A stretch of 63,994 bases of DNA, filler included, from Lenisia limosa (GCA_001655205.1; 13 parts of 13 records of this genome joined end to end with filler, not necessarily neighbours in it); one strand, 5' to 3'; shown: positions 1 through 63,994, counted from the whole stretch's first letter. Notes: generated by a model from the sequence alone, not told the origin. Translations and numbers: made by a program.

Positions 1-434
1 AGGTTGCCCTGGAGTGTACTCGCTTGCGTTGTACAGTGGAGCCAGCTGCACTGAACAGAGTACTGCTATTGACAAGGTATGTACGGGAGTACTCTGCTTG
101 AAGAGGTGGCTCGCTTCTTGTTCACATGATTCACAGTTGAGTTCTTCATGGTTTGAGGTACTCTGACTGTTCAGCTTATGCCTGTTGCAAGCTTACCCGG
201 GACATATTCCCAAGTTAGCGGAGGTTATGACCATGTTGCGATCCTGAAGTGACTCCTAAATCCTTCACTTATTTATTATATTTTTGCTACTTGGGCTTTT
301 GTTGTACTTTACAACCTTCATAACCTTCATAACACATAATACAAAAAAAACAAGAATCAAAATCGAAAGAAAAGAAAACCAAGAAAACAAAAGAATAATA
401 GAATAGAAAAGCTAAATATCATCAGGAGCCTCCA

Positions 435-2048
435 TCACCTCTGACGGAGGGTCGTCCAAGAGGGGGGTGCTAGCTGGGTCAAAAACTGAAGGAGCCAGAA
501 AAATCCATTAGTACTCCAAAAAACCGACCTTTTGGCATCGTCAAGATCGGAAGGAAGGTCGGCATCTACACCCGGGTCTGCTGGTTCGTCTAAATCGTAA
601 GCTGGTTCAACGGCACACATCAGGTGCTTCTTTCAAATGTTTGGTTGGTCTCTCTTCATAAACACCAAAAAAAAACCTAGGCGTTCGAGAACGCTGGCTA
701 AAACAGAAACGATAATAATTATGATAATAGATTTTTTTTTACCATAAGATAAAAAAGCCACAAACCTGGGAGGTCCACCACTGGCTTGGTGATGTTGATG
801 TCAGGCAGGGGGGCTACTTGAGTATCAGCTGCACTACTATATTCCTCAGGTTGAGGCACTGAAGAGTGAAATCGGATATGGGAGGTCTCACCACTCGGGC
901 TCTTCATTTGTAAGGGGCTGGCAAACTCGTTGCTTCGTAACGACTGTACCGATAGTTGCTACATAATCAGAACTCCAATTGAGCACATACCGGTTCAATG
1001 ACATCAACATGCCGAGGCTGTCTGAAGAGAAGAACCACCACCACCACAACCGCGACAAGAACAAGTCCGAACATAATTGCAAGGGTTTTCTCTCCTGAGC
1101 AATGAAAACTCCTCTTAACATTTTGTGAGGATCCCAAAGACCACAACTCATACCATTATCTGGCTCTTCAGTGTTAACCCCCTCAATTGGAGATACCTCA
1201 ATAATGCTGCCATCTAAGACATAAGACATCACATTTTGCATGATCTCGCCATGTTTCTTTTGCGCTAACCGGAAGAACAAACGGGCAAGTCAACCCAGGT
1301 TCCGTTAGTAGTACACCGGATATCATCCACAGTTGATACATGCCCTTTATTGCAGCTCACTTCACATGGGGTACCTGGGGAGTGAATTCAAAACCAAATC
1401 ACCTTTATGTAAAGCAGCAACGCAATAAAAACAACTTGAATGACATCACCAAAGATAGAATTCTTTCATCAAAATTTATTATCATTTCAATAAAACATGT
1501 GCATATGCGACAGAAGAAAGTACTGAATTTCGGTTTATTATAATTTGGTATAATATATGATATATCATACTTTTATTTCATGCTCCTCCCCCCAACCCGA
1601 AGTTGCATAAGCAGGGCATTCAATGACTCCATTTACAACCAAAGGAATATGATCACATTCAGTGGCTACACGGGTTATCTCGACAAGGGGGATAATGCCT
1701 CAACAAGGTAAATAGCTCTCAAACCGTTGCAAAAATGGCTGGGAAAACCGGATTCCTGCTCGCTGCAATCAAAAGGGCTTGCCATAGTTGCTACATAGCC
1801 CTAGAAAATGATAAAGTGGAACATTGAATGAGGTGACCTCTTATCCACACTAACTGTGGAACAATTGAAAGAGCAGGAGTAGAGGTCAAACATAATGTGC
1901 TCGCAATAAACGGAGCCTTGATCGACCGTCTTATTGACTGCAACACAGGCTGACAGAACAACTAGAAGGTCACAAAAAAGAATATTATCTTACCATTAGC
2001 CTGAAACAGAACAGCCAGGATAACGAACAGGATTGTCCAGCCTTTCAT
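435..2048 (-). CDS. Spliced gene, putative secreted/membrane protein of unknown function (exon structure only partly resolved)
   Basis: ATG at 2048 gives the signal-peptide-like MKGWTILFVILAVLFQANG, followed by a GTAAG..CTAG intron. Further minus-strand coding segments lie at 1700-1960 and 435-1280, and the frames do not join cleanly. Confidence 0.35.
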
Positions 2049-2487
2049 TTTAACTGAAGTGTACTGAGTTTATGAAATCGCAATTGGAAAAACCAAACAC
2101 AAGAAACGATTTCTCTAGGCCCACTATTTGAGCAGAGGCGTGAACAACTAAATTCAGTTTCTCTTTTTTTGAAATATTTAGATTCAATCTAACTATTTCT
2201 ATTCAAAAACAGTTTAAAGAGAGTTGGAAAGCGCCAAAGGCTAAGCAAAAAGGTGCATTTCGCGTGCACGTAGCGCATCTTGCTTTTCAGTGCTTTTTTC
2301 CTTCTCACCCACCACCCCCTCTCCTCATAATTCAATAATTACAATATATACATCAATACTGATTACTGATTCATTTCAATAATCCACTGACCTACACCGA
2401 CCGGACTAGCTACATCAGAGCCAGTGAACATATTGCTTTCAAATACAACACAAACTATTTTGAGTCTTTGGTTTCCCTGTCAACGCA

Positions 2488-3733
2488 ATGAGTGACCTTC
2501 CAGAAACTGTATGACATGTATTGAATGAGTTGACTCTTCGTCTTCATGGCAGACTAGACACGAATACGCTTCTTCTTATTATTTCAGAAGCCTTCAGAAA
2601 CAGAACAGTTCATCAAGAACCTGTTTACAAGGTATGGGTTTGTGTAATATGGCTCAATTGGTTATTGTTTATCATGTAAAGAATTTGGTGGTGGTTTCCC
2701 GTATCCTTTTTTCACAAACATAGATTTATGCATCCTTTTTCATAATCTGGCCTGTAGGTTTCCGGACCTGGGTGGTGTTGTCATTACTGCGGCTTCAGAT
2801 GGAATCACAATTATTGAAGGTGTGGATAAGAATAATTCTGTGAGTATCGTATTCTGCTATTGATACTGATTCTGATTAACGGCATAAACAATATTCAGTG
2901 TTATGTTAGTACTATTCCTTGATTTGTTTTCTAACTTTTTAATGATATCAGGATTGGGGTATTTTTAAGTATGTTGAAAAGTTTTGTTGGTGGCTTGATT
3001 TTATGTTAATCTTGGTTTCCCTGTTTCTATTTCTGTCATTTAATTCGTCATTTTCACCTAGTATATTCTTTGTATCATAAATAAATTGGCTTTGCTGAGA
3101 AGCTGGCCATTCATGATTTCGAATATTTGTTGGACATTTCATTTTCTATTACGTTTCTTCACATAATCCATTACGAAATTATTTCCTTACCCCTCTTCAG
3201 AATATCGCAGTTCAGATTTGAAGGTAACAAAACCATCTCTCGCTCTGACAGCCAGCATAGCAGCGGAACGAGTGGGTGGCTTCTTTTCTTTTGGCTTCTC
3301 TGGAGAATATATATAACTATAATGAATTGATGATTGGGGCTCTGGATTCAAATCCACCTTGTGAAGGTGCATTTTAATGCAAACCCACTTATTTTTAACG
3401 GGGTATAATTATTGCTGTGAGTTGGATTTATGTTTTTCTTTTCGACCATTTATTTGTAAACAGGTCGGAAAGCTGACTTCAGGATTGCATTCAAGTATAG
3501 TGTGTACCTATCCCTCGTATCATGTCGTTCACAGTGTTTTTCATCCGTAAGCGTGGGATGGGACGGGTCTTGTGATGCAGCATTGACAGTGCAGGCTGAT
3601 CTTGACCTTGATCGGCACTGGCGAGTACTCGGCGTCTACCACGACGGCACTTGCCGACACCGTGCGCCAGGCCTTGGAGCCTCTCAGGGCCAAGATAGAG
3701 AGCCTCGGCTACCATCCCTTGGAGGAAATTTAG
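2488..3733 (+). CDS. LAMTOR3: Ragulator complex subunit LAMTOR3 (MP1) homolog, spliced
   Basis: GT-AG exons join to MSDLPETKPSETEQFIKNLFTRFPDLGGVVITAASDGITIIE..KPSLALTASIAAERVGKLTSGLHSSIVCTYPSYHVVHSVFHPLILTLIG..ALEPLRAKIESLGYHPLEEI*. This is collinear with the LAMTOR3 roadblock sequence (SDRDGVPVI..GSKLGL..SIICYYNTYQVV..PLVVSFI). Confidence 0.85.
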
Positions 3734-4439
3734 ACCCTCCTGTTTCTTGCGTATTTCTTTGAGGAGGAATGTAGCTCATTCGTCCACATTGTTAGATTGG
3801 CATGTTTGAAGTGAGAGAGGTAGTGAGTGTGGAGTATGTGATGAAAGGCGTTAGTGTTGTTGTTTGGTTTTATGAGTGTGAATATGTCACTCCGATCCCA
3901 CCGATGTCTCACACAATGACAGCACAATAATGTGTGGAGTGAGTTCGGGTGTGAATATGTGTGACGCTCATGGATCGCGATCGCTTGGTAGTTTTTTTTG
4001 TAATTTTTTGCATATTTGTATTTGAATTGGAATCTAGTGTTATTTTCTTGTTTTATTAGTTTATTGATTCTTGTTTAACGGATAGAAGGGAGAGAAGAGC
4101 TTCAAGCTGTGGAGTTTTATTGCATATTTTGAAAAGTAAACCTAACTGAGGCATTCTAGACAGTCTACTTCAATTATTCTATCACATGGTTGTAAATCAG
4201 GGATTTATTAGCGGCTAAAGATCAAGAGTCGATGAGCTCTTCAACCAAGTAAGAGGCTTCTTCCCACCTTTTTTCTATGCTTAGGTTTCTTTTGTGAAAA
4301 AAAAGATTATTTTTGACTTGGATTACTGAGATTCCACATCTCTTCTTTTCTGTTACCCAACAATTGTACCACTCTAATGATTGCATCTGGTTTCCCTATC
4401 TGCTACCATTTTACCGTTATATTACGATAATTACAGCCA

Positions 4440-5400
4440 TCCCTTGTCTATACGCAGCAGTATTCCATAAGCCTTACCTCCTTCAGTCCGCCATCAATTG
4501 CAGGCGGCCGAAGCGGCAAGAGTCTTTGGGCCCTCCCAAGGAACGCTTTGCGTGTCGGTAGGCGGGACTTTCAATCTTATTTCATTATGGATTTCACCGA
4601 TGAGACCCGGTGTTTTTACGAAGTTCAGCGTCATTGTCACAGTCGTCGTCAACGCTGCCGCCAGGTCAAGCCAAAGTCAGTCCAGTCGCCTCCGTTCGCC
4701 TAACGTCTTAGGAGGATACGAGTGGCTTGTCGCTAGGGTACAGGCAAAGCAAGGCATACCAACTCATTCGAGAGAAAGTCCAAGATGCTGTGAGAATCGT
4801 GTCTTTTCTTGTCTCATTTACCGTCATGTGATTGTTATTGTGTTCATTTCTAATTGAAAGTCAACTTTGAGCATATCATTTGTGGATATGGACAACATAA
4901 TGTTATGTTAATGATACCCTTTTTCTACCTTGTTTCGTCTCACCACGAATAGCCACAACCACGTCCGACACGACCGAAAACAGCACCGGGCACCCGGCCG
5001 CAACGGCCTCTTTCTGCGGCACCCGCAGCAGCAAGGCCATCCACTCGGGCTGGGTCAAGGCCTTCCACTGTGTCTCGTCGGACCAGTGGGAGGGGGATTT
5101 GGTCAACATGCTATTGGAAGTGGGAATTCACCCGATTTGTTTTATAAAAGAGACCAAACTATAATATTGTAGTAGTATAATGTTTTGCCATTGAAATGGC
5201 ATGGTGTAATATAACGGTTTAGACGAAACCCCTTCTTCACGACCGCAAACCAGAATGTCAAGGTGATAATGGGATTCATTCAGCTAAAGATACGTGAAAT
5301 TGATTATCCAGGCCGGGTACACGACAGTCTCATGGCGAAAAGAACTACGTAATGACGTCACTGAAAAAACGGTAAATATTTTGCACCAGTATGACTCTTT
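4440..5400 (+). CDS. Probable spliced gene, Pro/Arg/Ser-rich protein of unknown function
   Basis: GC-richer segments bounded by AG/GT, e.g. PQPRPTRPKTAPGTRPQRPLSAAPAAARPSTR..RNPFFTTANQNVKLKIREIDYPGR. Frame and ends are uncertain. Confidence 0.3.
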
Positions 5401-5713
5401 AGACCCTTTGAGCGTACTGACAGAGACATTCTTCATTTACTACACGCATTTTCTCCTTTGAAGGTGACCTGGGCGGTACAGGCCTGCGCTTATTCTCTCA
5501 TTGTTCGTTCATTTTTGACCAGCCATTTTCCACACAAAGCAGTGTTGTCATTGACATACCTTACAGGAATTTCAAAAGATGTCAGTTCGACAGCGAAAGG
5601 ATCTATGCCATATTTTGGTCTATTTACCTGCAGAAGAGAACACTCGGGTTGGTGGGATCACAGTAATACATTATTGGTTTGTTTTCTTTCCAAGCGCTGA
5701 TAAAAATGAAGCT

Positions 5714-5808
5714 ACGGCTTCACTTCGGTTCGAAAAAACTGAATTTCTATCTTCAAAAATTATCGATATAATATTTACCGATATTTTTCGAACCGAAGTG
5801 AAGCCCTC
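5714..5808. mobile_element. MITE family A copy (about 95 bp, about 22-bp TIR)
   Basis: TA-CGGCTTCACTTCGGTTCGAAAAA ... TTTTTCGAACCGAAGTGAAGCCC. The same TIR and internal ACTGAATTTC core recur at 26064, 49118, 50245, 50919 and 54063. Confidence 0.85.
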
Positions 5809-6111
5809 AGTATTAGGGCATCGTAATTGTAATTGAATTTTGGATTGCTTTTTATTAACTAATTGGTGAATCGATTTTTTACTCCATAGGTTATTAACCA
5901 GGGAGAAGTCGGGACGGAATGGTTCATTATTTGGAGGGGTAGTGTCCGCATCACAATCAGAGACGCTCACGGAGGTGAGTGTGTAAATGGGCGGTTAGAA
6001 AAAGAAAAGTATCTAGAGGGTATGTTGAGGAACAAACATGTAGACCAACATATGTAAGGCACGTCACCTGACTGTGAACACTAACCTGAACGTGAACATC
6101 AATAAAAACCA

Positions 6112-7230
6112 CTACTTCTTTCTCCCTCTCCCTCTCCCCCGTCCTCTTCCCCTTCCACTTCCGCCTCCACACTTCTTTCCTCTTCCTCTTGCGGCAACAA
6201 TTTCATCAGCTTCCTTAATATGGGCGTCAATAACATTTTTTGCCCTCCTGAGTCCAACTACTACCTTTTCACTGTCTTCAACTCTCTTCTTCATTTCCAA
6301 TCTCTTCTTCTACTCCACTTCATCTCTCTTTCTCTTCTTGATCTGTTCAATATAATCGTCATCCAGGGTCTTCTCTGGTACAATACTAAAGCGTTTCTTT
6401 GTGTTTCTCTTCTTGTTGTCATCAATTTCATCAAAAGCTGCAGTTGGGTCCTCACTGTATAATAGAGGATGATCTGCCCAATACTGCTGATTCCTCTGAG
6501 AGAAATCCGCAAAAATGTTATTAGCCTCAATTATCTTCAAGTCAGCAAGGTCTTTCATCGTAACAGACTAATCTGTACCTTCCCCATGTTTCATCTTCTC
6601 CAGAAACGCAAGCGATCTGGGACTAGTCAGTTCAACGGATTTCAAAGATTTTCTTCTGAGGATTCACAGGGGATTCCAAACTCCTCAAGCAATTTGTTCT
6701 TCTCAAAACAGCGCCAGGATTCAAGAAAAGACTGCTGGAAAGGTGATTGTAGAAGAAAGTCTTAAAACCATTTCGAATTGTGTCTGGATGGCAACATTCG
6801 ACGTAGGCCTTCAATGAAGCTTTTACAATTGCAAGACGCTTTGCCTGTGCTCCAATAATACCATCCACTTTTTTCAATCTCGGAAATACTTGCTCAGCTT
6901 TGACTTGTAAACTCCATAAGGCCCCACATCCATCATTTTTGTTAAATATGAGGAGCTTTCATAAAAAGCAAAGCTGCAGGGTTTAACCTTGATGAATGTT
7001 GATCGTAAAGCTGGAGCATGTGCTTCGTCTTGCAATCACATGTGGTATCAGCACCTTGTCACACCAATCATAAAATGTTTCTGCACACTATAGAAGTTAA
7101 ACATCTATCCTGTTGTACCATACACAAGTTCAGCGTCATAGTCTTCTGCCACCTGAATCTCTTCCTTTGAAGCATTTTGCTTTGAAATGATAATATATGG
7201 GTCTGACTTTCTGTTTCTAACGTCATTATA
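6112..7230 (-). pseudogene. Decayed pogo/Fot1-like (DDE_1) transposase
   Basis: Broken frames give YGTTG*M (SGWM-like), TFYDWCDKVLIPHV, ESSSYLTKMMDVGPYGVYKSKL (HSSHLLQPLDVGVFGPLK-like) and TIRNGFK, then a K/E/R-rich tail with GR repeats. In-frame stops and frameshifts are present. Confidence 0.6.
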
Positions 7231-7643
7231 AGTTTTAAAGGTCTGTCAGAAGAGAAAAGGCTGTTTTTTTAGACTTTCAAAGCCCTATTTTCCTATTAGG
7301 CAAGTAAGGAACTTTCTGGAACTTTCGGGGTCCGAATCACAAAAATATCGCAAAAGTTATGAAACCTCCACAAACTTAATTCCCAATTTGAGAACATCCC
7401 AAAGTAACAACAAGAGCAGGATTTTTGAACTGATTATTTCAGAAAATGACCCCGGGCGCCCGGCCCGGAGTGCCAATTTTCCTGCAATTTGTGTGAAATT
7501 TTACATGCGGTCATTATTTCGTATTTCTATTGATTTTTATTGATGTCCAAGTTTTTTGAGGGAAATTATTCAAAATATTTCTAAAAATATCGGGATTTAT
7601 AGGGTTTTATAGGGTTTAGCCGTTCATGCATAACCCGTTGTAG

Positions 7644-9000
7644 CTGAGCACGCAGTAGCGCAGAGAGTTTCAGGCGAATCTTTTGGTGAACTCGCGCTTC
7701 AAGAAAACAAACCGAGGTGGAGGGCTGTGGAGTCTTTTGTGGTCATTACCACCGGTTGTCGTTTAACTATCTCAGGGCGGCATCTTGTATTTGTAACGAG
7801 TTTTCGGAGTTCTTAACAGTTGACAAGATACCTTTCAACAACATCATGCAGGTTGGCTTTTTGGATTATTATCGACATTTACGCCTTTTTTTCTCTCACT
7901 GTACAGCTTGCAATGCAGCAGTCAGTCATGAAGCTCCAAAGTGTGATTACTGAGGCGTGTGGTCCGTCTGTACCGTGGTCCTATAAGTGCCTTCAAACGA
8001 TCAGCAAAGTCATGGAACGAAAAGTTCTCAAGCCCAAAGAAAGTATGACAATTTAATGAAAGGCAGACTGCCACCTATTGTTCTAATCTCTTCAAGTTCT
8101 CCTCCAAGAAAAGAGTGCCTGTGACAGGGCTTATGTTGTTGTTAGAGGTAATATTATTCTCTCAAAGGAAGCCGAAGTCATTTTGGTAAGTATGGGCCTT
8201 GTTTTTGCGTTGTAATTTTCTAGGAAAACAAAACGGGTCAAGGTACTCGAGCAGTGACTAAGCCGATCAAAGCGTCGGAAGTGAGTTGCATACAAAGGTA
8301 AATAACTTTCTCACAACCAGGTTACTCAAGGCTGCTGGCTCGGATTGAAAGAGGTGGAAGATGAATCTAAATGGTTTTACACGTAGGGAGAGGGGAGAGA
8401 AATATCCAAATTGGAAAAGATTTGGCGCCGGATAGTTAAAAAAAGGAATCTCAATGCTGTATCACAGTTTAAGGCTTCAGTCTCTCAAAATAATACCAAG
8501 AGCATTATCTTGATTACACTGGCCCACACGGTGACCGTTTTAGTTTACGTGCGGGCGCCGAGGGAGCCGAGGTGGCGTCAATCGATGGTTACACATTTAA
8601 GGCAAGTGTGAAGGGGCAGAAAGTGGTATCAAAGAATGTTTAATGTTTCATATACACCAAAAATTCACTTTGATAGAAGTGGAAGCGTCAACTCGACTCG
8701 CCCTCCTTCGTCTTTTCCATCAAGTCAGTGGAGTGTGTCTTTTCAACTTATTCCATCAGGAAAGGGTTGATGATGAAGTTCTGCGGCAAACTTATTATTC
8801 TATTCAACGACAAAAGCGTTGGAATTCGTATAAGGTGGGGCATCGTTTCCTTTCTTTGTTCCTTCTAAATGTCTTGTTGTTTTAGTCCAGTTTTATTCTC
8901 CACAGAAATCACTGGTCCATGATGTTGTCGATCAAGCGAAGATTCTTAAAAGCATGCAGTCCAGCGTTGTGATTAGGAACAAAGCTTCAACCCCGTGGAG
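7644..9000 (+). CDS. Cyclic-nucleotide-binding domain protein (two cNMP domains), spliced; ends unresolved
   Basis: Exons encode GESFGELALQENKPR|AASCICNEFSEFLTVDKIPF. A second repeat follows: ISKVMERKVLKPKE|ILLQEKSACDRAYVVVRGNI ... QGCWLGLKE ... AEVASIDGYTF. Confidence 0.75.
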
Positions 9001-10009
9001 ATGACAAAACTGGGTCTTTTGATGTTGGCGTGATCTATTCGGTAAGTGATAGCTTCTTCTGGGAGTCTTTATTAGAAAAATACGGTGCTTGTTCAAACTG
9101 CTTATATGATATTTTCAAGAATAAATTGTCTTCCAAAATCACTTTTGCTCCAGGACGTAAGGTCATTTCATATGCTGGAAGAAAAAGGCATGAGTAGTTA
9201 GTAGTAGTTCTTTATTTTTTTTGGTTGTATTGGTTGTAGTAGTTGCTATTATTTAAGGTGAATGGAGATTTCCCCAGGGTTTCCCTGTGTGCACAGAGTT
9301 GTAAGGCAAATGATTGGGTGATTAATATTATACTATAATCCAATATCTCTTAAAAGCGTGATGGTGTGGAACGGCTTCGGCCAGATACATCTTTATTCTT
9401 ATGTTTTTATTCCATAAGCCTTCATGTCGAAAAAACCTCGAAAAAACCACTATACGTCATGCAATATAGTCTGCAGTTCACTGTTGGTTGACAATACATC
9501 TGGGCAAATCAAGGCAAATTCAAGGGGAAAGGTCCTGGAAAACTCTGATTGGTTTCGGACAGTTTCTTGTTTGCGGGTCAATTCGATTATGTCAACGATG
9601 ACCCGATGCCTTGGCCAATGTCAATGCCTCTTACCGCCAAACCGCCGAAAAACACGATTGCTTAGTTGCAAAAAAAACCAAAACAAATGGAGACCCTCTT
9701 GACATAGCATTTGGTGGTGTGTGAAAAAGTTGGTCCGTCTGATATCATAGTCCCGGATTGTTTGGATATGAGTATACTCGTGCTCTCTTGTTTATTTCAT
9801 CTAGTGTTTTAATAAAAGTTATTCCGCAAGGGAAGAAGACTTGGGAGGAAGAGAGACGGGCCCAATTAGTCAGCGTTCAGCTGGCAGACCGAGCCACAAT
9901 TGTCTTTCCCGCAAATCCTCAACCCTCAACCTCCAAATTTATGAAAGATTATTTATACTTGAAGAGATTACATATATTATGACGATTTAATAAGATCAAT
10001 TTATCGAGA

Positions 10010-10717
10010 ATGCCCTCACTGATGACTTTTAAACTCTTTCTGTGGGTTTTGCTTACAGTGACAGCTGTCCATGCCTCTGCTGCCATTACAGAGGCTGATT
10101 CTCCTCGTACATATGCGACTGGTAAGCTTTGAAGAGGAACACCATTCCTTATATTTAGGGATGTTTAGAGAGCTTGTTAATTCTTTGGAGCGCGCTTATG
10201 GCATGGTAGAGAACGATTTCTCTTTATTCCACTTGGATGTCACTTCAACGGAGGCTGTACTTCGAGTTTGTAAGCATTTGTCGTCACTATTCCTTCCTGT
10301 GACATTTTAGTTTTTGAAGACATGCACTTTGCTTTTACTGAGACGCTTGACAGATGCGGTTGGCTCACATTCCCTATTAAATACCTGCTGACCCTGTCTC
10401 ACCATTTAGATCTTCTAATTGGCTGTGAGAACCTTAATTGGGTACCCTTTGCGGGTTCTGCCCTTGTTCCAATCGTTTACATTCCGGAACAATCATTCCA
10501 AGAAGTGACCTTCTCTCAAGAAGTGATTTCTGGTATTTATTCCCAAGAAATAACTAGTATTAATGACACACGCATTTTGTCAAAGAATCCTGGTTTCAAA
10601 GAGGTTAGTTTTTGGGGGGCATTTTCCTGACGTTGCTTCAGGAGTTCAGTGCCAACGCAGACATCCCGCTTGTGCTTGTCATCAATGAGAACAGCGATGC
10701 CTTGGACCTTTTGAAAG
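10010..10717 (+). CDS. Spliced gene, putative secreted protein of unknown function (partial)
   Basis: MPSLMTFKLFLWVLLTVTAVHASAAITE is a signal-peptide-like start, followed by GT-AG-bounded coding segments. Confidence 0.35.
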
Positions 10718-11297
10718 GTGGGCTGGGAGGTTTCGGCTCTGACCGTTGGTGTTGTTGATTGGGGTTGGGATGAGGACTGCAACATAGCAATTGACTAAAT
10801 GGCCCCAATATCAATCGCATAGTTGTAATATATTACTATAATATGTTTTTTGGCAGAGCTTAAAAGAAATTAGTGCACACTGTGAGTTTTGGGTAGTTGG
10901 TTATACCAAATTGAACACATACAATAGAATACAGATGATGCACTGTCTGCGGTATGTCTTGATCGATTTATTTCTTGAGAAAATCTGATTATATTGGCCA
11001 AGACTTACCAGTCACTGTATTATACCAGTCAATGTTTGAAGTGGGGTCAGACCGAAAATTAATTCGTGATGTTCCGGGGCACTTCCGTCATTCAAACTGA
11101 ACCACAGCAACCTTTCACACTTAACATACTCGCTTTCAGCACAGCTTACACTATGTATGTATAATGTGTATTTGATTTTTTTGGATAGGTCACCAACAAC
11201 TATTCTCTATTCTTGTTATTATCCATCTTTTTGGAGGAATATCTTTTTGGAGGAATGTCTACCAAGTAAAATTGTGCGGCACGCGCTGTTGTTTGAC

Positions 11298-11397
11298 NNN
11301 NNNNNNNNNNNNNNNNNNNNNNNNNNNNNNNNNNNNNNNNNTTAATTAATTAANNNNNNNNNNNNNNNNNNNNNNNNNNNNNNNNNNNNNNNNNNNN
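11298..11397. other. Artificial scaffold-joining spacer N44-TTAATTAATTAA-N44 (first of 12)
   Basis: Identical 100-nt spacers with stops in all six frames start at 11298, 13846, 16145, 25229, 27008, 29063, 31376, 47195, 48611, 54609, 61555 and 62809. Confidence 0.97.
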
Positions 11398-14079
11398 GAC
11401 TTCAGAGAAGGTGCCCTCGCCCCTCCGTCCAAGCAGTCGGTATTCTGAGGTTAGGTTATGGCAGAATAAAACGGGCATTTTGAGCATTGTCATACGAAAG
11501 GTATAAACAAATGCCACAGCGTCAAATATTAATTTTCTTTGTTCATTAGGAGAAAGATAATAAGGGCTGGTGTTTGGAATCTAATGATGTCTAATAAGTA
11601 TCTAAAATATGAAGGGATAAAATAAGAAGGGTAATATAGATTATTTCACGGAACTGTTGAAGACATGAGATTGTAAACAACGCTGATAAAAGGCTATTTT
11701 TGTGATCACATGAATTTGTGAATATGCGTCATTTTAAGACAAAAAAAAAAGTGTTAAATGCTAAATAAGTCACAAGATGGAAAAAGGTAATTTTTAACAA
11801 ATAAACAATAAGAAGGAAAAGGATCAGTAATAACATTGTCATTATAAGGGAAAATGTCATTAGAATACCATTAAGTCCCAATATCAGATATGTTATTTCA
11901 GCAATATGAAGTAGATAGACAGCGACAAAAAGGGTCTACTGTTTCACTTTTGGTTCCTATATGTTATATGGGTTGAATTGGTCAATGTTTCATTGTAAAC
12001 ATGTAAAGCAGTGATTTTGATATTGTAATTAAAGAGGTTACAAAATATTATAAACATGAAGAGGCGAAAAGGTGATATTTAAAATGACAGAGCATACCGA
12101 GACGATATCATATGACATACTGAAAAGAGGCAGTGGTCGTTAATTATGACAGGTATGAATATTAGGAGTATAGAATGAGAGATAGGGATATTACGAAGAT
12201 AATATAGCAAAAATGCATATCGACGAGAAGATAATTGGCAGATAGAGATATATTCCTATGTTAGATATATCATGATGAGATGTCAGCTGATGCGTAAAGA
12301 ATCCAGGTAGATAATCCGAGCATGTCTTTATAAAACCGAAGAAAGTAAGATGCTCAACAGATTAAAAATATCAGAAACAGAAGTGAACGAATAGCGCCAA
12401 ACAATGACAAAAAGAGCGACATGAAATCGTAAGACAAAAGAGTGGTGTTGTGTGCCCCACAGAACACTCCACCCACAGCCAACAGGGAATCCCATATACG
12501 CATGAACAATTAATATTTCAATCAAGTAATCATTTCTGAACAACCCATATCTCGTTCAGAGTCTCCCCGTGCCTACTATGCATTCTCTGTCAGCCCCTTG
12601 AGGGCGACAACAGTGACTGTCAACTTCACATCATGGCGGCTCTTATATCGGGTCAACGTTAACAGTTTGCCAATAAAGAACACAGGGTACGACGAAAGGC
12701 GCTGGGGGAAGGCAGGGAGGTAAAAATTCCGACAGAGATTCTCTTGAGTTTGGAAGAAGTTTAGAAAACAGATTAAGTGGACTTGTTAAGTTGAGTTCTC
12801 AGTAGATCTGCAAGTTTTCATTGCTTAGAAAAAATAATCATTTATACCTTCGATATTTTTCGTTAATTTTCGATACACTCACAGGTTTTTCTAACGAGAA
12901 ATAATCCCTTTTTATGTTGAGTATATTATCTTATTATTGACCGCAGATTAAGAATAAAGTTGTATAAAGTCCGTAATCTTGAAATGTATTTCAGAATTTT
13001 TCATCATCCGTTTTCTGGACACCTAACATTGCGACAAGGCTCTTCTCTGCTTTAACTGCCTGATGAAATGATTCAAGACGATATCAAGTCGGTTCGAAGA
13101 TCCTCATTTGATTCCCTGCACTCCCACGAACCAGTTGCCATGCCGAGTCCGACGTCGACTCGCCCCTCATGGCTCCTCTCAGTGGCTATTATCTTCATTG
13201 TCGCCTTTGACTCTTCGCTTAACAGCTTCCTGTGTTTGGATGCCTTTGTTAAGGTTTGGGAGGCTTACATTCCTTTTAAGGCTAAGCATGCATATATTTT
13301 CTTTTTTAAACAATAAGGTTATTATTGATAGAATGATTTAGTTTTAAAGTGCATTATGAGCCTGATAAATAATCGATGTTTTTCTCATTTTTAAGACCTT
13401 TTAATAATAGGGCTGTTCTTTTGCTTTCCTTGTTTTCTTTTCTCTGTTTTTCTTGTGTAATTGGTATTGATATCTCGTTCTAAATACAACTATGTTGCTG
13501 CTTCTCTTTTCTTTAGTTCTAACTATGTTGCTGCTAATCTTTTCTTTAGTTCTATTACTTTTTTTTTGTTTCTTTCATTCAGTGAATGTTTTCAGTGTGA
13601 ACACATTCTATCGCTCAATTCGTCCCCTCCCCCAAAACTCGAATTTTTATTCTCAACAATTCTTTATCAGGTTTTTCGTTCTTCTCCTTCTCCTTTGTCA
13701 TTTGAATTTTCACATCTGTCTATTGATTGAAAAACCGTAATTTTCTCTCAAAATTGCCATTGTATTAGGCTTTTTGTCCTTCTTCTTCCTCTTTTTCATT
13801 GGTATTTCACCCCGCACCCCCGCGCGCGCATCACTTTTTTACCCCNNNNNNNNNNNNNNNNNNNNNNNNNNNNNNNNNNNNNNNNNNNNTTAATTAATTA
13901 ANNNNNNNNNNNNNNNNNNNNNNNNNNNNNNNNNNNNNNNNNNNNAGAAGGGTATTTCATTTGAGAATAACAGCCCATGAACAACAAACACCAACAACAA
14001 CAACTTTAAATAACAACAACAAACAACAATATTAATAACAATGATAATAATAATAACAACAACAATAACAATAATATCA

Positions 14080-16138
14080 CCACCAACAACAGCAATAGCA
14101 CCAACAATAATAGCATACCTCCTTGACCACATCACTGCCCATGAGTAGCGAAACGTCACGACTGCGGTGGAAAGCCCGGTCCATGGCACTCTGACAAGCG
14201 GCGTCCACGTCCTTGTTGCCGTTCAGTGCCACGACTTCACGGAGCTCTGGGGGGGGGGGGGTNNNNNNNNNNNNNNNNNNNNNNNNNNNNNNNNNNNNNN
14301 NNNNNNNNNNNNNNNNNNNNNNNNNNNNNNNNNNNNNNNNNNNNNNNNNNNNNNNNNNNNNNNNNNNNNNNNNNNNNNNNNNNNNNNNNNAATTATGAAA
14401 ACAAAAAAAAACAACAAAAAAAAAACGAGACTCTGATAACATTGGGGAATATCTGGAACCCCCCTTCCCCCACGTTTGTCTGTCACGTCCATGAACTTCT
14501 TAAAGTCGGCGAAAATATTATTTCCCAGGGGGCCGAGAAGAGGCTAAAAAGATTAAATTTGCATTTTGAAAATAAGATGAATTTATTACTACTATATATT
14601 ATATTATATAGTATATATATTATATATATACGTACATATATAGAAATATAGAAGAATCCAAAGGGATATCATACACACAAAAGTGGCTAGATAGGACTTT
14701 TGAAGGAAGTGCCATACAGGATGAATGTTGCGAATGCGCGCAGGAATAATGCGAGTTTCGGTAATGTATTGATTATATTTAAACCATACTGTTCATTCTT
14801 TGGCAAATCCCCCCCCCCCCCCACGTNNNNNNNNNNNNNNNNNNNNNNNNNNNNNNNNNNNNNNNNNNNNNNNNNNNNNNNNNNNNNNNNNNNNNNNNNN
14901 NNNNNNNNNNNNNNNNNNNNNNNNAGTTCACAAACTCAGTCCAACGCTCAGTTTGGCTCCCGAAGCCTGATTCAATTTCTGGGGGGGGGGGGTGTAAAAA
15001 TGGAAAATTTGTGAAACAAAAAAAAAGCATAAAAGAATGTGGAACTATTTTTCTATTGCAATTTCCAGGGAGCAGTTCGAGATAAAATGTTGGGGTTGTC
15101 CGGGAAGGATAGCGAGAACCCACTTTCAAAGACGTAATTCTCGTCACCCGCCTGCTGCTCCGCGGCCGGCTCATTATCGTCAGATGGTGTGGGAAGGAAG
15201 TTGCGGAACTCCTCCTGGAAGGGTGATGGAAAGTTATTATTATCTAAGGGATAAAGCAAGTGATCATCATATCTTTGCTATAAAAGATAACATGAGAGGA
15301 AGAAGTACTCATTAAAAGCTGCGTGAGTCCTCATTGCAAATAATATAACTGTCATTAATACATTTCCATCCCCCCAATGATCCACAAACCAGCAAGTCAC
15401 CATGATGCGCAAAGAGAGTCTGGACTTTTCTGTATANNNNNNNNNNNNNNNNNNNNNNNNNNNNNNNNNNNNNNNNNNNNNNNNNNNNNNNNNNNNNNNN
15501 NNNNNNNNNNNNNNNNNNNNNNNNNNNNNNNNNNNNNNNNNNGTCGCTTCTGCATCACCATCCCCCATGGTGTGGAGAAGGGTAAATGAAGGCAAGGAAT
15601 AATCACTGTCTGTGATAATGTAGTTACAAAAAAAGACTGAATTCTCGATAACTATTGGTATTTGACCAGTTTTGGGACCGGAGTGAAGTCTTGGTTAAGA
15701 CTTACTAAGAATACTGGAAACTAAAAAGAAGAGGTTAAACATTGACGAAACAGCCATGCTACACGCACCATCTTGGATGCTCTGGTAGGCGTTGAGAATC
15801 TCCAAGAACTGACGGTACACTTCGGGCTGGTCATGGAACCGGTTCTATAAGGTTCAGGGTTCGTTCTTAACAGAGTTCCCGTAAAAGAATGAATTTATCA
15901 ATGAATCCAATAATATTGATGCTTTACTCATTTTTTTCAAGCCCTCAAAAATCACATATTTACAATACAAGTTTATTGCTAAAACTAACAAATGCCAATA
16001 TCCCTCACTACCTGAACACTCCCACCCCATTGATATCTCAAACAGACCTTGATTTTCCTGACGTAGTTCTTGGCGTGGTCGTGTTCTAACGTCGGCCTGT
16101 CCCCCGCAGGTTGGGGAGGTTGGTTCATAAGATGGTAC
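14080..16138 (-). CDS. SIN3: Sin3-like corepressor, PAH-domain exons (partial gene)
   Basis: Spliced exons give HDHAKNYVRKIK|NRFHDQPEVYRQFLEILNAYQRASK ... YRKVQTLFAHHGDLL|EEFRNFLP, a canonical paired amphipathic helix repeat. Confidence 0.82.
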
Positions 16139-16247
16139 CTGGGGNNNNNNNNNNNNNNNNNNNNNNNNNNNNNNNNNNNNNNNNNNNNTTAATTAATTAA
16201 NNNNNNNNNNNNNNNNNNNNNNNNNNNNNNNNNNNNNNNNNNNNCAG

Positions 16248-18385
16248 TTCTTTATTATCATGGTGTGCATCCTTGGCTTTGCCTTCATTGGTGTGTATTA
16301 CCCCTACAACCGTGGCTCTTTGCTCACCTCGGCTGTCAGTATGCTAGGGGTTTTCTCTATCCAATTATTAGACATCATCTTTGTATTTCCCCATTTCTTT
16401 CAGCAAGTATTCTCCTTTCTAACCAGGTAGTTTTTTACGTTCTCTCCACCATTATCGCCACCTTTGTTTCGGCTAATCTTTACCGCAAAATGGGTGGCCA
16501 GAACTGGCTAATCAACATTGCCCTTACAATCTGTATGTTGGCAGACATAGTGTTGATTTGGCGAAAGACATATTATATAGTATACTCATTACTTTTCTCG
16601 TATTTTTACTATTATCAATGTCATCACCATGAAGGTTGTTTTACTTTTTCAGATACAATATAACAAGGTTTTCCCTACGAACCAAAATAGACTGAATTTT
16701 TCGATATATCCTCAATAAAGATATTTTACCAGTCTTTTAGGGTCCTAGGTAATCCCCAACTATGACATATTAGTTCGGCAAGATACAACCTTGTTTTTTT
16801 ATTTCTCGTTGCCATAATATAGTACTATTGCAACAAAGACGTGTATACTCTTATATCTCAGTCCTCTATGTCCTCCCTCTTGCTGGCGTTTGGTTCCTGG
16901 TCAACAGTATCGCGGTTTCGTACCAGTCTACTGCCGCTCTTCCCTTCGGAACCGTGGTGGTTATCTTCCTTCTTTGGTCCATTAGTATGGGGGCATTGAT
17001 GATTTGCCGAATTTGGATGAGTTTATCATCGCATTAGGAAATCACTCTTGGATTGCGAAGGTGGTTCTTCAGTTTCAATTTTGCAATTCTTTTCTTTCTA
17101 ACTCCCAGTTTCCCTGCCTCTCAGTTTTGTCGGCGCAATTCTCGGAAGAAACATCAGTCCAAGTATAGGGAGGATATACGAAGGAATTATCTGGAATACT
17201 TTCTTCTTTTTAACAATACTGTTTGCCTGACCTTTTTAGTTTTTGACGCTCCGGTGCGGACTAAGAACATCCCCCGTGAAATCCCCCAGGACAAGTGGTA
17301 CAAGTTGGAGGGGAGGGGAGAGGTTTGCCGAAAGGTGCCCAATCAACACCCAAACAAAGTGGTGGCAATTCTATGATTACAAAAAAATTCTGACTTTCGC
17401 CATATCCTCACGTTTTCAGGTCTCCCTTCATTCTTATCATGACTGGCGGTCTGTTGCCCTTTAGCTCCATCTACATTGAGCTTTACTACCTCTTCGCTAG
17501 GTAGGTTCTTGAACAATATTATGCTGAAGGGCACAACTTATTGCTCATTTCCACATTGTCACATATCATAATAATAATACCATTGCAATTAGTTCACGGT
17601 CTAGTGTATGGGGACATAGGCCTTACACCCTCTGGGGAGTGCTAGCAATCGTCTTCGTCATTGTTGTCATTGTAACGGTTGGGGGTCTTCTTTATGGTTG
17701 GGTATTAGTATAATTATTACATAATAAACAAAAAAGCAGTGAATTTTATAAATAATATCATTGTAGTATCAGATATTTGGACATTCTCATTGTATTACTT
17801 TACTCAGAATGAAGATTCAGTATATTCAATACAATATACCCGTATTTTTGCTCACCTCCGCCCCCCCCCCCCNNNNNNNNNNNNNNNNNNNNNNNNNNNN
17901 NNNNNNNNNNNNNNNNNNNNNNNNNNNNNNNNNNNNNNNNNNNNNNNNNNNNNNNNNNNNNNNNNNNNNNNNNNNNNNNNNNNNNNNNNNGACCACAGAT
18001 GGTGGTGGAGATCGTTCCTGTCAGGAGCGTGAGGGGTGTTGCTGTAGTGAAGTGAAAACTCTTTTTTTACTTTTGACTTGTTCATCTGTATAGTTCTACT
18101 GGTGTGTACATTATTATATACTCGGTGTATTACTGGACCCTTCGCTCGGAGATGAGCGGAACACTTCAAGCGTTTTATTATTTCGGGTAAGAGGAGCGTA
18201 ATTCCTTGTTGCAAAGCCTCACACTTCAAAATTGATCTGAGTGCATGTGTAGCTTCTCTCAAGTGTAACTCCTTAGGTACATTGGCCTGTCAGCATTTGC
18301 GTTTTCTCTGATGTTGGGTACTGTTGGCTGGTTTGCCAGTTTAATCTTTGTCAAGAAGATCTACTCCAACCTCAAATACGACTAA
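16248..18385 (+). CDS. TM9SF: Transmembrane 9 superfamily (nonaspanin/EMP70) protein, 5'-truncated by scaffold edge
   Basis: Exons: YYPYNRGSLLTSAV, STAALPFGTVV, PVRTKNIPREIP, GGLLPFSSIYIELYY, EDHRWWWRSFLSG, VKKIYSNLKYD* (TAA 18383-18385). Confidence 0.95.
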
Positions 18386-18789
18386 TTTTCCTCTTTCTTT
18401 CTTTTTTTGATTNNNNNNNNNNNNNNNNNNNNNNNNNNNNNNNNNNNNNNNNNNNNNNNNNNNNNNNNNNNNNNNNNNNNNNNNNNNNNNNNNNNNGCGA
18501 AACTATTTGTACATTTTATCTTGTTTTTGATCATTTTTACTCGGTATTCACGAACAAGTGATAATAAATACTATTATAAAAGAGGGAAGAGAGTAATGTT
18601 TTCCTAACCCACAATCGTTGTTAAGATCACCTGGTATTTAGTGCAGTTCTCCCGCTGCCATATGAAGAAATTGGAAAAATACAATAAATATGTCCAAAGG
18701 AAGGAACACGACAAAAAGGGGACAATTATACCCCCTTTGATGGTCAAAACCAGATCAGCTGTTAGCTTGTCTTTCCTGAGCGGAAGATA

Positions 18790-20480
18790 CCTAGGGGCAC
18801 CACATATCATCGCCTTGTCCGCTTTTCTTCAGCTTTAAACACTTCGGCGCCCAATAGACGACATAAAACAACAACAGTAGTGTGAGAAGAGAAAGAGACG
18901 TGACCGCCAGGCCCGTGGGGTGGTTCAGAACCCAGGAAGCCACCTCATCCACCCATGTCACCGCTCCATCTGGGGAGTCAGAAGTTCAGTTAAATAACTG
19001 CCCCATGGTCAATATCAAATGGATGCAGGTATTCAGTCCAATCTGTAAAAAAAAAAACTGGCGACCTTCAACACAAGGCATTTTTTATAAAAAGATATAA
19101 GTATATGATGTGCTATTTCTTGGATATTGGATGATCAAATTTTGAATTTTAAATACGTTGCTTGGGTATAAAGAAAGAACTGCAATGTGGGCCCTTTCTT
19201 TCTCAGCCAGTTCCAGGCCTACCAAAACTGAGCCGTTGCGGGGCAAGCGGCTCAAATAACAGCTCAGACTTGGCTGCTAACGTGACGCTTTCAGTTGCCT
19301 CCACAATGGGAATGTTGCTGCTTCCTTGGAACACTGGGGACTGGGGGGGGGGGGGGGGNNNNNNNNNNNNNNNNNNNNNNNNNNNNNNNNNNNNNNNNNN
19401 NNNNNNNNNNNNNNNNNNNNNNNNNNNNNNNNNNTACTATACTAATTGGTATTTTTGGCTAAAATATCAATCTCACTTACATTTCGCCCCCTCTACCCAA
19501 GAGTTGACCGCCCAATTTGCTCCAGTATACTCAAATAGGAAAAGAGCACTTTACAACTAACTAACAGAGTTGAAATACACCCCCCATTGCCCCCACGGTT
19601 TCTCCCTACCCCGGAAAGTTACACGCAGGAGACTCAAGATAAATGTTGATTTAAAGAGGTAAGAGAGTATCCTTCAATACGAAAAGTTAAATTCCTCAGT
19701 TCAACGTTCTATGTACATACCCTTAAATTTTCATGATAGAGCCTAATAAACCGAGTACACGACTTGCTGATGTCATTTGAAATGGCCACATTCGCTTCAA
19801 CTGCTCAAATAAGAAAAAAATGTGTAGAAAAAGGGGTACACTGCTATGGATGGGGGAGACATGATAAGAATAAAAGACTCTGAAGAGAGTATTCATTTGA
19901 TCATTCCCTCACGTGTGAGGGGAAGCATGAGTGAATCCTCCTGTAAAGACTCTGAGCAGAGAAGGCCAAGTTCATTGAGCATGATATGTGCCTGGCGTAT
20001 AAGAATCAAAAGGAAAGACAACCTGCGAAACCACAAAACCTACCAGTGCCTGTGGGAACTTTGGGTCTGAAAAAAGAACAGCCCGGTATTCTGAGAACTG
20101 CAAAATGTGGCAGTATGTTCCATTAATCCTGCTTTGTCAGTCGGAATTTGAAACCAACAACACACCGCACCCCTCACTCCCCCAACTGTAAAACAGAGTA
20201 CTTCTGGACAGAGTGGAACTTGACGGCAGCCAGTGCAATGCTGCGAAACGTTCCTTGGAAATGGGTCAACCTCCCAAAACAGCCCAAGGTAAAGTGGATA
20301 GCAAAGACACTCCCTCCTACCACTTACCCCATGATAGTGCTCAGCAAGAACCACATCGTTTCTAAGCAATGAGGTTCTTCATATGATACGAATTGTTAAT
20401 ATATATTTTCAAAATACCTCTCTTTTATCCCACCCACAATATAATAACAGCATAGTGGAGGAGCGACATCCTTTTCTATT
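18790..20480 (-). CDS. Probable spliced gene of unknown function
   Basis: Several AG/GT-bounded minus-strand segments (VFQGSSNIPIVEATESVTLAAKSELLFEPL; DGAVTWVDEVASWVLNHPTGLA; HIMLNELGLLCSESLQED). No recognisable domain. Confidence 0.25.
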
Positions 20481-20944
20481 GCAACTGGTCAGAATACAAA
20501 GTACAATATGAATATATTAAGATATGACGTTATGACGTCAATAAACTGAAATTCAAGGTTGCAAAAGAGGGCGGACTGAGGATAAATGCCTGAAACTGGG
20601 AAGTGGATATTGGAACGGAGAGGGTGCTTGGAAAAATAATGACAAAACAAGGAAGAATGCTCTTTCTCTTTCTCTTATTCAGAATAAATAAATCACAAAT
20701 ACACAAATAAATAATGACAAGGGGTTGGGGGAAGGAGGGAAGGCAGTTTATTTTTGTGGTCAGTTCGAGGAGGATCTGGTTAGTGCGAGAAAATCTAGAA
20801 TATTCGAGAATGGAATCTGTACTATATTTTACAGACTACTATATTCCTCCATACTTCCTTATATATTAAGAAATTAGTGCGTCGTTATTAAATATAGATC
20901 ACGAATAAGGCTTTATTGTTCCTAGTCTCTCAGATACTCACATT

Positions 20945-23623
20945 ATGACCTGCGACAAGGTTTGGAAGCGTAAAAATACTTATTTTTGTTTAGTATGAAA
21001 ATGGCTATGAAGTTAATCACACCATTGAGAAGTACACCGGAGATTGTGTTTACACAGAGCGACAACTTGCTTCGTTTTACATGGGAATGCTTTCAATCTT
21101 CATTTGGATGATCGCATTAATGCCGTAAGTCGTTTAAACTCCTTACTTGTCATTCTATTCAGACAACTATGGCTAACTTTTCGTTCCAAGAAACCTGAAA
21201 GTGTGTCTCTCCCATTTCTTATTGTCTGGGTACTTGGTGACCTTACTGGCCTGATTGGAGCCATCTTAACGAAGCAACTCGCAACACAAATCTACCTAGC
21301 CTGGTATTTTCTTATCGTGTAAGCTCTCTCTTATCCTGCTACCTATATCATCTTTGCAGTTTTTCATAGTTCTTATATTTTAAAGATATTGTTGATTAGA
21401 AGTCGAAACCAGATCATATTTTTTCACAACCCAACTTCACTCCAACCAATGACCTTTGGTTTTTTGTTACCCCCCCCCCCTTCCNNNNNNNNNNNNNNNN
21501 NNNNNNNNNNNNNNNNNNNNNNNNNNNNNNNNNNNNNNNNNNNNNNNNNNNNNNNNNNNNNNNNNNNNNNNNNNNNNNNNNAATGGCCTCCACATCACTC
21601 CCCCAAACCACTTTGCACACTCCTCCAAAACAGTCTTTCTGTGCCTTTCTTTCTACCTTTCTTTCTTATTACAATGATGCAGTGATGAGTCGTTGTGCTA
21701 CTCCAATACCCCAATGACCCACATCATCGACAACTTCTTTGAGTTTATCATTCCTTATCCCCACAAGATGCGTCCTTCTGACCCTGCAAAACATGTACTA
21801 TACCAGAAGACAGAAGAAAATTCTCAGCAAGTAGGTTGAACTTTGAGGCAGGATATGGAGGTATACAGTGACCGGGATAAGTCTTGACCTATTTTCCGGT
21901 CTCTGTATGTAATATGTTGGACAGGATATATTTGTCGAAGTGTTCGTGCGTAGGTGCGCGTTTTTGTTGGGCAATTTGTGTACTCAGAACGCAATATGCG
22001 CACTGACATAATTTCATTTCCATTTCTAATCTGGCGTTTCATTTCTGTGCAGAAACAAGCCTGCTATTCAAAACCTCGAGGGTGGAGATGGAGAAATTGT
22101 CGTCAGCCCAGGCCCTCAGGAAGAAGTTATCCCGAAGGACGTGACAGCGGAATCTGTTGAATCCACGACGCGACCAGGACCAAGTAGCAGTTCCGCTACG
22201 CTTGCCTCCTTGAGCTGGTGAGCTGCGGGTGATGGATGTGATGGTGAGAGGATAATGGGGGCATAGGTTTGAAGGAATACGCCGTTTGTGTCGAAGGTTT
22301 TGTGCTATTGGTGGCACTGTTTANNNNNNNNNNNNNNNNNNNNNNNNNNNNNNNNNNNNNNNNNNNNNNNNNNNNNNNNNNNNNNNNNNNNNNNNNNNNN
22401 NNNACTTTTGGAGGATGATGAAGTTGGAGGGGCTTATTTGCTACTCTCAAATTGTTCTCATATTGTATAAAATAATGAAATACAGCCACTTTTCAGGCGG
22501 GAATTTGGTATATAGTAAGTCAAGTTTGATATCATATATAACTTTTTGGGCATTTCACACGTGTGATCTAACGTTTTCCACTCATTGTGATACCTCATAT
22601 CCACTCCTATGAGCATTGATGAAAATCTGAATGATACTCTGATAGATACGGGATGTATCTTTGTGCTATCTCCATTCATCATTTCGACTCAAAAGTCGAT
22701 TATATGACATATCATAAAGTGATGGTAATTTAGATGTATACTATTTGATATAATGGTGAGCTCTAGCCAAGAATATTTCTCGCCTTACATTTTCATCAAG
22801 TGTCTTTTATATCATAGTATAGTATTCTTTTTTGTTATTCTTCAGCTTGATCGCAATCATTGGCGCTATTGGTTTGGTGTTGTTTGCGCCTACCTGTGCG
22901 CTGTTTTTTATGTCGGCTCCAGAATCCCGCAAATAATGCTCAATGTAAGTGCTTTGTGCACCCGTCAACTTGGTGGTTATTTTTGCCTTGTGTTTTATCA
23001 GTTTAGTTTAAGAGGAAAGCCACTGACGGACTCTCTCTGAAGATGTTTATCATGGGAGTTCTAGGTATGTTTTCCCTTTTCGCTTTGAAATAATTTTTTA
23101 AAATAATTTTTTAGGCAATACCACATATGTAGCCTCCATTCTCATCTACTCAACGAACAAGCAGTTTCTATTGGTATGTTTTCGCAGTGCTTCAAGTTCA
23201 GAGTTCTTATTAATTACAATGCAGGACCGGCTGCCGTTCCTCTTAAACTCGGCTCCCACATTGGTTCTTGATGCCCTTGTTGGTGGTGAGAGCACGACAG
23301 TAACATCACATAAGAAATAGAAAAAGGTTATCATCATGTGACTTTCCACTGGTATAATATCAAATAGCAATATTCTTAATATGCAGTTGGCTTACTTCAC
23401 AGATCCTCTTCCAGTCCATGTACTACAAGAAGACTTCAGAGGTATCAGCTGACAGCATTGATGGTAAACGGGAACCTTTGTGGGAAATCTTCATATTTGA
23501 GATTGAGCTATTTCTTCTTTCAAATTGATAATGTGTTTAGGGGTGGGGGAAGGTGAGAAGCCGAAGACCCTTTCTGCTGAAGAAGATTTTGATGGTGAAG
23601 TGATTGTTGAAGACCATGTGTAG
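20945..23623 (+). CDS. PQLC2: PQ-loop lysosomal cationic amino-acid transporter (PQLC2/LAAT-1/Ypq family), spliced
   Basis: MTCDK..DCVYTERQLASFYMGMLSIFIWMIALMPQLWLTFRSKKPESVSLPFLIVWVLGDLTGLIGAILTKQLATQIYLA. The second loop is YVGSRIPQIMLN..DGLSLKMF, and the stop is TAG 23621-23623. Confidence 0.9.
21864..21897 (+). mobile_element. MITE family B fragment (one TIR)
   Basis: TACAGTGACCGGGATAAGTCTTGACC is identical to the left end of the nested element at 50978. Confidence 0.6.
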
Positions 23624-24294
23624 AGTGAAGAATCGATTATTTGCATATTATTATTTATTATTATTTAGTATTATTGTTTCATCTAGGATTTCCATCAAAT
23701 ACAATAATAAATAATATTGCGACACAAACAACACGGCCACGGATAATTAACAAAAGTGATTTGGGTTGCCAATAAGAGCTACTACTTTTAACGTTCAGGA
23801 CTGCTGCATCACCATGTTTACAGTGACAATTGTCTACGTATTTGTAGATTGACAACTAAGAGGGTCATACACATTCAATAGTTCTCATTTTTTACTCATC
23901 GCACACCTTTTCAGTGCAGTGACATGTAGAGGCCAACACGTGTTCAATGTATTCATTGAAAGTCAGAGTTGTTGTAGATTCACAATTAGAGCCCGCCGAT
24001 ATTGAATGGGCTGAATACACTGGGTTGTTCTTAGGGTATTAGGATTTAAACTATCCAAAGTCTTACCACTAACACAAAGAGCAGCTAAGATATCATTGTG
24101 AGACGAATTACAACAGCAGAAATGTGCAGTGGTAGAAAAGTGTGTGTGTGGGGGGGGGGTAAACTGCTTCAGTCACATGTACACCGATATGCTTTATCAG
24201 GCAATTTTGCTGTCAAATGCAAATATCATGAACTCCTCCGATTACTATCACAGCAAGCACATGATTATATGTGGAGGCATATTGTTTCACGTAC

Positions 24295-24567
24295 CTGAAG
24301 CACAGCTCGTGAACACCACCTCTGACGCCTGGCAGTTGATGAGGGCAGCCACTCTCTCTCTCGTGCCTCAACCATGACCTTGCATACCGACTCGCCAACT
24401 ACAAAAAAATAGTTGTGAGTCAAATGGGAGCGCAACAGTAATCATACACTCGTGACTTGAGCTTGGGTTGCATATCGCCGTCCAGCAACTCCTTTATTTT
24501 GTTCTTGACCGAAGCCGAGTGGGTAGTTGAGGCGAAGTCGGCAGCAAGGCGGGTCAGCAATAAGACA
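24295..24567 (-). pseudogene. Frameshifted class V aminotransferase (NifS/cysteine desulfurase/selenocysteine lyase-like) N-terminal exons
   Basis: ADFASTTH (DYxATTP-like), CNPSSSH (GNPSSxH) and EARER/VAALINCQASEVVFTSCAS (ARxxVAxLIxAxxxEIIFTSGAT). Two frameshifts are needed to join them. Confidence 0.55.
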
Positions 24568-25328
24568 CTTAATGGAGGATGACATTTTGAGACAACATCA
24601 ACAAATTTTCATCTTCAACAATAAAAAAAAAACTGTAAAAAACAGTGAAAATACATATTTTTAACAATGGGGAAGGAAGAGGAGCTGGAAGGGCACACCG
24701 ATGAGACTCTGATTGTCTCACACATTCCAAGAGTCCCTAAGTGGCTGAGTGGGTTCGGAGGTTCGGGGTGGTTGGATGGCAAGTCTAAGGCGGTGGGTGG
24801 AGGCAAGTGGAAGGAGGGGAAAGCGCGCACGTTGTGGGTCATGTGGGTTTGGATTGGAAAAGGCGGGAGGTTGATTACTTTTTGATTGGTCTGTGACAGA
24901 CATCTGTTCCTTTTTTTGTTCCAGTTCCAGGGTCTGTTCCCGTTCATAATCTTTGCATAATCTATCTCATACATATACGAACCAATAATATCTGAATAAT
25001 ATTCGCCACGGAAGTCCCTCCACCATTAGCAAACCAACACACTGCAGTGCCTTTCAACCATGACGCAGTCTGATGACTTCGGTTACTCAATAGGAATGTC
25101 ATCACAAGAGTTTCAATTGTTTGGATCCATTTTGAAAACACCAGTGAACCAAAGGGACTTCCTCCCCATATCCGTCAAACACCTGATTACACGAGACTTA
25201 CGACAAGACGTATCTCCTCTGACTGGCTNNNNNNNNNNNNNNNNNNNNNNNNNNNNNNNNNNNNNNNNNNNNTTAATTAATTAANNNNNNNNNNNNNNNN
25301 NNNNNNNNNNNNNNNNNNNNNNNNNNNN

Positions 25329-26930
25329 TTGTTGAATGAGGAGCAGTCCCAGTTCTACCCCCCTACAATTGAATTCCTGACCAAAATCACTGTGGTATGC
25401 ATTGGACTTGGTATATTCGGAAAGAGGAAAAGAATGCTTGATGAATGGATACTCCTTCTTTTATTAGTATCATCTTTATTAACGAGAAAATCTTGTGTTG
25501 AAGTGCTCTCTACACTATTTTTCATAATGGCATCTGGTTCAACAGCAGTCCAATAAAAGTCCAAATTGTTAGATAGCGCGACGATTATCAATAATTCATT
25601 GGTTGATAAGCATTAACGCAACCCGTGTTGGAATGCGTTTCAGACCTTGTTCAAAAAATGCTGTAATCCCCCCAGTTCCTCCAGGCACTTGGTGATTCCT
25701 GTATGTCCGAAGACTTCTCCAAGAACCAGGATTTCGCAGAACTGGTAAGCAGGGGGTAGGGGGTCTTGAATTTTGTCGAAATATCACAGTCCCCGAAGAC
25801 TATCGCACTTTTGCTTTTGCACCAAATGAAGCACCACTTCACTTCATCAGATGTTCGAGGAGATGGGAGACCTTTCGTTAAACGTTGTCGACATCGCCTT
25901 TTCCCTGGCACCTGTTGACGGCTCACAAGGTGTGCAGCGAGTATTGAAATAGTATATGATTGTTGGTACAAGAGTAAACGGGTTGAATTCATATTGGTTT
26001 CACAACATAAAAGGTATATTCCCACAAGAGTGTTCCCCTATTCGTCATAGAAAGTAGTACTTACAAGGACTTTCCTTCGGTCCCAAAAAAAGACTGAATT
26101 TCTTGAAAAACAATCGATATTTTATCGGTCTTTTTTGGACCGAAGGGAAGCCCTTGGTACACGGTTTTTTTTAAAAAAAAAACATATTCTAATCCTGTAG
26201 ATCTGGAGGAGGGATTCTCTTCAAATGTCACTGCCACAGTGGAAACTCTGAGTAAGCAGTGTTAAATGCTTTCTCGGAGTTGTCCTCCTCTATTTCCCCT
26301 GATAAACGTTGCTTTCTCGGAGTTGTCCTCCTCTATTTCCGCTGATAAATGGTGTTTCTCGGAGCTGTCCTCCTCTATTTCCGCTGATAAATGGTGTTTT
26401 CCGGAGTTGTCCTCCTCTATTTCCGCTGATAACTCCTCTATTTCCGCTGATAAATGGTGTTTTCCGGAGTTGTCCTCCTCTATTTCCGCTGATAACTCCT
26501 CAATTTCCGCTGATAAATGGTGTTTTCCGGAGTTGTCCTCCTCTATTTCCGCTGATAAATGGTGTTTTTCGGAGTTGTCCTCTATCCCCCCCTTTTTTGC
26601 TTATTGACACGCAACGTCTTTTTCTTTGATCTATGTAATTATGTCTTCAATCAACCCTCTGTTCATATCTCTCCTTTTCCTCATGCTTATAATACGGATT
26701 TATTCACTTATCCTTGTAGTGAATGTATGTCGAACAACAGCAGTTCCTATTAAGGTCTTAGAAGCAATTAAACCAAGTAAGGGGGGGGGGGTACTTTCAA
26801 TGATAAAATGGTAATATACAGTATTGTATGTAGCTTTGCCTCCATTCGACAATTTAACCTCTCCAGACATTAAACGTTTGAAAAGCCAGCAGAAGAAGCT
26901 GTTGGCTATGGTGGCGTGATCATGTTTTGA
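25329..26930 (+). CDS. Probable spliced helical-repeat protein fragment, unknown function
   Basis: AG/GT-bounded segments LLNEEQSQFYPPTIEFLTKITV, FLQALGDSCMSEDFSKNQDFAEL and MFEEMGDLSLNVVDIAFSLAP. Confidence 0.3.
26064..26156. mobile_element. MITE family A copy (diverged)
   Basis: CAAGGACTTTCCTTCGGTCCCAAAAAAAGACTGAATTTC ... TTTTTTGGACCGAAGGGAAGCCCTTG. Confidence 0.75.
26263..26585 (+). repeat. 42-bp minisatellite, about 7 units, two with internal 21-bp duplications
   Basis: The unit TTTYYCGGAGTTGTCCTCCTCTATTTCCGCTGATAAATGGTG repeats head to tail with no unique spacers. Confidence 0.92.
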
Positions 26931-27249
26931 GTTGCGATTGAGCCTGTATGGTTGTCTGATAATCGACTGGTAATGGTATTCCTATAAATGTTTGGTTATT
27001 GGGGTGCNNNNNNNNNNNNNNNNNNNNNNNNNNNNNNNNNNNNNNNNNNNNTTAATTAATTAANNNNNNNNNNNNNNNNNNNNNNNNNNNNNNNNNNNNN
27101 NNNNNNNAATTGAAAATGACTAAACAAAGCCCGGGCCAGTCGCTTCTGCAGTACCACATCCCATTACTCCCGTAAATATTGGGTTAGTGGGGGTGAGAGA
27201 TATATGATAAATACGTATGTATAATATATAGCAATGAGAAATATAAAAT

Positions 27250-29062
27250 ACGGTAGTATCTGGCCGAAGCTGTCCACAACATCACGCTTAAAAGAATACG
27301 GGATTATGCCTTACAACTCTGTGCACACAGCTTTCTGAGTGCCTCCCCAGCATACATAATAGGTAGACTAATAAAAAAAAAATATATATGATATATTTAC
27401 ATGTAGTATATGATATAGTCTATGATATGTCCCGTTTTGAATTAAAACTTTGTCAAAAGAGACGACCCACATACCACTAAGGTTCTCAACTTTGCTGGCT
27501 CCTGTGGGCGAATCTTCAGAGAAACGAAGACAGGAAATTCCAATGACGGCTGAAACGCACTTCAACACCTCCGAAATCTCATCGAGATCCAGAAACACTT
27601 CCAGGCAGTCCTGGTTGTTACACACGAGATTGTGATACACGTAAAACTCCCCAAAGTTCCCAAAAAAAAAAAAAAAAAAANNNNNNNNNNNNNNNNNNNN
27701 NNNNNNNNNNNNNNNNNNNNNNNNNNNNNNNNNNNNNNNNNNNNNNNNNNNNNNNNNNNNNGGCGATGAACACGGGTTCGAGTTCAGGTGTGAAGTGGGC
27801 CAAAAGGGGATAGTCAATGGGTTGGTCGAGTTGCAGAGCGGCTGTTAAGGTGGGTAAATCGGAGAAATCTGAAACAAAAATATAACCCCAAAATTAACAC
27901 TGTTTGTTAAACTATTGAGCGGCACATGGGGTTGGAAACAACAAAAACAAAGTTTAGGGTAATGATTTTTTGTACATATTACTAATGTACCCACTGATAT
28001 AATCAAGGATCGATATTCTTATTAATCATGACGTGATGACTATTCCTCTCCTTATTGCTATCCATGAACAATAAAACGCCATGGTAGAATAAAATGGTAT
28101 TGGATTATGCTATGATCATTTCCCATGTATATCATATATCATATGTAACTCAAACAATTTTGGAGAAACATGAAAAAGTAATAAACTAGACAAAAAAAGC
28201 TTACATCGAAGATCATCGTCAGCACCGTAAATCAGTTCGAAAAAGATGTCCATAGCTTGAGACTGAAAATAAACAGGTTAGTGGATGGCCTGGTAAAGAG
28301 TTGTAGGGAACTGTCTAGTGCAAACATAGGGATGTCAGATTATCAGATTTGGTAAGACGAAAGCACAATTGTTTACCTAGATTTACATAATGGATCGATA
28401 TTTATTACACATAAAGCAAAAGTTGAAAACAATCAAACAAACTGCAGCATCGAATCACACAATCCAACATAGAAAACTTCTGAGAGAAAAATAATAATAA
28501 TAATAAAAAAAAATCCGAGAATCCTAATGCTTACATGCGAGTGAGTACAACATCCGGCAATGGTGTCAATTGCGGTAATGTTAACCTAAAATGTCAGGCT
28601 TGTGATATTACAGTTTTTAAACAATCACTCTCAAATAAAATTTGTGAACATCAAATCATTCTAAAATATAATTTTAAAAATAGGTATACAGTATGATATA
28701 TACATGTATATCTAAATATCTGCATGAAGGAAACATACTGTATATATATTTTTTTGAGAGGATTCATTGAAAAGATCAACTTAAGTTTTGTTGGACTATT
28801 GGTAGTCCTACGTTACAAGACTACCAATCCTATCAAAGAGGTTACGTTTTCACTAAATTAGCAATCCCAACAATTTAGTTAACATTGAGGATATCTTCCT
28901 GACATTTTCACTTTTCTAACTCCTTTTGGCTGAGATCCCACTTCAGACAATGACAGCCAAGTGTAAGAAAGATTGATAGTTTTCCAGATCTTTTATGCAC
29001 CTTGTTGGATCCTCCAAACCTTCGACTCAGCTGCGCGGCCGCTTTCATCATAGGCGATCTCG
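27250..29062 (-). CDS. Probable spliced gene of unknown function (partial)
   Basis: Exon-like segments EIAYDESGRAAESKVWRIQQ, SQAMDIFFELIYGADDDLR, GNFGEFYVYHNLVCNNQDCLEVFLDLDEISEVLK and CVHRV|RDVVDSFGQILP. Confidence 0.35.
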
Positions 29063-29162
29063 NNNNNNNNNNNNNNNNNNNNNNNNNNNNNNNNNNNNNN
29101 NNNNNNTTAATTAATTAANNNNNNNNNNNNNNNNNNNNNNNNNNNNNNNNNNNNNNNNNNNN

Positions 29163-31070
29163 ACCTTCAAGTCCTGCTCCACAGGCTGTGATGAATGCAC
29201 CGCCAAAGGATTGGACAGTCAATGCAAACGGTGTGCAAACAACTACCATCGCACGCTCTCCGGCAACTGCGTGTCCGACGCCATCAGCTGCCCTCTTGGC
29301 TACTATAATCTCAAGCAGGCCGGACAGGAGTCATATTGTGAAGGTTTGCTGCATTCTGCTTCTTTTGAAAATGTAACATTCCTCACCTTCATCTTTTCCT
29401 GGACGTTTCAACATTTCTCGGCTCCCTTTGTCACATTCCAGGTTGCCTTCTTGACTGTCAGGAATGCATCAATGGTGACCGCTGCACCCTCTGTGACCCA
29501 GGTAAGCCCGGTCCCCTTTTTTTCTGAAACCTTCTTTTATACTGTTATCTTTGTAAGAAATTTTGTTTCAATAAAACAAAAAAACAGTATTTCACCCCTC
29601 TCCCCAGGATTTGACCGATGGGCCAAGTCCACTCTTGACGTGTGCATGAGACCTTGCTCTACACCCACTCCAGATGCCAAAAATATCGTCACAAACGAAA
29701 CCTTGTGCGAACATAAATTCGGTCAGTACAACTCCTATGAGAAACTGTTACTTGCGGTTTTCTGGCACTGTTTTATTATTGATCTCATACAATTACCAGA
29801 TGCTACCTGCGACTTCACCTGTGCTGCAAGTTTCCAATCCCTCTCCGGAACATACCAAGCCAAGTGCAAACTGGTCGGCTCTGTTGCGGCCTGGGTCGGC
29901 TTCGACTGCACCACGGGTGGGTGGAAAAGATGGATGTGGACTCTTGTTTGCTCAATTTATTTTAAGATTTTTTCTAATATCTGCAGTGTCCGAGAACGAA
30001 GAGTCTTCGGTCTCCGAAAGTGAGGATATCAACACCATCTTGGACCAGGACGAAGAATCGTCGGGATCATCAACAATGTAGGCTTTTCTTAGACCTGTAT
30101 ATGATGCAGCTTGAACCCCCCCCCCCNNNNNNNNNNNNNNNNNNNNNNNNNNNNNNNNNNNNNNNNNNNNNNNNNNNNNNNNNNNNNNNNNNNNNNNNNN
30201 NNNNNNNNNNNNNNNNNNNNNNNNNNNNNNNNNNNNNNNNNNNNNNNNNNNNNNNNNNNAACTGATAAGGTATATTGGCTTTCATTCCCATTCCCATTCC
30301 CATTACCTTACTCCCCTCCAGGATAACAGCTGGAGCACTGGCAGGAGTTGCCGTCATGGCGACAGCGGCAGTTGTGTTCATCACTCGCGGCAAGAAGGAG
30401 GTTGACGACGATTGCGATGCTAAGGGCATGCAGTTCCAAGGTGGGGGGAGGTATCATAGTGACTATTGTTGTGTTTACTCAGCCCTAAGTGCTCATTAAC
30501 ATAAACTGACTGAAAACAGAAGTTGAAGAGCAAGGAACCTTCGATGATGGCGCCCATTCTATCCATGGAAACACTCAGAACTCTCTTGATGTGAGCTCAG
30601 ATAAGACCCGCAATCACATTTACCCGACCATCTTATCACCAATTGTATATCATAACATATAATCTCCTTCTGATATGCCATCACCCGATCAATATTGCCC
30701 TACCCTATGCTTGCAAGTCGTTCATTTCGCTTATCATATGATTATTGTATCTCATGCTATCCATATAAACTTGCTCCTTAGAATCCTGTCATCCTATCTT
30801 CTCACTGACACCCTAGTCCTCCTTCATGAATAGTACGGACTTTACAACGGACTTCACGCATGACGGTCTGGAGTGCAGCGTTGATACCGTTTCTGACGCG
30901 AGCGGCATGACCACCACCATGCCTGTTGAGAACGACGTGGGTTCCCATCACTTTCTTTTTGGGATTTCCACGTCTTGCCGTCAATTCAACACACACACTT
31001 CATATTAACAATCCAGATGACAGTTTCCTCTGATGTCTCCACCATGTGCGACACTGACGCAATTGTTTAA
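29163..31070 (+). CDS. Type I membrane surface protein with furin-like CxxC repeats and a sushi/CCP-like module, 5'-truncated
   Basis: CSTGCDECTAKG..CKRCANNYH..CPLGYY; CDFTCAASF..AKCKLVGSVAAWVGFDC; transmembrane segment ITAGALAGVAVMATAAVVFITRGKK; acidic Ser/Thr cytoplasmic tail ending TAA 31068-31070. Confidence 0.75.
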
Positions 31071-31475
31071 TGCACTCCTTTTCATTATCTTTTCTATACT
31101 GTATTTGTATTATATGCTGATTATGTTAATTACATTTATGTTCTTTCCATTTTTATGATGGACTGGAGCGATGATGGTAAAATAAGCCAATTTAACAGTG
31201 ATAGGTTTGAAATCATACTCATACATTCATCTCAAGTCTTACAACCGATTCTCATTACAACTGAACGACCAACTAACACGTACTCTTTGAACAATAATAC
31301 AATAAAAACAAAAATAGAAAAAGAAGAAACAATTAGATCAGCTTGCCATTCCCTGCAAATCCTCAAGTGACTGAANNNNNNNNNNNNNNNNNNNNNNNNN
31401 NNNNNNNNNNNNNNNNNNNTTAATTAATTAANNNNNNNNNNNNNNNNNNNNNNNNNNNNNNNNNNNNNNNNNNNN

Positions 31476-31650
31476 CGATTGATATTGCTGAGTTCTGAAC
31501 AGCTGCAGTATCTAATATATTGTCTTCAACCACTTTTTGACTCACCCATTCTTTAGTTGCTAAGTTTGAAGTATCTATGTTTGTAGAAGTCGTGTTTATA
31601 GAGCCAGATCCGATTGTTGTGTTTTGAGAATAGTCACCGTGTAGTTCCAT
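31476..31650 (-). CDS. Putative virion fibre/spike protein, N-terminal 58 aa only (cut by scaffold edge)
   Basis: MELHGDYSQNTTIGSGSINTTSTNIDTSNLATKEWVSQK. ATKxWV resembles the ATKxYVD fibre repeat, and the gene lies directly downstream of the penton. Confidence 0.45.
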
Positions 31651-31679
31651 TTATAGAAAAAAAATATATTTTTAATTGT

Positions 31680-32438
31680 TTAATTAATTTCAATAATTAT
31701 TGTTGTAGAATCTCGAAGGCCATTTGGCATACCAAGAAGAACTCCGTTTTTGTTTGTTAATGAAAACTTCATCGAACTGATACTCGAAGAAGTCATTTTA
31801 TTTTTAATTTGAGTTAAATACTCCCTTGTGTAGCTTGCTAACTGGCCTGCCGCTACATTAATTGGAACAATTTCCATAATTGTTGAAACATCGGAATCAT
31901 TGTACTGACTTTCAATTCGGTTACAATGTACGTATACATTATCCAAACCGTTACTAAGGTCTGGAAAGTTTTCGGCTTCATGAATTACGTTGACAGTTTT
32001 ATCAACAAAAGCATCGTTTTCGACAACTTGAATAGTTTCAGTAGCACCAATGAGAACGTTTGATTCAAACCCGAAAAAGGACTTCATTTCCATTAAATCT
32101 AAAGTTACTCCTTCAAGTAACTGAATTCCAATTTTATAGGACCTAGTGTTTGAAGCAACATTTATCCAGTTGGGAGGAAGTTCAGGATAAAAGGCTTCGT
32201 TAATTTTTTCAGACAGCTTGTCAAAGCTGGAATATGAACCTGGTAAAATACTTCTTTCATATGTATTACCACCGTAGGTTACAGAAATTGAATTATTATC
32301 ATCGTTAATATTGTAGATGTAATTTGGAAAGGATAAATATTTAAGAGTCATAGTCGGATTAGATGACAATTTGAGAGAAGGATTGAATTCGATTTCATTT
32401 TCTGGACCAATGAATGTATATTTTAAAACTCGTGACAT
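31680..32438 (-). CDS. Minor capsid protein (penton, single jelly-roll)
   Basis: 252 aa with Polinton/PLV penton-type motifs FPNYIYNINDDNN, SILPGSY, NVYVHCNRIE and IMEIVPINVAAG. Same strand and cluster as the MCP. Confidence 0.85.
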   Translation of the reverse strand: MSRVLKYTFIGPENEIEFNPSLKLSSNPTMTLKYLSFPNYIYNINDDNNSISVTYGGNTYERSILPGSYSSFDKLSEKINEAFYPELPPNWINVASNTRSYKIGIQLLEGVTLDLMEMKSFFGFESNVLIGATETIQVVENDAFVDKTVNVIHEAENFPDLSNGLDNVYVHCNRIESQYNDSDVSTIMEIVPINVAAGQLASYTREYLTQIKNKMTSSSISSMKFSLTNKNGVLLGMPNGLRDSTTIIIEIN

Positions 32439-32458
32439 TTTTATAGGAAAATATATTT

Positions 32459-33094
32459 TTAATTATTATTTATTTTATTGACGATTTCCGAACGCGAAAT
32501 TCCCACAGCAGCACCGAGAGTGATAAGGATAGCGTTAAGAAAAAACCCTGTTAAAGCACCGCCAACGGTTACAGCAGCAGCTATACCGTATTTCTTTTTC
32601 CGTGAACTAAGTTTCAGGGAACCGTCTGTTTTCTGTAAATTGCCACGATAGTGTTCGTTGATGATTAGTTTCACCACTTTACCGTGATATTTGTAAGCCT
32701 GTTCTATTTGACGCTGACCTAAGTCACTTTCAACATAATTACAATATATGTTTAGTTTAGAAGTATCGACAGCTATCCAATTTTTCTCTCTTTTCAGCGT
32801 TTTATTCTTTTGACGTATTTCTAAAATATGTTTATCATTAATAAATCTATAACGATGGTCCAACCATTTCTCAGTAAGTTCCTTGAATTTTGTGAAGATT
32901 GCTGTTTCTATTGGTTCAACACCAGGTTCTTCCATACATTTTTCTTTGATACTTTGTTTATTATTGTGTTTTAGACATGGTTCGCCTCTTTTACTGTTTA
33001 ATACTTTACATCCACACTCTAGGACAACATTAAAGTCTTTTATTCGGGGTGGAGCCGATGGGTTAGGAATTTCGATGGGATACAAGTTTGACAT
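32459..33094 (-). CDS. Viral membrane-associated protein with N-terminal PSAP motif and C-terminal hydrophobic hairpin
   Basis: MSNLYPIEIPNPSAPP at the N-terminus; KKKYGIAAAVTVGGALTGFFLNAILITLGAAVGIS at the C-terminus. Confidence 0.65.
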   Translation of the reverse strand: MSNLYPIEIPNPSAPPRIKDFNVVLECGCKVLNSKRGEPCLKHNNKQSIKEKCMEEPGVEPIETAIFTKFKELTEKWLDHRYRFINDKHILEIRQKNKTLKREKNWIAVDTSKLNIYCNYVESDLGQRQIEQAYKYHGKVVKLIINEHYRGNLQKTDGSLKLSSRKKKYGIAAAVTVGGALTGFFLNAILITLGAAVGISRSEIVNKINNN

Positions 33095-33145
33095 TTATTG
33101 AAAAAAAAAGTTTTTTTTAATTTAAATTATTTTCATTTATTTCGC

Positions 33146-34555
33146 TTAGCTCTGTAAATCCGAATCCTCGACGAGTCTAGCATTTTTCTTTCTATCTTCT
33201 TTCTCTTTACGACGCATCGCAACAGTATCGAGTTTTTCGTTAAGTTCGAGTGGTGATTTATCGTTAACAATGGAAAATTTACCGTTACCATCACCGTCAT
33301 AAACAAGTGAAGCATCTTCATAAATTACCGTGTACATGTCGTAAACGTCGGTAGTTGCTTCTTCTAATTCAATAATATCTACAATCGTGTTATTTGTGTT
33401 TGTAAGGAACATATGTGTCCCAACTTCTGGTGTTGTTAGAACACTGTCAATCCAAATTCCACTGGTAGGGTCACGGAAATGCTTGCTACTTACCGGAAGT
33501 GGGGCTTTTAAGTCATCATACTTGCCACCGATGGATCGACGGAATCTATTAAAAGAAGGTGACACATCATTTTTCTCTAAATCATTTTCTTTACCCACGT
33601 CTGGGAATTGTTTTGAACCAATTTTACACGCGTGGTCTGTAATTCTTACCATAAATGGTCTCCATGGACGAGTGATATCGGGTTTAATAACAATAGTATC
33701 GATCAAACTTGCGTGGCTGTCAACAGTTCCAATTGACTTAGTTTTGGTTAAATTTGTTGGAATAGTGGTAGGATTAACATGGATCTTGGTGAAAGAAGTG
33801 GGGTAAGTCATACCTAATTTTTTAATTTTGTCTAAATACGATGCAGTCCCTTTGTTAGTGAGGTGAAGTTCACGTGCAGCTAAAATGATATTATCACGGT
33901 AGAGATGATTAGCCACAGCCACTGAGTTTTGCTCCATACTACCGATAATTGAATCGGCGCTTGTTTTAAAAGTAATATCAAACTGGTAAGTCTGTCCACC
34001 GGGTAACACGTAGTTTTCTTGAAAATAAGGGAAAAGTGCTCTTAAATGAATTTCACGATATACCCAGGCATTGTTTTTATATTTGCTAGTTCTTTTAGTA
34101 AGTTCCGTTGCAGTCTCTCCATCAAGGCGACTGTTGAAGATAAATTCATTTTCACCACCGTTTTCCAGGTAGTCGTCGTTATAGTATTTATGTTTTACAA
34201 TTTCTCCAATGATTTCTGGTTCTTCAATTTTTCCTAACACTTCTTTACCATTACATTTGATTGTAATTTCTTTAATTTGTGAATAACTAGAGTCTTTACA
34301 ATAAGCACCTGTGACTTCATGAGTTCCTGTATCGACATAATCTCCACCTAATTTTGTGAGTGAGATTTTTTCAGTCCACGAAAAGATAAAATTCGAACAT
34401 TCGAGAAATGTGGGATTTTCATCAGTGGTAGAACCTCCAATTCGGAAAGTATACTGGTCGCCTGAATTATTGGACGCTTCTTGGCGGACGTCTACAGCGC
34501 TTTCAATTTCGCTATTAATTGTTTTGTCATTAAATCTAAATATTCTGTCGGTCAT
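33146..34555 (-). CDS. Major capsid protein (double jelly-roll, Maverick/Polinton type)
   Basis: 469 aa, beta-rich. NNSGDQYTFRI..SNFIFSWTEKI..SQIKEITIKCNGKEV..YYNDDYLENGG..REIHLRALFPYF..LPGG..FDITF matches the Polinton MCP pattern, and the gene sits next to the penton. Confidence 0.85.
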   Translation of the reverse strand: MTDRIFRFNDKTINSEIESAVDVRQEASNNSGDQYTFRIGGSTTDENPTFLECSNFIFSWTEKISLTKLGGDYVDTGTHEVTGAYCKDSSYSQIKEITIKCNGKEVLGKIEEPEIIGEIVKHKYYNDDYLENGGENEFIFNSRLDGETATELTKRTSKYKNNAWVYREIHLRALFPYFQENYVLPGGQTYQFDITFKTSADSIIGSMEQNSVAVANHLYRDNIILAARELHLTNKGTASYLDKIKKLGMTYPTSFTKIHVNPTTIPTNLTKTKSIGTVDSHASLIDTIVIKPDITRPWRPFMVRITDHACKIGSKQFPDVGKENDLEKNDVSPSFNRFRRSIGGKYDDLKAPLPVSSKHFRDPTSGIWIDSVLTTPEVGTHMFLTNTNNTIVDIIELEEATTDVYDMYTVIYEDASLVYDGDGNGKFSIVNDKSPLELNEKLDTVAMRRKEKEDRKKNARLVEDSDLQS

Positions 34556-34608
34556 TTTTTAAGAAGAAAAAAATAAAATAAAAAACTTTTTTTTTATTTA
34601 AAAAAAAG

Positions 34609-35277
34609 ATGGATTATTCAGATAGCGATATTTCAAGTGACGACGAATTTAGATACTATAAAGATGGTGCAGGTTTATGGAACAAAGTTAGGAAATCAAC
34701 TAAAGCAGTAAAGAATGTTGTAAAAAAAGGAAATCAAGCTGCAAAAAGTGTTAAGAAAGAATTAGACAATGCTCGAAAAAACGAGTTAGTGAATACTGCC
34801 TGGGAAACCACCAAAGCAGCTGTACCTCAAATTGAAGCAGCAGAAAAAATAGCTAAAGTGGGCTACGATAACCTCGATAAAGCCGAAAAAATGACCGCAA
34901 TGGTGGACGATATGACAAATCGTATGTCTTCTGACCCTGAAAGTGTGGTAAAAGAAGTTGGCGGCTACATCGAGAAAATCGGAGATCTTTCAGAAGAAAT
35001 TAAATACCTAAAAGACAAAATTGACCGCCTTAAAAACGGAGGAGATGATAATAACAATGATAGTGACCTTGAGGACGAGAACTACGAGGAAAAGACTGGA
35101 GGCTGGGGTCCGGTAGCTGCTTTTGTTGCGACTTATGCTGCTACTAAAGCCGCCGACTATGCTTACGATAAATATGGTGGATTATCTTATTTACCCAACC
35201 ATGACTACGAAGGCGGAGGTTATATGACTTTACCCGAAGGAATTCCGGACTACAGAAAGTATCTAGTTAAAAACTAA
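34609..35277 (+). CDS. Putative virion core/membrane-lytic precursor protein
   Basis: 222 aa. DGAG is followed by the cationic amphipathic segment LWNKVRKSTKAVKNVVKK, and there are three KxGG sites (KNGG, KTGG, KYGG). Confidence 0.55.
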   Translation: MDYSDSDISSDDEFRYYKDGAGLWNKVRKSTKAVKNVVKKGNQAAKSVKKELDNARKNELVNTAWETTKAAVPQIEAAEKIAKVGYDNLDKAEKMTAMVDDMTNRMSSDPESVVKEVGGYIEKIGDLSEEIKYLKDKIDRLKNGGDDNNNDSDLEDENYEEKTGGWGPVAAFVATYAATKAADYAYDKYGGLSYLPNHDYEGGGYMTLPEGIPDYRKYLVKN

Positions 35278-35303
35278 AACAAAAAAAATATATTTTTTTT
35301 TTC

Positions 35304-36737
35304 CTAGTTGATGTATTTCTTAATTTGGAATAAGGGAATTCCTTTATTTTTGAGGGCATATATTAATTTAGCCTGGCTTTTACGAGTGAAACTATTAGAA
35401 TCGTTACTACCGTTGCCTTGTTTTATAAGTGCTGTAACTCGTTTTAGTTCTTCGACAATACGTTTCTTCGACCAGCTATTGGGAATATCGATTACTTTAG
35501 GTTCTTCGCTGAGAATTTTGAACTTTTCAGAACGTGGCCTAGCTTCTAGATTCCCGTGACCAACAACTTCTTTAAGTATCTTTTTAGATTTGTCTGAAAA
35601 ATTGTCGTTCTGATTCAACCTCTGCTTGGTAAGGAATCGGACAACTTCCTTGTCAACTGGTTCATGAATTTTACATTCACCGTCGACCATTAGATGTAGT
35701 ATATTATTGTGAAGGAGATCACCGACGTTGATTTCTGCCTCGCCTAATTTTCCATCGTTCGTTACGCAATAGTTACAGTGACTGGGTTGACGACGGGAAT
35801 AACCTTCACCTACAACAGTCATGTCTTTTCCATCTGTAATACTCTTATAAACGATATCGAAGAATTCATTTGGGGATATTTTTAGAGCAGTTCCAAAATC
35901 ACTGAGTGTTTTACCTGGTTGCGATGTTCCGTCTTTTATCCAGTCAAAACCCATATTAAATCCTAACTTTTGTCTTTTTGTGTTGTTGATGGAAGCTTTA
36001 TCTGGAGTGGAACTAGCGTTGTTTATACTGTACTTTTCTCCCAACCAATAAGCGAGCAATGAAGCTTTTTTCGTGGGGGATGAATTGTTGTATGTTTTAC
36101 CATGATTTTCCATCACATTTTTTACATTACTAAAGTAGTTTACAAGTAGGTTCTTGGTTTGCCGAGTGACAGCTAGTGACACAGTGTCATCGATTTTAAA
36201 GGAATGTCTTCCGTCTTTACCTATAAACCAACCGTCACCGTGCTTCACGGTAAAGAAGTCTCTTACTATATCCTCTTTAGGCTTAAAAAGATGTCTTGGT
36301 TTAACTGGTGTGTCGTCATCATCATCATCATCTTCTTCTTCTTTTTTAGGAGTTGAGTACTCGGGTTTACCAGCAATACGTACTCCCACTGGTCGGGGAA
36401 TAATGGAAGGAATTCTTGTAGCTGGTGCCATAGCGGGTGCTGTAGTTGTCGGGACGGCAGCAGTTTCCTTTTCTAAGGCAAACTTAATATCAGAAACGTC
36501 TTCTCGAATGGCACGGTTTTGTTCCATGGCCGTATTATACTTGAATTCTTTGTCTTTATTGATTTCGGCAGTAATTTTCTTTGATTTTTCTAAAGCATTC
36601 CTTTGAACACTGGTTTTTTTGGTATCAATATTGCCTCTATCATCCAGAATTACCGCATGTTGGGTTTGTTTATATTGGTCAGTTAGTTTTATTAACTTTT
36701 TTAGGGTAGATTGTTCTTTAAGAAGGTCTTCGTACAT
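35304..36737 (-). CDS. Uncharacterised viral protein, 477 aa
   Basis: Long intact ORF with a coiled-coil N-terminus and acidic tract. The C-terminal RIVEELKRVTALIKQGN..LIYALKNKGI resembles the conserved tail of an uncharacterised Maverick protein. Confidence 0.7.
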   Translation of the reverse strand: MYEDLLKEQSTLKKLIKLTDQYKQTQHAVILDDRGNIDTKKTSVQRNALEKSKKITAEINKDKEFKYNTAMEQNRAIREDVSDIKFALEKETAAVPTTTAPAMAPATRIPSIIPRPVGVRIAGKPEYSTPKKEEEDDDDDDDTPVKPRHLFKPKEDIVRDFFTVKHGDGWFIGKDGRHSFKIDDTVSLAVTRQTKNLLVNYFSNVKNVMENHGKTYNNSSPTKKASLLAYWLGEKYSINNASSTPDKASINNTKRQKLGFNMGFDWIKDGTSQPGKTLSDFGTALKISPNEFFDIVYKSITDGKDMTVVGEGYSRRQPSHCNYCVTNDGKLGEAEINVGDLLHNNILHLMVDGECKIHEPVDKEVVRFLTKQRLNQNDNFSDKSKKILKEVVGHGNLEARPRSEKFKILSEEPKVIDIPNSWSKKRIVEELKRVTALIKQGNGSNDSNSFTRKSQAKLIYALKNKGIPLFQIKKYIN

Positions 36738-36804
36738 TGTTGTTCTTTAACTGTAAATAAATACTTAAAAAAATTTTTTTTATTTTGTTTTTTTTTTACT
36801 AAAA

Positions 36805-38040
36805 ATGGAAAGTCGGAAAAAGCAATTCCTTGAGAACACAGAAAAACAACGAAATGAACAACAACATAATTCACCATTAACACCTTCTGGATGCGTAAGA
36901 ACCTTGATCATAGGAGGGTCTGGAAGCGGAAAAACAACAAGCTTTGTATATGATATTTTACCTGATAGAAAGTCTTCTGGTTATTTAATTTATTGTAGTA
37001 ACCCAAATCAACCCGTACTCAAAGATTTGAAGGCTTATGCTGATAGTAAAAACCTCTATTTTGAAATTATAACCAATTGGACAATAAATCCAACAATGAT
37101 TGAAGAATTAGCACGGGAAAATGCGTCAAAGGGTATAAGTTTTGAAGTTATTTTTGATGACGTGTCTGACAAGTCAAACTTTAAAACTATAGTTCCTCTT
37201 TTCACGGCTGGTCGGCATTACAATATTAGTCCAACACTTATTGTACACAAACTTAAAACAAATGCTAATCTTAACGAAATTAAGGACTCTTGTAATGCAT
37301 TTTACTCTTTTGGGTCTGGGTTGTCACAGGCTACTTTCTGTAAGTTTGCCAGGGACCTTCTCGACATCACTAACACAGAAATGAATAAAACTCACAATAA
37401 ACTTATGACGAGGGCGAAGAAAAATGGATTTCCCTTTTGCCTAGCAGTTTTCCCTGAGGAACCACATGACTACATGCGACTTCGGGCAGGTCATCGCGGA
37501 ATAATTTGGGACAGACTAAGTCCGGCAGAAAAAGAAGCCTTTGGGGTAGATCCCATTGATGGGGTGATCGAAATACCAACAGAATCGGAGACCAAGTCCA
37601 TTGACAAGAATTCAAAACCTCTATCAAATAAGGAAATAGATAATCATTTTGGTAGGCGTGTATGTTATATGAGTAACGAAGACTTTGTACTAGATAACTT
37701 CTTAGTCATCAACACGGGTAACCTCAAGGAAGAAACAGAAGGAGGTGTTCACTGGGTACTAATCTACAAATTGACCGACAAACTGGTTTTCTATTTTGAT
37801 AGTTTCGGTAATGAAGTTGACAACGAGTTAATTGGTAAACTTAAAGACTTTGAAGTTGTTAGAAACGACCTACAAATACAAGAAGACACATCTGCTTTGT
37901 GTGGGTACTACTGTATATCTGTAGCCGAATTACTTGACAAAAATGTCCCTTACTACCACTTGTACAAATACTTTAGCGGACCTTCAGAACAAAAAAATAA
38001 TATTAGTTTCCTTAATAATACGGCTCACGGTATAGAATAA
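36805..38040 (+). CDS. Fused A32/FtsK-like packaging ATPase and Ulp1/adenain-like cysteine protease
   Basis: ATPase: Walker A GGSGSGKTT (36913-36939), Walker B VIFDD and LFTAGRHYNIS. Protease, in the same frame: VINTG..GGVHWV..FYFDSFG..QIQ..LCGYYC (His-Asp-Gln-Cys). Confidence 0.93.
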   Translation: MESRKKQFLENTEKQRNEQQHNSPLTPSGCVRTLIIGGSGSGKTTSFVYDILPDRKSSGYLIYCSNPNQPVLKDLKAYADSKNLYFEIITNWTINPTMIEELARENASKGISFEVIFDDVSDKSNFKTIVPLFTAGRHYNISPTLIVHKLKTNANLNEIKDSCNAFYSFGSGLSQATFCKFARDLLDITNTEMNKTHNKLMTRAKKNGFPFCLAVFPEEPHDYMRLRAGHRGIIWDRLSPAEKEAFGVDPIDGVIEIPTESETKSIDKNSKPLSNKEIDNHFGRRVCYMSNEDFVLDNFLVINTGNLKEETEGGVHWVLIYKLTDKLVFYFDSFGNEVDNELIGKLKDFEVVRNDLQIQEDTSALCGYYCISVAELLDKNVPYYHLYKYFSGPSEQKNNISFLNNTAHGIE

Positions 38041-38380
38041 TATCGTTATCGCTTAGAATAATATCGACTTTTTCAGATCTACAAAGTCGAGTTATAGTTT
38101 GTACAACTTCATAGAGTTCTCTAAAATAACCTCTACGATGCCTATGTTCATCTAAGAGTTTCTGTTTTGGAAATTTAATTAAATTGTTTTCTTTTAAAAA
38201 CTTATACATATTAGAACCTTTGATTGAATGTGTGAATTTAACAAATCGTAAAGCTATTGTGGGTGTCACTTTCAACTGACAGATGTCACCACTAAACATT
38301 TCTTCATATTGAATATAAAGTTCGCGTACACCATATTCGTTTACATCAATAATTTCTCCGAGGATAAAACTTGGCTGCAT
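38012..38380 (-). CDS. Hypothetical viral protein, 122 aa
   Basis: The true start is likely MQPSF at 38380 (not 38419) because the element's upstream motif TTCTATAAAC directly precedes this ATG. Confidence 0.65.
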   Translation of the reverse strand: MQPSFILGEIIDVNEYGVRELYIQYEEMFSGDICQLKVTPTIALRFVKFTHSIKGSNMYKFLKENNLIKFPKQKLLDEHRHRRGYFRELYEVVQTITRLCRSEKVDIILSDNDIILYREPYY

Positions 38381-38468
38381 GTTTATAGAATAAAAAAAAT
38401 TAAAAAAAAAACATGTCATTTTTTTAAAAAAAGTAACATTAATTTTTTTATTATTTATTTTCTACCAA

Positions 38469-38888
38469 ATGAACTCCACCAAACTTTCGCAACACCAAAT
38501 GACTAACTTCCTCGAAGTCAAGGAAATCGTAAATGAATCCCAATACGAACTTTTCCCACGAATCGACTTCGAAGAAAATTCTTACACTTATTTTACTTAC
38601 GATATGCAACAAGGACTACTTAACACTATTAGAAGGTCAGAAAAATACAGTAAACTTTTTAAAGACAACATTGTTACCATTGAAAAAGGTAAAAAATTTA
38701 CAGAAGAAGACAAAGAGAAATCCAATGAACTTCTGGAAAAGGTCTATGAACTAGTTAATTCAGGTGAAATGAAAATGAAGATTAAACGAGGAAGAGAATA
38801 TGGTATGAAAAATGGTTACAAACAATACTTCTGGAACTTTGAGTTGAAGAAAAAAAATATTTTTTTTTTATATTATAAATCAGTTTAA
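38469..38888 (+). CDS. Hypothetical viral protein, 139 aa
   Basis: Intact ORF preceded by a T-tract and TTTTCTACCAAATG; converges on 38885-40114. Confidence 0.65.
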   Translation: MNSTKLSQHQMTNFLEVKEIVNESQYELFPRIDFEENSYTYFTYDMQQGLLNTIRRSEKYSKLFKDNIVTIEKGKKFTEEDKEKSNELLEKVYELVNSGEMKMKIKRGREYGMKNGYKQYFWNFELKKKNIFFLYYKSV

Positions 38889-40114
38889 AAAAGCCCCAAG
38901 GTAGGTACCCTGTCATCACAACTCCAGCCGCCCTCGTAACAAGCATCCATCATTTCTTCCTCAAATCGTTCTCGAATCTTCAATTCTTCTTCATTTTTTC
39001 TTTTTTGTATAAGAGTGATTATTTTTTCTTCTCTGTCTTCTATTACTGTTTCAGGAGTGGAAATGAAATACACTGGATAGAAACGGTCGTCATATGGACA
39101 TTCGTAAAAAGATAGATAAACTTTTTGGTCACCACAATATTCAAAAGAAACATTTCTATTGAGTATATAGAAATAAAATTTGTTAGTTTTAATATCTTGG
39201 ATTATTGCACAACGGATGTCTCCCCAATATTGGACAATTATAGCAGTCATAGCAGTATAATCATCTGGGAGGTCTTTTTCAACATCAGCATCAAAATAGA
39301 TGCGTGGAAGTAGTTTAGACGGTTTATAATTAGCATTATATACGTCTGTCTTGATAAATGTTTTTTCAATCTCTTCATCCCGTTCAACTCTAAAGTAATC
39401 TTTTAAAAGTCGATTTTCAATTGATACGTGTGGAGTAGAATATATGTTATTATACTGTAATTCATCTTTGTTTTTATATATCACCTTTATATCGGACCCT
39501 AGGTGATAGGCGATATTTTTAACTAGACACATAAGTTGAGATAATTTACTTGTATCTGTTCCAACCTCGTAAGCATTTGGTTTATCCCAAACTAAATTTA
39601 ACAAACCGTATAGTTCACTCTCGGCTATTTCATTGACTGGTTGATAAGTCAAAGCACTATTAATGACGTCCTTGTATTTAAACATATCAGTTAAATAATT
39701 CATTTCATTATCCTCGTGTGGACATTCCAATTCAGTATTTTCACAAATTAACTCGCGGGGTCTTAAATCCTCTTTTTCAAAATACAAACATAATAATTCT
39801 TCAAAACCCAAATCCTTGATAGAATGTATAACATCGTCTCTAAGTTCTTTACGTAATGTTTCTGCCATATCCTCCATAGAAACATTTTCTTTGCCAAAAT
39901 ATTTATCAAGGACCTCGAGTGATGGACATCTCACTCCATCAACTGTATATTCGAAACTTCCCACCTCTTCTGTTATGGGGTGCCCCCCTCGCATACTGTC
40001 ATAGCCTAGAAATATGTATTCATCGACATTAAACACACGTGTTAAATACCTTCTAGCCATTTTACCATTAATTATTTTAAATGAGTTCAATTTAATTGTC
40101 CTAATGTTGTGCAT
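38885..40114 (-). CDS. Hypothetical viral protein, 409 aa, acidic
   Basis: Intact ORF preceded by TTTCCTATAAACAAT-ATG; no recognisable domain. Confidence 0.75.
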   Translation of the reverse strand: MHNIRTIKLNSFKIINGKMARRYLTRVFNVDEYIFLGYDSMRGGHPITEEVGSFEYTVDGVRCPSLEVLDKYFGKENVSMEDMAETLRKELRDDVIHSIKDLGFEELLCLYFEKEDLRPRELICENTELECPHEDNEMNYLTDMFKYKDVINSALTYQPVNEIAESELYGLLNLVWDKPNAYEVGTDTSKLSQLMCLVKNIAYHLGSDIKVIYKNKDELQYNNIYSTPHVSIENRLLKDYFRVERDEEIEKTFIKTDVYNANYKPSKLLPRIYFDADVEKDLPDDYTAMTAIIVQYWGDIRCAIIQDIKTNKFYFYILNRNVSFEYCGDQKVYLSFYECPYDDRFYPVYFISTPETVIEDREEKIITLIQKRKNEEELKIRERFEEEMMDACYEGGWSCDDRVPTLGLF

Positions 40115-40238
40115 ATTGTTTATAGGAAATTTTTTTTTTTTTTTTTTTTNNNNNNNNNNNNNNNNNNNNNNNNNNNNNNNNNNNNNNNNNNNNNNNNNNN
40201 NNNNNNNNNNNNNNNNNNNNNNNNNNNNNNNNNNNNNN

Positions 40239-40490
40239 AAAGTATTTATGTAGTTCTTCTTCTATTTTATTATCTAAATCTTCCATTACGTTTAATCTTT
40301 TTTCTGAATGTTTTTTTGATTGAATATGTTTTTCAAAGGAAATTTTTGTTCGAAGTACCGTCTCGCAACATGGACAGTTATATTCGGTTTTTGATTCAAT
40401 TAATTTACAGGCGTTGTTGTCAATATGGTATTTCAAGGATTGTTTATTACAAAATTTTTTATTGCAAGTTTCACAGATATAGTCGGTCAT
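40239..40490 (-). CDS. Tandem C2H2-type zinc-finger protein (3' end lost in an N gap)
   Basis: YICETCNKKFCNKQSLKYHIDNNAC and YNCPCCETVLRTKISFEKHIQSKKH. Confidence 0.8.
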
Positions 40491-40664
40491 TGTTTTAAGA
40501 TAAATTTTTTTTATTTTTTTTTTATTTTTTTTTTAAAAATCAACAATTCTTTCATATTTAAATTTTCTCCATGGTAATTTAAATAATCTACTAAACGAAA
40601 AACAACTATCGGCTTTTTTTGTTTCATCCTGACCAATTGGTATTCCCGAAACCCAACTTCCACT

Positions 40665-41330
40665 TCATCTATGATGTCTCCCAGACCAAAGCGCACTCTT
40701 GTTAATATCAGAATTGTTTTTCATTTCTTCCGAACAATATTTTAAAGCATCACCATCTCTCGCAACAGCTTCCCTACAAACATAATAATTGTTTTTCATT
40801 TCTTCCGAACAATATTTTAAAGCATGTGGGTCTTTCCTCACAGCTTCCCTACAAATATCATAATCACTTTTCATTTCTTCCGAACAATATTTTAAAGCAT
40901 CACCATCTCTCGCAACAGCTTCCATACAAATACCATAATCATTTTTCATTTCTTTCGAACAATATTGTAAAGCATGTGGGTCTCCCCTCACAGCTTCCCT
41001 ACAAATATCATAATCATTTTTCATTTCTTTCGAACAATATTGTAAAGCATGTGGGTCTCCCCTCACAGCTTCCATACAAATATCACGAACATTTTTCATT
41101 TCGTCTGACAACGATTCAAAAACATCACCAGCGGTATTGACAATAGCTTGCTTGCAAATATCAGAATTATTTTTCATATCTTCCGAACAATATTTTAAAG
41201 CATATCCGCTATTACAGACAGCTGTCAAACAAATATCATAATTATTTTTCATATCATCTGAACAATTTTCTAAGGCGTATCCATTCTTTCCAACTCTCTC
41301 CTTGCAATCTTCATAATCATTATAAGTCAT
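40665..41330 (-). CDS. DUF4116-like repeat protein (8 x about 25 aa)
   Basis: Repeat unit DICxEAVxxDxxALxYCSxEMKNDY, visible as a 75-bp DNA tandem repeat. Confidence 0.85.
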   Translation of the reverse strand: MTYNDYEDCKERVGKNGYALENCSDDMKNNYDICLTAVCNSGYALKYCSEDMKNNSDICKQAIVNTAGDVFESLSDEMKNVRDICMEAVRGDPHALQYCSKEMKNDYDICREAVRGDPHALQYCSKEMKNDYGICMEAVARDGDALKYCSEEMKSDYDICREAVRKDPHALKYCSEEMKNNYYVCREAVARDGDALKYCSEEMKNNSDINKSALWSGRHHR

Positions 41331-41472
41331 CTTTATAGGAAAATTAAAATTCTTTTTTTTTATTATTTTTTTAAAAAAACGAGGTCTTTCTTAAAATTCA
41401 TGATTTTCAAAACAGGTCGTTTTTTTAAAAAAACACAAGTGGAAAAAAAAGAATTTTAATTTTCTTTAAAGG

Positions 41473-44400
41473 ATGGACGACTTGGAGAAAATGATTCGCG
41501 ATGAAGAAAAAAGAAATGCTCGCCGTAAGAGACAAAGAACATACGACTTTGGGTCAACATATTTAAACAAATTCATTAAACTAACAGAAGAAACCGATAT
41601 AGATTTTAAGGACATCGACATTTTAAACGATATACAAATGAAAAAACTAAGGGAAAAAAATGACTATGTTTTGGTGTCCGGACATTTAACCCTAGTATAC
41701 CATAAACAAGGTACAGGGGCTGAAGAACGTGAAAAGTCCTTTTGTCGTAATTGGCGTGGTGATCGTCAAATATTAGTTAACATATACGGAGAAAATCTCC
41801 CAGCTGAACCAGAAGGCAGAATGGACAACGACGTAAAATACTTTGGAAAAAATTTTACATACTTAATTCCCAAAAATACAAACATAGAAACCGAAGTTAT
41901 AACACAAACAGTTGAAACAGGTACTGTAGTAATAGTCCAAAACGGTTACGATGGACAGCTTGCCTATGTTGACAATGTTACAATAGATATTATTGAAAAG
42001 CCTACAGTCAGTGACCTTCTCATGAAGAGTTCAACTGATAACCTATGCCTCATTCACTGTATTGCCACCGCACTTGCTGGCAAAAAATACTATAAGTCAA
42101 AGAACTTTAACACTTTTCTCAAGGAATTCCGTGCTATAAGTAAAAAAGAAGATTCATTCAGTCTTCATGACCTCGAATGTTGGACACAGAATAATAAATA
42201 TGTGAAGTTTGTTATCGTTGGCTCTAACAATAGGAAACTCAGAGAGATAGGTGTCCCCAAAACAGCACATCATACAATCGGGCTTTACTACCATAACGAA
42301 CACGTTGAACTCATCTCCCCGGAGGACTTACGAAGAGTGGCCCAAGTCCAAGACGACTGTCTTCTTAGTATTAAAAACCAACGACAAAAGATAGAAATCA
42401 AAGGCAAGGAATGTTGTTACACTGGACAAAACACATGTTTCCAAAACGGTGAAACAACAATTGTCAATGAAATTTTCAACGACGAATTTATTGCTACCAA
42501 GAAGGCAGAAGGATATAGTATTATTTATGTTGATGAATACCATTTGAAGAAATACTTGGCAACTGTGAATGATATTAATCAAATTGAGGTTAATGCTAAG
42601 GGAAGCGTTGTACGGGTCGTAGTTAATGAAGTTATTTTAGAAGTAAAAAGAGAAGAAGAAGATACTTTCAAGCAAAAACGTGACAAAGTATATAAAGACT
42701 ACCCTTATGAAAACATTCAGGAAACTAGAACATTTGCCGCCCTAACGACCGCTCTCAGTGATTGTATTCTAGGTCAGATTCCTAAATCATACTATAACGA
42801 AGAGGTTAGACAACTTCAATACACTCACTTTGTTGGTCCAAGAACTGGACGAGTTTCAAACGAGGAAGAAGAAGTTGAAGTCGACTTAAAACGCTGCTAC
42901 CGTAATATACTTTATGACAATAAACACCCCTTTCCCATCTTTCAAAGCGTTGATAGCTTTGTTAGAATTGGTGAAATTAGTTCTACTGATGTTGTTCCTG
43001 GTGAATACATTGTGGCTCAACCATTTGAAATTTGCGGAGTTCCCATTGGGGCTGGAATTCTAAACTACGTTCTTATTAAGAAAGCCCTAGAGTGTTGGGA
43101 GAAAGGCCATCCTCGTACTACTAAGCCTGAAATTAGTCACGTTATGAAGGCTAGAAGAACTATAAAGGCTGACACTTTCAAACCACTTCTAAAGTATATT
43201 ACTGAGGAGTTAGACGATATCAAACGTATGCCGAATGAACTTACTGGACTACTCAACAAAAGAATCAGGCGTGAAACAGCAACCTACCTGGAAAAGAATG
43301 AACAACAAGTTTACTTCCAAATGTATCACAACTTCGATAAGGGTATTAAAACTAAACTTATAAATGTCTGTAAAAACGTCAACATTGTACATGAAACGAA
43401 AGAAATTCCCTTAAACAGCTGTCATTCTTCGATTTATCGCCAGATTATCCACCAGTGCTTCCTTCGACTTGCTGAAATCAATTTTACTATTGATGACTAT
43501 TCCAGCATTGTTGCTTATAAAACAGATGCAGTTTTCTATAAAAATACTGACTCTTTAGTTAATGTGAACAAGCTACCTTTCACAATTCATGTAAGTGAGA
43601 GTTATTCCAGACTTAAGAAACCAGTTAAAGTTAAGAAGAGTCAGCCACTTCCCAAAGAAGCTGCATGGAACAATGTTACTGAAGTTAATACTGAGGAAAA
43701 CTGTCTTGTTACTGGAATGCCTGGCTGTGGTAAAACAACTCTCTTATGTAAGCTCTACGAGAAGTTTGTGTCCGAAGGCAAATCAGTGGTGTGTCTCGCT
43801 TTTACTAATTTTGCTGTGTCGAATCTCAAAGACAGAGGCTGCAACGAGGCCTATACTTTGGACAGTTACTTCTTCAAAAGAAAAACAACAATCAAGAAAT
43901 ATGATGTTTACCTCATCGATGAATTCAGTACAATTTCAGCCATTCTCATGGGAAGGCTAATTAAACATTGCGGAGGTTCCTTAGTTTATCTCTTTGGTGA
44001 CCCAAACCAGTTACCATCTGTGGCTGAAAATAACTACAACTACGTCAATAACAAAGTGATCTGCCAGTGGATGAAAAACTTTTATAAAATGAAGTACATT
44101 GAAGCCTCTGGAAGGTACGACAACAAGATGAAAGAAATCCTCGAAAAGTTTACTGAAGATGGTGTATTGGACACAACACACTTTAAAGATATTGATTGGT
44201 CACTCGAAACAAACATTACGTTCACCAATGAACTTAGAAAGAAGATTAACCACCAACACTCTGCCTCGTCAAGTCAAAAGATAATTGCTACCAAGAATGT
44301 TCCTCCCAAGATTTTCAACTCCCAGATCTTTAAACGTATTGGTGAAAATACTGTACTACGAAATGAGAAAACTATTGAGCTCACAGACATACAGATTATT

Positions 44401-45186
44401 AATGCCGAGTTTGAACCTGCATACGCTATTACTTCCCATAAAATTCAAGGTACAACCCTGGAAGAAGACTACAACATCCATGTTGAAATGAAACCGGACG
44501 GAAAGACACCATACTTTAACAGAAATGCTTTATATGTCGCACTTTCTCGTTGCAAGACTGCAGATCAAATCCATATCACACAAGTAAACGGAGTAAAGTT
44601 TCATCCTGAAAAAGAAGATGATATCGTAAACATGAAACTTAGAAAGCCTGAAAAAGCTCTTATCTACAAAATCTACAATAAAGATGGTTCAGAATACGTT
44701 GGTAGTACTGTATGCGGACCTAGCCAAAGCGAGAAAGCTCGTTTGGAAAAACGATTCAAAGAACACGAAAGAGATGAAACACTTGCCTGGAAAAGGAACA
44801 TGGATAGAATTGAACTTCTTACCAGGGTTTACTACCACAACAAGGAGGAAATTGAAAGTCGATGGGAAAAGAAATTTATTGGTCAAATCACTGTAGAGTG
44901 TAACAATATTCGCTGTGTCAGTAAATGTGCTCCCACTAAAGGGTTTATTGAGCTACAAGAGGTCAGTACCCCTCTTCCAAAAGTTAATGATAACGGTAAA
45001 CAACTTAGATGTAAGTCAGGAGGAATAGATATAGTTGCCAAGTATGACGGAAGTGAAGATGGTCGTCAGAAAGCAATGAAAAAAATTTATAAAAAAATAG
45101 AAATTAAAATGAATAATATTTTATTACAAAGCAGATGGAACAGTTGTGGAATAAATATGGGTTCATGTCAAAAAATCGATTTATAG
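41473..45186 (+). CDS. Replication polyprotein: vOTU-like protease domain, protein-primed family B DNA polymerase, SF1 (RecD/Pif1-like) helicase and GIY-YIG nuclease
   Basis: DNLCLIHC/NEHVELI; PolB motifs DLKRCY (42883), KRMPNELTG (43222), YKTDAVF (43516); helicase GMPGCGKTT (43714), IDEFS, FGDPNQLP, AYAITSHKIQG, YVALSR; IYKIYNKDGSEYVGST (44662). Confidence 0.9.
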   Translation: MDDLEKMIRDEEKRNARRKRQRTYDFGSTYLNKFIKLTEETDIDFKDIDILNDIQMKKLREKNDYVLVSGHLTLVYHKQGTGAEEREKSFCRNWRGDRQILVNIYGENLPAEPEGRMDNDVKYFGKNFTYLIPKNTNIETEVITQTVETGTVVIVQNGYDGQLAYVDNVTIDIIEKPTVSDLLMKSSTDNLCLIHCIATALAGKKYYKSKNFNTFLKEFRAISKKEDSFSLHDLECWTQNNKYVKFVIVGSNNRKLREIGVPKTAHHTIGLYYHNEHVELISPEDLRRVAQVQDDCLLSIKNQRQKIEIKGKECCYTGQNTCFQNGETTIVNEIFNDEFIATKKAEGYSIIYVDEYHLKKYLATVNDINQIEVNAKGSVVRVVVNEVILEVKREEEDTFKQKRDKVYKDYPYENIQETRTFAALTTALSDCILGQIPKSYYNEEVRQLQYTHFVGPRTGRVSNEEEEVEVDLKRCYRNILYDNKHPFPIFQSVDSFVRIGEISSTDVVPGEYIVAQPFEICGVPIGAGILNYVLIKKALECWEKGHPRTTKPEISHVMKARRTIKADTFKPLLKYITEELDDIKRMPNELTGLLNKRIRRETATYLEKNEQQVYFQMYHNFDKGIKTKLINVCKNVNIVHETKEIPLNSCHSSIYRQIIHQCFLRLAEINFTIDDYSSIVAYKTDAVFYKNTDSLVNVNKLPFTIHVSESYSRLKKPVKVKKSQPLPKEAAWNNVTEVNTEENCLVTGMPGCGKTTLLCKLYEKFVSEGKSVVCLAFTNFAVSNLKDRGCNEAYTLDSYFFKRKTTIKKYDVYLIDEFSTISAILMGRLIKHCGGSLVYLFGDPNQLPSVAENNYNYVNNKVICQWMKNFYKMKYIEASGRYDNKMKEILEKFTEDGVLDTTHFKDIDWSLETNITFTNELRKKINHQHSASSSQKIIATKNVPPKIFNSQIFKRIGENTVLRNEKTIELTDIQIINAEFEPAYAITSHKIQGTTLEEDYNIHVEMKPDGKTPYFNRNALYVALSRCKTADQIHITQVNGVKFHPEKEDDIVNMKLRKPEKALIYKIYNKDGSEYVGSTVCGPSQSEKARLEKRFKEHERDETLAWKRNMDRIELLTRVYYHNKEEIESRWEKKFIGQITVECNNIRCVSKCAPTKGFIELQEVSTPLPKVNDNGKQLRCKSGGIDIVAKYDGSEDGRQKAMKKIYKKIEIKMNNILLQSRWNSCGINMGSCQKIDL

Positions 45187-46190
45187 ATTTTGTTTTAGGT
45201 GTAACGGATAAGTTTAGTAAAGAAGAAATATCAAAATACATAGATCACCAAGGAGAGCACGACTTATACAAAGCAAGAAGTAACCAGAAGAAATACTTTA
45301 GTCACTTCCCAGAATTTAAAGAAAACAAAGACAGGTATCAGTTGGATGTTTTGTATCTAGCAGGAAAGCATTATAATAGTTTAGCCCTTGTCTGTATTGT
45401 TATAAGGTCTCGATACCTCTGTATGCGACCAATAAAAAACACAAGTGCTGCTGAAACTTATAAGGCCTATCAAAGTATTTGTCAAGAAGTAGGAACTCCA
45501 GTTTCAGTTCAAGTCGACAGTGGAAGCGAGTTCGTAAATAAACTATGGAAGGAAAAACTGCCACCAACAGTTCTAATAGTAAACGACCCCTATGAAAAAA
45601 ATCAAAACGCCTATGTGGAGCGTGTTAACAAAACTATTTCAAAACCATTCTATGAAAGGATGAAGCGTATCGAGAATGTAACCGGAGGGCCGTCCACACA
45701 GTGGATTGAATTTTTAGCCGACCAAGTCTATTCCTATAACAGAACTACTCATTCAACGATCAAGCAAAAACCTTATGATGTACAGTTTAATGGTAAAACA
45801 CCAGCAAAACAAGAATGGAAGAAAGTACCCGAAGGTAAGTTGAAGACAGGTGATTTCGTGAGAGTTTTTATAGGTGATAAGGATTATAACAGGCATGTCT
45901 CGCCAATCTGGTCTGAAGAAATCTATGTTATCAAGTATTCATATAAGAATGGGCCTTACAACCCGACACGCTATCAAATTGCTCGATCTTATAGCTCTAC
46001 AATCGAACCTTTAACAAAATACGAATGGGAGCTATTGAAAGTCGAAAGTCTACAAATGAAACCAAATCTTGAGGGATTAAACGTTAAAAAGCCTGCTAAA
46101 CCAAGGAAAACTATTCAAGAGAACACTAGAAGTAAAAGAAAAGAGAGAAGACCAGAGAAGAAGAACAGATCTGGGTTAGTAAGAGAGTAA
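45135..46190 (+). CDS. Retroviral-type (rve) DDE integrase of Maverick type
   Basis: YQLDVLY (D 45345), QVDSGSEF (D 45516), NAYVERVNKT (E 45618), YNRTTHSTIK and the C-terminal LKTGDFVRV..WSEEIYVI. Catalytic triad intact. Confidence 0.95.
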   Translation: MEQLWNKYGFMSKNRFIDFVLGVTDKFSKEEISKYIDHQGEHDLYKARSNQKKYFSHFPEFKENKDRYQLDVLYLAGKHYNSLALVCIVIRSRYLCMRPIKNTSAAETYKAYQSICQEVGTPVSVQVDSGSEFVNKLWKEKLPPTVLIVNDPYEKNQNAYVERVNKTISKPFYERMKRIENVTGGPSTQWIEFLADQVYSYNRTTHSTIKQKPYDVQFNGKTPAKQEWKKVPEGKLKTGDFVRVFIGDKDYNRHVSPIWSEEIYVIKYSYKNGPYNPTRYQIARSYSSTIEPLTKYEWELLKVESLQMKPNLEGLNVKKPAKPRKTIQENTRSKRKERRPEKKNRSGLVRE

Positions 46191-46252
46191 TAAAGATCAA
46201 GATCAATGCTTTTGTTATTAAAGGTAAATGAACTCATACTCAAATTACGAAC

Positions 46253-46813
46253 ATGTTTTCTAACTATGGATGTATTTGTTGCATTATTATAGATTATACA
46301 CGACTTCTTAATATGTTGTGTCTAATTATCATTGTGTTGCAATTGTTTTGTGAGAAGTATTTAATAATATCCATTCAAAGATTACACAAACAAGATATGG
46401 ATATTGAAGACAATGTTAAGATAAATAATACTGATAGGCGCCTGGCGCCAGCAATAAAACATACTAAAGAGCCATCGCGGCCAACACAAAATAATACTAA
46501 TAACCAAATGGTGTCATACGATAAAAATAATGCATTGTTAGCAAAGTTAACAAATGAAAATGAACAAATGAAGACAATTGAAAATAGTCTCGCTGCACTT
46601 AAACTTCATGAAAAAGCTCTTGAGGAGGATGATGATCAGTTCATTGGGTCATCATTAGCTGTGGACAAACAAATTGCTGACTCTAATCAGTCACTATTTC
46701 TTCTGCAACAAAAATTGATTAAAAATATGGCAGAGGAAGGTAACCTTTATCAAAAAATGCAAAAATTAAAACCAATTAAAAAGAAGAAGTTTCTTTCTTG
46801 TTATCTTATCTAG
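46253..46813 (+). CDS. Coiled-coil ORF of uncertain ownership (viral terminal gene or host flank)
   Basis: 186-aa ORF with a heptad-like C-terminal half. It lacks the upstream motif and A/T tracts typical of the viral genes. Confidence 0.3.
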   Translation: MFSNYGCICCIIIDYTRLLNMLCLIIIVLQLFCEKYLIISIQRLHKQDMDIEDNVKINNTDRRLAPAIKHTKEPSRPTQNNTNNQMVSYDKNNALLAKLTNENEQMKTIENSLAALKLHEKALEEDDDQFIGSSLAVDKQIADSNQSLFLLQQKLIKNMAEEGNLYQKMQKLKPIKKKKFLSCYLI

Positions 46814-47359
46814 CATGGCCGCCAGAAGATGTTTTGATAACCTCCGAAAGAGACAATCCCGAGTGAAAATCACACGCAATACCATCGTTGAAAAAATACG
46901 TGGCTTTTTGCAAACAATTGCAATAATCTCTGAGTAAACATTTCGGCGTAATTCCTCTTCAATGTGTCTTTTCATTGAGCGGGTTGCAATATATTATTAT
47001 TATTTTTGAAAAGGGTGATTAGCATGCTGAAATCGTACTAAAACTTAATTAAGCTATGTATCCAAGTAACTACAATAATTATACCCGGGGCTTCAGTCTG
47101 ATTGTCATCCGAAATCGTAGAAGGCGTTCTTAGCTAAGCTAATGCTTGATTAAGTTAAGCCACTTACCTAAGTAACAACAAATGGAGAGGAGATNNNNNN
47201 NNNNNNNNNNNNNNNNNNNNNNNNNNNNNNNNNNNNNNTTAATTAATTAANNNNNNNNNNNNNNNNNNNNNNNNNNNNNNNNNNNNNNNNNNNNGGGGGG
47301 GGGGGACACTAGTAACAGTAACGAACCAACTCAGAAATCGATTAAACCGTCTCTCTCAC

Positions 47360-48446
47360 CTGGACAAGAGTGTTAGGGCCCATAAGGGTGGCCGAAACGT
47401 CGCTGATGCCCTGACGGAAGTTGTCCAAAATGCCGCTGCCGTTATCGTGGCTGAGGATCCAGCCCATACGCCATCCAGGGATCATGTACTGCTTGGCAAG
47501 ACCACTAGGAGGGGGGGTAAATTAGAAAATTTATGGGAGGGGTATTCGTGTGGAAACTCTTCTGTAAATAAGAGATGACGTAATATCAATGAAAGTAGTA
47601 GGAATATTCACGCACTGAAATCGGAGAGAAAACGAACAAAACACCAAGGAACCCTCGACCCTCATACCCAACAGTGATGACCGGGACATTGGGGTTGAGG
47701 GCAGCCATGGGCTTGAACTCTGATCCAGGGAACACCATATCGGCGTAAATCTCGTCAGCAATTACCTGGGGGGGGGGNNNNNNNNNNNNNNNNNNNNNNN
47801 NNNNNNNNNNNNNNNNNNNNNNNNNNNNNNNNNNNNNNNNNNNNNNNNNNNNNNNNNNNNNNNNNNNNNNNNNNNNNGGGAGGAGGTGTGTGAAACGAGA
47901 CTGTGTACGGTAACAGCAAATTCGCTTATCATTTTGAGATACATTACTATCAACAGGAGGATAAATGATAATAAAACAACAAACAAGCCAAAATATGTAT
48001 GCTTTCAAATAGCAATTATTATCAAATCAACGCCAGAATTTATACGGTACCAAGTCTCATGATCAGACCGCGGCATACAGGGAGTTTAAGGTCCTCACAG
48101 GTGTCCATGATGTCCTTCAAATGGTCAAGTTCGAAGACGGATCCGCAGGCTGTGGGGGAGGTTATACACATAAGTAAGGCAAGTAAAACAAGATGGCATT
48201 TGTCCGAAGTCGTCCACACCATCACTCTTATAAATATTGCATTAGAGTATAAAATTAATTCTAGAAAAAAATCATGGAAGAATGCGAAAAAAACAACAGT
48301 TTCAAAAAATAAAGAAAAAAAACCAAATCAAAATAAAAGATAGTCCAGCCCTCACGGTTGGAAGGGTTGTTGACGATGATGGCCTTGGTGTTGTCGTCAG
48401 CCTCGCGACGGATAGAGTCGAGGTCTGCCTCCCAGTTCTTCTCAGC
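47360..48446 (-). CDS. TAT: Tyrosine aminotransferase (class I/II PLP aminotransferase), internal exons
   Basis: KAIIVNNPSNP|CGSVF, VIADEIYADMVF, GLAKQYMIPGWRMGWI and LMGPNTLVQ. Confidence 0.93.
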
Positions 48447-48710
48447 CTTTGGCGATGAGAATCATTTAGATATCCAATACTACTGATATGTAATAGTATA
48501 TTATATCAAATATAGTGTATGTATGATATATATATGTGTGTGTGTATTATATATAACTTTTTTTAAAAAAGTACTTAGATGAAAGAAGTGTCTCCTACAC
48601 GACTATATAANNNNNNNNNNNNNNNNNNNNNNNNNNNNNNNNNNNNNNNNNNNNTTAATTAATTAANNNNNNNNNNNNNNNNNNNNNNNNNNNNNNNNNN
48701 NNNNNNNNNN

Positions 48711-51700
48711 TAACTTGGTAGAGTTGAGAATTTCAGTCCGCATTGAAATGAAGATTGCGGCGGCAGTGGCGATGTTGAGATGTGGTCCAAAGGCAAAAAG
48801 AAAGTCCCAGAGTTTGAGAACCTCCTCGAGGGGTGGTACAGACGCCCCCAATGTCAGGATGACTGGCGTTGAATTAATAAATAAATAATAAAGATTTCTC
48901 AAGAAAACGTCCAGGTGACTGTAGTAAATTTATCAGAATCAAGGAAATATCATGGTTACTGAAGTTGAATTAATAATAAATACTAAATGGGAAACTGGGT
49001 TAAATTAATAAGGTTTATTAAGGATTTCTCAAGGAAATAGCAGGATAACTGGAGTTGAATAAATAAGGATTAAGTAAATGTCAGATTTACAACAAATGTG
49101 ACACAGCCTCTTTCCCCTAAGGCTTCACTTCGGTTCGACAAAGAGACTGAATTTCTCGATAAATCCTCGAAAACTGCCGATATTTCACCGGTCTTTTCCG
49201 AACCGAAGTGCAGCCCTAATTGCCACCCAACCTCTAAAGGCGTACACCGCAGCGTGAAGGTTGTACTTGTGAAGATGCTGGTGCAACTCCGAGTCCACAG
49301 CCTCTAACACTTCATCAANNNNNNNNNNNNNNNNNNNNNNNNNNNNNNNNNNNNNNNNNNNNNNNNNNNNNNNNNNNNNNNNNNNNNNNNNNNNNNNNNN
49401 NNNNNNNNNNNNNNNNNNNNNNNNNNNNNNNNNNNNNNNNNNNNNNNNNTAATCTGAAACTCTAAACAATACAAACAAAACAAAAAAAAAGGCAATAACA
49501 AAAAACTAACGCTAAAATTAGACAAAAAAAACACCCATCCACTTTAAAACCAGAACAGAATACCCCTCCCACTTTTACACCAAAATGAGCGCCGTCAAGC
49601 GTGGGTTGGACGTAGAGGGGAATGAAAGTGTGAAGGAGATGGGTGAAGGCCGAAAACGCCTCAACCTTGGAGAGTAAAAATGGAATTTTTATAACAAAAC
49701 ACCCATCAACTCAGTTGTCTGAATATTTGCGAAATATACGAGGGTTGAAAACTACAAAACANNNNNNNNNNNNNNNNNNNNNNNNNNNNNNNNNNNNNNN
49801 NNNNNNNNNNNNNNNNNNNNNNNNNNNNNNNNNAGGTGTGTTCTTATATCTCTAGAATTGAAAAAAAAAGGATAAGGACTGTCTGAAAAGGGTTTGAATT
49901 GACTTAAGAAATTAATTTTTAAATGCCCTTTCAGTCAACTTTCAAATAACAGATAGTTGGCACAGTCGAGATCATAAGAAGGGAGGGAAGACTTATGAAA
50001 CGAAAACCCGAATATCAACTCTGTTGACTGATAATTTGTCCAAGATTGCACCTTTGTAATGGTGGGAACGTATCTCCCATGAAATCCCATAGTATCACAT
50101 GATTCCCTGTAAAGAAATATCCATTATAAATTATGATATACCGGAATACATATTGAACACCAACAGAAACGCAATCATGAAACTCCAGCACACCTCAGTT
50201 GTGTAATGAAATATCCTCACCAATAGAAATGCATCTCCTATACCTAGGGCTTTCGAAAAAAAGACTGAATTTCTCGATAAATCTCGAAAACTATCGATAT
50301 TAGCCCTACCTATGGCACCTCTGTCATGGTATAAAGGAATATTTCCCTCCAACAGGTAAGGCAATCTCCACGAAATTCCATGAAATATCCCATCGCACAC
50401 CTCAGTCATGGTGTAAAGGAAGGGTGCAAGAAGGACATTCATGCCCTGAACGTAACTGAACTCGAACACAGCTGGTTTGGGACCGTTGGTGGGAACTGTG
50501 GGGAGTAAATTTGGAAAATGTATGAAACAAAAAAAAACCCAAATCAATTCGGTTGGCTGACAACACACGAGGGTTGAGAATAATATAAAAAAAACAAAGC
50601 CCGGTAAATTTGGAAAAGAAAAACGAAGGAAATTTTCGATGAATGCCCCCCCCCCCACCTCCTCTTGCCCATCGCAGCAATACCCAAAAAAAAGAGAAAA
50701 AAAAGAGAGACTAGACCCCCCAAACAAAGGTCATTTGAGACATTGGCGAAGGCGTTCAGCACGCGGATCAGTGCCTCTTCGGACACCCGTGAGGAGAATT
50801 GGAGGTCTGGAGAGAATAAGGGAGTTGTAAGACAAGGAGAATTATATTATCTGTTCAAAGTAGTCCAGCATCACGCTTATAAGAGATATAAATATAGCAT
50901 CATGCCATAAGAGATAAATAGGGCGTCACTTCGGTTCGAAAAAGACAGAATTTACTGATAAATTCTAGAAAACTATATACAGTGACCGGGATAAGTCTTG
51001 ACCGGTTTGCAGTGTGATTTCCCAAGGAAAATAGGTCAAAACTTATCCTTGACTGTGTATGTTTTAACGGTCTTTTTCGGACCGAAGTGAAGCCCTAAAG
51101 GTAACGTAGAGTTTCCATTAACCCACTTGTGGGAAATGTTCGGAATGTATCCGCTCGGATTTTGTTGTACACATGGCTCTCTCCTAGGTTTGTGAGAGAA
51201 AGAAAATGGATACTTATTTAAGACCATCCAAGACTCTCTACAGGCTGAGGGAGAGTAACTATTTGTTGATTATTTGTCAATATAAAGAGATCGTTTTGAG
51301 GGTTGGGTAGATTTGTTACATTTTTTAAAAATTAATCATGCTTGAAAATTACAGATTATAATATGTTGTATCAAGCTGAAGCCATATGGAATATCACGTT
51401 GAAACGAAATGTGGAAGGCTTGAGTAAACCTGCATAAAGCAACTCAAATAGGCAATGTTTATCAATAAAAACAAAGCACATATACAAACAACCAATATAT
51501 TGAACACATATTAAATGAGCATTGGGTGAAGTCACAAATATCGGGTGGTTAAGTTACAAAGAGGTAGAGAGTAGATCATCCAAGGAAACACGGGAGAGGG
51601 GAAGAATAGAGCTGTTTCCAGTTGAAAGCCATTCTAAATACCTCTTTTAATCAACTGAAGATAGGAGTTGACATCAGAAGGGCCAACGTGAAGAAGAAGC

Positions 51701-51980
51701 TTCCATATCCGGCCTCTGAGAGTACATTTCTCTAGCGTTCCCTCCTGTATGGTCGTTAATATTGCTAAATAACTCAATCGGCACCCACCACTTGGTCTTC
51801 GGGGATTCCCTCTTTCAGAACCAACTCACGGATCTCCGTAATCCTCCTGTTAACATCCTCTTCTTTCAAGGATGTATCTAGATGTAAGCCCCGAATAAAC
51901 CATATGCACCTACCAAACTTCAGCAGCTCCTCGTACTTCTTCTGCAGGCTGAAGTCAGAGAGAGTCTTTTCCATTGCGTT
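48711..51980 (-). CDS. BUB2: Bub2/Cdc16-type TBC-domain GAP, spliced, 3'-truncated
   Basis: IRELVLKEGIP, LRGRIWKLLL, SYVQGMNVLLAPFLY, PLYVQPTLDGAHFG, LHAAVYAF, PPLEEVLKLWDFLFAFGPHLNI. Confidence 0.88.
49118..49218. mobile_element. MITE family A copy (intronic)
   Basis: TAAGGCTTCACTTCGGTTCGACAAAGAGACTGAATTTC ... CCGAACCGAAGTGCAGCCCTA, TA at both ends. Confidence 0.88.
50245..50308. mobile_element. MITE family A internally deleted copy
   Basis: TAGGGCTTTCGAAAAAAAGACTGAATTTCTCGATAAATCTCGAAAACTATCGATATTAGCCCTA. Confidence 0.75.
50919..51097. mobile_element. MITE family A copy carrying a nested family B MITE (50978-51059)
   Basis: Outer TIRs TAGGGCGTCACTTCGGTTCGAAAAAGAC / GTCTTTTTCGGACCGAAGTGAAGCCCTA; inner TACAGTGACCGGGATAAGTCTTGACC ... 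GGTCAAAACTTATCCTTGACTGTGTA. Confidence 0.85.
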
Positions 51981-52815
51981 CAATTGCTGCGATCTTCTAC
52001 ATGGTTTTCATCATCGAACGATCTCTGTAGCAGTGGAGAGTGCCGTCAACAGTGGCTTCTTATATGTGTGTGAAATTGGCTGCTTGTTGATCTCAGAAAC
52101 TTGCTAGGATTGTTATTACCGTTGATATGACTAAAGTATCTTCTAATTTAAGCTTTTAACTGGCTGTTGGCTTTTTTTTTTTTTTTTTTTTTTAAGTTTT
52201 TNNNNNNNNNNNNNNNNNNNNNNNNNNNNNNNNNNNNNNNNNNNNNNNNNNNNNNNNNNNNNNNNNNNNNNNNNNNNNNNNNNNNNNNNNNNNNNNNNNN
52301 NNNNNNNNNNNGCGAAGCGAAATGCTCACATGATTCTCATTGGATGGATTTAATTCTTGGGGAAAATACAATATTTCCATCTTCCATATCACCCTAAAAA
52401 CAAACGTCACGTAATAAATTTTGAGAGTTATTTCACAATTAATTGCCAGTACTGATTCCTAATAATAATGTAATTAGGTGATGAAATAAAAAGGATCCCC
52501 CACTTAACCAAAGGTTCAGCTCTATTGACAGAAAAAGAAACAACTTAAATAGCAATCAATCACAAATCACAGCAAACTCGCACAGTAAAGGATCTAGTAT
52601 TTCCCGCCGCTCTTCACTCGTATGGCTGCCTCTACAGCCTCCTCGGTTGCAAATGGCTAAAGCATTAGAGCGTAAGATGTGCTAAAATGACATTTTGATT
52701 CAACTCCCAAGCACACCGTCATTATAACGAGATAGGAACAAATGGGAGAGAAAAAAAGTATTTGGCAAACAGCAAACAAAGCCCCCCCCCAAGCCCAATT
52801 GCATCATCCTCCGAC

Positions 52816-53808
52816 CTTGATGGAGGGATGCAGCAAGATATCGTGGGCTGTGGGACGGGTTTGGGGGTCAAGAAGAAATATAGATGACGCCAATTCTATA
52901 CCGTGATTTTGAGAACCCTTTTTTCTTTTTTTTTTTCCTTTTCTTTTTATAGAAAATGGCGATCAAGTGATTTTGGGAACACAGTCTTATATAAGGATGC
53001 CAAATACTATGATTATCACACTGACCAAAATCTTCATTGGTTTTAAGTAAAATGTAGTTCAAAGATGACGTCACCGAAACTTTTTGTTCGGATATTCTTG
53101 ACAATTATCTGGTTTAGCAACCTGCTTTAAATAAGATTCACCCCTTATTGCCGTACCAATAAGATTCGGGGGCAGATCTTCTGTGTTAAATTTGCCTTGG
53201 GTAATGTTCTTGAAAACTGCAAAGTTAAGGGACGAAGGGAAAAATATTCAACTTAAGATCCGATTGCCCCAAAAGGAAAGTACCCCTTTCGTCCCACTTT
53301 CAAAGTAGTCATCACCCTCAAAAGGAAAGTCGCCAGTTACGAACAGACACATCAAAACGCCAAGGGACCAGATATCGGCCTTCTTGCCGTCATAGGACTT
53401 GTCGCCGGCCTGTAACACCTCCGGTGCCGCATAGTCCGGAGACCCGTAGGACTCCTTAAGGGGAGGGGGGAGTAAAGTTGGAAACAAAACAAAACCCAAA
53501 TCAACTCTGTTNNNNNNNNNNNNNNNNNNNNNNNNNNNNNNNNNNNNNNNNNNNNNNNNNNNNNNNNNNNNNNNNNNNNNNNNNNNNNNNNNNNNAGGAT
53601 ATTCAGAAACTTCAAAAAAAAAAAACCTTGAATAGAAACAATTTTTCACCATTTCTAATATTACATCTACAATTCACAATTACCAGTAAAATAATGATGT
53701 TTATCAAGAAATCCAGTCTTTTATTTATGATCACAGGAAGGCGTGCAAATAACCCACAGTAACTTGACCGTTAGGAGGCAAGCGTGCAGCGTAACCGAAA
53801 TCTCCAAT
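52816..53808 (-). CDS. Ser/Thr protein kinase (CAMK-like) C-lobe exons
   Basis: IGDFGYAARL|ESYGSPDYAAPEVL..KADIWSLGV..GDFPFEGDDYFE|IFKNITQGKF|ELASSIFLLDPQTRPTAHDILLHPSIK, with compatible splice phases. Confidence 0.9.
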
Positions 53809-54062
53809 CTACGGAGTGAGTAATTTGAAAAGTCAAGTAAACAAGGAGGTATTTCAAATGATAAGTAAAAAAAAAAAATGGCCGAAGCTGTTGACACAAA
53901 ATTCTGAAGATATATATAATTATGTANNNNNNNNNNNNNNNNNNNNNNNNNNNNNNNNNNNNNNNNNNNNNNNNNNNNNNNNNNNNNNNNNNNNAAACAC
54001 TATTAATTCATGATCCCCGCCTCAATGCACCATTTAATACAACTAATCTTATCCCCCACATC

Positions 54063-54162
54063 TAGGGCTTCACTTTGGTTCAAAAAATTACGGGAAAATA
54101 TCGATAGTTTTCGAGGATTTTTCGAGAATTTAAGTCTTTTGTCGAACCAAAGTGAAGCACGA
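54063..54162. mobile_element. MITE family A copy (opposite orientation)
   Basis: TAGGGCTTCACTTTGGTTCAAAAAA ... TTTTGTCGAACCAAAGTGAAGCAC. Confidence 0.8.
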
Positions 54163-54779
54163 CCCCACCTTATACCCCGCCCCGCGCGTGATATTTATGG
54201 TGAGTTTATGGTACCCTTTGTGTTCTTATGTTTCCCAGATTTCTTTATAATATATTCTTGTCCCCACACCTTAATACTCCCCCCTCCAGCCTCTGGCTGT
54301 AGTTAAAAAATAATTGTTCTGAACAAAATAAAAGGTTAACTACAGAGATTTTTTTTCAAGAGCCTCCCTATTTTTCTATACACCCACGGCTCATCTAAAA
54401 AGGGGATGACAGCGTCTGTAGTTAAAGAATAAAAAGGGACAAAAGTCTATTTTTTTTTGAACAAAATTAAAAAATAAAAGGTAAATTTTTGCAACTACAG
54501 ACGTGTATTTGAAGCCCCCCCCCCCTCCCCACTTTGATACACCCAATATTCTCGGGGCTCTTAGCAGACTCCTTTGGTCCGGCGGCGGCATTGGATTGCA
54601 CCAGGGCTNNNNNNNNNNNNNNNNNNNNNNNNNNNNNNNNNNNNNNNNNNNNTTAATTAATTAANNNNNNNNNNNNNNNNNNNNNNNNNNNNNNNNNNNN
54701 NNNNNNNNTGTTGGGGGTTTGTTTATATTATATTTTTTTATTATTTATCACACACCCAGATTGGTGGACCTGGCATTGA

Positions 54780-54965
54780 TGTGTGGCGTTGACTCACCGA
54801 AGAATCCGGCACACTATCTTCGGGCGCTACCCCATAAGGTGGGTGACTCTCCTACGGCGGTTTTGGGGAACCACCGGCTGTTCCCCATAGCCAAGTTTGG
54901 GTTTGCCCTCCTAACCTTCCAGGCTTTCTTGTGTGGCGTTGACTCACCGAAGAATCCGGCACACT
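54780..54965 (+). repeat. 36-bp perfect direct repeat, two copies 150 bp apart
   Basis: TGTGTGGCGTTGACTCACCGAAGAATCCGGCACACT at 54780-54815 and 54930-54965. Confidence 0.85.
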
Positions 54966-57880
54966 GCGGCAATGTTTGAGGGGGGGGGGGCTTTGAGTGT
55001 TGCCTTTTAAGTAATTCTTATTATCTTATGATAAATCTACTATGCTTATACATGTATATGAAAGGCCTGTGATAGGATCCAAGGAGGATTGATATCAAGC
55101 ACTAATATGATACACAATCCAAAATGAAATGCAAAGAATTTCATGACACTCCGGTGTGTACATAAAATATCATTTAAATACGTAAGACAGCGCTCGTTTT
55201 TCGAAAAAAAGACACTCGAATGACCTAAAGGACAGCACAGAAGCTTTGAATTCATAAGACAGCATGCGACAAGCTGAAGTCCCTGTTCCTGGGTCGAGAG
55301 CAAGAAATGTATTTTGAGACCTATAAACAAAGTATGTAAACTCCTTGATCAACCAACCCCAACCCAGCCAGCCGGTCAAGACATATAAGAAGATTCCCCT
55401 GCATGACATACCACTGGGTTAATAAGAACCACAAACTATGACTCAACATACCTCAGAATACTTTCCATTCGCCCTACCCCCGCAATGGCCCTTGAGTGCA
55501 AGTAACCCAACAACATGTTGGCAAATGACGCGCCTGTGCGCATCACTGCTTTCAGGTACACCAGCAAGCCTTCACGGGCAATGTCTTCGCCACATTTTGA
55601 CTGGCGTATTAAGAACTCATAGAGTCTATCCCTGACATGCTTGACTTTCTGTATTTCAGTTAGAGGACACCTAACTGAGTCAAACGTCTCAAACCTGCCT
55701 ACCCTTCGCTCTTTGTACGTCAACGAATGTCTATCCATCTCTTCTAAGCTGAAGCATTATCAGACAGAGGATCGGAACAAACATAAACAAGAACATTTAT
55801 TTAAATAAATTGCAAACCTGAAAGGTCTACCCATTCGCGATTGAGCTGCAACTTTTGCTTCAGATAAGGAGAGTAGACCTGGCCACGGTGTATTGTTTTT
55901 ACTTGGGATATACTCGCCCTGGTCACATTGGAAAGTAAACGTGGTAGAACGCCCTATAAAACCGAAGTCAGACAAGAAATTCACCAATAAACTCATTACA
56001 AATAAGTACCAAAAACTTGAAACCCAAAAACTTGCCCATGTTGTCAAGATCAGAAGCCTATTGAGGTGGTAAGACAAAGAACTAAATCAACAAATCAAAA
56101 AAACCAGGTAATTTTGCGAAAGGTCAGGGCAGACTTCGGCCCGAACACAGCCGACACTTATGCTTGGCTCCTTCAAGCTTTCATGGCCGACGAGGCGAGC
56201 CTTACGCCCTTGGTTGTTGATTTTTTACTGTCGTTGGGGAGGTGGTTACAAGCTTTGGGAACTTCAGAAACTTAGCATTGGTGTCCCCATCCTCCTCCTG
56301 GACAACGAGACAAGTTCCATTTTGATGATAGTGCTGACTTGGAATTTAACCATTACAATTCAACATTGACATCACGTGGCAGGTCCAGAAGCCAATCGCC
56401 TTCTCCAGGTATTGACTGGTTCCTTTCGACAAATAGCCTACAAAGTTGTATGAGGGGTGGGGTCTAATCCAGTATCCTACTGAAATACACTTCCGTGAAC
56501 TTCCTTCGTGGAATCCGGTGCGAATGGTCCCATCATCGGTATACATATCCTTTAATCTTCTTAGAGAGGGTGACTTCCACAGATATTGTCCGTGACGGGG
56601 GCATAAAGGTCCAAACACCATTCTTCTTGGGTTCAGAAACAAATAAAACACAGCAACAGCAAAACAAAGTATTCCCTCCATACCACATGTAATTATCCAT
56701 CTGGAAGTTTGATACCATGTTACCCGAAATTCTACATCTTCTTCGTCGAACTCGACCTTCGTTCACAATGATGGGCCAGGGGCGAGTCCGCGTAGTAGCC
56801 GGCAGCTGCCAGGAGAAGTACAATGTGTTGGCCGTTAACGATGCCGACGCGTATGTCGACAAAGGCAGCCCGTGGGCTGGATTAATCTTCGTGTGGAAAG
56901 GAATAACGATAAGACGACGTTAGAACACACCAGGACATAGGAGGCAGTATCTTACCGGGGACAGGCGGATCGGCAACAGGTGGATCGGCAGCTGGAGGAC
57001 CGGCTGCAGGCGGAGCGAAAGGATAGGGGCTTGTTTAACCTTGCCTCCATAGAATTTCAGGAAATTTCCAGTGCTGGATAATGAAGCCAACATCTCAAGA
57101 ATGTTAAGGAAATCGGCATAGTTGTTATACTTTTCAATATCAGATTCAATTGTGTAAGAACCAGCGACACTACCATTGGTGAGAATGCTCTGTTGGAAAG
57201 TGAATTTTCCAGGAATAGTAAATCCCAATAGTTTATCACCAAAAGAAGATGAAAGGATAAAAGTCCAGCCTTTGCTAGATTTCCCATTTACAACACCATT
57301 ATTGATGCTCTTCTGAAGTGTTTGGAAATTAGATGCTTCACCAATACCAGGAGTGGCTTGGAGAACTTTACCAATATTTGATGGAACACCTCCCATCAGA
57401 GCGGCAGCCTCAGGCTCCTTGCTCAAGACGGCTGGACAGCGTTAGAACACACCAGGACATAGAAGGCAGTATCTTACCGGGGGTCCCATCATCGGTATAC
57501 ATATCCTTTAATCTTCTTAGAGAGGGTGACTTCCACAGATANNNNNNNNNNCTATCCAACTAGAAGGTCCGGAAATCACTACGTTATCGCCCTTCTCGAC
57601 GATATTGTCTTATAGAATTGACATAATCATATATCATCCAGGCCTTTCATATACATGTACGTATGAATGGACTCTATTGTTTTTGTTGGGGTTTTTTTTT
57701 ATTATGATTACGTGCAATCTCTTAGACACCAGTTGAAATAAACTAATTTGTCAGGTCCGACTTGTTCAGATGGCTCCGATCTACTTCTCTTCGTTTCAAT
57801 ACATTGCCTATCATAGTTCATCCATTGCTGTCGAAGACTAGTATATTATTTTTTTATTGTTAATTTTGCAGCCGGGGGGC

Positions 57881-57968
57881 GGGTTTCTGACACTTTTGAA
57901 ACCCTAGCAAATTTTACTAGGGTTTCTGACACTTTTTGAAACCCTAGCAAATTTTGCTTGGGTTTCTC
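57881..57968 (+). repeat. Tandem 39-40 bp repeat (about 2.3 units), each unit a GGGTTTC/GAAACCC stem-loop
   Basis: GGGTTTCTGACACTTTT(T)GAAACCCTAGCAAATTTT(A/G)CT(A/T) repeated. Confidence 0.8.
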
Positions 57969-58708
57969 GCGAGGGACACCACAATGTGTGAGTTCTAGAC
58001 CTACCCCAAGGTGAATATTTTTTTAATTTTATTTTTTTTGTTGATCTTGCCTTGATAATAGTTATATAAAATCAGCAAAAGAGACTGCACTTTAGTATTT
58101 CTCTCCTAATCAGGATTTCTTAACAATTTAGAGCGGTCAGAGCGTCAGGCGCTTTCTATGACACTACGATTCTACTATTGTACCTCTCGAGAAGGAGCGA
58201 ACCTTTTATCTTTATGAAGAATTCAAGATGCTCAAATGTAAGCAGCAGCTATGGGAGTTTCTCTTGTTCCAAAATATAATTTAATTCAAATTGAGTGATT
58301 TTGATAGAGTTACCTGGACTTTATTATTGTAAGTCCAATAGTAAGGTATTATGAGGGACCTACTGTTACTGATTCACTTTAAGAAACCAGAATAGAGCGG
58401 CCTTGAAAATCATGAAATTTTGTCTCAAAATTCACTTTACAAGCCGTTGTTACACAATCTAGAAAATCTGGATCTCTAAAATGCGGCAGCACACTTGATA
58501 CCTATGTCCGGCTGATTGTCAACCGCCTCCCACCCTGATCAAGGCTGGTCACCAACCATCTTGGTGAGTAAACGGTTTGCGTTTCCATCAGTATTTACTA
58601 GAGCTCCGGGCAATTAATATTAATATTAATATTAATTAATATGCTGCTGCACGGAAACCGTGTCATTTATGAGAAACCGTGTCATTTATGATTTTTCGNN
58701 NNNNNNNN

Positions 58709-60189
58709 GCTGGGAGCTTCTTGGCCCTGGAGGGACGTTTCTTGGAGGGATGTTTCTTGGATGACGACTTGGCCTTCTTCGGATGTGGTTGAAAGTCCCC
58801 AGCGTTGACCAGCTTCTCAAGTAGGCATCCATCTTCTGATACGTAGTAGTATCGAAACTGTACCGGTAGCCAACTGGGGCCAACATGTAACGCCGAAAGA
58901 AAGGCATCCTGGGGGAACATTGTTTTTGACGCCCTCAGGTACGCCATTACGAAGTTCTCCACTTCATTCCCTTGCGTGGTATTCTCATTTGTAATGTAAC
59001 TGCTCTTTCCCCGTCCTGCCATAAGGTCAACGACCCTAGCCAAGTGGCAAACATCGGACAACGAGAATTCCGACTTCTTAACGGCGTTAACAATGTCCTC
59101 ATCCATCGAGGCCAAAAAATCAATACCTCGGAAGCCGAAGGGTCCGCCATTGATAACATGTCGGGAAATGTGGCCGGCCAACTCAGGCGGAGGGATTAGC
59201 TTGATGAGGTTTCGCCTCCGCGAACTACTTTGCTGTAATCCAAGGAAGCACTGCGGTCGGAGCATGACGCTGGCGGTCTTAGAAATCTGGACAGCCGGCA
59301 CTTGCAACGACTCGGGCCTCTCACTGAACTCGGTTGAACTGTTGATGACAAGGAGGTGTCTCTTTAAATCATGGTTGTCTTTAACTGTGGAATAGCCGGT
59401 AACTGCCTTGACTAAGGCGGATCTCAGGGTCCCTGCCTTGTACGGTACGCCACCGACCAGCCCGGCCAGAATGAGATCCGCTCTTGGGTTGCCGTCAAAC
59501 ATGTGTCTGGACTCGGTCTGGATTTTTGCGGAGATCATCCTTGCTACCGTGTCATCGTCGTCAAGGTTGCATGCCGTCAGCTTCAGGACCAGAACGGGGA
59601 TACAGCCTTCGGAATCCACGTGCTTTTGTATGTGGTGACGGGCGAAAGGATCGCAGTCCCTCAAGGTCTGTAGCCTGTGAAGGCCGTCCACAATTACATC
59701 TGGCTGACCTTCGCGCTCCAGTAACGTGCATATGTGGTCGTGCGTAGACTCATCGGGAGAGGCTGCCATCACCGCGACACCTCTTATGGAAATTGCCCTA
59801 GTAGACCTGGTCGACAACTGGACGACGTCATCCAGCTTGCGTTGTTCAATGGTCCGCGTAAAGCATACACTTGACATTGCTGCGGCGGTGGCGGTGTAGG
59901 CCCATGGCACTGGACTGGTGTTCACCTCGCTATTCCACATGAAGGCTGGAACAAGGTTTTGGTGATTACCTTCTTCAGGTCTCAATAGTAGCGATGTTGA
60001 GACCTGGATTGACGCTGGTGTCGTTGTATTGACTCCTGGGAGTGTCAGGAGAAAAGCGGCCACGTTAGCAGGATCAGCGCCAGGGTCGTCAAGGGAATCA
60101 AATTTTAGTGCCAGCTGTACAAGGTTAGCTGACGAGAGAATGTCTGAATATTCCATTACACACAGTTCGGGCGGTCCCGCCTGCGCCAA
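58709..60189 (-). CDS. Long ORF with a ParB/sulfiredoxin-like motif; probably the last exon of a larger, frameshifted spliced gene reaching about 61460
   Basis: AISIRGV...DVIVDGLHRLQTL...CIPVLVL (59671-59697) and a K-rich C-terminus. An upstream open frame joins by a single frameshift near 60190, with an AG acceptor near 60480. Confidence 0.55.
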
Positions 60190-61654
60190 AGATGTAGAGC
60201 ATTGTTCTCGCGGCGTGAATCGGGGCAGCCATGACTCAGCCTGTGAAGGTAGACATGGACCCTCTTGAGCAGGCCTTTGACGAAGCCTACGCGCGGCGTT
60301 TTAGCGAGAGTTGCCTGCGTGAGCGTTACTTGCACCTGCTGTTCATTGGTAACCGGCCCGTCGAGAAGGTGAGCAACAAACGGACTCTCCCTGCGCTCTG
60401 CGAGGTCGCGATCGATGTAAGCGATTGGCTTGCTTCAGCGTCGCAACGTTGGTTACCAGGAACTACACAATCGTCAACCTATTGATAGTAAAAAAAAAAA
60501 AAAAAAAAAAAANNNNNNNNNNNNNNNNNNNNNNNNNNNNNNNNNNNNNNNNNNNNNNNNNNNNNNNNNNNNNNNNNNNNNNNNNNNNNTCGCGGGCTAC
60601 AAGGTTGTTGCCCTCCAGAGGAAGCTTGAAATTCCGCCGCAAGTTGACAGTCCCTTGGCTTACACTTCACCAGACTGTCGTACACCTGCTTTTGTAGGCG
60701 TACATGCGAGATAAAATTGTTATCTTGGAAGAACAGTAAAAGGTTGACCCAAACTCACCTCCACCTTCGTCGTGGCACCATCCGTCATTATGAGATACAC
60801 CTCGTAGTGATCCAACGGCATCCTTGGGAAGATGCATCCAAGTAAGGAGTTGCATGAACGACATGCGTTCTCGGCGAGCAACACCAGACTAAACGGCGGT
60901 TAGTATCCAAGTTTGTCAACCTCGGGCACACCACAAATACGCCTTGCAGTTTTTCGTAGCCGCCTACCCCTGACGGTTGCCGCCATGTCAAGAACGACAG
61001 CCACATATAAGCAAAGATGTCCTTATGGTGGAGAACGTGCCACAGGTAAAGTCGCAGGTCTTCGGCGAGACTCATGACATGGTGAACGTGTAAGAACCGC
61101 CGCAGCCTGTTGGCCAATTGACGGACCTTCTAGAAACAGGTGAAGACAGTCGTTTTTGACAATGTGCTAAATGACACGCCCTGTTACCAACCCTGTTTTC
61201 GATTTTGCGCCATATCGTCAAATGACGCCAGCTCAGCAACAGCTAGACAAAAGTTAGGACTGGTTGCTTGCCTACGAGGGAGGTCAACCCAGGTTGTGTC
61301 AGGTGGTAACGCAGCCTGTAGGTCCGCAAACGAGACTCTGTTCTTGAACTGACTGTCATCAAGTGGCACATCCCCCGGAAACAGTTTGGGTATTTTGCTG
61401 AAGTCCGCCGCCGATGACTGGAACGTTAGATACAACCTCGTCCAGCAGCTAGGCCTCACCCTTGATTGAGCACGGGGAGCAGCGTCAGTCTTGGACGATC
61501 ACACACGAAGGTAAAATAGTTGGTGGAAAGAGTGTGGAAATTACCCCCCCCCCCNNNNNNNNNNNNNNNNNNNNNNNNNNNNNNNNNNNNNNNNNNNNTT
61601 AATTAATTAANNNNNNNNNNNNNNNNNNNNNNNNNNNNNNNNNNNNNNNNNNNN

Positions 61655-62808
61655 GTCCCTGACCAACCCACCAGTCTTCCGATGGTTGAAGAAAGCGAGC
61701 CAATGGACGGTGTCCAGGGCGCGATTGAATGGGATCATGGACCTCTACCGCGTCCTACTTCACCCTCACCACAATCCATAGCCTCCCAGGTTGATGAGCC
61801 AACTGAGGATTCTGTTATGTCTCCTACGTCTCCCCCACTCAGCCCTCCACCAACTTTGGGTATGTAGGGGCGTGTAAATTATCTCCTTTGATTGTTTTTT
61901 TTTTTTTTTCAGTTAAAAGCACANNNNNNNNNNNNNNNNNNNNNNNNNNNNNNNNNNNNNNNNNNNNNNNNNNNNNNNNNNNNNNNNNNNNNNNNNNNNN
62001 NNNNNNNNNNNNCCCTTTACTGAAGGTGTCACCATTGCGTTCAACATGGAAGATGATGAACCGAGTAGCTACGAAGAAGAGGCAGGTTCGGCGTTTGCTG
62101 CAATCGGGCTCCAGCCCGAGGCACATGCTTCTCCCGTGCCGATACGAACACAGCTCTCGGATCCTACACTTCTTGACAAACTGATTAATGGTGATGACGA
62201 TGAACCTGATGAGTCGACTGTCAGTGATGAGACCCCTCCTGAGAAGACGGCGTCCCCTCCTTCCGGTATGAGTGGGCTTTACTTCGTTTGCTGTGATGAT
62301 ATTCAGTCGGTGTGTTGATTTAGCAATATTGGTTCCTCTGTTGTTACTCACTAGTGATCATTCATGAATGTGAAGACAATGACCCCCCGATTGACTCTCC
62401 CACCGCTAACCCAAGTAAGTCAACACACGGGTTACAAAAATTGAAACCTCAGAAAAACGTGAATTAATCCCCTTTGATGATATTTTTTGGAACCCTGAAG
62501 AGTCCCGTTTTCATTCAGTTTTAAGTGACTTGTTTGAGACACTAATGCAATCACAGGGAAGTCACCACTCTCATTAGATACAGCGGTGCCGCCACCTCTC
62601 TCGTTTGTCAAACGAAACTCCCTTTTTGAAGAGTAGGATTTGTCCATTGAATGCTCTGATAATAAACAAAAATAGCGAGTATTGTTGATCATCTTTCAGT
62701 TATTGTTAACATATTTTACCGTGCAGGGATCCTGATTTTGGTCGTGCCATGACTCCTGAACTAGAAGAATCTGATTCAGATGATGATGAGGTGAGTTGAC
62801 CGGAAATC
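61655..62808 (+). CDS. Acidic Ser/Pro-rich low-complexity exons of an unknown gene
   Basis: Segments PRPTSPSPQSIASQVDEPTEDSVMSP|GTATGT and DDDEPDESTVSDETPPEKTASPPS|GTATGA, each ending at a GT donor. Confidence 0.35.
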
Positions 62809-63994
62809 NNNNNNNNNNNNNNNNNNNNNNNNNNNNNNNNNNNNNNNNNNNNTTAATTAATTAANNNNNNNNNNNNNNNNNNNNNNNNNNNNNNNNNNNN
62901 NNNNNNNNAGATAACACCCCTTGAATATGATATAAATAGTATAATATCGTATTATATAATAATAGTATAGTATAATATAGCAGTATATGAATCTCTCAAT
63001 AACCCCTCCAGATGACACCGATGGGCGACTCCGAGCCAAAAACACCCCAAAATGCAGGCCTCACGCCAACACCCGGGTCTCTACCCTGCACCCCGATGAG
63101 CACCCTACCATGGCCCTCGCAGCGCCTCCCGGGCTACCTTGCTAAGTCCGTAGCACCCATGTCCAACCCGGGTACTCCTGTCAGATTTGCGAACTCCGGT
63201 ACGTCGGCGGAGGGGGGGGTAAAATTGGACATTTTATGAGGGGGTGAGTGTGGTAGAACTAGAACTGTAATGGACATCAATTGAAGCGGCACTGGTCAAA
63301 AGGAGAATGTATTATCAGACTGAGTGCAACAACTGTGGTTCAAATTAACCATAATTAGTACTAGAGACAGTGGTTAAATGAACCATAATTAGTACTGGAT
63401 GAAATAATGATAAATAATATATCATATTATATCAAATATTTCATTATATGAAATGGGTTTATTTTGCGAAATGTCAATTGCAGACCATTGTGTTTTAATC
63501 TTGTCAGATTCACATAATTAAAGCCTAAGTCCCAACATTACTCTGGTTTGGATTGCTTCCGCCAGATACCACAGATTACCTTGGTGCTTTGTCCGCACTT
63601 TCACCTGATATAGGCATGAGATCTCTGGAATCTGAAGATGACTCTGACTCAACACCAAATGCCACTCCCCTTTCCTCCTTCCCTCAAAGCTCGGTTGGCT
63701 GGGTTGACTTTTTTGGGTTAACAATTAAGATTAAAAAAATAATTTTGAATTTTGGAATGGGACATATTCTAACGAAAACTCCACCATAATTTCTCCAAAA
63801 CAATAATAACACAAAGTCCTTTTTAAGAATAAGAAAATACATCAAACAATTTTGTGGAATACCAATAATACATAGGGATATCATAACCAATATTGGGATG
63901 TAACAACTCTCCGTAAGTTTTGCAAATGACAAAACTTGCAACAATTTGAGTTGAATGTCGTTTTTTTTTTTTTTCGTTTTTTTTTTTTTTTTTT

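What the first reader, a model, noticed from the sequence alone, without database searches (positions are those of the whole stretch)
31476..46190. Apparently intact Maverick/Polinton-type virus with the full morphogenesis, replication and integration gene set
Seen: at least 14 intronless, uninterrupted ORFs on one scaffold, in a window whose host genes are densely spliced. Known: MCP + penton + A32 ATPase + Ulp1-like protease + pPolB + rve integrase defines Mavericks/Polintons, which are endogenous dsDNA viruses. Inferred: the lack of visible stops or frameshifts in core genes suggests a recent or active element able to form virions. Two unusual gene fusions and several orphan genes suggest an undescribed lineage.
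Basis: partly seen in the sequence, partly recalled or inferred. Interest (0 to 1): 0.9.

Follow-up and report, generated by a model that had tools for sequence, protein, structure and literature searches.

The report
Integrated polinton-like virus, Tlr1-type replicase
This stretch is most of a roughly 17.6-kb virus-like DNA element inserted in a eukaryotic genome, with all visible genes unbroken; it belongs to the known Polinton/polinton-like group but has a polymerase-helicase fusion instead of a stand-alone polymerase, an unusual ATPase-protease fusion, and capsid candidates that could not be verified.

Summary
The piece carries 13 complete ORFs of 130 aa or more (0.025 expected by shuffling) and is 95% coding. 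An independent assembly of the same DNA bridges the N gap. It shows that the gap hides only a T-run and the 3' end of a zinc-finger gene.

- **Supported:** an A32-type packaging ATPase, an adenain-like cysteine protease and an rve integrase. An 84-bp inverted copy of the right end sits at the element's left end. A syntenic sister element in the same sample has perfect 39-bp TIRs and a 6-bp target-site duplication.
- **Not supported:** a stand-alone pPolB. The 1237-aa protein is a Tlr1-like helicase, that is, a pPolB-palm/SF1-helicase fusion with vOTU-like and GIY-YIG-like domains. This architecture was described in 2016 and 2024.
- **Unverified:** the MCP and penton. They have no homologues outside this sample, and the structure prediction failed (pLDDT 34).

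The ATPase-protease fusion is real. It is conserved in the sister element, and I found no report of it in the papers I read.

Neither end of the element lies in the piece. The host is unknown.

Verdict: a new member of a known kind, of moderate interest.

The parts
31476..31650 (-). First 58 codons of a 642-aa gene, the left-most gene of the element, cut by the piece's edge. Its layout is fibre-like: a conserved N-terminus, a variable middle, a heptad-rich stretch and a conserved beta-rich C-terminus.
   Evidence: The full gene is in L003 161-2089. It is 40% identical to the sister's 640-aa protein. It has no Pfam or PDB hit. The fibre role is inferred.
31680..32438 (-). 252-aa protein, the penton (minor capsid) candidate. 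Unverified.
   Evidence: It is 45% identical to the sister's 251-aa protein and is partly present in the degraded third copy. It has no hit in Pfam, PHROGs or hhalign, or in the JGI metagenome scan.
32459..33094 (-). 211-aa conserved protein with a hydrophobic C-terminal segment. Function unknown; possibly a virion membrane protein.
   Evidence: It is 38% identical to the sister's 215-aa protein and is also found in the third copy. It has no family hit.
33146..34555 (-). 469-aa protein, the major capsid protein candidate. Its fold was not established.
   Evidence: Among 1.84 billion representative proteins it has only 4 hits: itself, the sister's 475-aa protein at 34%, a fragment from the third copy, and a spurious repeat protein. 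It has no Pfam or PDB hit. The AF2 model has pLDDT 34.5. The Foldseek hits have TM 0.18 or less and are therefore meaningless.
34609..35277 (+). 222-aa conserved protein with a hydrophobic C-terminal segment. Function unknown.
   Evidence: It is 38.5% identical to the sister's 236-aa protein. Its only hits are sub-threshold.
35304..36737 (-). 477-aa conserved protein with an acidic low-complexity stretch. Function unknown.
   Evidence: Two segments are 26-40% identical to the sister's 586-aa protein. It has no family hit.
36805..38040 (+). 411-aa fusion protein. The A32-like packaging ATPase lies at about 36805-37509 and the adenain/Ulp1-like cysteine protease at about 37672-38037, with a variable linker between them.
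   Evidence: Pox_A32 scores 31.4 bits (cutoff 22.8). Peptidase_C5 scores 21.4 (cutoff 21.3) on the C-terminal 166 aa. The same single ORF (437 aa) occurs in the sister, with the Walker A and B motifs and the protease His, Asp, Gln and Cys invariant. The ATPase is a stand-alone gene in relatives L006 and L010, and in L010 a separate protease-like gene lies next to it.
38012..38419 (-). 135-aa ORF specific to this element (accessory region).
   Evidence: It has no homologue in the sister and no Pfam hit. In L003 it is called as 122 aa.
38469..38888 (+). 139-aa ORF specific to this element (accessory region).
   Evidence: It has no significant homologue.
38885..40114 (-). 409-aa ORF specific to this element (accessory region).
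   Evidence: It has no homologue in the sister and no family hit.
40150..40238 (.). Assembly gap (89 N). It stands for 92 bases: the rest of a T-run and the 3' end of the zinc-finger gene.
   Evidence: L003 is continuous across it and matches both flanks at 100%.
40239..40490 (-). Visible 84 codons of a zinc-finger gene with two C2H2 fingers. Its last 25 codons, which carry a four-Cys ribbon, lie in the gap.
   Evidence: It hits the Pfam families zf-met and zf-C2H2. The gene is a complete 109 aa in L003 10603-10932. It is weakly similar to the sister's 108-aa zinc-finger protein (E = 5e-4).
40665..41330 (-). 221-aa protein made of six DUF4116 repeats (tandem 75-nt units). A cargo gene that the sister lacks.
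   Evidence: Pfam DUF4116 hits at E = 7.5e-67 with 6 stretches. The tandem repeat is shown.
41473..45186 (+). 1237-aa replication protein of the Tlr1-like helicase (pPolB-S1H) type. Its regions are: a variable N-terminus (41473-41982); a vOTU-like Cys/His domain (about 42010-42342); a protein-primed PolB-type palm (about 42760-43647); an SF1B helicase (43672-44559); and a GIY-YIG-like C-terminus (about 44659-44922).
   Evidence: The SF1 helicase families hit at aa 734-1029. Nine aligned homologues keep C192 and H277, D471, K584/N588/G592 and T684-D685, plus the Walker motifs. An AF2 model of aa 170-1040 has palm pLDDT of 80-93. Foldseek matches Pif1, RecD2 and Dda helicases, and also phi29 DNA polymerase (E = 3.6e-5) and mavirus, bidnavirus and tectivirus polymerases. 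The C-terminus aligns to the GIY-YIG domains of P0011 and P0012. The architecture is as published in PMC5499653 and PMC11161782.
45135..46190 (+). 351-aa rve (retrovirus-like) integrase. The catalytic core lies at about 45327-45764. The ORF overlaps the end of the replicase gene by 52 nt.
   Evidence: Pfam rve scores 22.4 bits, below its cutoff. A five-sequence profile hits HTLV-2, PFV and HIV integrase cores at E = 3e-12, with D71 and D128 invariant. The integrase follows the replicase gene in all relatives as well.
46253..46813 (+). 186-aa ORF, the last gene before the right end. Unknown function. The sister has an ORF at the same position but with no detectable sequence similarity.
47108..47194 (.). 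Inner part of the right terminal inverted repeat. The piece ends inside it.
   Evidence: L003 1-84 is its reverse complement (97.6% over 84 columns). L003 stops there, so the outer limit is unknown.
31660..38866 (.). Five intergenic sites of an A/T palindrome-like motif (AAAAWATWTTTTT) at 31660-31673, 32448-32460, 35284-35297, 36767-36780 and 38851-38866. They are candidate promoter elements lying 10-25 nt upstream of start codons.
   Evidence: There are 11 matches against 0.19 expected from shuffles, all of them intergenic. Similar words precede genes in the sister element. Enrichment over a purely A/T background is only several-fold by my own estimate.

Best explanation
The piece is the central 15.7 kb of an endogenous polinton-like virus of at least 17.6 kb, inserted in a eukaryotic chromosome.

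Shown:
- It encodes a packaging ATPase fused to an adenain-like maturation protease.
- It encodes a multidomain replicase of the Tlr1-like (pPolB-S1H) type and an rve integrase.
- It has inverted terminal sequence.
- A complete, syntenic sister element in the same sample has perfect 39-bp TIRs and a 6-bp target duplication.

Inferred from the families involved:
- The integrase inserts the linear genome and makes the 6-bp duplication.
- The replicase copies the genome from the inverted ends by protein priming. The vOTU-like domain would cut the priming part off, the palm would polymerise, and the SF1B helicase would unwind.
- The conserved block on the minus strand (469, 211, 252 and 642 aa) would supply the capsid shell, a membrane protein, the vertex protein and a fibre.
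- The ATPase would package the DNA and the attached protease would mature the capsid.

The variable block between the ATPase-protease gene and the replicase gene holds lineage-specific cargo: the zinc finger, the DUF4116 gene and orphan ORFs.
For: - **Gene density:** ORF density far exceeds chance, and coding is 95%.
- **Morphogenesis enzymes:** Pox_A32 and Peptidase_C5 hits, with catalytic residues conserved in the sister.
- **Replicase:** SF1 helicase Pfam hits. Invariant vOTU Cys/His and polymerase motif A, B and C residues in 9 homologues. Fold matches to SF1B helicases and to protein-primed PolBs of phi29, mavirus, bidnaviruses and tectiviruses. This is the architecture described in PMC5499653 and PMC11161782.
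- **Integrase:** the profile hits retroviral integrase cores at E = 3e-12.
- **Ends:** an 84-bp inverted match between the left end of L003 and 47108-47189.
- **Sister element:** 17,454 bp, the same gene order, ten proteins 26-45% identical, perfect 39-bp TIRs and the TSD GGTTAA.
- **Integration:** host-like flanks at 42-50% GC without long ORFs, against about 35% GC in the element. A 279-bp repeat is shared by the flanks of both elements. SPAdes coverages are 34, 39 and 36, so the copy number equals that of the flanks.
- **Relatives:** metagenomic relatives show the same replicase-then-integrase order and carry an A32 ATPase.
Against: - The two capsid candidates have no detectable relative outside this sample, and their folds could not be predicted. 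The capsid module is therefore assumed, not shown.
- The protease hit is at the threshold, and PDB profile searches give nothing for it.
- Neither the vOTU-like nor the GIY-YIG-like domain has a named hit of its own. The vOTU call rests on conserved residues plus the literature. The GIY-YIG call rests on alignment to PF01541-positive relatives.
- The outer limits of the TIR and the TSD of this copy lie outside the piece and outside contig L003.
- The host is unidentified.
- Unbroken ORFs show recent insertion or continued selection, not activity.
Confidence: 0.8

Rival explanations
1. It is a canonical Maverick/Polinton, with a stand-alone protein-primed family B polymerase alongside the rve integrase, ATPase, protease, MCP and penton.
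For: The element has an rve integrase, an A32 ATPase, an adenain-like protease and inverted terminal sequence, and the sister has a 6-bp TSD. The palm of the large protein matches protein-primed PolBs by fold. A 2026 preprint places elements with polB-SF1 replicases inside 'group 2 Maverick-Polintons'.
Against: No ORF hits a PolB family in Pfam. The only polymerase-like region is a palm inside a 1237-aa protein that continues into an SF1B helicase. No exonuclease domain is recognisable, and the first Asp of motif C is absent, as in Tlr1-like helicases.
Confidence: 0.1
2. It is a virophage-like PLV whose genes are read by the transcription machinery of a co-infecting giant virus, so that it stays silent in the host until such an infection. 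This does not exclude the best explanation.
For: A conserved A/T-rich palindromic word lies 10-25 nt upstream of many start codons in both divergent elements. Reactivation of integrated PLVs and virophages by giant viruses is documented for other hosts (abstracts listed). DUF4116 repeat and zinc-finger cargo genes are present.
Against: The motif is only modestly enriched over an A/T-only background and could be an ordinary host core promoter. No giant-virus sequence or late transcription factor gene was seen in any locus. The host and its viruses are unknown.
Confidence: 0.15
3. It is a capsid-less mobile element, transposon- or plasmid-like and akin to a large transpoviron. On this reading the 469-aa and 252-aa proteins are not capsid proteins.
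For: No sequence or structure evidence ties these two proteins to jelly-roll capsid proteins. Transpovirons share the replicase family and lack capsid genes.
Against: A packaging ATPase and a maturation protease have no known role without a capsid. The conserved block has the sizes and order typical of MCP/penton modules. Several double jelly-roll capsid proteins appear among the unreliable Foldseek hits; this is a hint only.
Confidence: 0.05
4. It is a free virus genome or a contaminant contig joined to host sequence by mis-assembly, not an integrated copy.
For: The element differs in GC from its flanks. The window scaffold contains a gap. The ENA assembly breaks inside the DUF4116 repeats.
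Against: Two independent assemblies agree at 100%. Contig L001 runs from the replicase gene through the right end into 25 kb of flank. The sister element lies within a single contig, between TIRs, with a 6-bp duplication and flanks on both sides. Coverage of the element-only contig (34) is close to that of the contigs that carry both element and flank (36 and 39).
Confidence: 0.03

Closest known systems
Tlr1 elements of Tetrahymena thermophila (a PLV with an rve integrase and the founding Tlr1-like helicase)
   Same: A linear element with inverted ends and an rve integrase. A large 1000-1400-aa replicase with vOTU, pPolB palm, SF1 helicase and a C-terminal GIY-YIG domain. An A32 ATPase plus a capsid module (PMC5499653 and PMC11161782).
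   Different: Tlr1 is reported to lack a protease, whereas here a protease is present and fused to the ATPase. No sequence similarity to Tlr1 proteins was tested, because no Tlr1 sequence was available to the tools. The standard genetic code is used here.
Metagenomic Tlr1-like PLVs found here (L006 from JGI 3300042967; L007-L009 from a crustacean metagenome and two other ENA metagenome assemblies; L010 from JGI 3300071517)
   Same: The replicase is of the same family (19-23% identity over the full length, with invariant catalytic residues). It is followed directly by an rve integrase, and an A32 ATPase is present.
   Different: Their ATPase is a stand-alone gene. In L010 a separate 152-aa protease-like gene lies beside it. 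Some carry HNH instead of GIY-YIG. Their structural genes show no detectable similarity to those here.
Maverick/Polinton elements in the strict sense, and the 'group 2' Maverick-Polintons and Gossevirus PLVs of the 2026 framework preprint
   Same: An rve integrase, an adenain-like cysteine protease, an A32 ATPase, TIRs and a 6-bp TSD (in the sister). Group 2 is said to swap pPolB for polymerase-helicase fusions, and Gosseviruses keep the protease as a core gene.
   Different: There is no stand-alone pPolB with an exonuclease domain. Membership of any of these MCP-defined groups cannot be tested, because the MCP candidate has no detectable relatives.
Transpovirons of mimivirids
   Same: They encode the same replicase family (pPolB palm fused to an SF1 helicase) and a zinc-ribbon protein gene next to the helicase gene. 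The best BFVD fold match was the unnamed entry H6WBE3 at E = 7.5e-21; I cannot confirm its identity.
   Different: Transpovirons are about 7 kb, lack ATPase, protease, integrase and capsid genes, and live in giant viruses.

Membership tests
Maverick/Polinton (strict definition) | [quoted passage not shown] | tested here: not met
   There is no PolB Pfam hit in any ORF. Only a palm domain is present, inside a 1237-aa protein fused to an SF1B helicase.
Maverick/Polinton (strict definition) | Retrovirus-like (rve) integrase | tested here: met
   The protein's own Pfam rve hit is weak at 22.4 bits. A profile of this protein with 4 relatives hits retroviral integrase catalytic cores at E = 3e-12, with two catalytic Asp invariant.
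Maverick/Polinton (strict definition) | Terminal inverted repeats | tested here: met
   An 84-bp inverted match (97.6%) links the left end of L003 and 47108-47189, though its outer limit is unseen. The sister has perfect 39-bp TIRs.
Maverick/Polinton (strict definition) | 6-bp target-site duplication | tested here: inconclusive
   It is met in the sister element (GGTTAA on both sides). For the copy in the window the termini lie outside both the piece and contig L003.
Polinton/PLV morphogenetic module | A32/FtsK-type genome-packaging ATPase | tested here: met
   Pox_A32 scores 31.4 bits against a cutoff of 22.8, and the Walker A and B motifs are conserved in the sister.
Polinton/PLV morphogenetic module | Adenain/Ulp1-like cysteine protease | tested here: met
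   Peptidase_C5 scores 21.4 bits against a cutoff of 21.3 on the excised domain, so the hit is marginal. His, Asp, Gln and Cys are invariant between the two elements. The profile also hits a separate 152-aa gene in L010 at E = 8e-11.
Polinton/PLV morphogenetic module | Double jelly-roll major capsid protein | tested here: inconclusive
   AF2 with a 3-sequence alignment gave pLDDT 34.5. Foldseek TM scores are 0.18 or less. There is no Pfam, PDB or hhalign link.
Polinton/PLV morphogenetic module | Single jelly-roll penton (minor capsid) protein | not tested
   No sequence-level hit was found.
PLVs with a Tlr1-like helicase (pPolB-S1H fusion) | Large (1000-1400 aa) protein with an SF1B helicase in its C-terminal part | tested here: met
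   The protein is 1237 aa. AAA_19, Viral_helicase1 and AAA_30 hit at aa 734-1029. Fold matches go to Pif1, RecD2 and Dda.
PLVs with a Tlr1-like helicase (pPolB-S1H fusion) | Protein-primed PolB-type palm with motifs A, B and C upstream of the helicase, and no exonuclease domain | tested here: met
   D471, K584/N588/G592 and T684-D685 are invariant in 9 homologues. The palm has pLDDT 80-93. Fold matches go to phi29 DNAP (E = 3.6e-5) and to mavirus, bidnavirus and tectivirus polymerases.
PLVs with a Tlr1-like helicase (pPolB-S1H fusion) | vOTU-like cysteine protease domain with conserved Cys and His before the palm | tested here: inconclusive
   C192 and H277 are invariant in 9 homologues, and the region is well predicted (pLDDT 71-88). 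No named OTU hit was obtained, so the assignment follows PMC11161782.
PLVs with a Tlr1-like helicase (pPolB-S1H fusion) | C-terminal homing-endonuclease domain (GIY-YIG or HNH) | tested here: inconclusive
   The protein's own C-terminus has no Pfam hit. It aligns, with conserved Tyr/Gly, Arg and Glu positions, to the PF01541-positive domains of P0011 and P0012.

The most novel reading that the evidence does not exclude
The element and its sister may represent a deep, so far unsampled lineage of the Polinton/PLV supergroup. In this lineage the capsid proteins would have diverged beyond all current detection, or been replaced by an unrelated shell. Genome packaging and capsid maturation would be carried out by one ATPase-protease polypeptide, an arrangement I found in none of the papers I read. 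The lineage would have persisted as several divergent, still unbroken copies in one host genome.
Probability: 0.2. Interest if true: 0.6.

Novelty: new member of a known kind. Interest (0 to 1): 0.4.

Why it matters
[quoted passage not shown] This host carries two divergent, unbroken, syntenic elements, one of them with perfect ends and an intact target duplication. That gives a clean reference for a Tlr1-type lineage that keeps the maturation protease. It also adds a conserved ATPase-protease fusion to the catalogue of gene architectures. The capsid candidates have no relatives among 1.8 billion representative proteins, which illustrates how much capsid diversity sequence searches still miss.

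Tried and rejected
- **MCP candidate.** Tried phmmer against 1.84 billion representatives, PDB, Pfam at E up to 10, PHROGs, an IMG/VR scan, HMM and hhalign against all ORFs of three related PLV contigs, AF2 and Foldseek. None was informative. The apparent hit P0006 is a translated tandem repeat that matches one 21-aa word many times.
- **Penton candidate.** The same searches plus a JGI metagenome scan found nothing.
- **ATPase-protease fusion.** The protein search found only itself, the sister and one weak protease-only match, P0009. The IMG/VR and JGI scans found nothing, and the PDB profile search gave nothing.
- **Palm and vOTU region.** The sequence profile against PDB gave nothing. Only the fold search worked.
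- **Host identity.** The sample accession appears in no paper. The flanks contain no Rfam family or tRNA and no Pfam hit in their ORFs. In my reasoning I guessed that one flank ORF was a DDE transposase; Pfam does not support this, and I withdraw it.
- **Literature.** I found no report of an ATPase-protease fusion in polintons, PLVs or virophages. This is weak negative evidence.

2. The script printed per-frame tblastn segment bounds on the degraded third copy. That shows roughly where one break lies.
3. The DNA search has no range option, so one search scanned the whole window. All matches fell inside the piece.

Full report
**1. Gap and observation**

The gap was tested first. ENA contig NODE_1472 (L003, 11,215 bp, sample ERZ3820729) is 100% identical to 31476-40149 and to 40239-40773, and it is continuous between them. 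The 89 N replace 92 bases. These are the remainder of a T-run of about 30 bases and the last 25 codons plus the stop of a zinc-finger gene on the minus strand, which is a complete 109 aa in L003. The 409-aa ORF to the left starts outside the gap. The gap therefore breaks nothing.

A second contig (L001, NODE_287, 30,995 bp) is 100% identical to 41048-47194 and continues into flanking DNA.

The piece holds 13 complete ORFs of 130 aa or more, against 0.025 expected from shuffles. Coding is 95%. The adjoining flank has no ORF above 185 aa.

**2. Extent and ends**

The piece contains neither end of the element. On the left it starts inside a 642-aa gene, whose remainder and a further 160 bp are in L003. 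The first 84 bases of L003 are the reverse complement of 47108-47189, with two differences. This is a terminal inverted repeat whose outer limit is unseen, because L003 stops there and the piece ends at 47194. The element is therefore at least 17.6 kb.

Beyond the piece, L001 shows further subterminal direct repeats. GC then rises from about 35% to 42-50%, with no long ORFs, which is host-like DNA.

**3. A sister element and a decayed copy in the same sample**

Contig NODE_320 (L002 and L004) carries a syntenic element. Ten of its proteins are 26-45% identical to those here. It is complete: 17,454 bp, perfect 39-bp TIRs, and the hexamer GGTTAA on both sides, which is a 6-bp target-site duplication.

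The flanks of the two elements share a 279-bp repeat at 94% identity. SPAdes coverages are 34 for the element-only contig and 36 and 39 for the contigs that carry both element and flank. Both elements therefore sit in one genome at the same copy number as their flanks.

A third contig (L005, coverage 44) holds a partial, degraded copy that is closer to the window's element (47-74% identity). Only the C-terminal fifth of the capsid-candidate homologue can be aligned. The 211-aa homologue carries one frameshift. The 252-aa homologue can be aligned over only about 54 residues.

No gene of the window's element is broken.

**4. What the genes are**

*ATPase-protease (36805-38040).*
- The N-terminal half hits Pox_A32 above its cutoff.
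- The C-terminal 166 aa hit Peptidase_C5 just at the cutoff.
- The sister has the same single ORF (437 aa). Its Walker motifs and the protease His, Asp, Gln and Cys are invariant, and the linker between the two halves is variable. The fusion is therefore real and conserved.
- In relatives L006 and L010 the ATPase is a separate gene. In L010 a 152-aa protease-like gene lies next to it.

*Integrase (45135-46190).* Its own Pfam hit is weak. A profile of it with four relatives hits retroviral integrase cores at E = 3e-12.

*Replicase (41473-45186, 1237 aa).*
- It is not a stand-alone pPolB. Pfam sees only an SF1 helicase at aa 734-1029.
- Seven distant homologues of 1220-1503 aa were found. Some end in GIY-YIG and some carry HNH.
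- In the nine-sequence alignment the invariant positions are a Cys and a His (192 and 277), an Asp (471), a Lys-Asn-Gly set (584, 588, 592), a Thr-Asp pair (684-685), and the helicase motifs.
- An AF2 model of aa 170-1040 is confident in the palm (pLDDT 80-93).
- By fold it matches Pif1, RecD2 and Dda helicases. It also matches phi29 DNA polymerase (E = 3.6e-5) and the polymerases of mavirus, bidnaviruses and tectiviruses.
- This is the TP-vOTU-palm-S1H-endonuclease architecture described for 'Tlr1-like helicases' in PMC5499653 and PMC11161782. The later paper predicts that the palm is an active polymerase.

*Other genes.* These are a C2H2 zinc finger with a C-terminal Cys ribbon, a six-repeat DUF4116 protein, and several orphans.

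**5. What could not be shown**

The 469-aa MCP candidate and the 252-aa penton candidate have no relatives outside this sample in any search.

AF2 on the three available MCP sequences gave pLDDT 34.5. The Foldseek list from that model has TM scores of 0.18 or less. A handful of double jelly-roll capsid proteins appear in it, but this cannot be counted as evidence.

The capsid role rests on four things:
- the presence of a packaging ATPase and a maturation protease;
- the sizes and order of the genes;
- their conservation among three copies;
- a shared upstream A/T-rich word.

**6. Mechanism**

*Shown:* the gene content, the inverted ends, integration in host DNA, and a 6-bp duplication in the sister.

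*Inferred from the families:*
- rve-mediated insertion;
- protein-primed replication from the ends by the multidomain replicase;
- assembly of an icosahedral particle from the minus-strand structural block, with packaging and maturation by the fused enzyme.

Unbroken genes and near-identical ends argue for recent insertion. They do not show activity.

**7. Comparison and verdict**

The closest described kind is the Tlr1-type polinton-like virus, which has an rve integrase and a Tlr1-like helicase ending in GIY-YIG. The element differs in keeping a protease, which Tlr1 lacks, and in fusing it to the ATPase.

Under the strict definition of Mavericks/Polintons, the pPolB feature was tested and not met. 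A 2026 preprint, however, groups elements with polB-SF1 replicases among 'group 2 Maverick-Polintons' and notes that replication modules are swapped often. The boundary is therefore partly one of naming.

For the other (ATPase-protease) I found no report in the papers I read.

I rate this a new member of a known kind, with interest 0.4.

**8. Declared slips**

These are listed under Tried and rejected: motifs recalled from memory in my reasoning only; per-frame segment bounds printed; and the whole-window scan.

Noticed in passing
L002 (about 590 bp before its start) to 16859, equal to L004 1-15191 (contig NODE_320 of ERZ3820729): A complete sister element of 17,454 bp in the same sample. It has the same gene order, perfect 39-bp TIRs and the 6-bp target duplication GGTTAA. 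Its proteins are only 26-45% identical to those of the window's element.
   Followed up: yes
L005 (contig NODE_3492 of ERZ3820729), right-hand third: A third, partial and degraded copy, closer to the window's element (47-74% aa identity). Only the C-terminal fifth of the capsid-candidate homologue can be aligned. The 211-aa homologue has one frameshift. The 252-aa homologue can be aligned only in part.
   Followed up: partly
window 31660-31673, 32448-32460, 35284-35297, 36767-36780, 38851-38866; similar sites in L002 and L004: An A/T-rich palindrome-like word (AAAAWATWTTTTT) lies 10-25 nt upstream of many start codons in both divergent elements. It is often followed by a TATAAA-like word directly before the ATG. 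It may be a shared promoter element; whose polymerase reads it is unknown.
   Followed up: partly
window 40704-41273: The DUF4116 gene is a tandem array of 75-nt units (7.6 copies). Both ENA contigs end inside it (at 40773 and 41048), so 40774-41047 is covered only by the window's scaffold and the repeat number there is supported by that assembly alone. The sister element lacks this gene.
   Followed up: partly
L001 6050-6640, just beyond the piece's right edge: Two families of subterminal direct repeats lie outside the 84-bp inverted match: units of about 120 bp near 6050 and 6220, and units of about 70 bp near 6455 and 6545. The true TIR may therefore be several hundred bases long.
   Followed up: no
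L001 9376-9653 and L002 23138-23414: A 279-bp sequence is shared at 94% identity by the host flanks of the two elements. It is probably a dispersed host repeat. It shows that both contigs come from one genome.
   Followed up: no
window 45135-45186: The integrase ORF overlaps the end of the replicase ORF by 52 nt and has no upstream A/T word of its own. In the sister the two genes are separated by a 30-bp spacer that carries the motif. The real start codon of the window's integrase may lie further downstream.
   Followed up: no
P0009 (303 aa, from the protein search): An unrelated protein in which precomputed Pfam finds a parvovirus-VP1-type phospholipase domain (PF08398). Its only match to the fusion query covers 16% of the query (40% identity), in the protease part. 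It is another example of the protease being fused to a different partner.
   Followed up: no
BFVD entry H6WBE3: The best fold match of the replicase model (E = 7.5e-21 over 766 columns) is a 999-aa viral protein with no name in the tables at hand. I suspect it is a transpoviron helicase but could not check.
   Followed up: no

What the first reader, a model, noticed from the sequence alone, without database searches (positions are those of the whole stretch)
36805..38040. Genome-packaging ATPase fused in frame to the capsid-maturation cysteine protease
Seen: one 411-aa ORF with Walker A/B and the A32 motif LFTAGRHYNIS in the first about 235 aa. A roughly 40-aa linker with no stop and none of the A/T tracts that separate the other viral genes follows, then a complete H-D-Q-C protease. 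Known: Mavericks, virophages and adenoviruses normally encode these as separate genes. Inferred: the fusion could couple DNA packaging to proteolytic maturation at the portal vertex. The linker has no GG site, so it may stay uncleaved.
Basis: partly seen in the sequence, partly recalled or inferred. Interest (0 to 1): 0.85.

Follow-up and report, generated by a model that had tools for sequence, protein, structure and literature searches.

The report
Packaging ATPase fused to maturation protease
A small virus-like DNA element, probably of a protist, encodes its genome-packaging motor and its capsid-maturation protease as one conserved protein; this gene fusion is real and very rare, and whether it changes how the particle is built is untested.

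Summary
Window 36805-38040 (+) is one 411-aa ORF. It has an A32/FtsK-HerA-type packaging ATPase (aa ~1-235), a variable linker of about 35 aa predicted to be disordered, and an adenain-like clan CE cysteine protease (aa ~271-411) with H316, D332, Q359 and C366.

It is not an assembly artefact. A second element from the same ENA assembly shares the order of 10 genes and carries the same fusion (437 aa). The ATPase is 42% identical, the protease 55%, and the linker 20% with in-frame indels.

An exhaustive HMMER scan of 1.84 billion representative proteins found only these two covering both domains. Among the 150 best hits, 113 of 139 protease-bearing proteins are free-standing.

The host element is about 17.6 kb, linear, with ~80-nt terminal inverted repeats. 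It carries a large protein with an SF1B helicase domain and an rve integrase, which points to a Tlr1-like polinton-like virus rather than a classical Maverick.

Related metagenomic viruses keep the protease and ATPase as neighbouring separate genes, so fusion of adjacent genes is the likely origin.

Functional coupling, and whether the chain is later cut, remain inference. The linker has no GG or GxG site. I found no report of this architecture in the papers searched. I rate it a new variant of known parts, of moderate interest.

The parts
36805..38040 (+). Fusion gene, 411 aa: packaging ATPase + linker + cysteine protease (end includes the stop codon)
36805..37509 (+). A32/FtsK-HerA-type packaging ATPase domain (aa 1-235). 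Walker A at 36913-36936, Walker B at 37147-37161, arginine-finger motif GRHYNIS at 37210-37230. The sensor position is His148 where 11 of 11 free-standing relatives have Gln.
   Evidence: Pfam Pox_A32 above cut-off. Profile hit to STIV B204. AF2 pLDDT 80-90. Foldseek hits to FtsK, B204 and viral A32-like ATPases. Alignment.
37510..37614 (+). Inter-domain linker (aa 236-270): acidic, variable, predicted disordered, no GG/GxG, no A/T tract
   Evidence: 20% identity with 13 gap columns against the orthologue. pLDDT below 50 for aa 246-264. GC 0.457 and longest A/T run 5.
37615..38037 (+). Adenain-like clan CE cysteine protease domain (aa 271-411). His316 at 37750-37752, Asp332 at 37798-37800, Gln359 at 37879-37881, Cys366 at 37900-37902.
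   Evidence: Profile against PDB: adenain 8e-12, ASFV pS273R 4.5e-10, SENP8. Peptidase_C5 21.8 bits against a 21.3 cut-off, and 56 of 86 relatives hit C5. Invariant H/Q/C.
36738..36804 (.). A/T-rich divergent intergenic spacer (GC 0.12) upstream of the fusion gene, ending ...ACTAAAAATG; probably promoters for both flanking genes
31476..31650 (-). First 58 codons of a 642-aa gene cut by the edge of the piece. It is complete on L002:161-2089. Repeat-rich and fibre-like by eye; function not established.
31680..32438 (-). 252-aa conserved gene (45% identical to the orthologue); penton candidate by size and position only
   Evidence: no database hit
33146..34555 (-). 469-aa conserved gene; major capsid protein candidate, not verified
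   Evidence: No homologues. Single-sequence AF2 failed, pLDDT 32. No PDB hit.
35304..36737 (-). 477-aa gene transcribed divergently from the fusion gene. It has an Asp run and a Pro-rich stretch, and a variable centre. Function unknown.
40665..41330 (-). DUF4116 repeat protein (six repeats, 75-nt DNA period)
41473..45186 (+). 1237-aa replication protein with an SF1B (Pif1/RecD-like) helicase domain; Tlr1-like by size and architecture
   Evidence: PMC5499653, PMC11161782
45135..46190 (+). rve-family integrase (weak Pfam hit, below cut-off, seen in both elements)
47108..47189 (.). Right terminal inverted repeat. Its partner is L002:1-84, which lies outside the window piece.
   Evidence: 80 nt, 98.75% identical

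Best explanation
This is a genuine, evolutionarily retained gene fusion in a small lineage of Tlr1-like polinton-like viruses. One transcript and one 47-kDa chain carry an A32/FtsK-HerA packaging ATPase. A flexible linker of about 35 aa joins it to an adenain-like clan CE maturation protease.

Shown: a single ORF, both domains with their catalytic motifs, conservation of the architecture in a 38%-identical syntenic relative, and extreme rarity.

Inferred origin: loss of the stop codon and spacer between two neighbouring morphogenesis genes. Related viruses keep the protease and ATPase adjacent, and mavirus has the order ATPase-PRO.

Inferred mechanism: the ATPase ring docks on the procapsid to pump in the linear genome. 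Each subunit carries a tethered protease. The protease is therefore made in fixed 1:1 ratio with the motor and is concentrated where and when DNA enters. Cleavage of capsid and core precursors would thus be tied to packaging. Whether the linker is later cut is open.
For: Single ORF with both domains. Orthologue P0002 covers 97% of the query on a contig that shares the order of 10 genes, at 26-45% amino-acid identity. Domain identities are ATPase 42%, protease 55%, linker 20% with in-frame indels. That is the pattern expected of two constrained domains joined by a free linker. Catalytic H, Q and C are invariant in 86 protease relatives. Adenain and pS273R are the best PDB hits. Walker A, Walker B and the Arg finger are invariant in 13 ATPases. 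The ATPase fold is modelled with confidence and matches B204, FtsK and the viral A32-like ATPases of Sputnik, mavirus and giant viruses. The linker is predicted disordered. No promoter-like A/T tract lies inside the gene. The protease and ATPase are separate neighbouring genes in related contigs L004, L005 and L007. Mavirus has the gene order ATPase-PRO (PMC8547959). In mavirus both the protease and the ATPase are found in virions (PMC6048507).
Against: No expression, protein or activity data exist. Both elements come from one assembly (ERZ3820729), so the distribution is unknown. The ATPase has His where 11 of 11 free-standing relatives have the sensor Gln, and Lys where they have Arg in a downstream motif. 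Full motor activity is therefore not certain. The protease part of the full-length model has only moderate confidence (pLDDT 55-79), and inter-domain geometry was not assessed. The capsid genes of the element could not be identified. Hence its substrates and their cleavage motifs are unknown.
Confidence: 0.7

Rival explanations
1. Self-processing precursor. The chain is translated as one protein, and the protease then cuts at the domain boundary, in cis or in trans. Free ATPase and free protease are released and behave as in other viruses. The fusion then only fixes stoichiometry and timing.
For: Clan CE viral proteases process precursors. The mavirus protease cuts at GG|X and GX|G (PMC6048507). 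Other members of this protease family sit at the C-terminus of long extensions that hold Gly-Gly sites (P0084, P0052). An Ala-Gly pair at aa 228-229 is conserved in both fusion proteins, at the end of the ATPase domain.
Against: Neither protein has a GG or GxG between the domains. The conserved Ala-Gly lies in a motif that free-standing ATPases also carry at their C-terminus. It is therefore ancestral ATPase sequence and not a new site. The linker shows no conserved motif (20% identity).
Confidence: 0.25
2. Assembly or sequencing artefact: an indel or lost stop codon falsely joins two separate genes.
For: Only one assembly carries the sequence, and reads were not examined.
Against: A second element, only 38% identical, has the same uninterrupted architecture despite several in-frame indels in the linker. 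The linker DNA has none of the A/T-rich spacer signature found between most of the other genes. An independent contig of the public assembly is 100% identical over the gene.
Confidence: 0.02
3. One domain is a relic. Either the ATPase part has lost motor activity and serves only to dock the protease on the capsid, or the protease part is inactive.
For: Sensor Gln is replaced by His, and a downstream Arg by Lys, in both fusion proteins where 11 of 11 free-standing relatives have Gln and Arg.
Against: Walker A, Walker B and the Arg finger are intact. The sensor is described as 'a polar residue, mostly glutamine' (PMC11703096), and His is polar. The only other P-loop NTPase hit in the window part of the element is the helicase. 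All four protease residues are intact, and the protease is the better conserved domain.
Confidence: 0.1
4. The protease is also made separately, from an internal start inside the fused ORF.
For: An in-frame Met (aa 289) is conserved in both proteins.
Against: Met289 lies after the N-terminal helix (L-S-N-x-E-I) with which free-standing proteases begin. No A/T-rich promoter-like tract precedes it.
Confidence: 0.05

Closest known systems
Free-standing A32-like (FtsK/HerA) packaging ATPases of virophages, polintons, PLVs, giant viruses and adenovirus IVa2 (e.g. Sputnik V3, mavirus MV15, STIV2 B204)
   Same: Same fold and motifs: Walker A, Walker B and the Arg finger. The domain is about 230 aa, and free-standing relatives end where the ATPase domain of the fusion ends.
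   Different: Here a 35-aa linker and a protease follow in the same chain. The sensor Gln is His, and a downstream Arg is Lys.
Adenain / mavirus MVP / ASFV pS273R-type clan CE maturation proteases (Pfam Peptidase_C5, C48)
   Same: The order His-Asp-Gln-Cys, with Gln to Cys spacing of 7 as in the adenain alignment. The core is about 140 aa. It begins with the same N-terminal helix as about 110 free-standing metagenomic relatives.
   Different: Not free-standing. The cleavage specificity and substrates are unknown.
Other fusions of this protease family seen in the same search (P0019 protease + L544-like nucleotidyltransferase; P0105 protease + methylase/phospholipase; P0084 and P0052 Gly-Gly-rich extension + protease)
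   Same: These show that the protease domain is promiscuous in small eukaryotic DNA viruses: 26 of 139 carry extensions.
   Different: None has an ATPase partner. In P0019's contig the A32 ATPase is the next, separate gene.
Tlr1 elements and Tlr1-like PLVs (SF1 helicase fusion protein + rve integrase + morphogenesis genes)
   Same: A large protein with an SF1B helicase domain, an rve integrase, an A32 ATPase, a length of about 17.6 kb and terminal inverted repeats.
   Different: Tlr1 and most PLVs are described as lacking the maturation protease (PMC5499653). Here it is present, fused to the ATPase. The capsid genes were not recognisable.

Membership tests
A32-like / FtsK-HerA genome-packaging ATPase | Match to the family profile above the curated threshold | tested here: met
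   Pfam Pox_A32 31.4 bits (whole protein) and 33.5 bits (domain) against a 22.8-bit cut-off
A32-like / FtsK-HerA genome-packaging ATPase | Walker A, Walker B and a third motif with a conserved Arg (finger) and a polar sensor, mostly Gln | tested here: met
   G37, G42, K43, D118, D119 and R137 are invariant in 13 sequences. The sensor position is His, which is polar but not Gln. Motif definition from PMC11703096.
A32-like / FtsK-HerA genome-packaging ATPase | ASCE/RecA-like fold resembling solved and predicted viral packaging ATPases | tested here: met
   AF2 pLDDT 80-90. Foldseek: B204 with target TM-score 0.57, FtsK motor, Sputnik V3, YSLV5, mavirus, giant-virus A32.
A32-like / FtsK-HerA genome-packaging ATPase | DNA-dependent ATPase activity and a role in packaging | not testable with these tools
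   No biochemical data
Clan CE adenain-like cysteine protease (Peptidase_C5/C48) | Match to family profiles or solved members | tested here: met
   Peptidase_C5 21.8 bits against 21.3 for the domain alone, but 18.0 bits, below the cut-off, for the whole protein. Family profile against PDB: adenain 8e-12, pS273R 4.5e-10, SENP8 1.3e-5.
Clan CE adenain-like cysteine protease (Peptidase_C5/C48) | Catalytic His, Asp/Glu, Gln (oxyanion) and Cys in that order | tested here: met
   H316, D332, Q359, C366. H, Q and C are invariant and D at least 90% conserved in 86 sequences. They align to the corresponding adenain columns.
Clan CE adenain-like cysteine protease (Peptidase_C5/C48) | Fold confirmed by structure comparison | tested here: inconclusive
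   The protease part of the full-length model has pLDDT 55-79. The Foldseek lists were filled by hits to the ATPase domain.
Clan CE adenain-like cysteine protease (Peptidase_C5/C48) | Cleavage of capsid or core precursors at Gly-Gly-type sites | not testable with these tools
   Substrates not identified
Polinton-like virus, Tlr1-like group | Large replication protein with a C-terminal SF1 helicase, in place of a separate pPolB gene | tested here: met
   1237 aa. Viral_helicase1/AAA_19/AAA_30 at aa 735-1029. Pif1/RecD hits. No DNA_pol_B hit in the element.
Polinton-like virus, Tlr1-like group | rve-family integrase | tested here: inconclusive
   rve hit at E = 1.6e-4, 22.4 bits, below the 32.6-bit cut-off. 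The same hit occurs in the orthologue, and PHROG transposase families also hit.
Polinton-like virus, Tlr1-like group | Double jelly-roll major capsid protein and penton protein | tested here: inconclusive
   No sequence hit for any candidate. The single-sequence model failed.
Polinton-like virus, Tlr1-like group | 15-40 kb linear element with terminal inverted repeats | tested here: met
   About 17.6 kb. 80-nt TIR at 98.75% identity, between L002:1-80 and window 47108-47189.
Maverick/Polinton sensu stricto | [quoted passage not shown] | tested here: not met
   No DNA_pol_B_2 hit in any ORF of the window part of the element. A related protease-bearing contig, L007, does have one.

The most novel reading that the evidence does not exclude
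The chain stays uncut, and a ring of ATPase subunits at the packaging vertex carries a crown of tethered proteases. DNA entry and proteolytic maturation would then be physically coupled in one machine. That would be a way of getting the maturation protease to the capsid that differs from the separate proteases of adenovirus and mavirus.
Probability: 0.3. Interest if true: 0.75.

Novelty: new variant of a known kind. Interest (0 to 1): 0.55.

Why it matters
How the maturation protease of adenovirus-, virophage- and polinton-type viruses is brought to the procapsid, and timed relative to DNA packaging, is only partly understood. A natural covalent link between the packaging motor and the protease is a compact hint that the two act at the same place and time. 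Because it has been kept across deep divergence, it gives a defined object on which that idea can be examined by structure and expression data. It also adds a morphogenesis-module example to the domain shuffling known mainly from the replication proteins of these viruses. Finally, it shows a protease in a Tlr1-like PLV lineage, a group usually described as lacking one.

Tried and rejected
- Mixed alignments of the fusion with ATPase-only and protease-only relatives (A2, A3, A8) were misaligned by MAFFT. I used separate domain alignments (A4, A5), and A10 for the model.
- Capsid gene identification failed by every route:
  - Pfam and PHROGs.
  - Two word-index homology searches, which returned only self.
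  - Profiles against PDB.
  - tblastn against the phage collection.
  - IMG/VR scans.
  - A single-sequence AF2 model with pLDDT 32.5, which is meaningless and was not fold-searched.
I did not send that sequence elsewhere.
- Searches for further relatives all found nothing. These were the fusion in IMG/VR, JGI metagenomes and GTDB genomes, the helicase in JGI metagenomes and IMG/VR, and the fusion against the phage collection.
- P0005 (2107 aa, E = 2e-14) is a spurious hit from a translated tandem repeat.
- P0084 (412 aa), the same length as the fusion, is not an ATPase fusion.
- The 154-aa gene upstream of the closest free ATPase (L006) is not a protease.
- The sample accession and DUF4116 gave no clue to the host in the literature.
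- Rfam found nothing in the piece.

Full report
**Observation**

Window 36805..38040 (+) is a single ATG-initiated ORF of 411 aa with no internal stop. The translation shows these features directly:
- Walker A, GGSGSGKT (aa 37-44).
- Walker B, VIFDD (aa 115-119).
- The motif LFTAGRHYNIS (aa 132-142).
- In the last third, GGVHW, FDSFG, QIQ and LCGYYC.

Pfam finds Pox_A32 at 31.4 bits for the whole protein and 33.5 bits for aa 1-235, against a cut-off of 22.8 bits. It finds Peptidase_C5 at 18-21 bits in the C-terminal part. For aa 261-411 alone, Peptidase_C5 reaches 21.8 bits against a 21.3-bit cut-off.

**The two domains**

*ATPase.* I aligned the N-terminal domain with 11 free-standing ATPases of 189-276 aa.
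- G37, G42, K43, D118, D119 and R137 are invariant.
- The free-standing proteins end where the ATPase domain of the fusion ends.
- A profile of this alignment matches the STIV B204 packaging NTPase over nearly its whole length (E = 4e-5) and also matches HerA.
- In an AlphaFold2 model of the full protein, aa 21-235 have pLDDT 80-90, aa 246-264 fall below 50, and the protease part lies at 55-79.
- Foldseek against PDB returns the FtsK motor, KaiC and B204 (target-normalised TM-score 0.57).
- Foldseek against BFVD returns the A32-like ATPases of Medusavirus and Tupanvirus, Sputnik V3, a Yellowstone Lake virophage ATPase, the mavirus FtsK-HerA ATPase and adenovirus IVa2.
- One deviation stands out. 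All 11 free-standing relatives have Gln after the GRHxNIS strand and Arg in a downstream I-R-x-N motif. Both fusion proteins have His and Lys there.
- The family's third motif is described as an Arg finger plus 'a polar residue, mostly glutamine' (PMC11703096). The finger is intact and the sensor is still polar.

*Protease.*
- Aligned with 85 relatives, His, Gln and Cys are invariant and Asp is nearly so.
- The profile's best PDB hits are adenain (8e-12), ASFV pS273R (4.5e-10), SENP8 and the chlamydial Dub1.
- The adenain alignment places the four residues in the catalytic columns.
- 56 of the 86 sequences hit Peptidase_C5, and 19 hit Peptidase_C48.

**Real gene or artefact**

The word-index search and the exhaustive HMMER scan both return one other full-length match. 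This is P0002: 437 aa, 38-44% identical, covering 97% of the query. It lies on a 29-kb contig of the same ENA assembly, ERZ3820729. That contig shares the order of 10 genes with this element, at 26-45% amino-acid identity.

Identity by region is 42% in the ATPase core, 55% in the protease and 20% in the linker. The linker has 13 gap columns, all of them in frame. Two constrained domains joined by a freely evolving linker, kept in frame over this divergence, rule out an assembly artefact for practical purposes.

The linker DNA is the most G+C-rich part of the gene (0.457), and its longest A/T run is 5. The intergenic spacers of the element are 0.075-0.27 G+C, with A/T runs mostly of 21-41; two of the nine are shorter, at 8 and 11. 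No remnant of a spacer or promoter lies inside the gene.

**Rarity**

The HMMER scan covered 1.84 billion representative proteins and gave 553 hits at E <= 0.001. Only the query and P0002 match across both domains.

I re-scored the 150 best hits with domain HMMs:
- 139 carry the protease domain.
- 113 of those are free-standing (200 aa or shorter).
- 26 carry extensions.
- Only P0001 and P0002 also carry the ATPase.

Hits 151-553 could not be inspected.

Pattern scans of IMG/VR, JGI metagenomes, GTDB genomes and the phage collection found no relative. Full-text searches, and reading of the main polinton, PLV and virophage papers, found no mention of an ATPase-protease fusion.

**Context**

The window piece is 100% identical to contig NODE_1472 (L002) of the same assembly. 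The first 80 nt of that contig are the inverted complement of window 47108-47189, at 98.75% identity. The element is therefore a linear genome of about 17.6 kb with terminal inverted repeats.

It encodes the following:
- A 1237-aa protein with an SF1B helicase domain (Pfam; Pif1/RecD hits).
- An rve-like integrase. The Pfam hit is weak but repeats in the orthologue.
- A C2H2 zinc-finger protein and a DUF4116-repeat protein.
- Several genes conserved between the two elements that have no database match.
- No pPolB gene.

This fits the Tlr1-like group of polinton-like viruses rather than a classical Maverick (PMC5499653; PMC11161782). Those papers describe Tlr1 and most PLVs as lacking the maturation protease. 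Here it is present, in fused form.

I could not identify the capsid genes. The 469-aa and 252-aa genes are candidates by size, conservation and position only.

No gene in the piece is broken. The piece contains 89 N at about 40150-40238.

**Origin**

In related metagenomic contigs the protease and an A32 ATPase are separate but close:
- L004: adjacent and convergent.
- L005: one gene apart.
- L007: the protease-bearing gene is followed 24 nt later by the ATPase, on the same strand.

Mavirus-type elements have the order ATPase-PRO (PMC8547959). Loss of a stop codon and spacer between neighbouring genes is therefore the simplest origin. This is inference.

**Mechanism**

The domain composition and its conservation are shown. 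The rest is inferred as follows.

A32-type ATPases form rings that pump DNA into preformed capsids. Clan CE proteases cut capsid and core precursors. In mavirus, both the protease and the ATPase are found in virions, and the protease cuts at GG|X and GX|G (PMC6048507).

A covalent tether would fix a 1:1 ratio between motor and protease. It would also concentrate the protease at the packaging vertex while DNA enters.

Whether the chain is later cut is open. Neither protein has GG or GxG between the domains. The only conserved small-residue pair there is Ala228-Gly229, and it belongs to a C-terminal motif that free-standing ATPases share.

I put about 0.7 on 'genuine fused gene with two working domains, tethering as the functional consequence'. 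I put about 0.25 on a self-processing precursor. The other rivals get little.

**Verdict**

The parts are well known and the architecture appears new, so I class it as a new variant of a known kind.

Domain shuffling is common in these viruses, and the two genes are natural neighbours, so a specialist would be interested rather than astonished. Interest: 0.55.

One was of OTU-type proteases and one was of polinton penton proteins. I compared them by eye with the helicase N-terminus and the 252-aa protein. The corresponding annotations are given only as unverified candidates or are left out.

Noticed in passing
window 47108-47189 and L002:1-84: An 80-nt terminal inverted repeat (98.75% identical) bounds the element. 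Joining L002:1-1914 to the window piece gives a linear genome of about 17.6 kb. Both public contigs end at the repeat.
   Followed up: yes
upstream of ATGs at window 31650, 32438, 38469, 40114, 41330, 41473, 36805; L001:9462: Most spacers are short and very A/T-rich. They carry a recurring motif just before the start codon: T-run, then C-T-A or CCTATAAA, then 1-6 nt, then ATG. The fusion gene has ACTAAAAATG and its orthologue has TTTTCTACAAAATG. This recalls late-promoter-type signals of giant viruses and virophages. If so, it would hint at dependence on a giant virus.
   Followed up: partly
window 37246-37248 and 37282-37284 (aa 148 and 160 of the fusion): Both fusion proteins have His in place of the sensor Gln, and Lys in place of a conserved Arg. 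All 11 free-standing ATPase relatives keep Gln and Arg.
   Followed up: partly
proteins P0084, P0052 (metagenomic, not in the window): These relatives of the protease sit at the C-terminus of 200-300-aa extensions that hold repeated Gly-Gly-Phe sites and hydrophobic stretches. They look like precursor-plus-protease fusions of a different kind.
   Followed up: no
locus L007:10001-13071: A 781-aa protein joins the same protease domain to an L544-like nucleotidyltransferase domain. A separate A32 ATPase gene follows 24 nt downstream, on a contig that also carries a pPolB.
   Followed up: partly
window 40629-41358: A 75-nt tandem repeat underlies the six DUF4116 repeats of the 221-aa protein. Further short repeats near 40780-40930 probably explain why the public contig L002 ends there.
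   Followed up: no
window ~40150-40238: A run of 89 N lies inside the piece, where L002 has 92 bases. It masks the 3' part of the C2H2 zinc-finger gene, and the region upstream of the 409-aa gene's start.
   Followed up: partly
ENA ERZ3820729 contigs NODE_1472 and NODE_320: The two diverged sister elements have nearly the same assembly coverage (34.2x and 35.8x). This could mean they reside in one host genome or co-replicate. No inverted repeat was found in the part of NODE_320 that was fetched.
   Followed up: partly
window 44600-45186 (C-terminal ~190 aa of the helicase protein): The region after the helicase domain is conserved between the two elements. By eye it looks like a small nuclease-type domain, as reported for Tlr1 helicases in PMC12220804 and PMC3671162. 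Pfam gave no hit.
   Followed up: no
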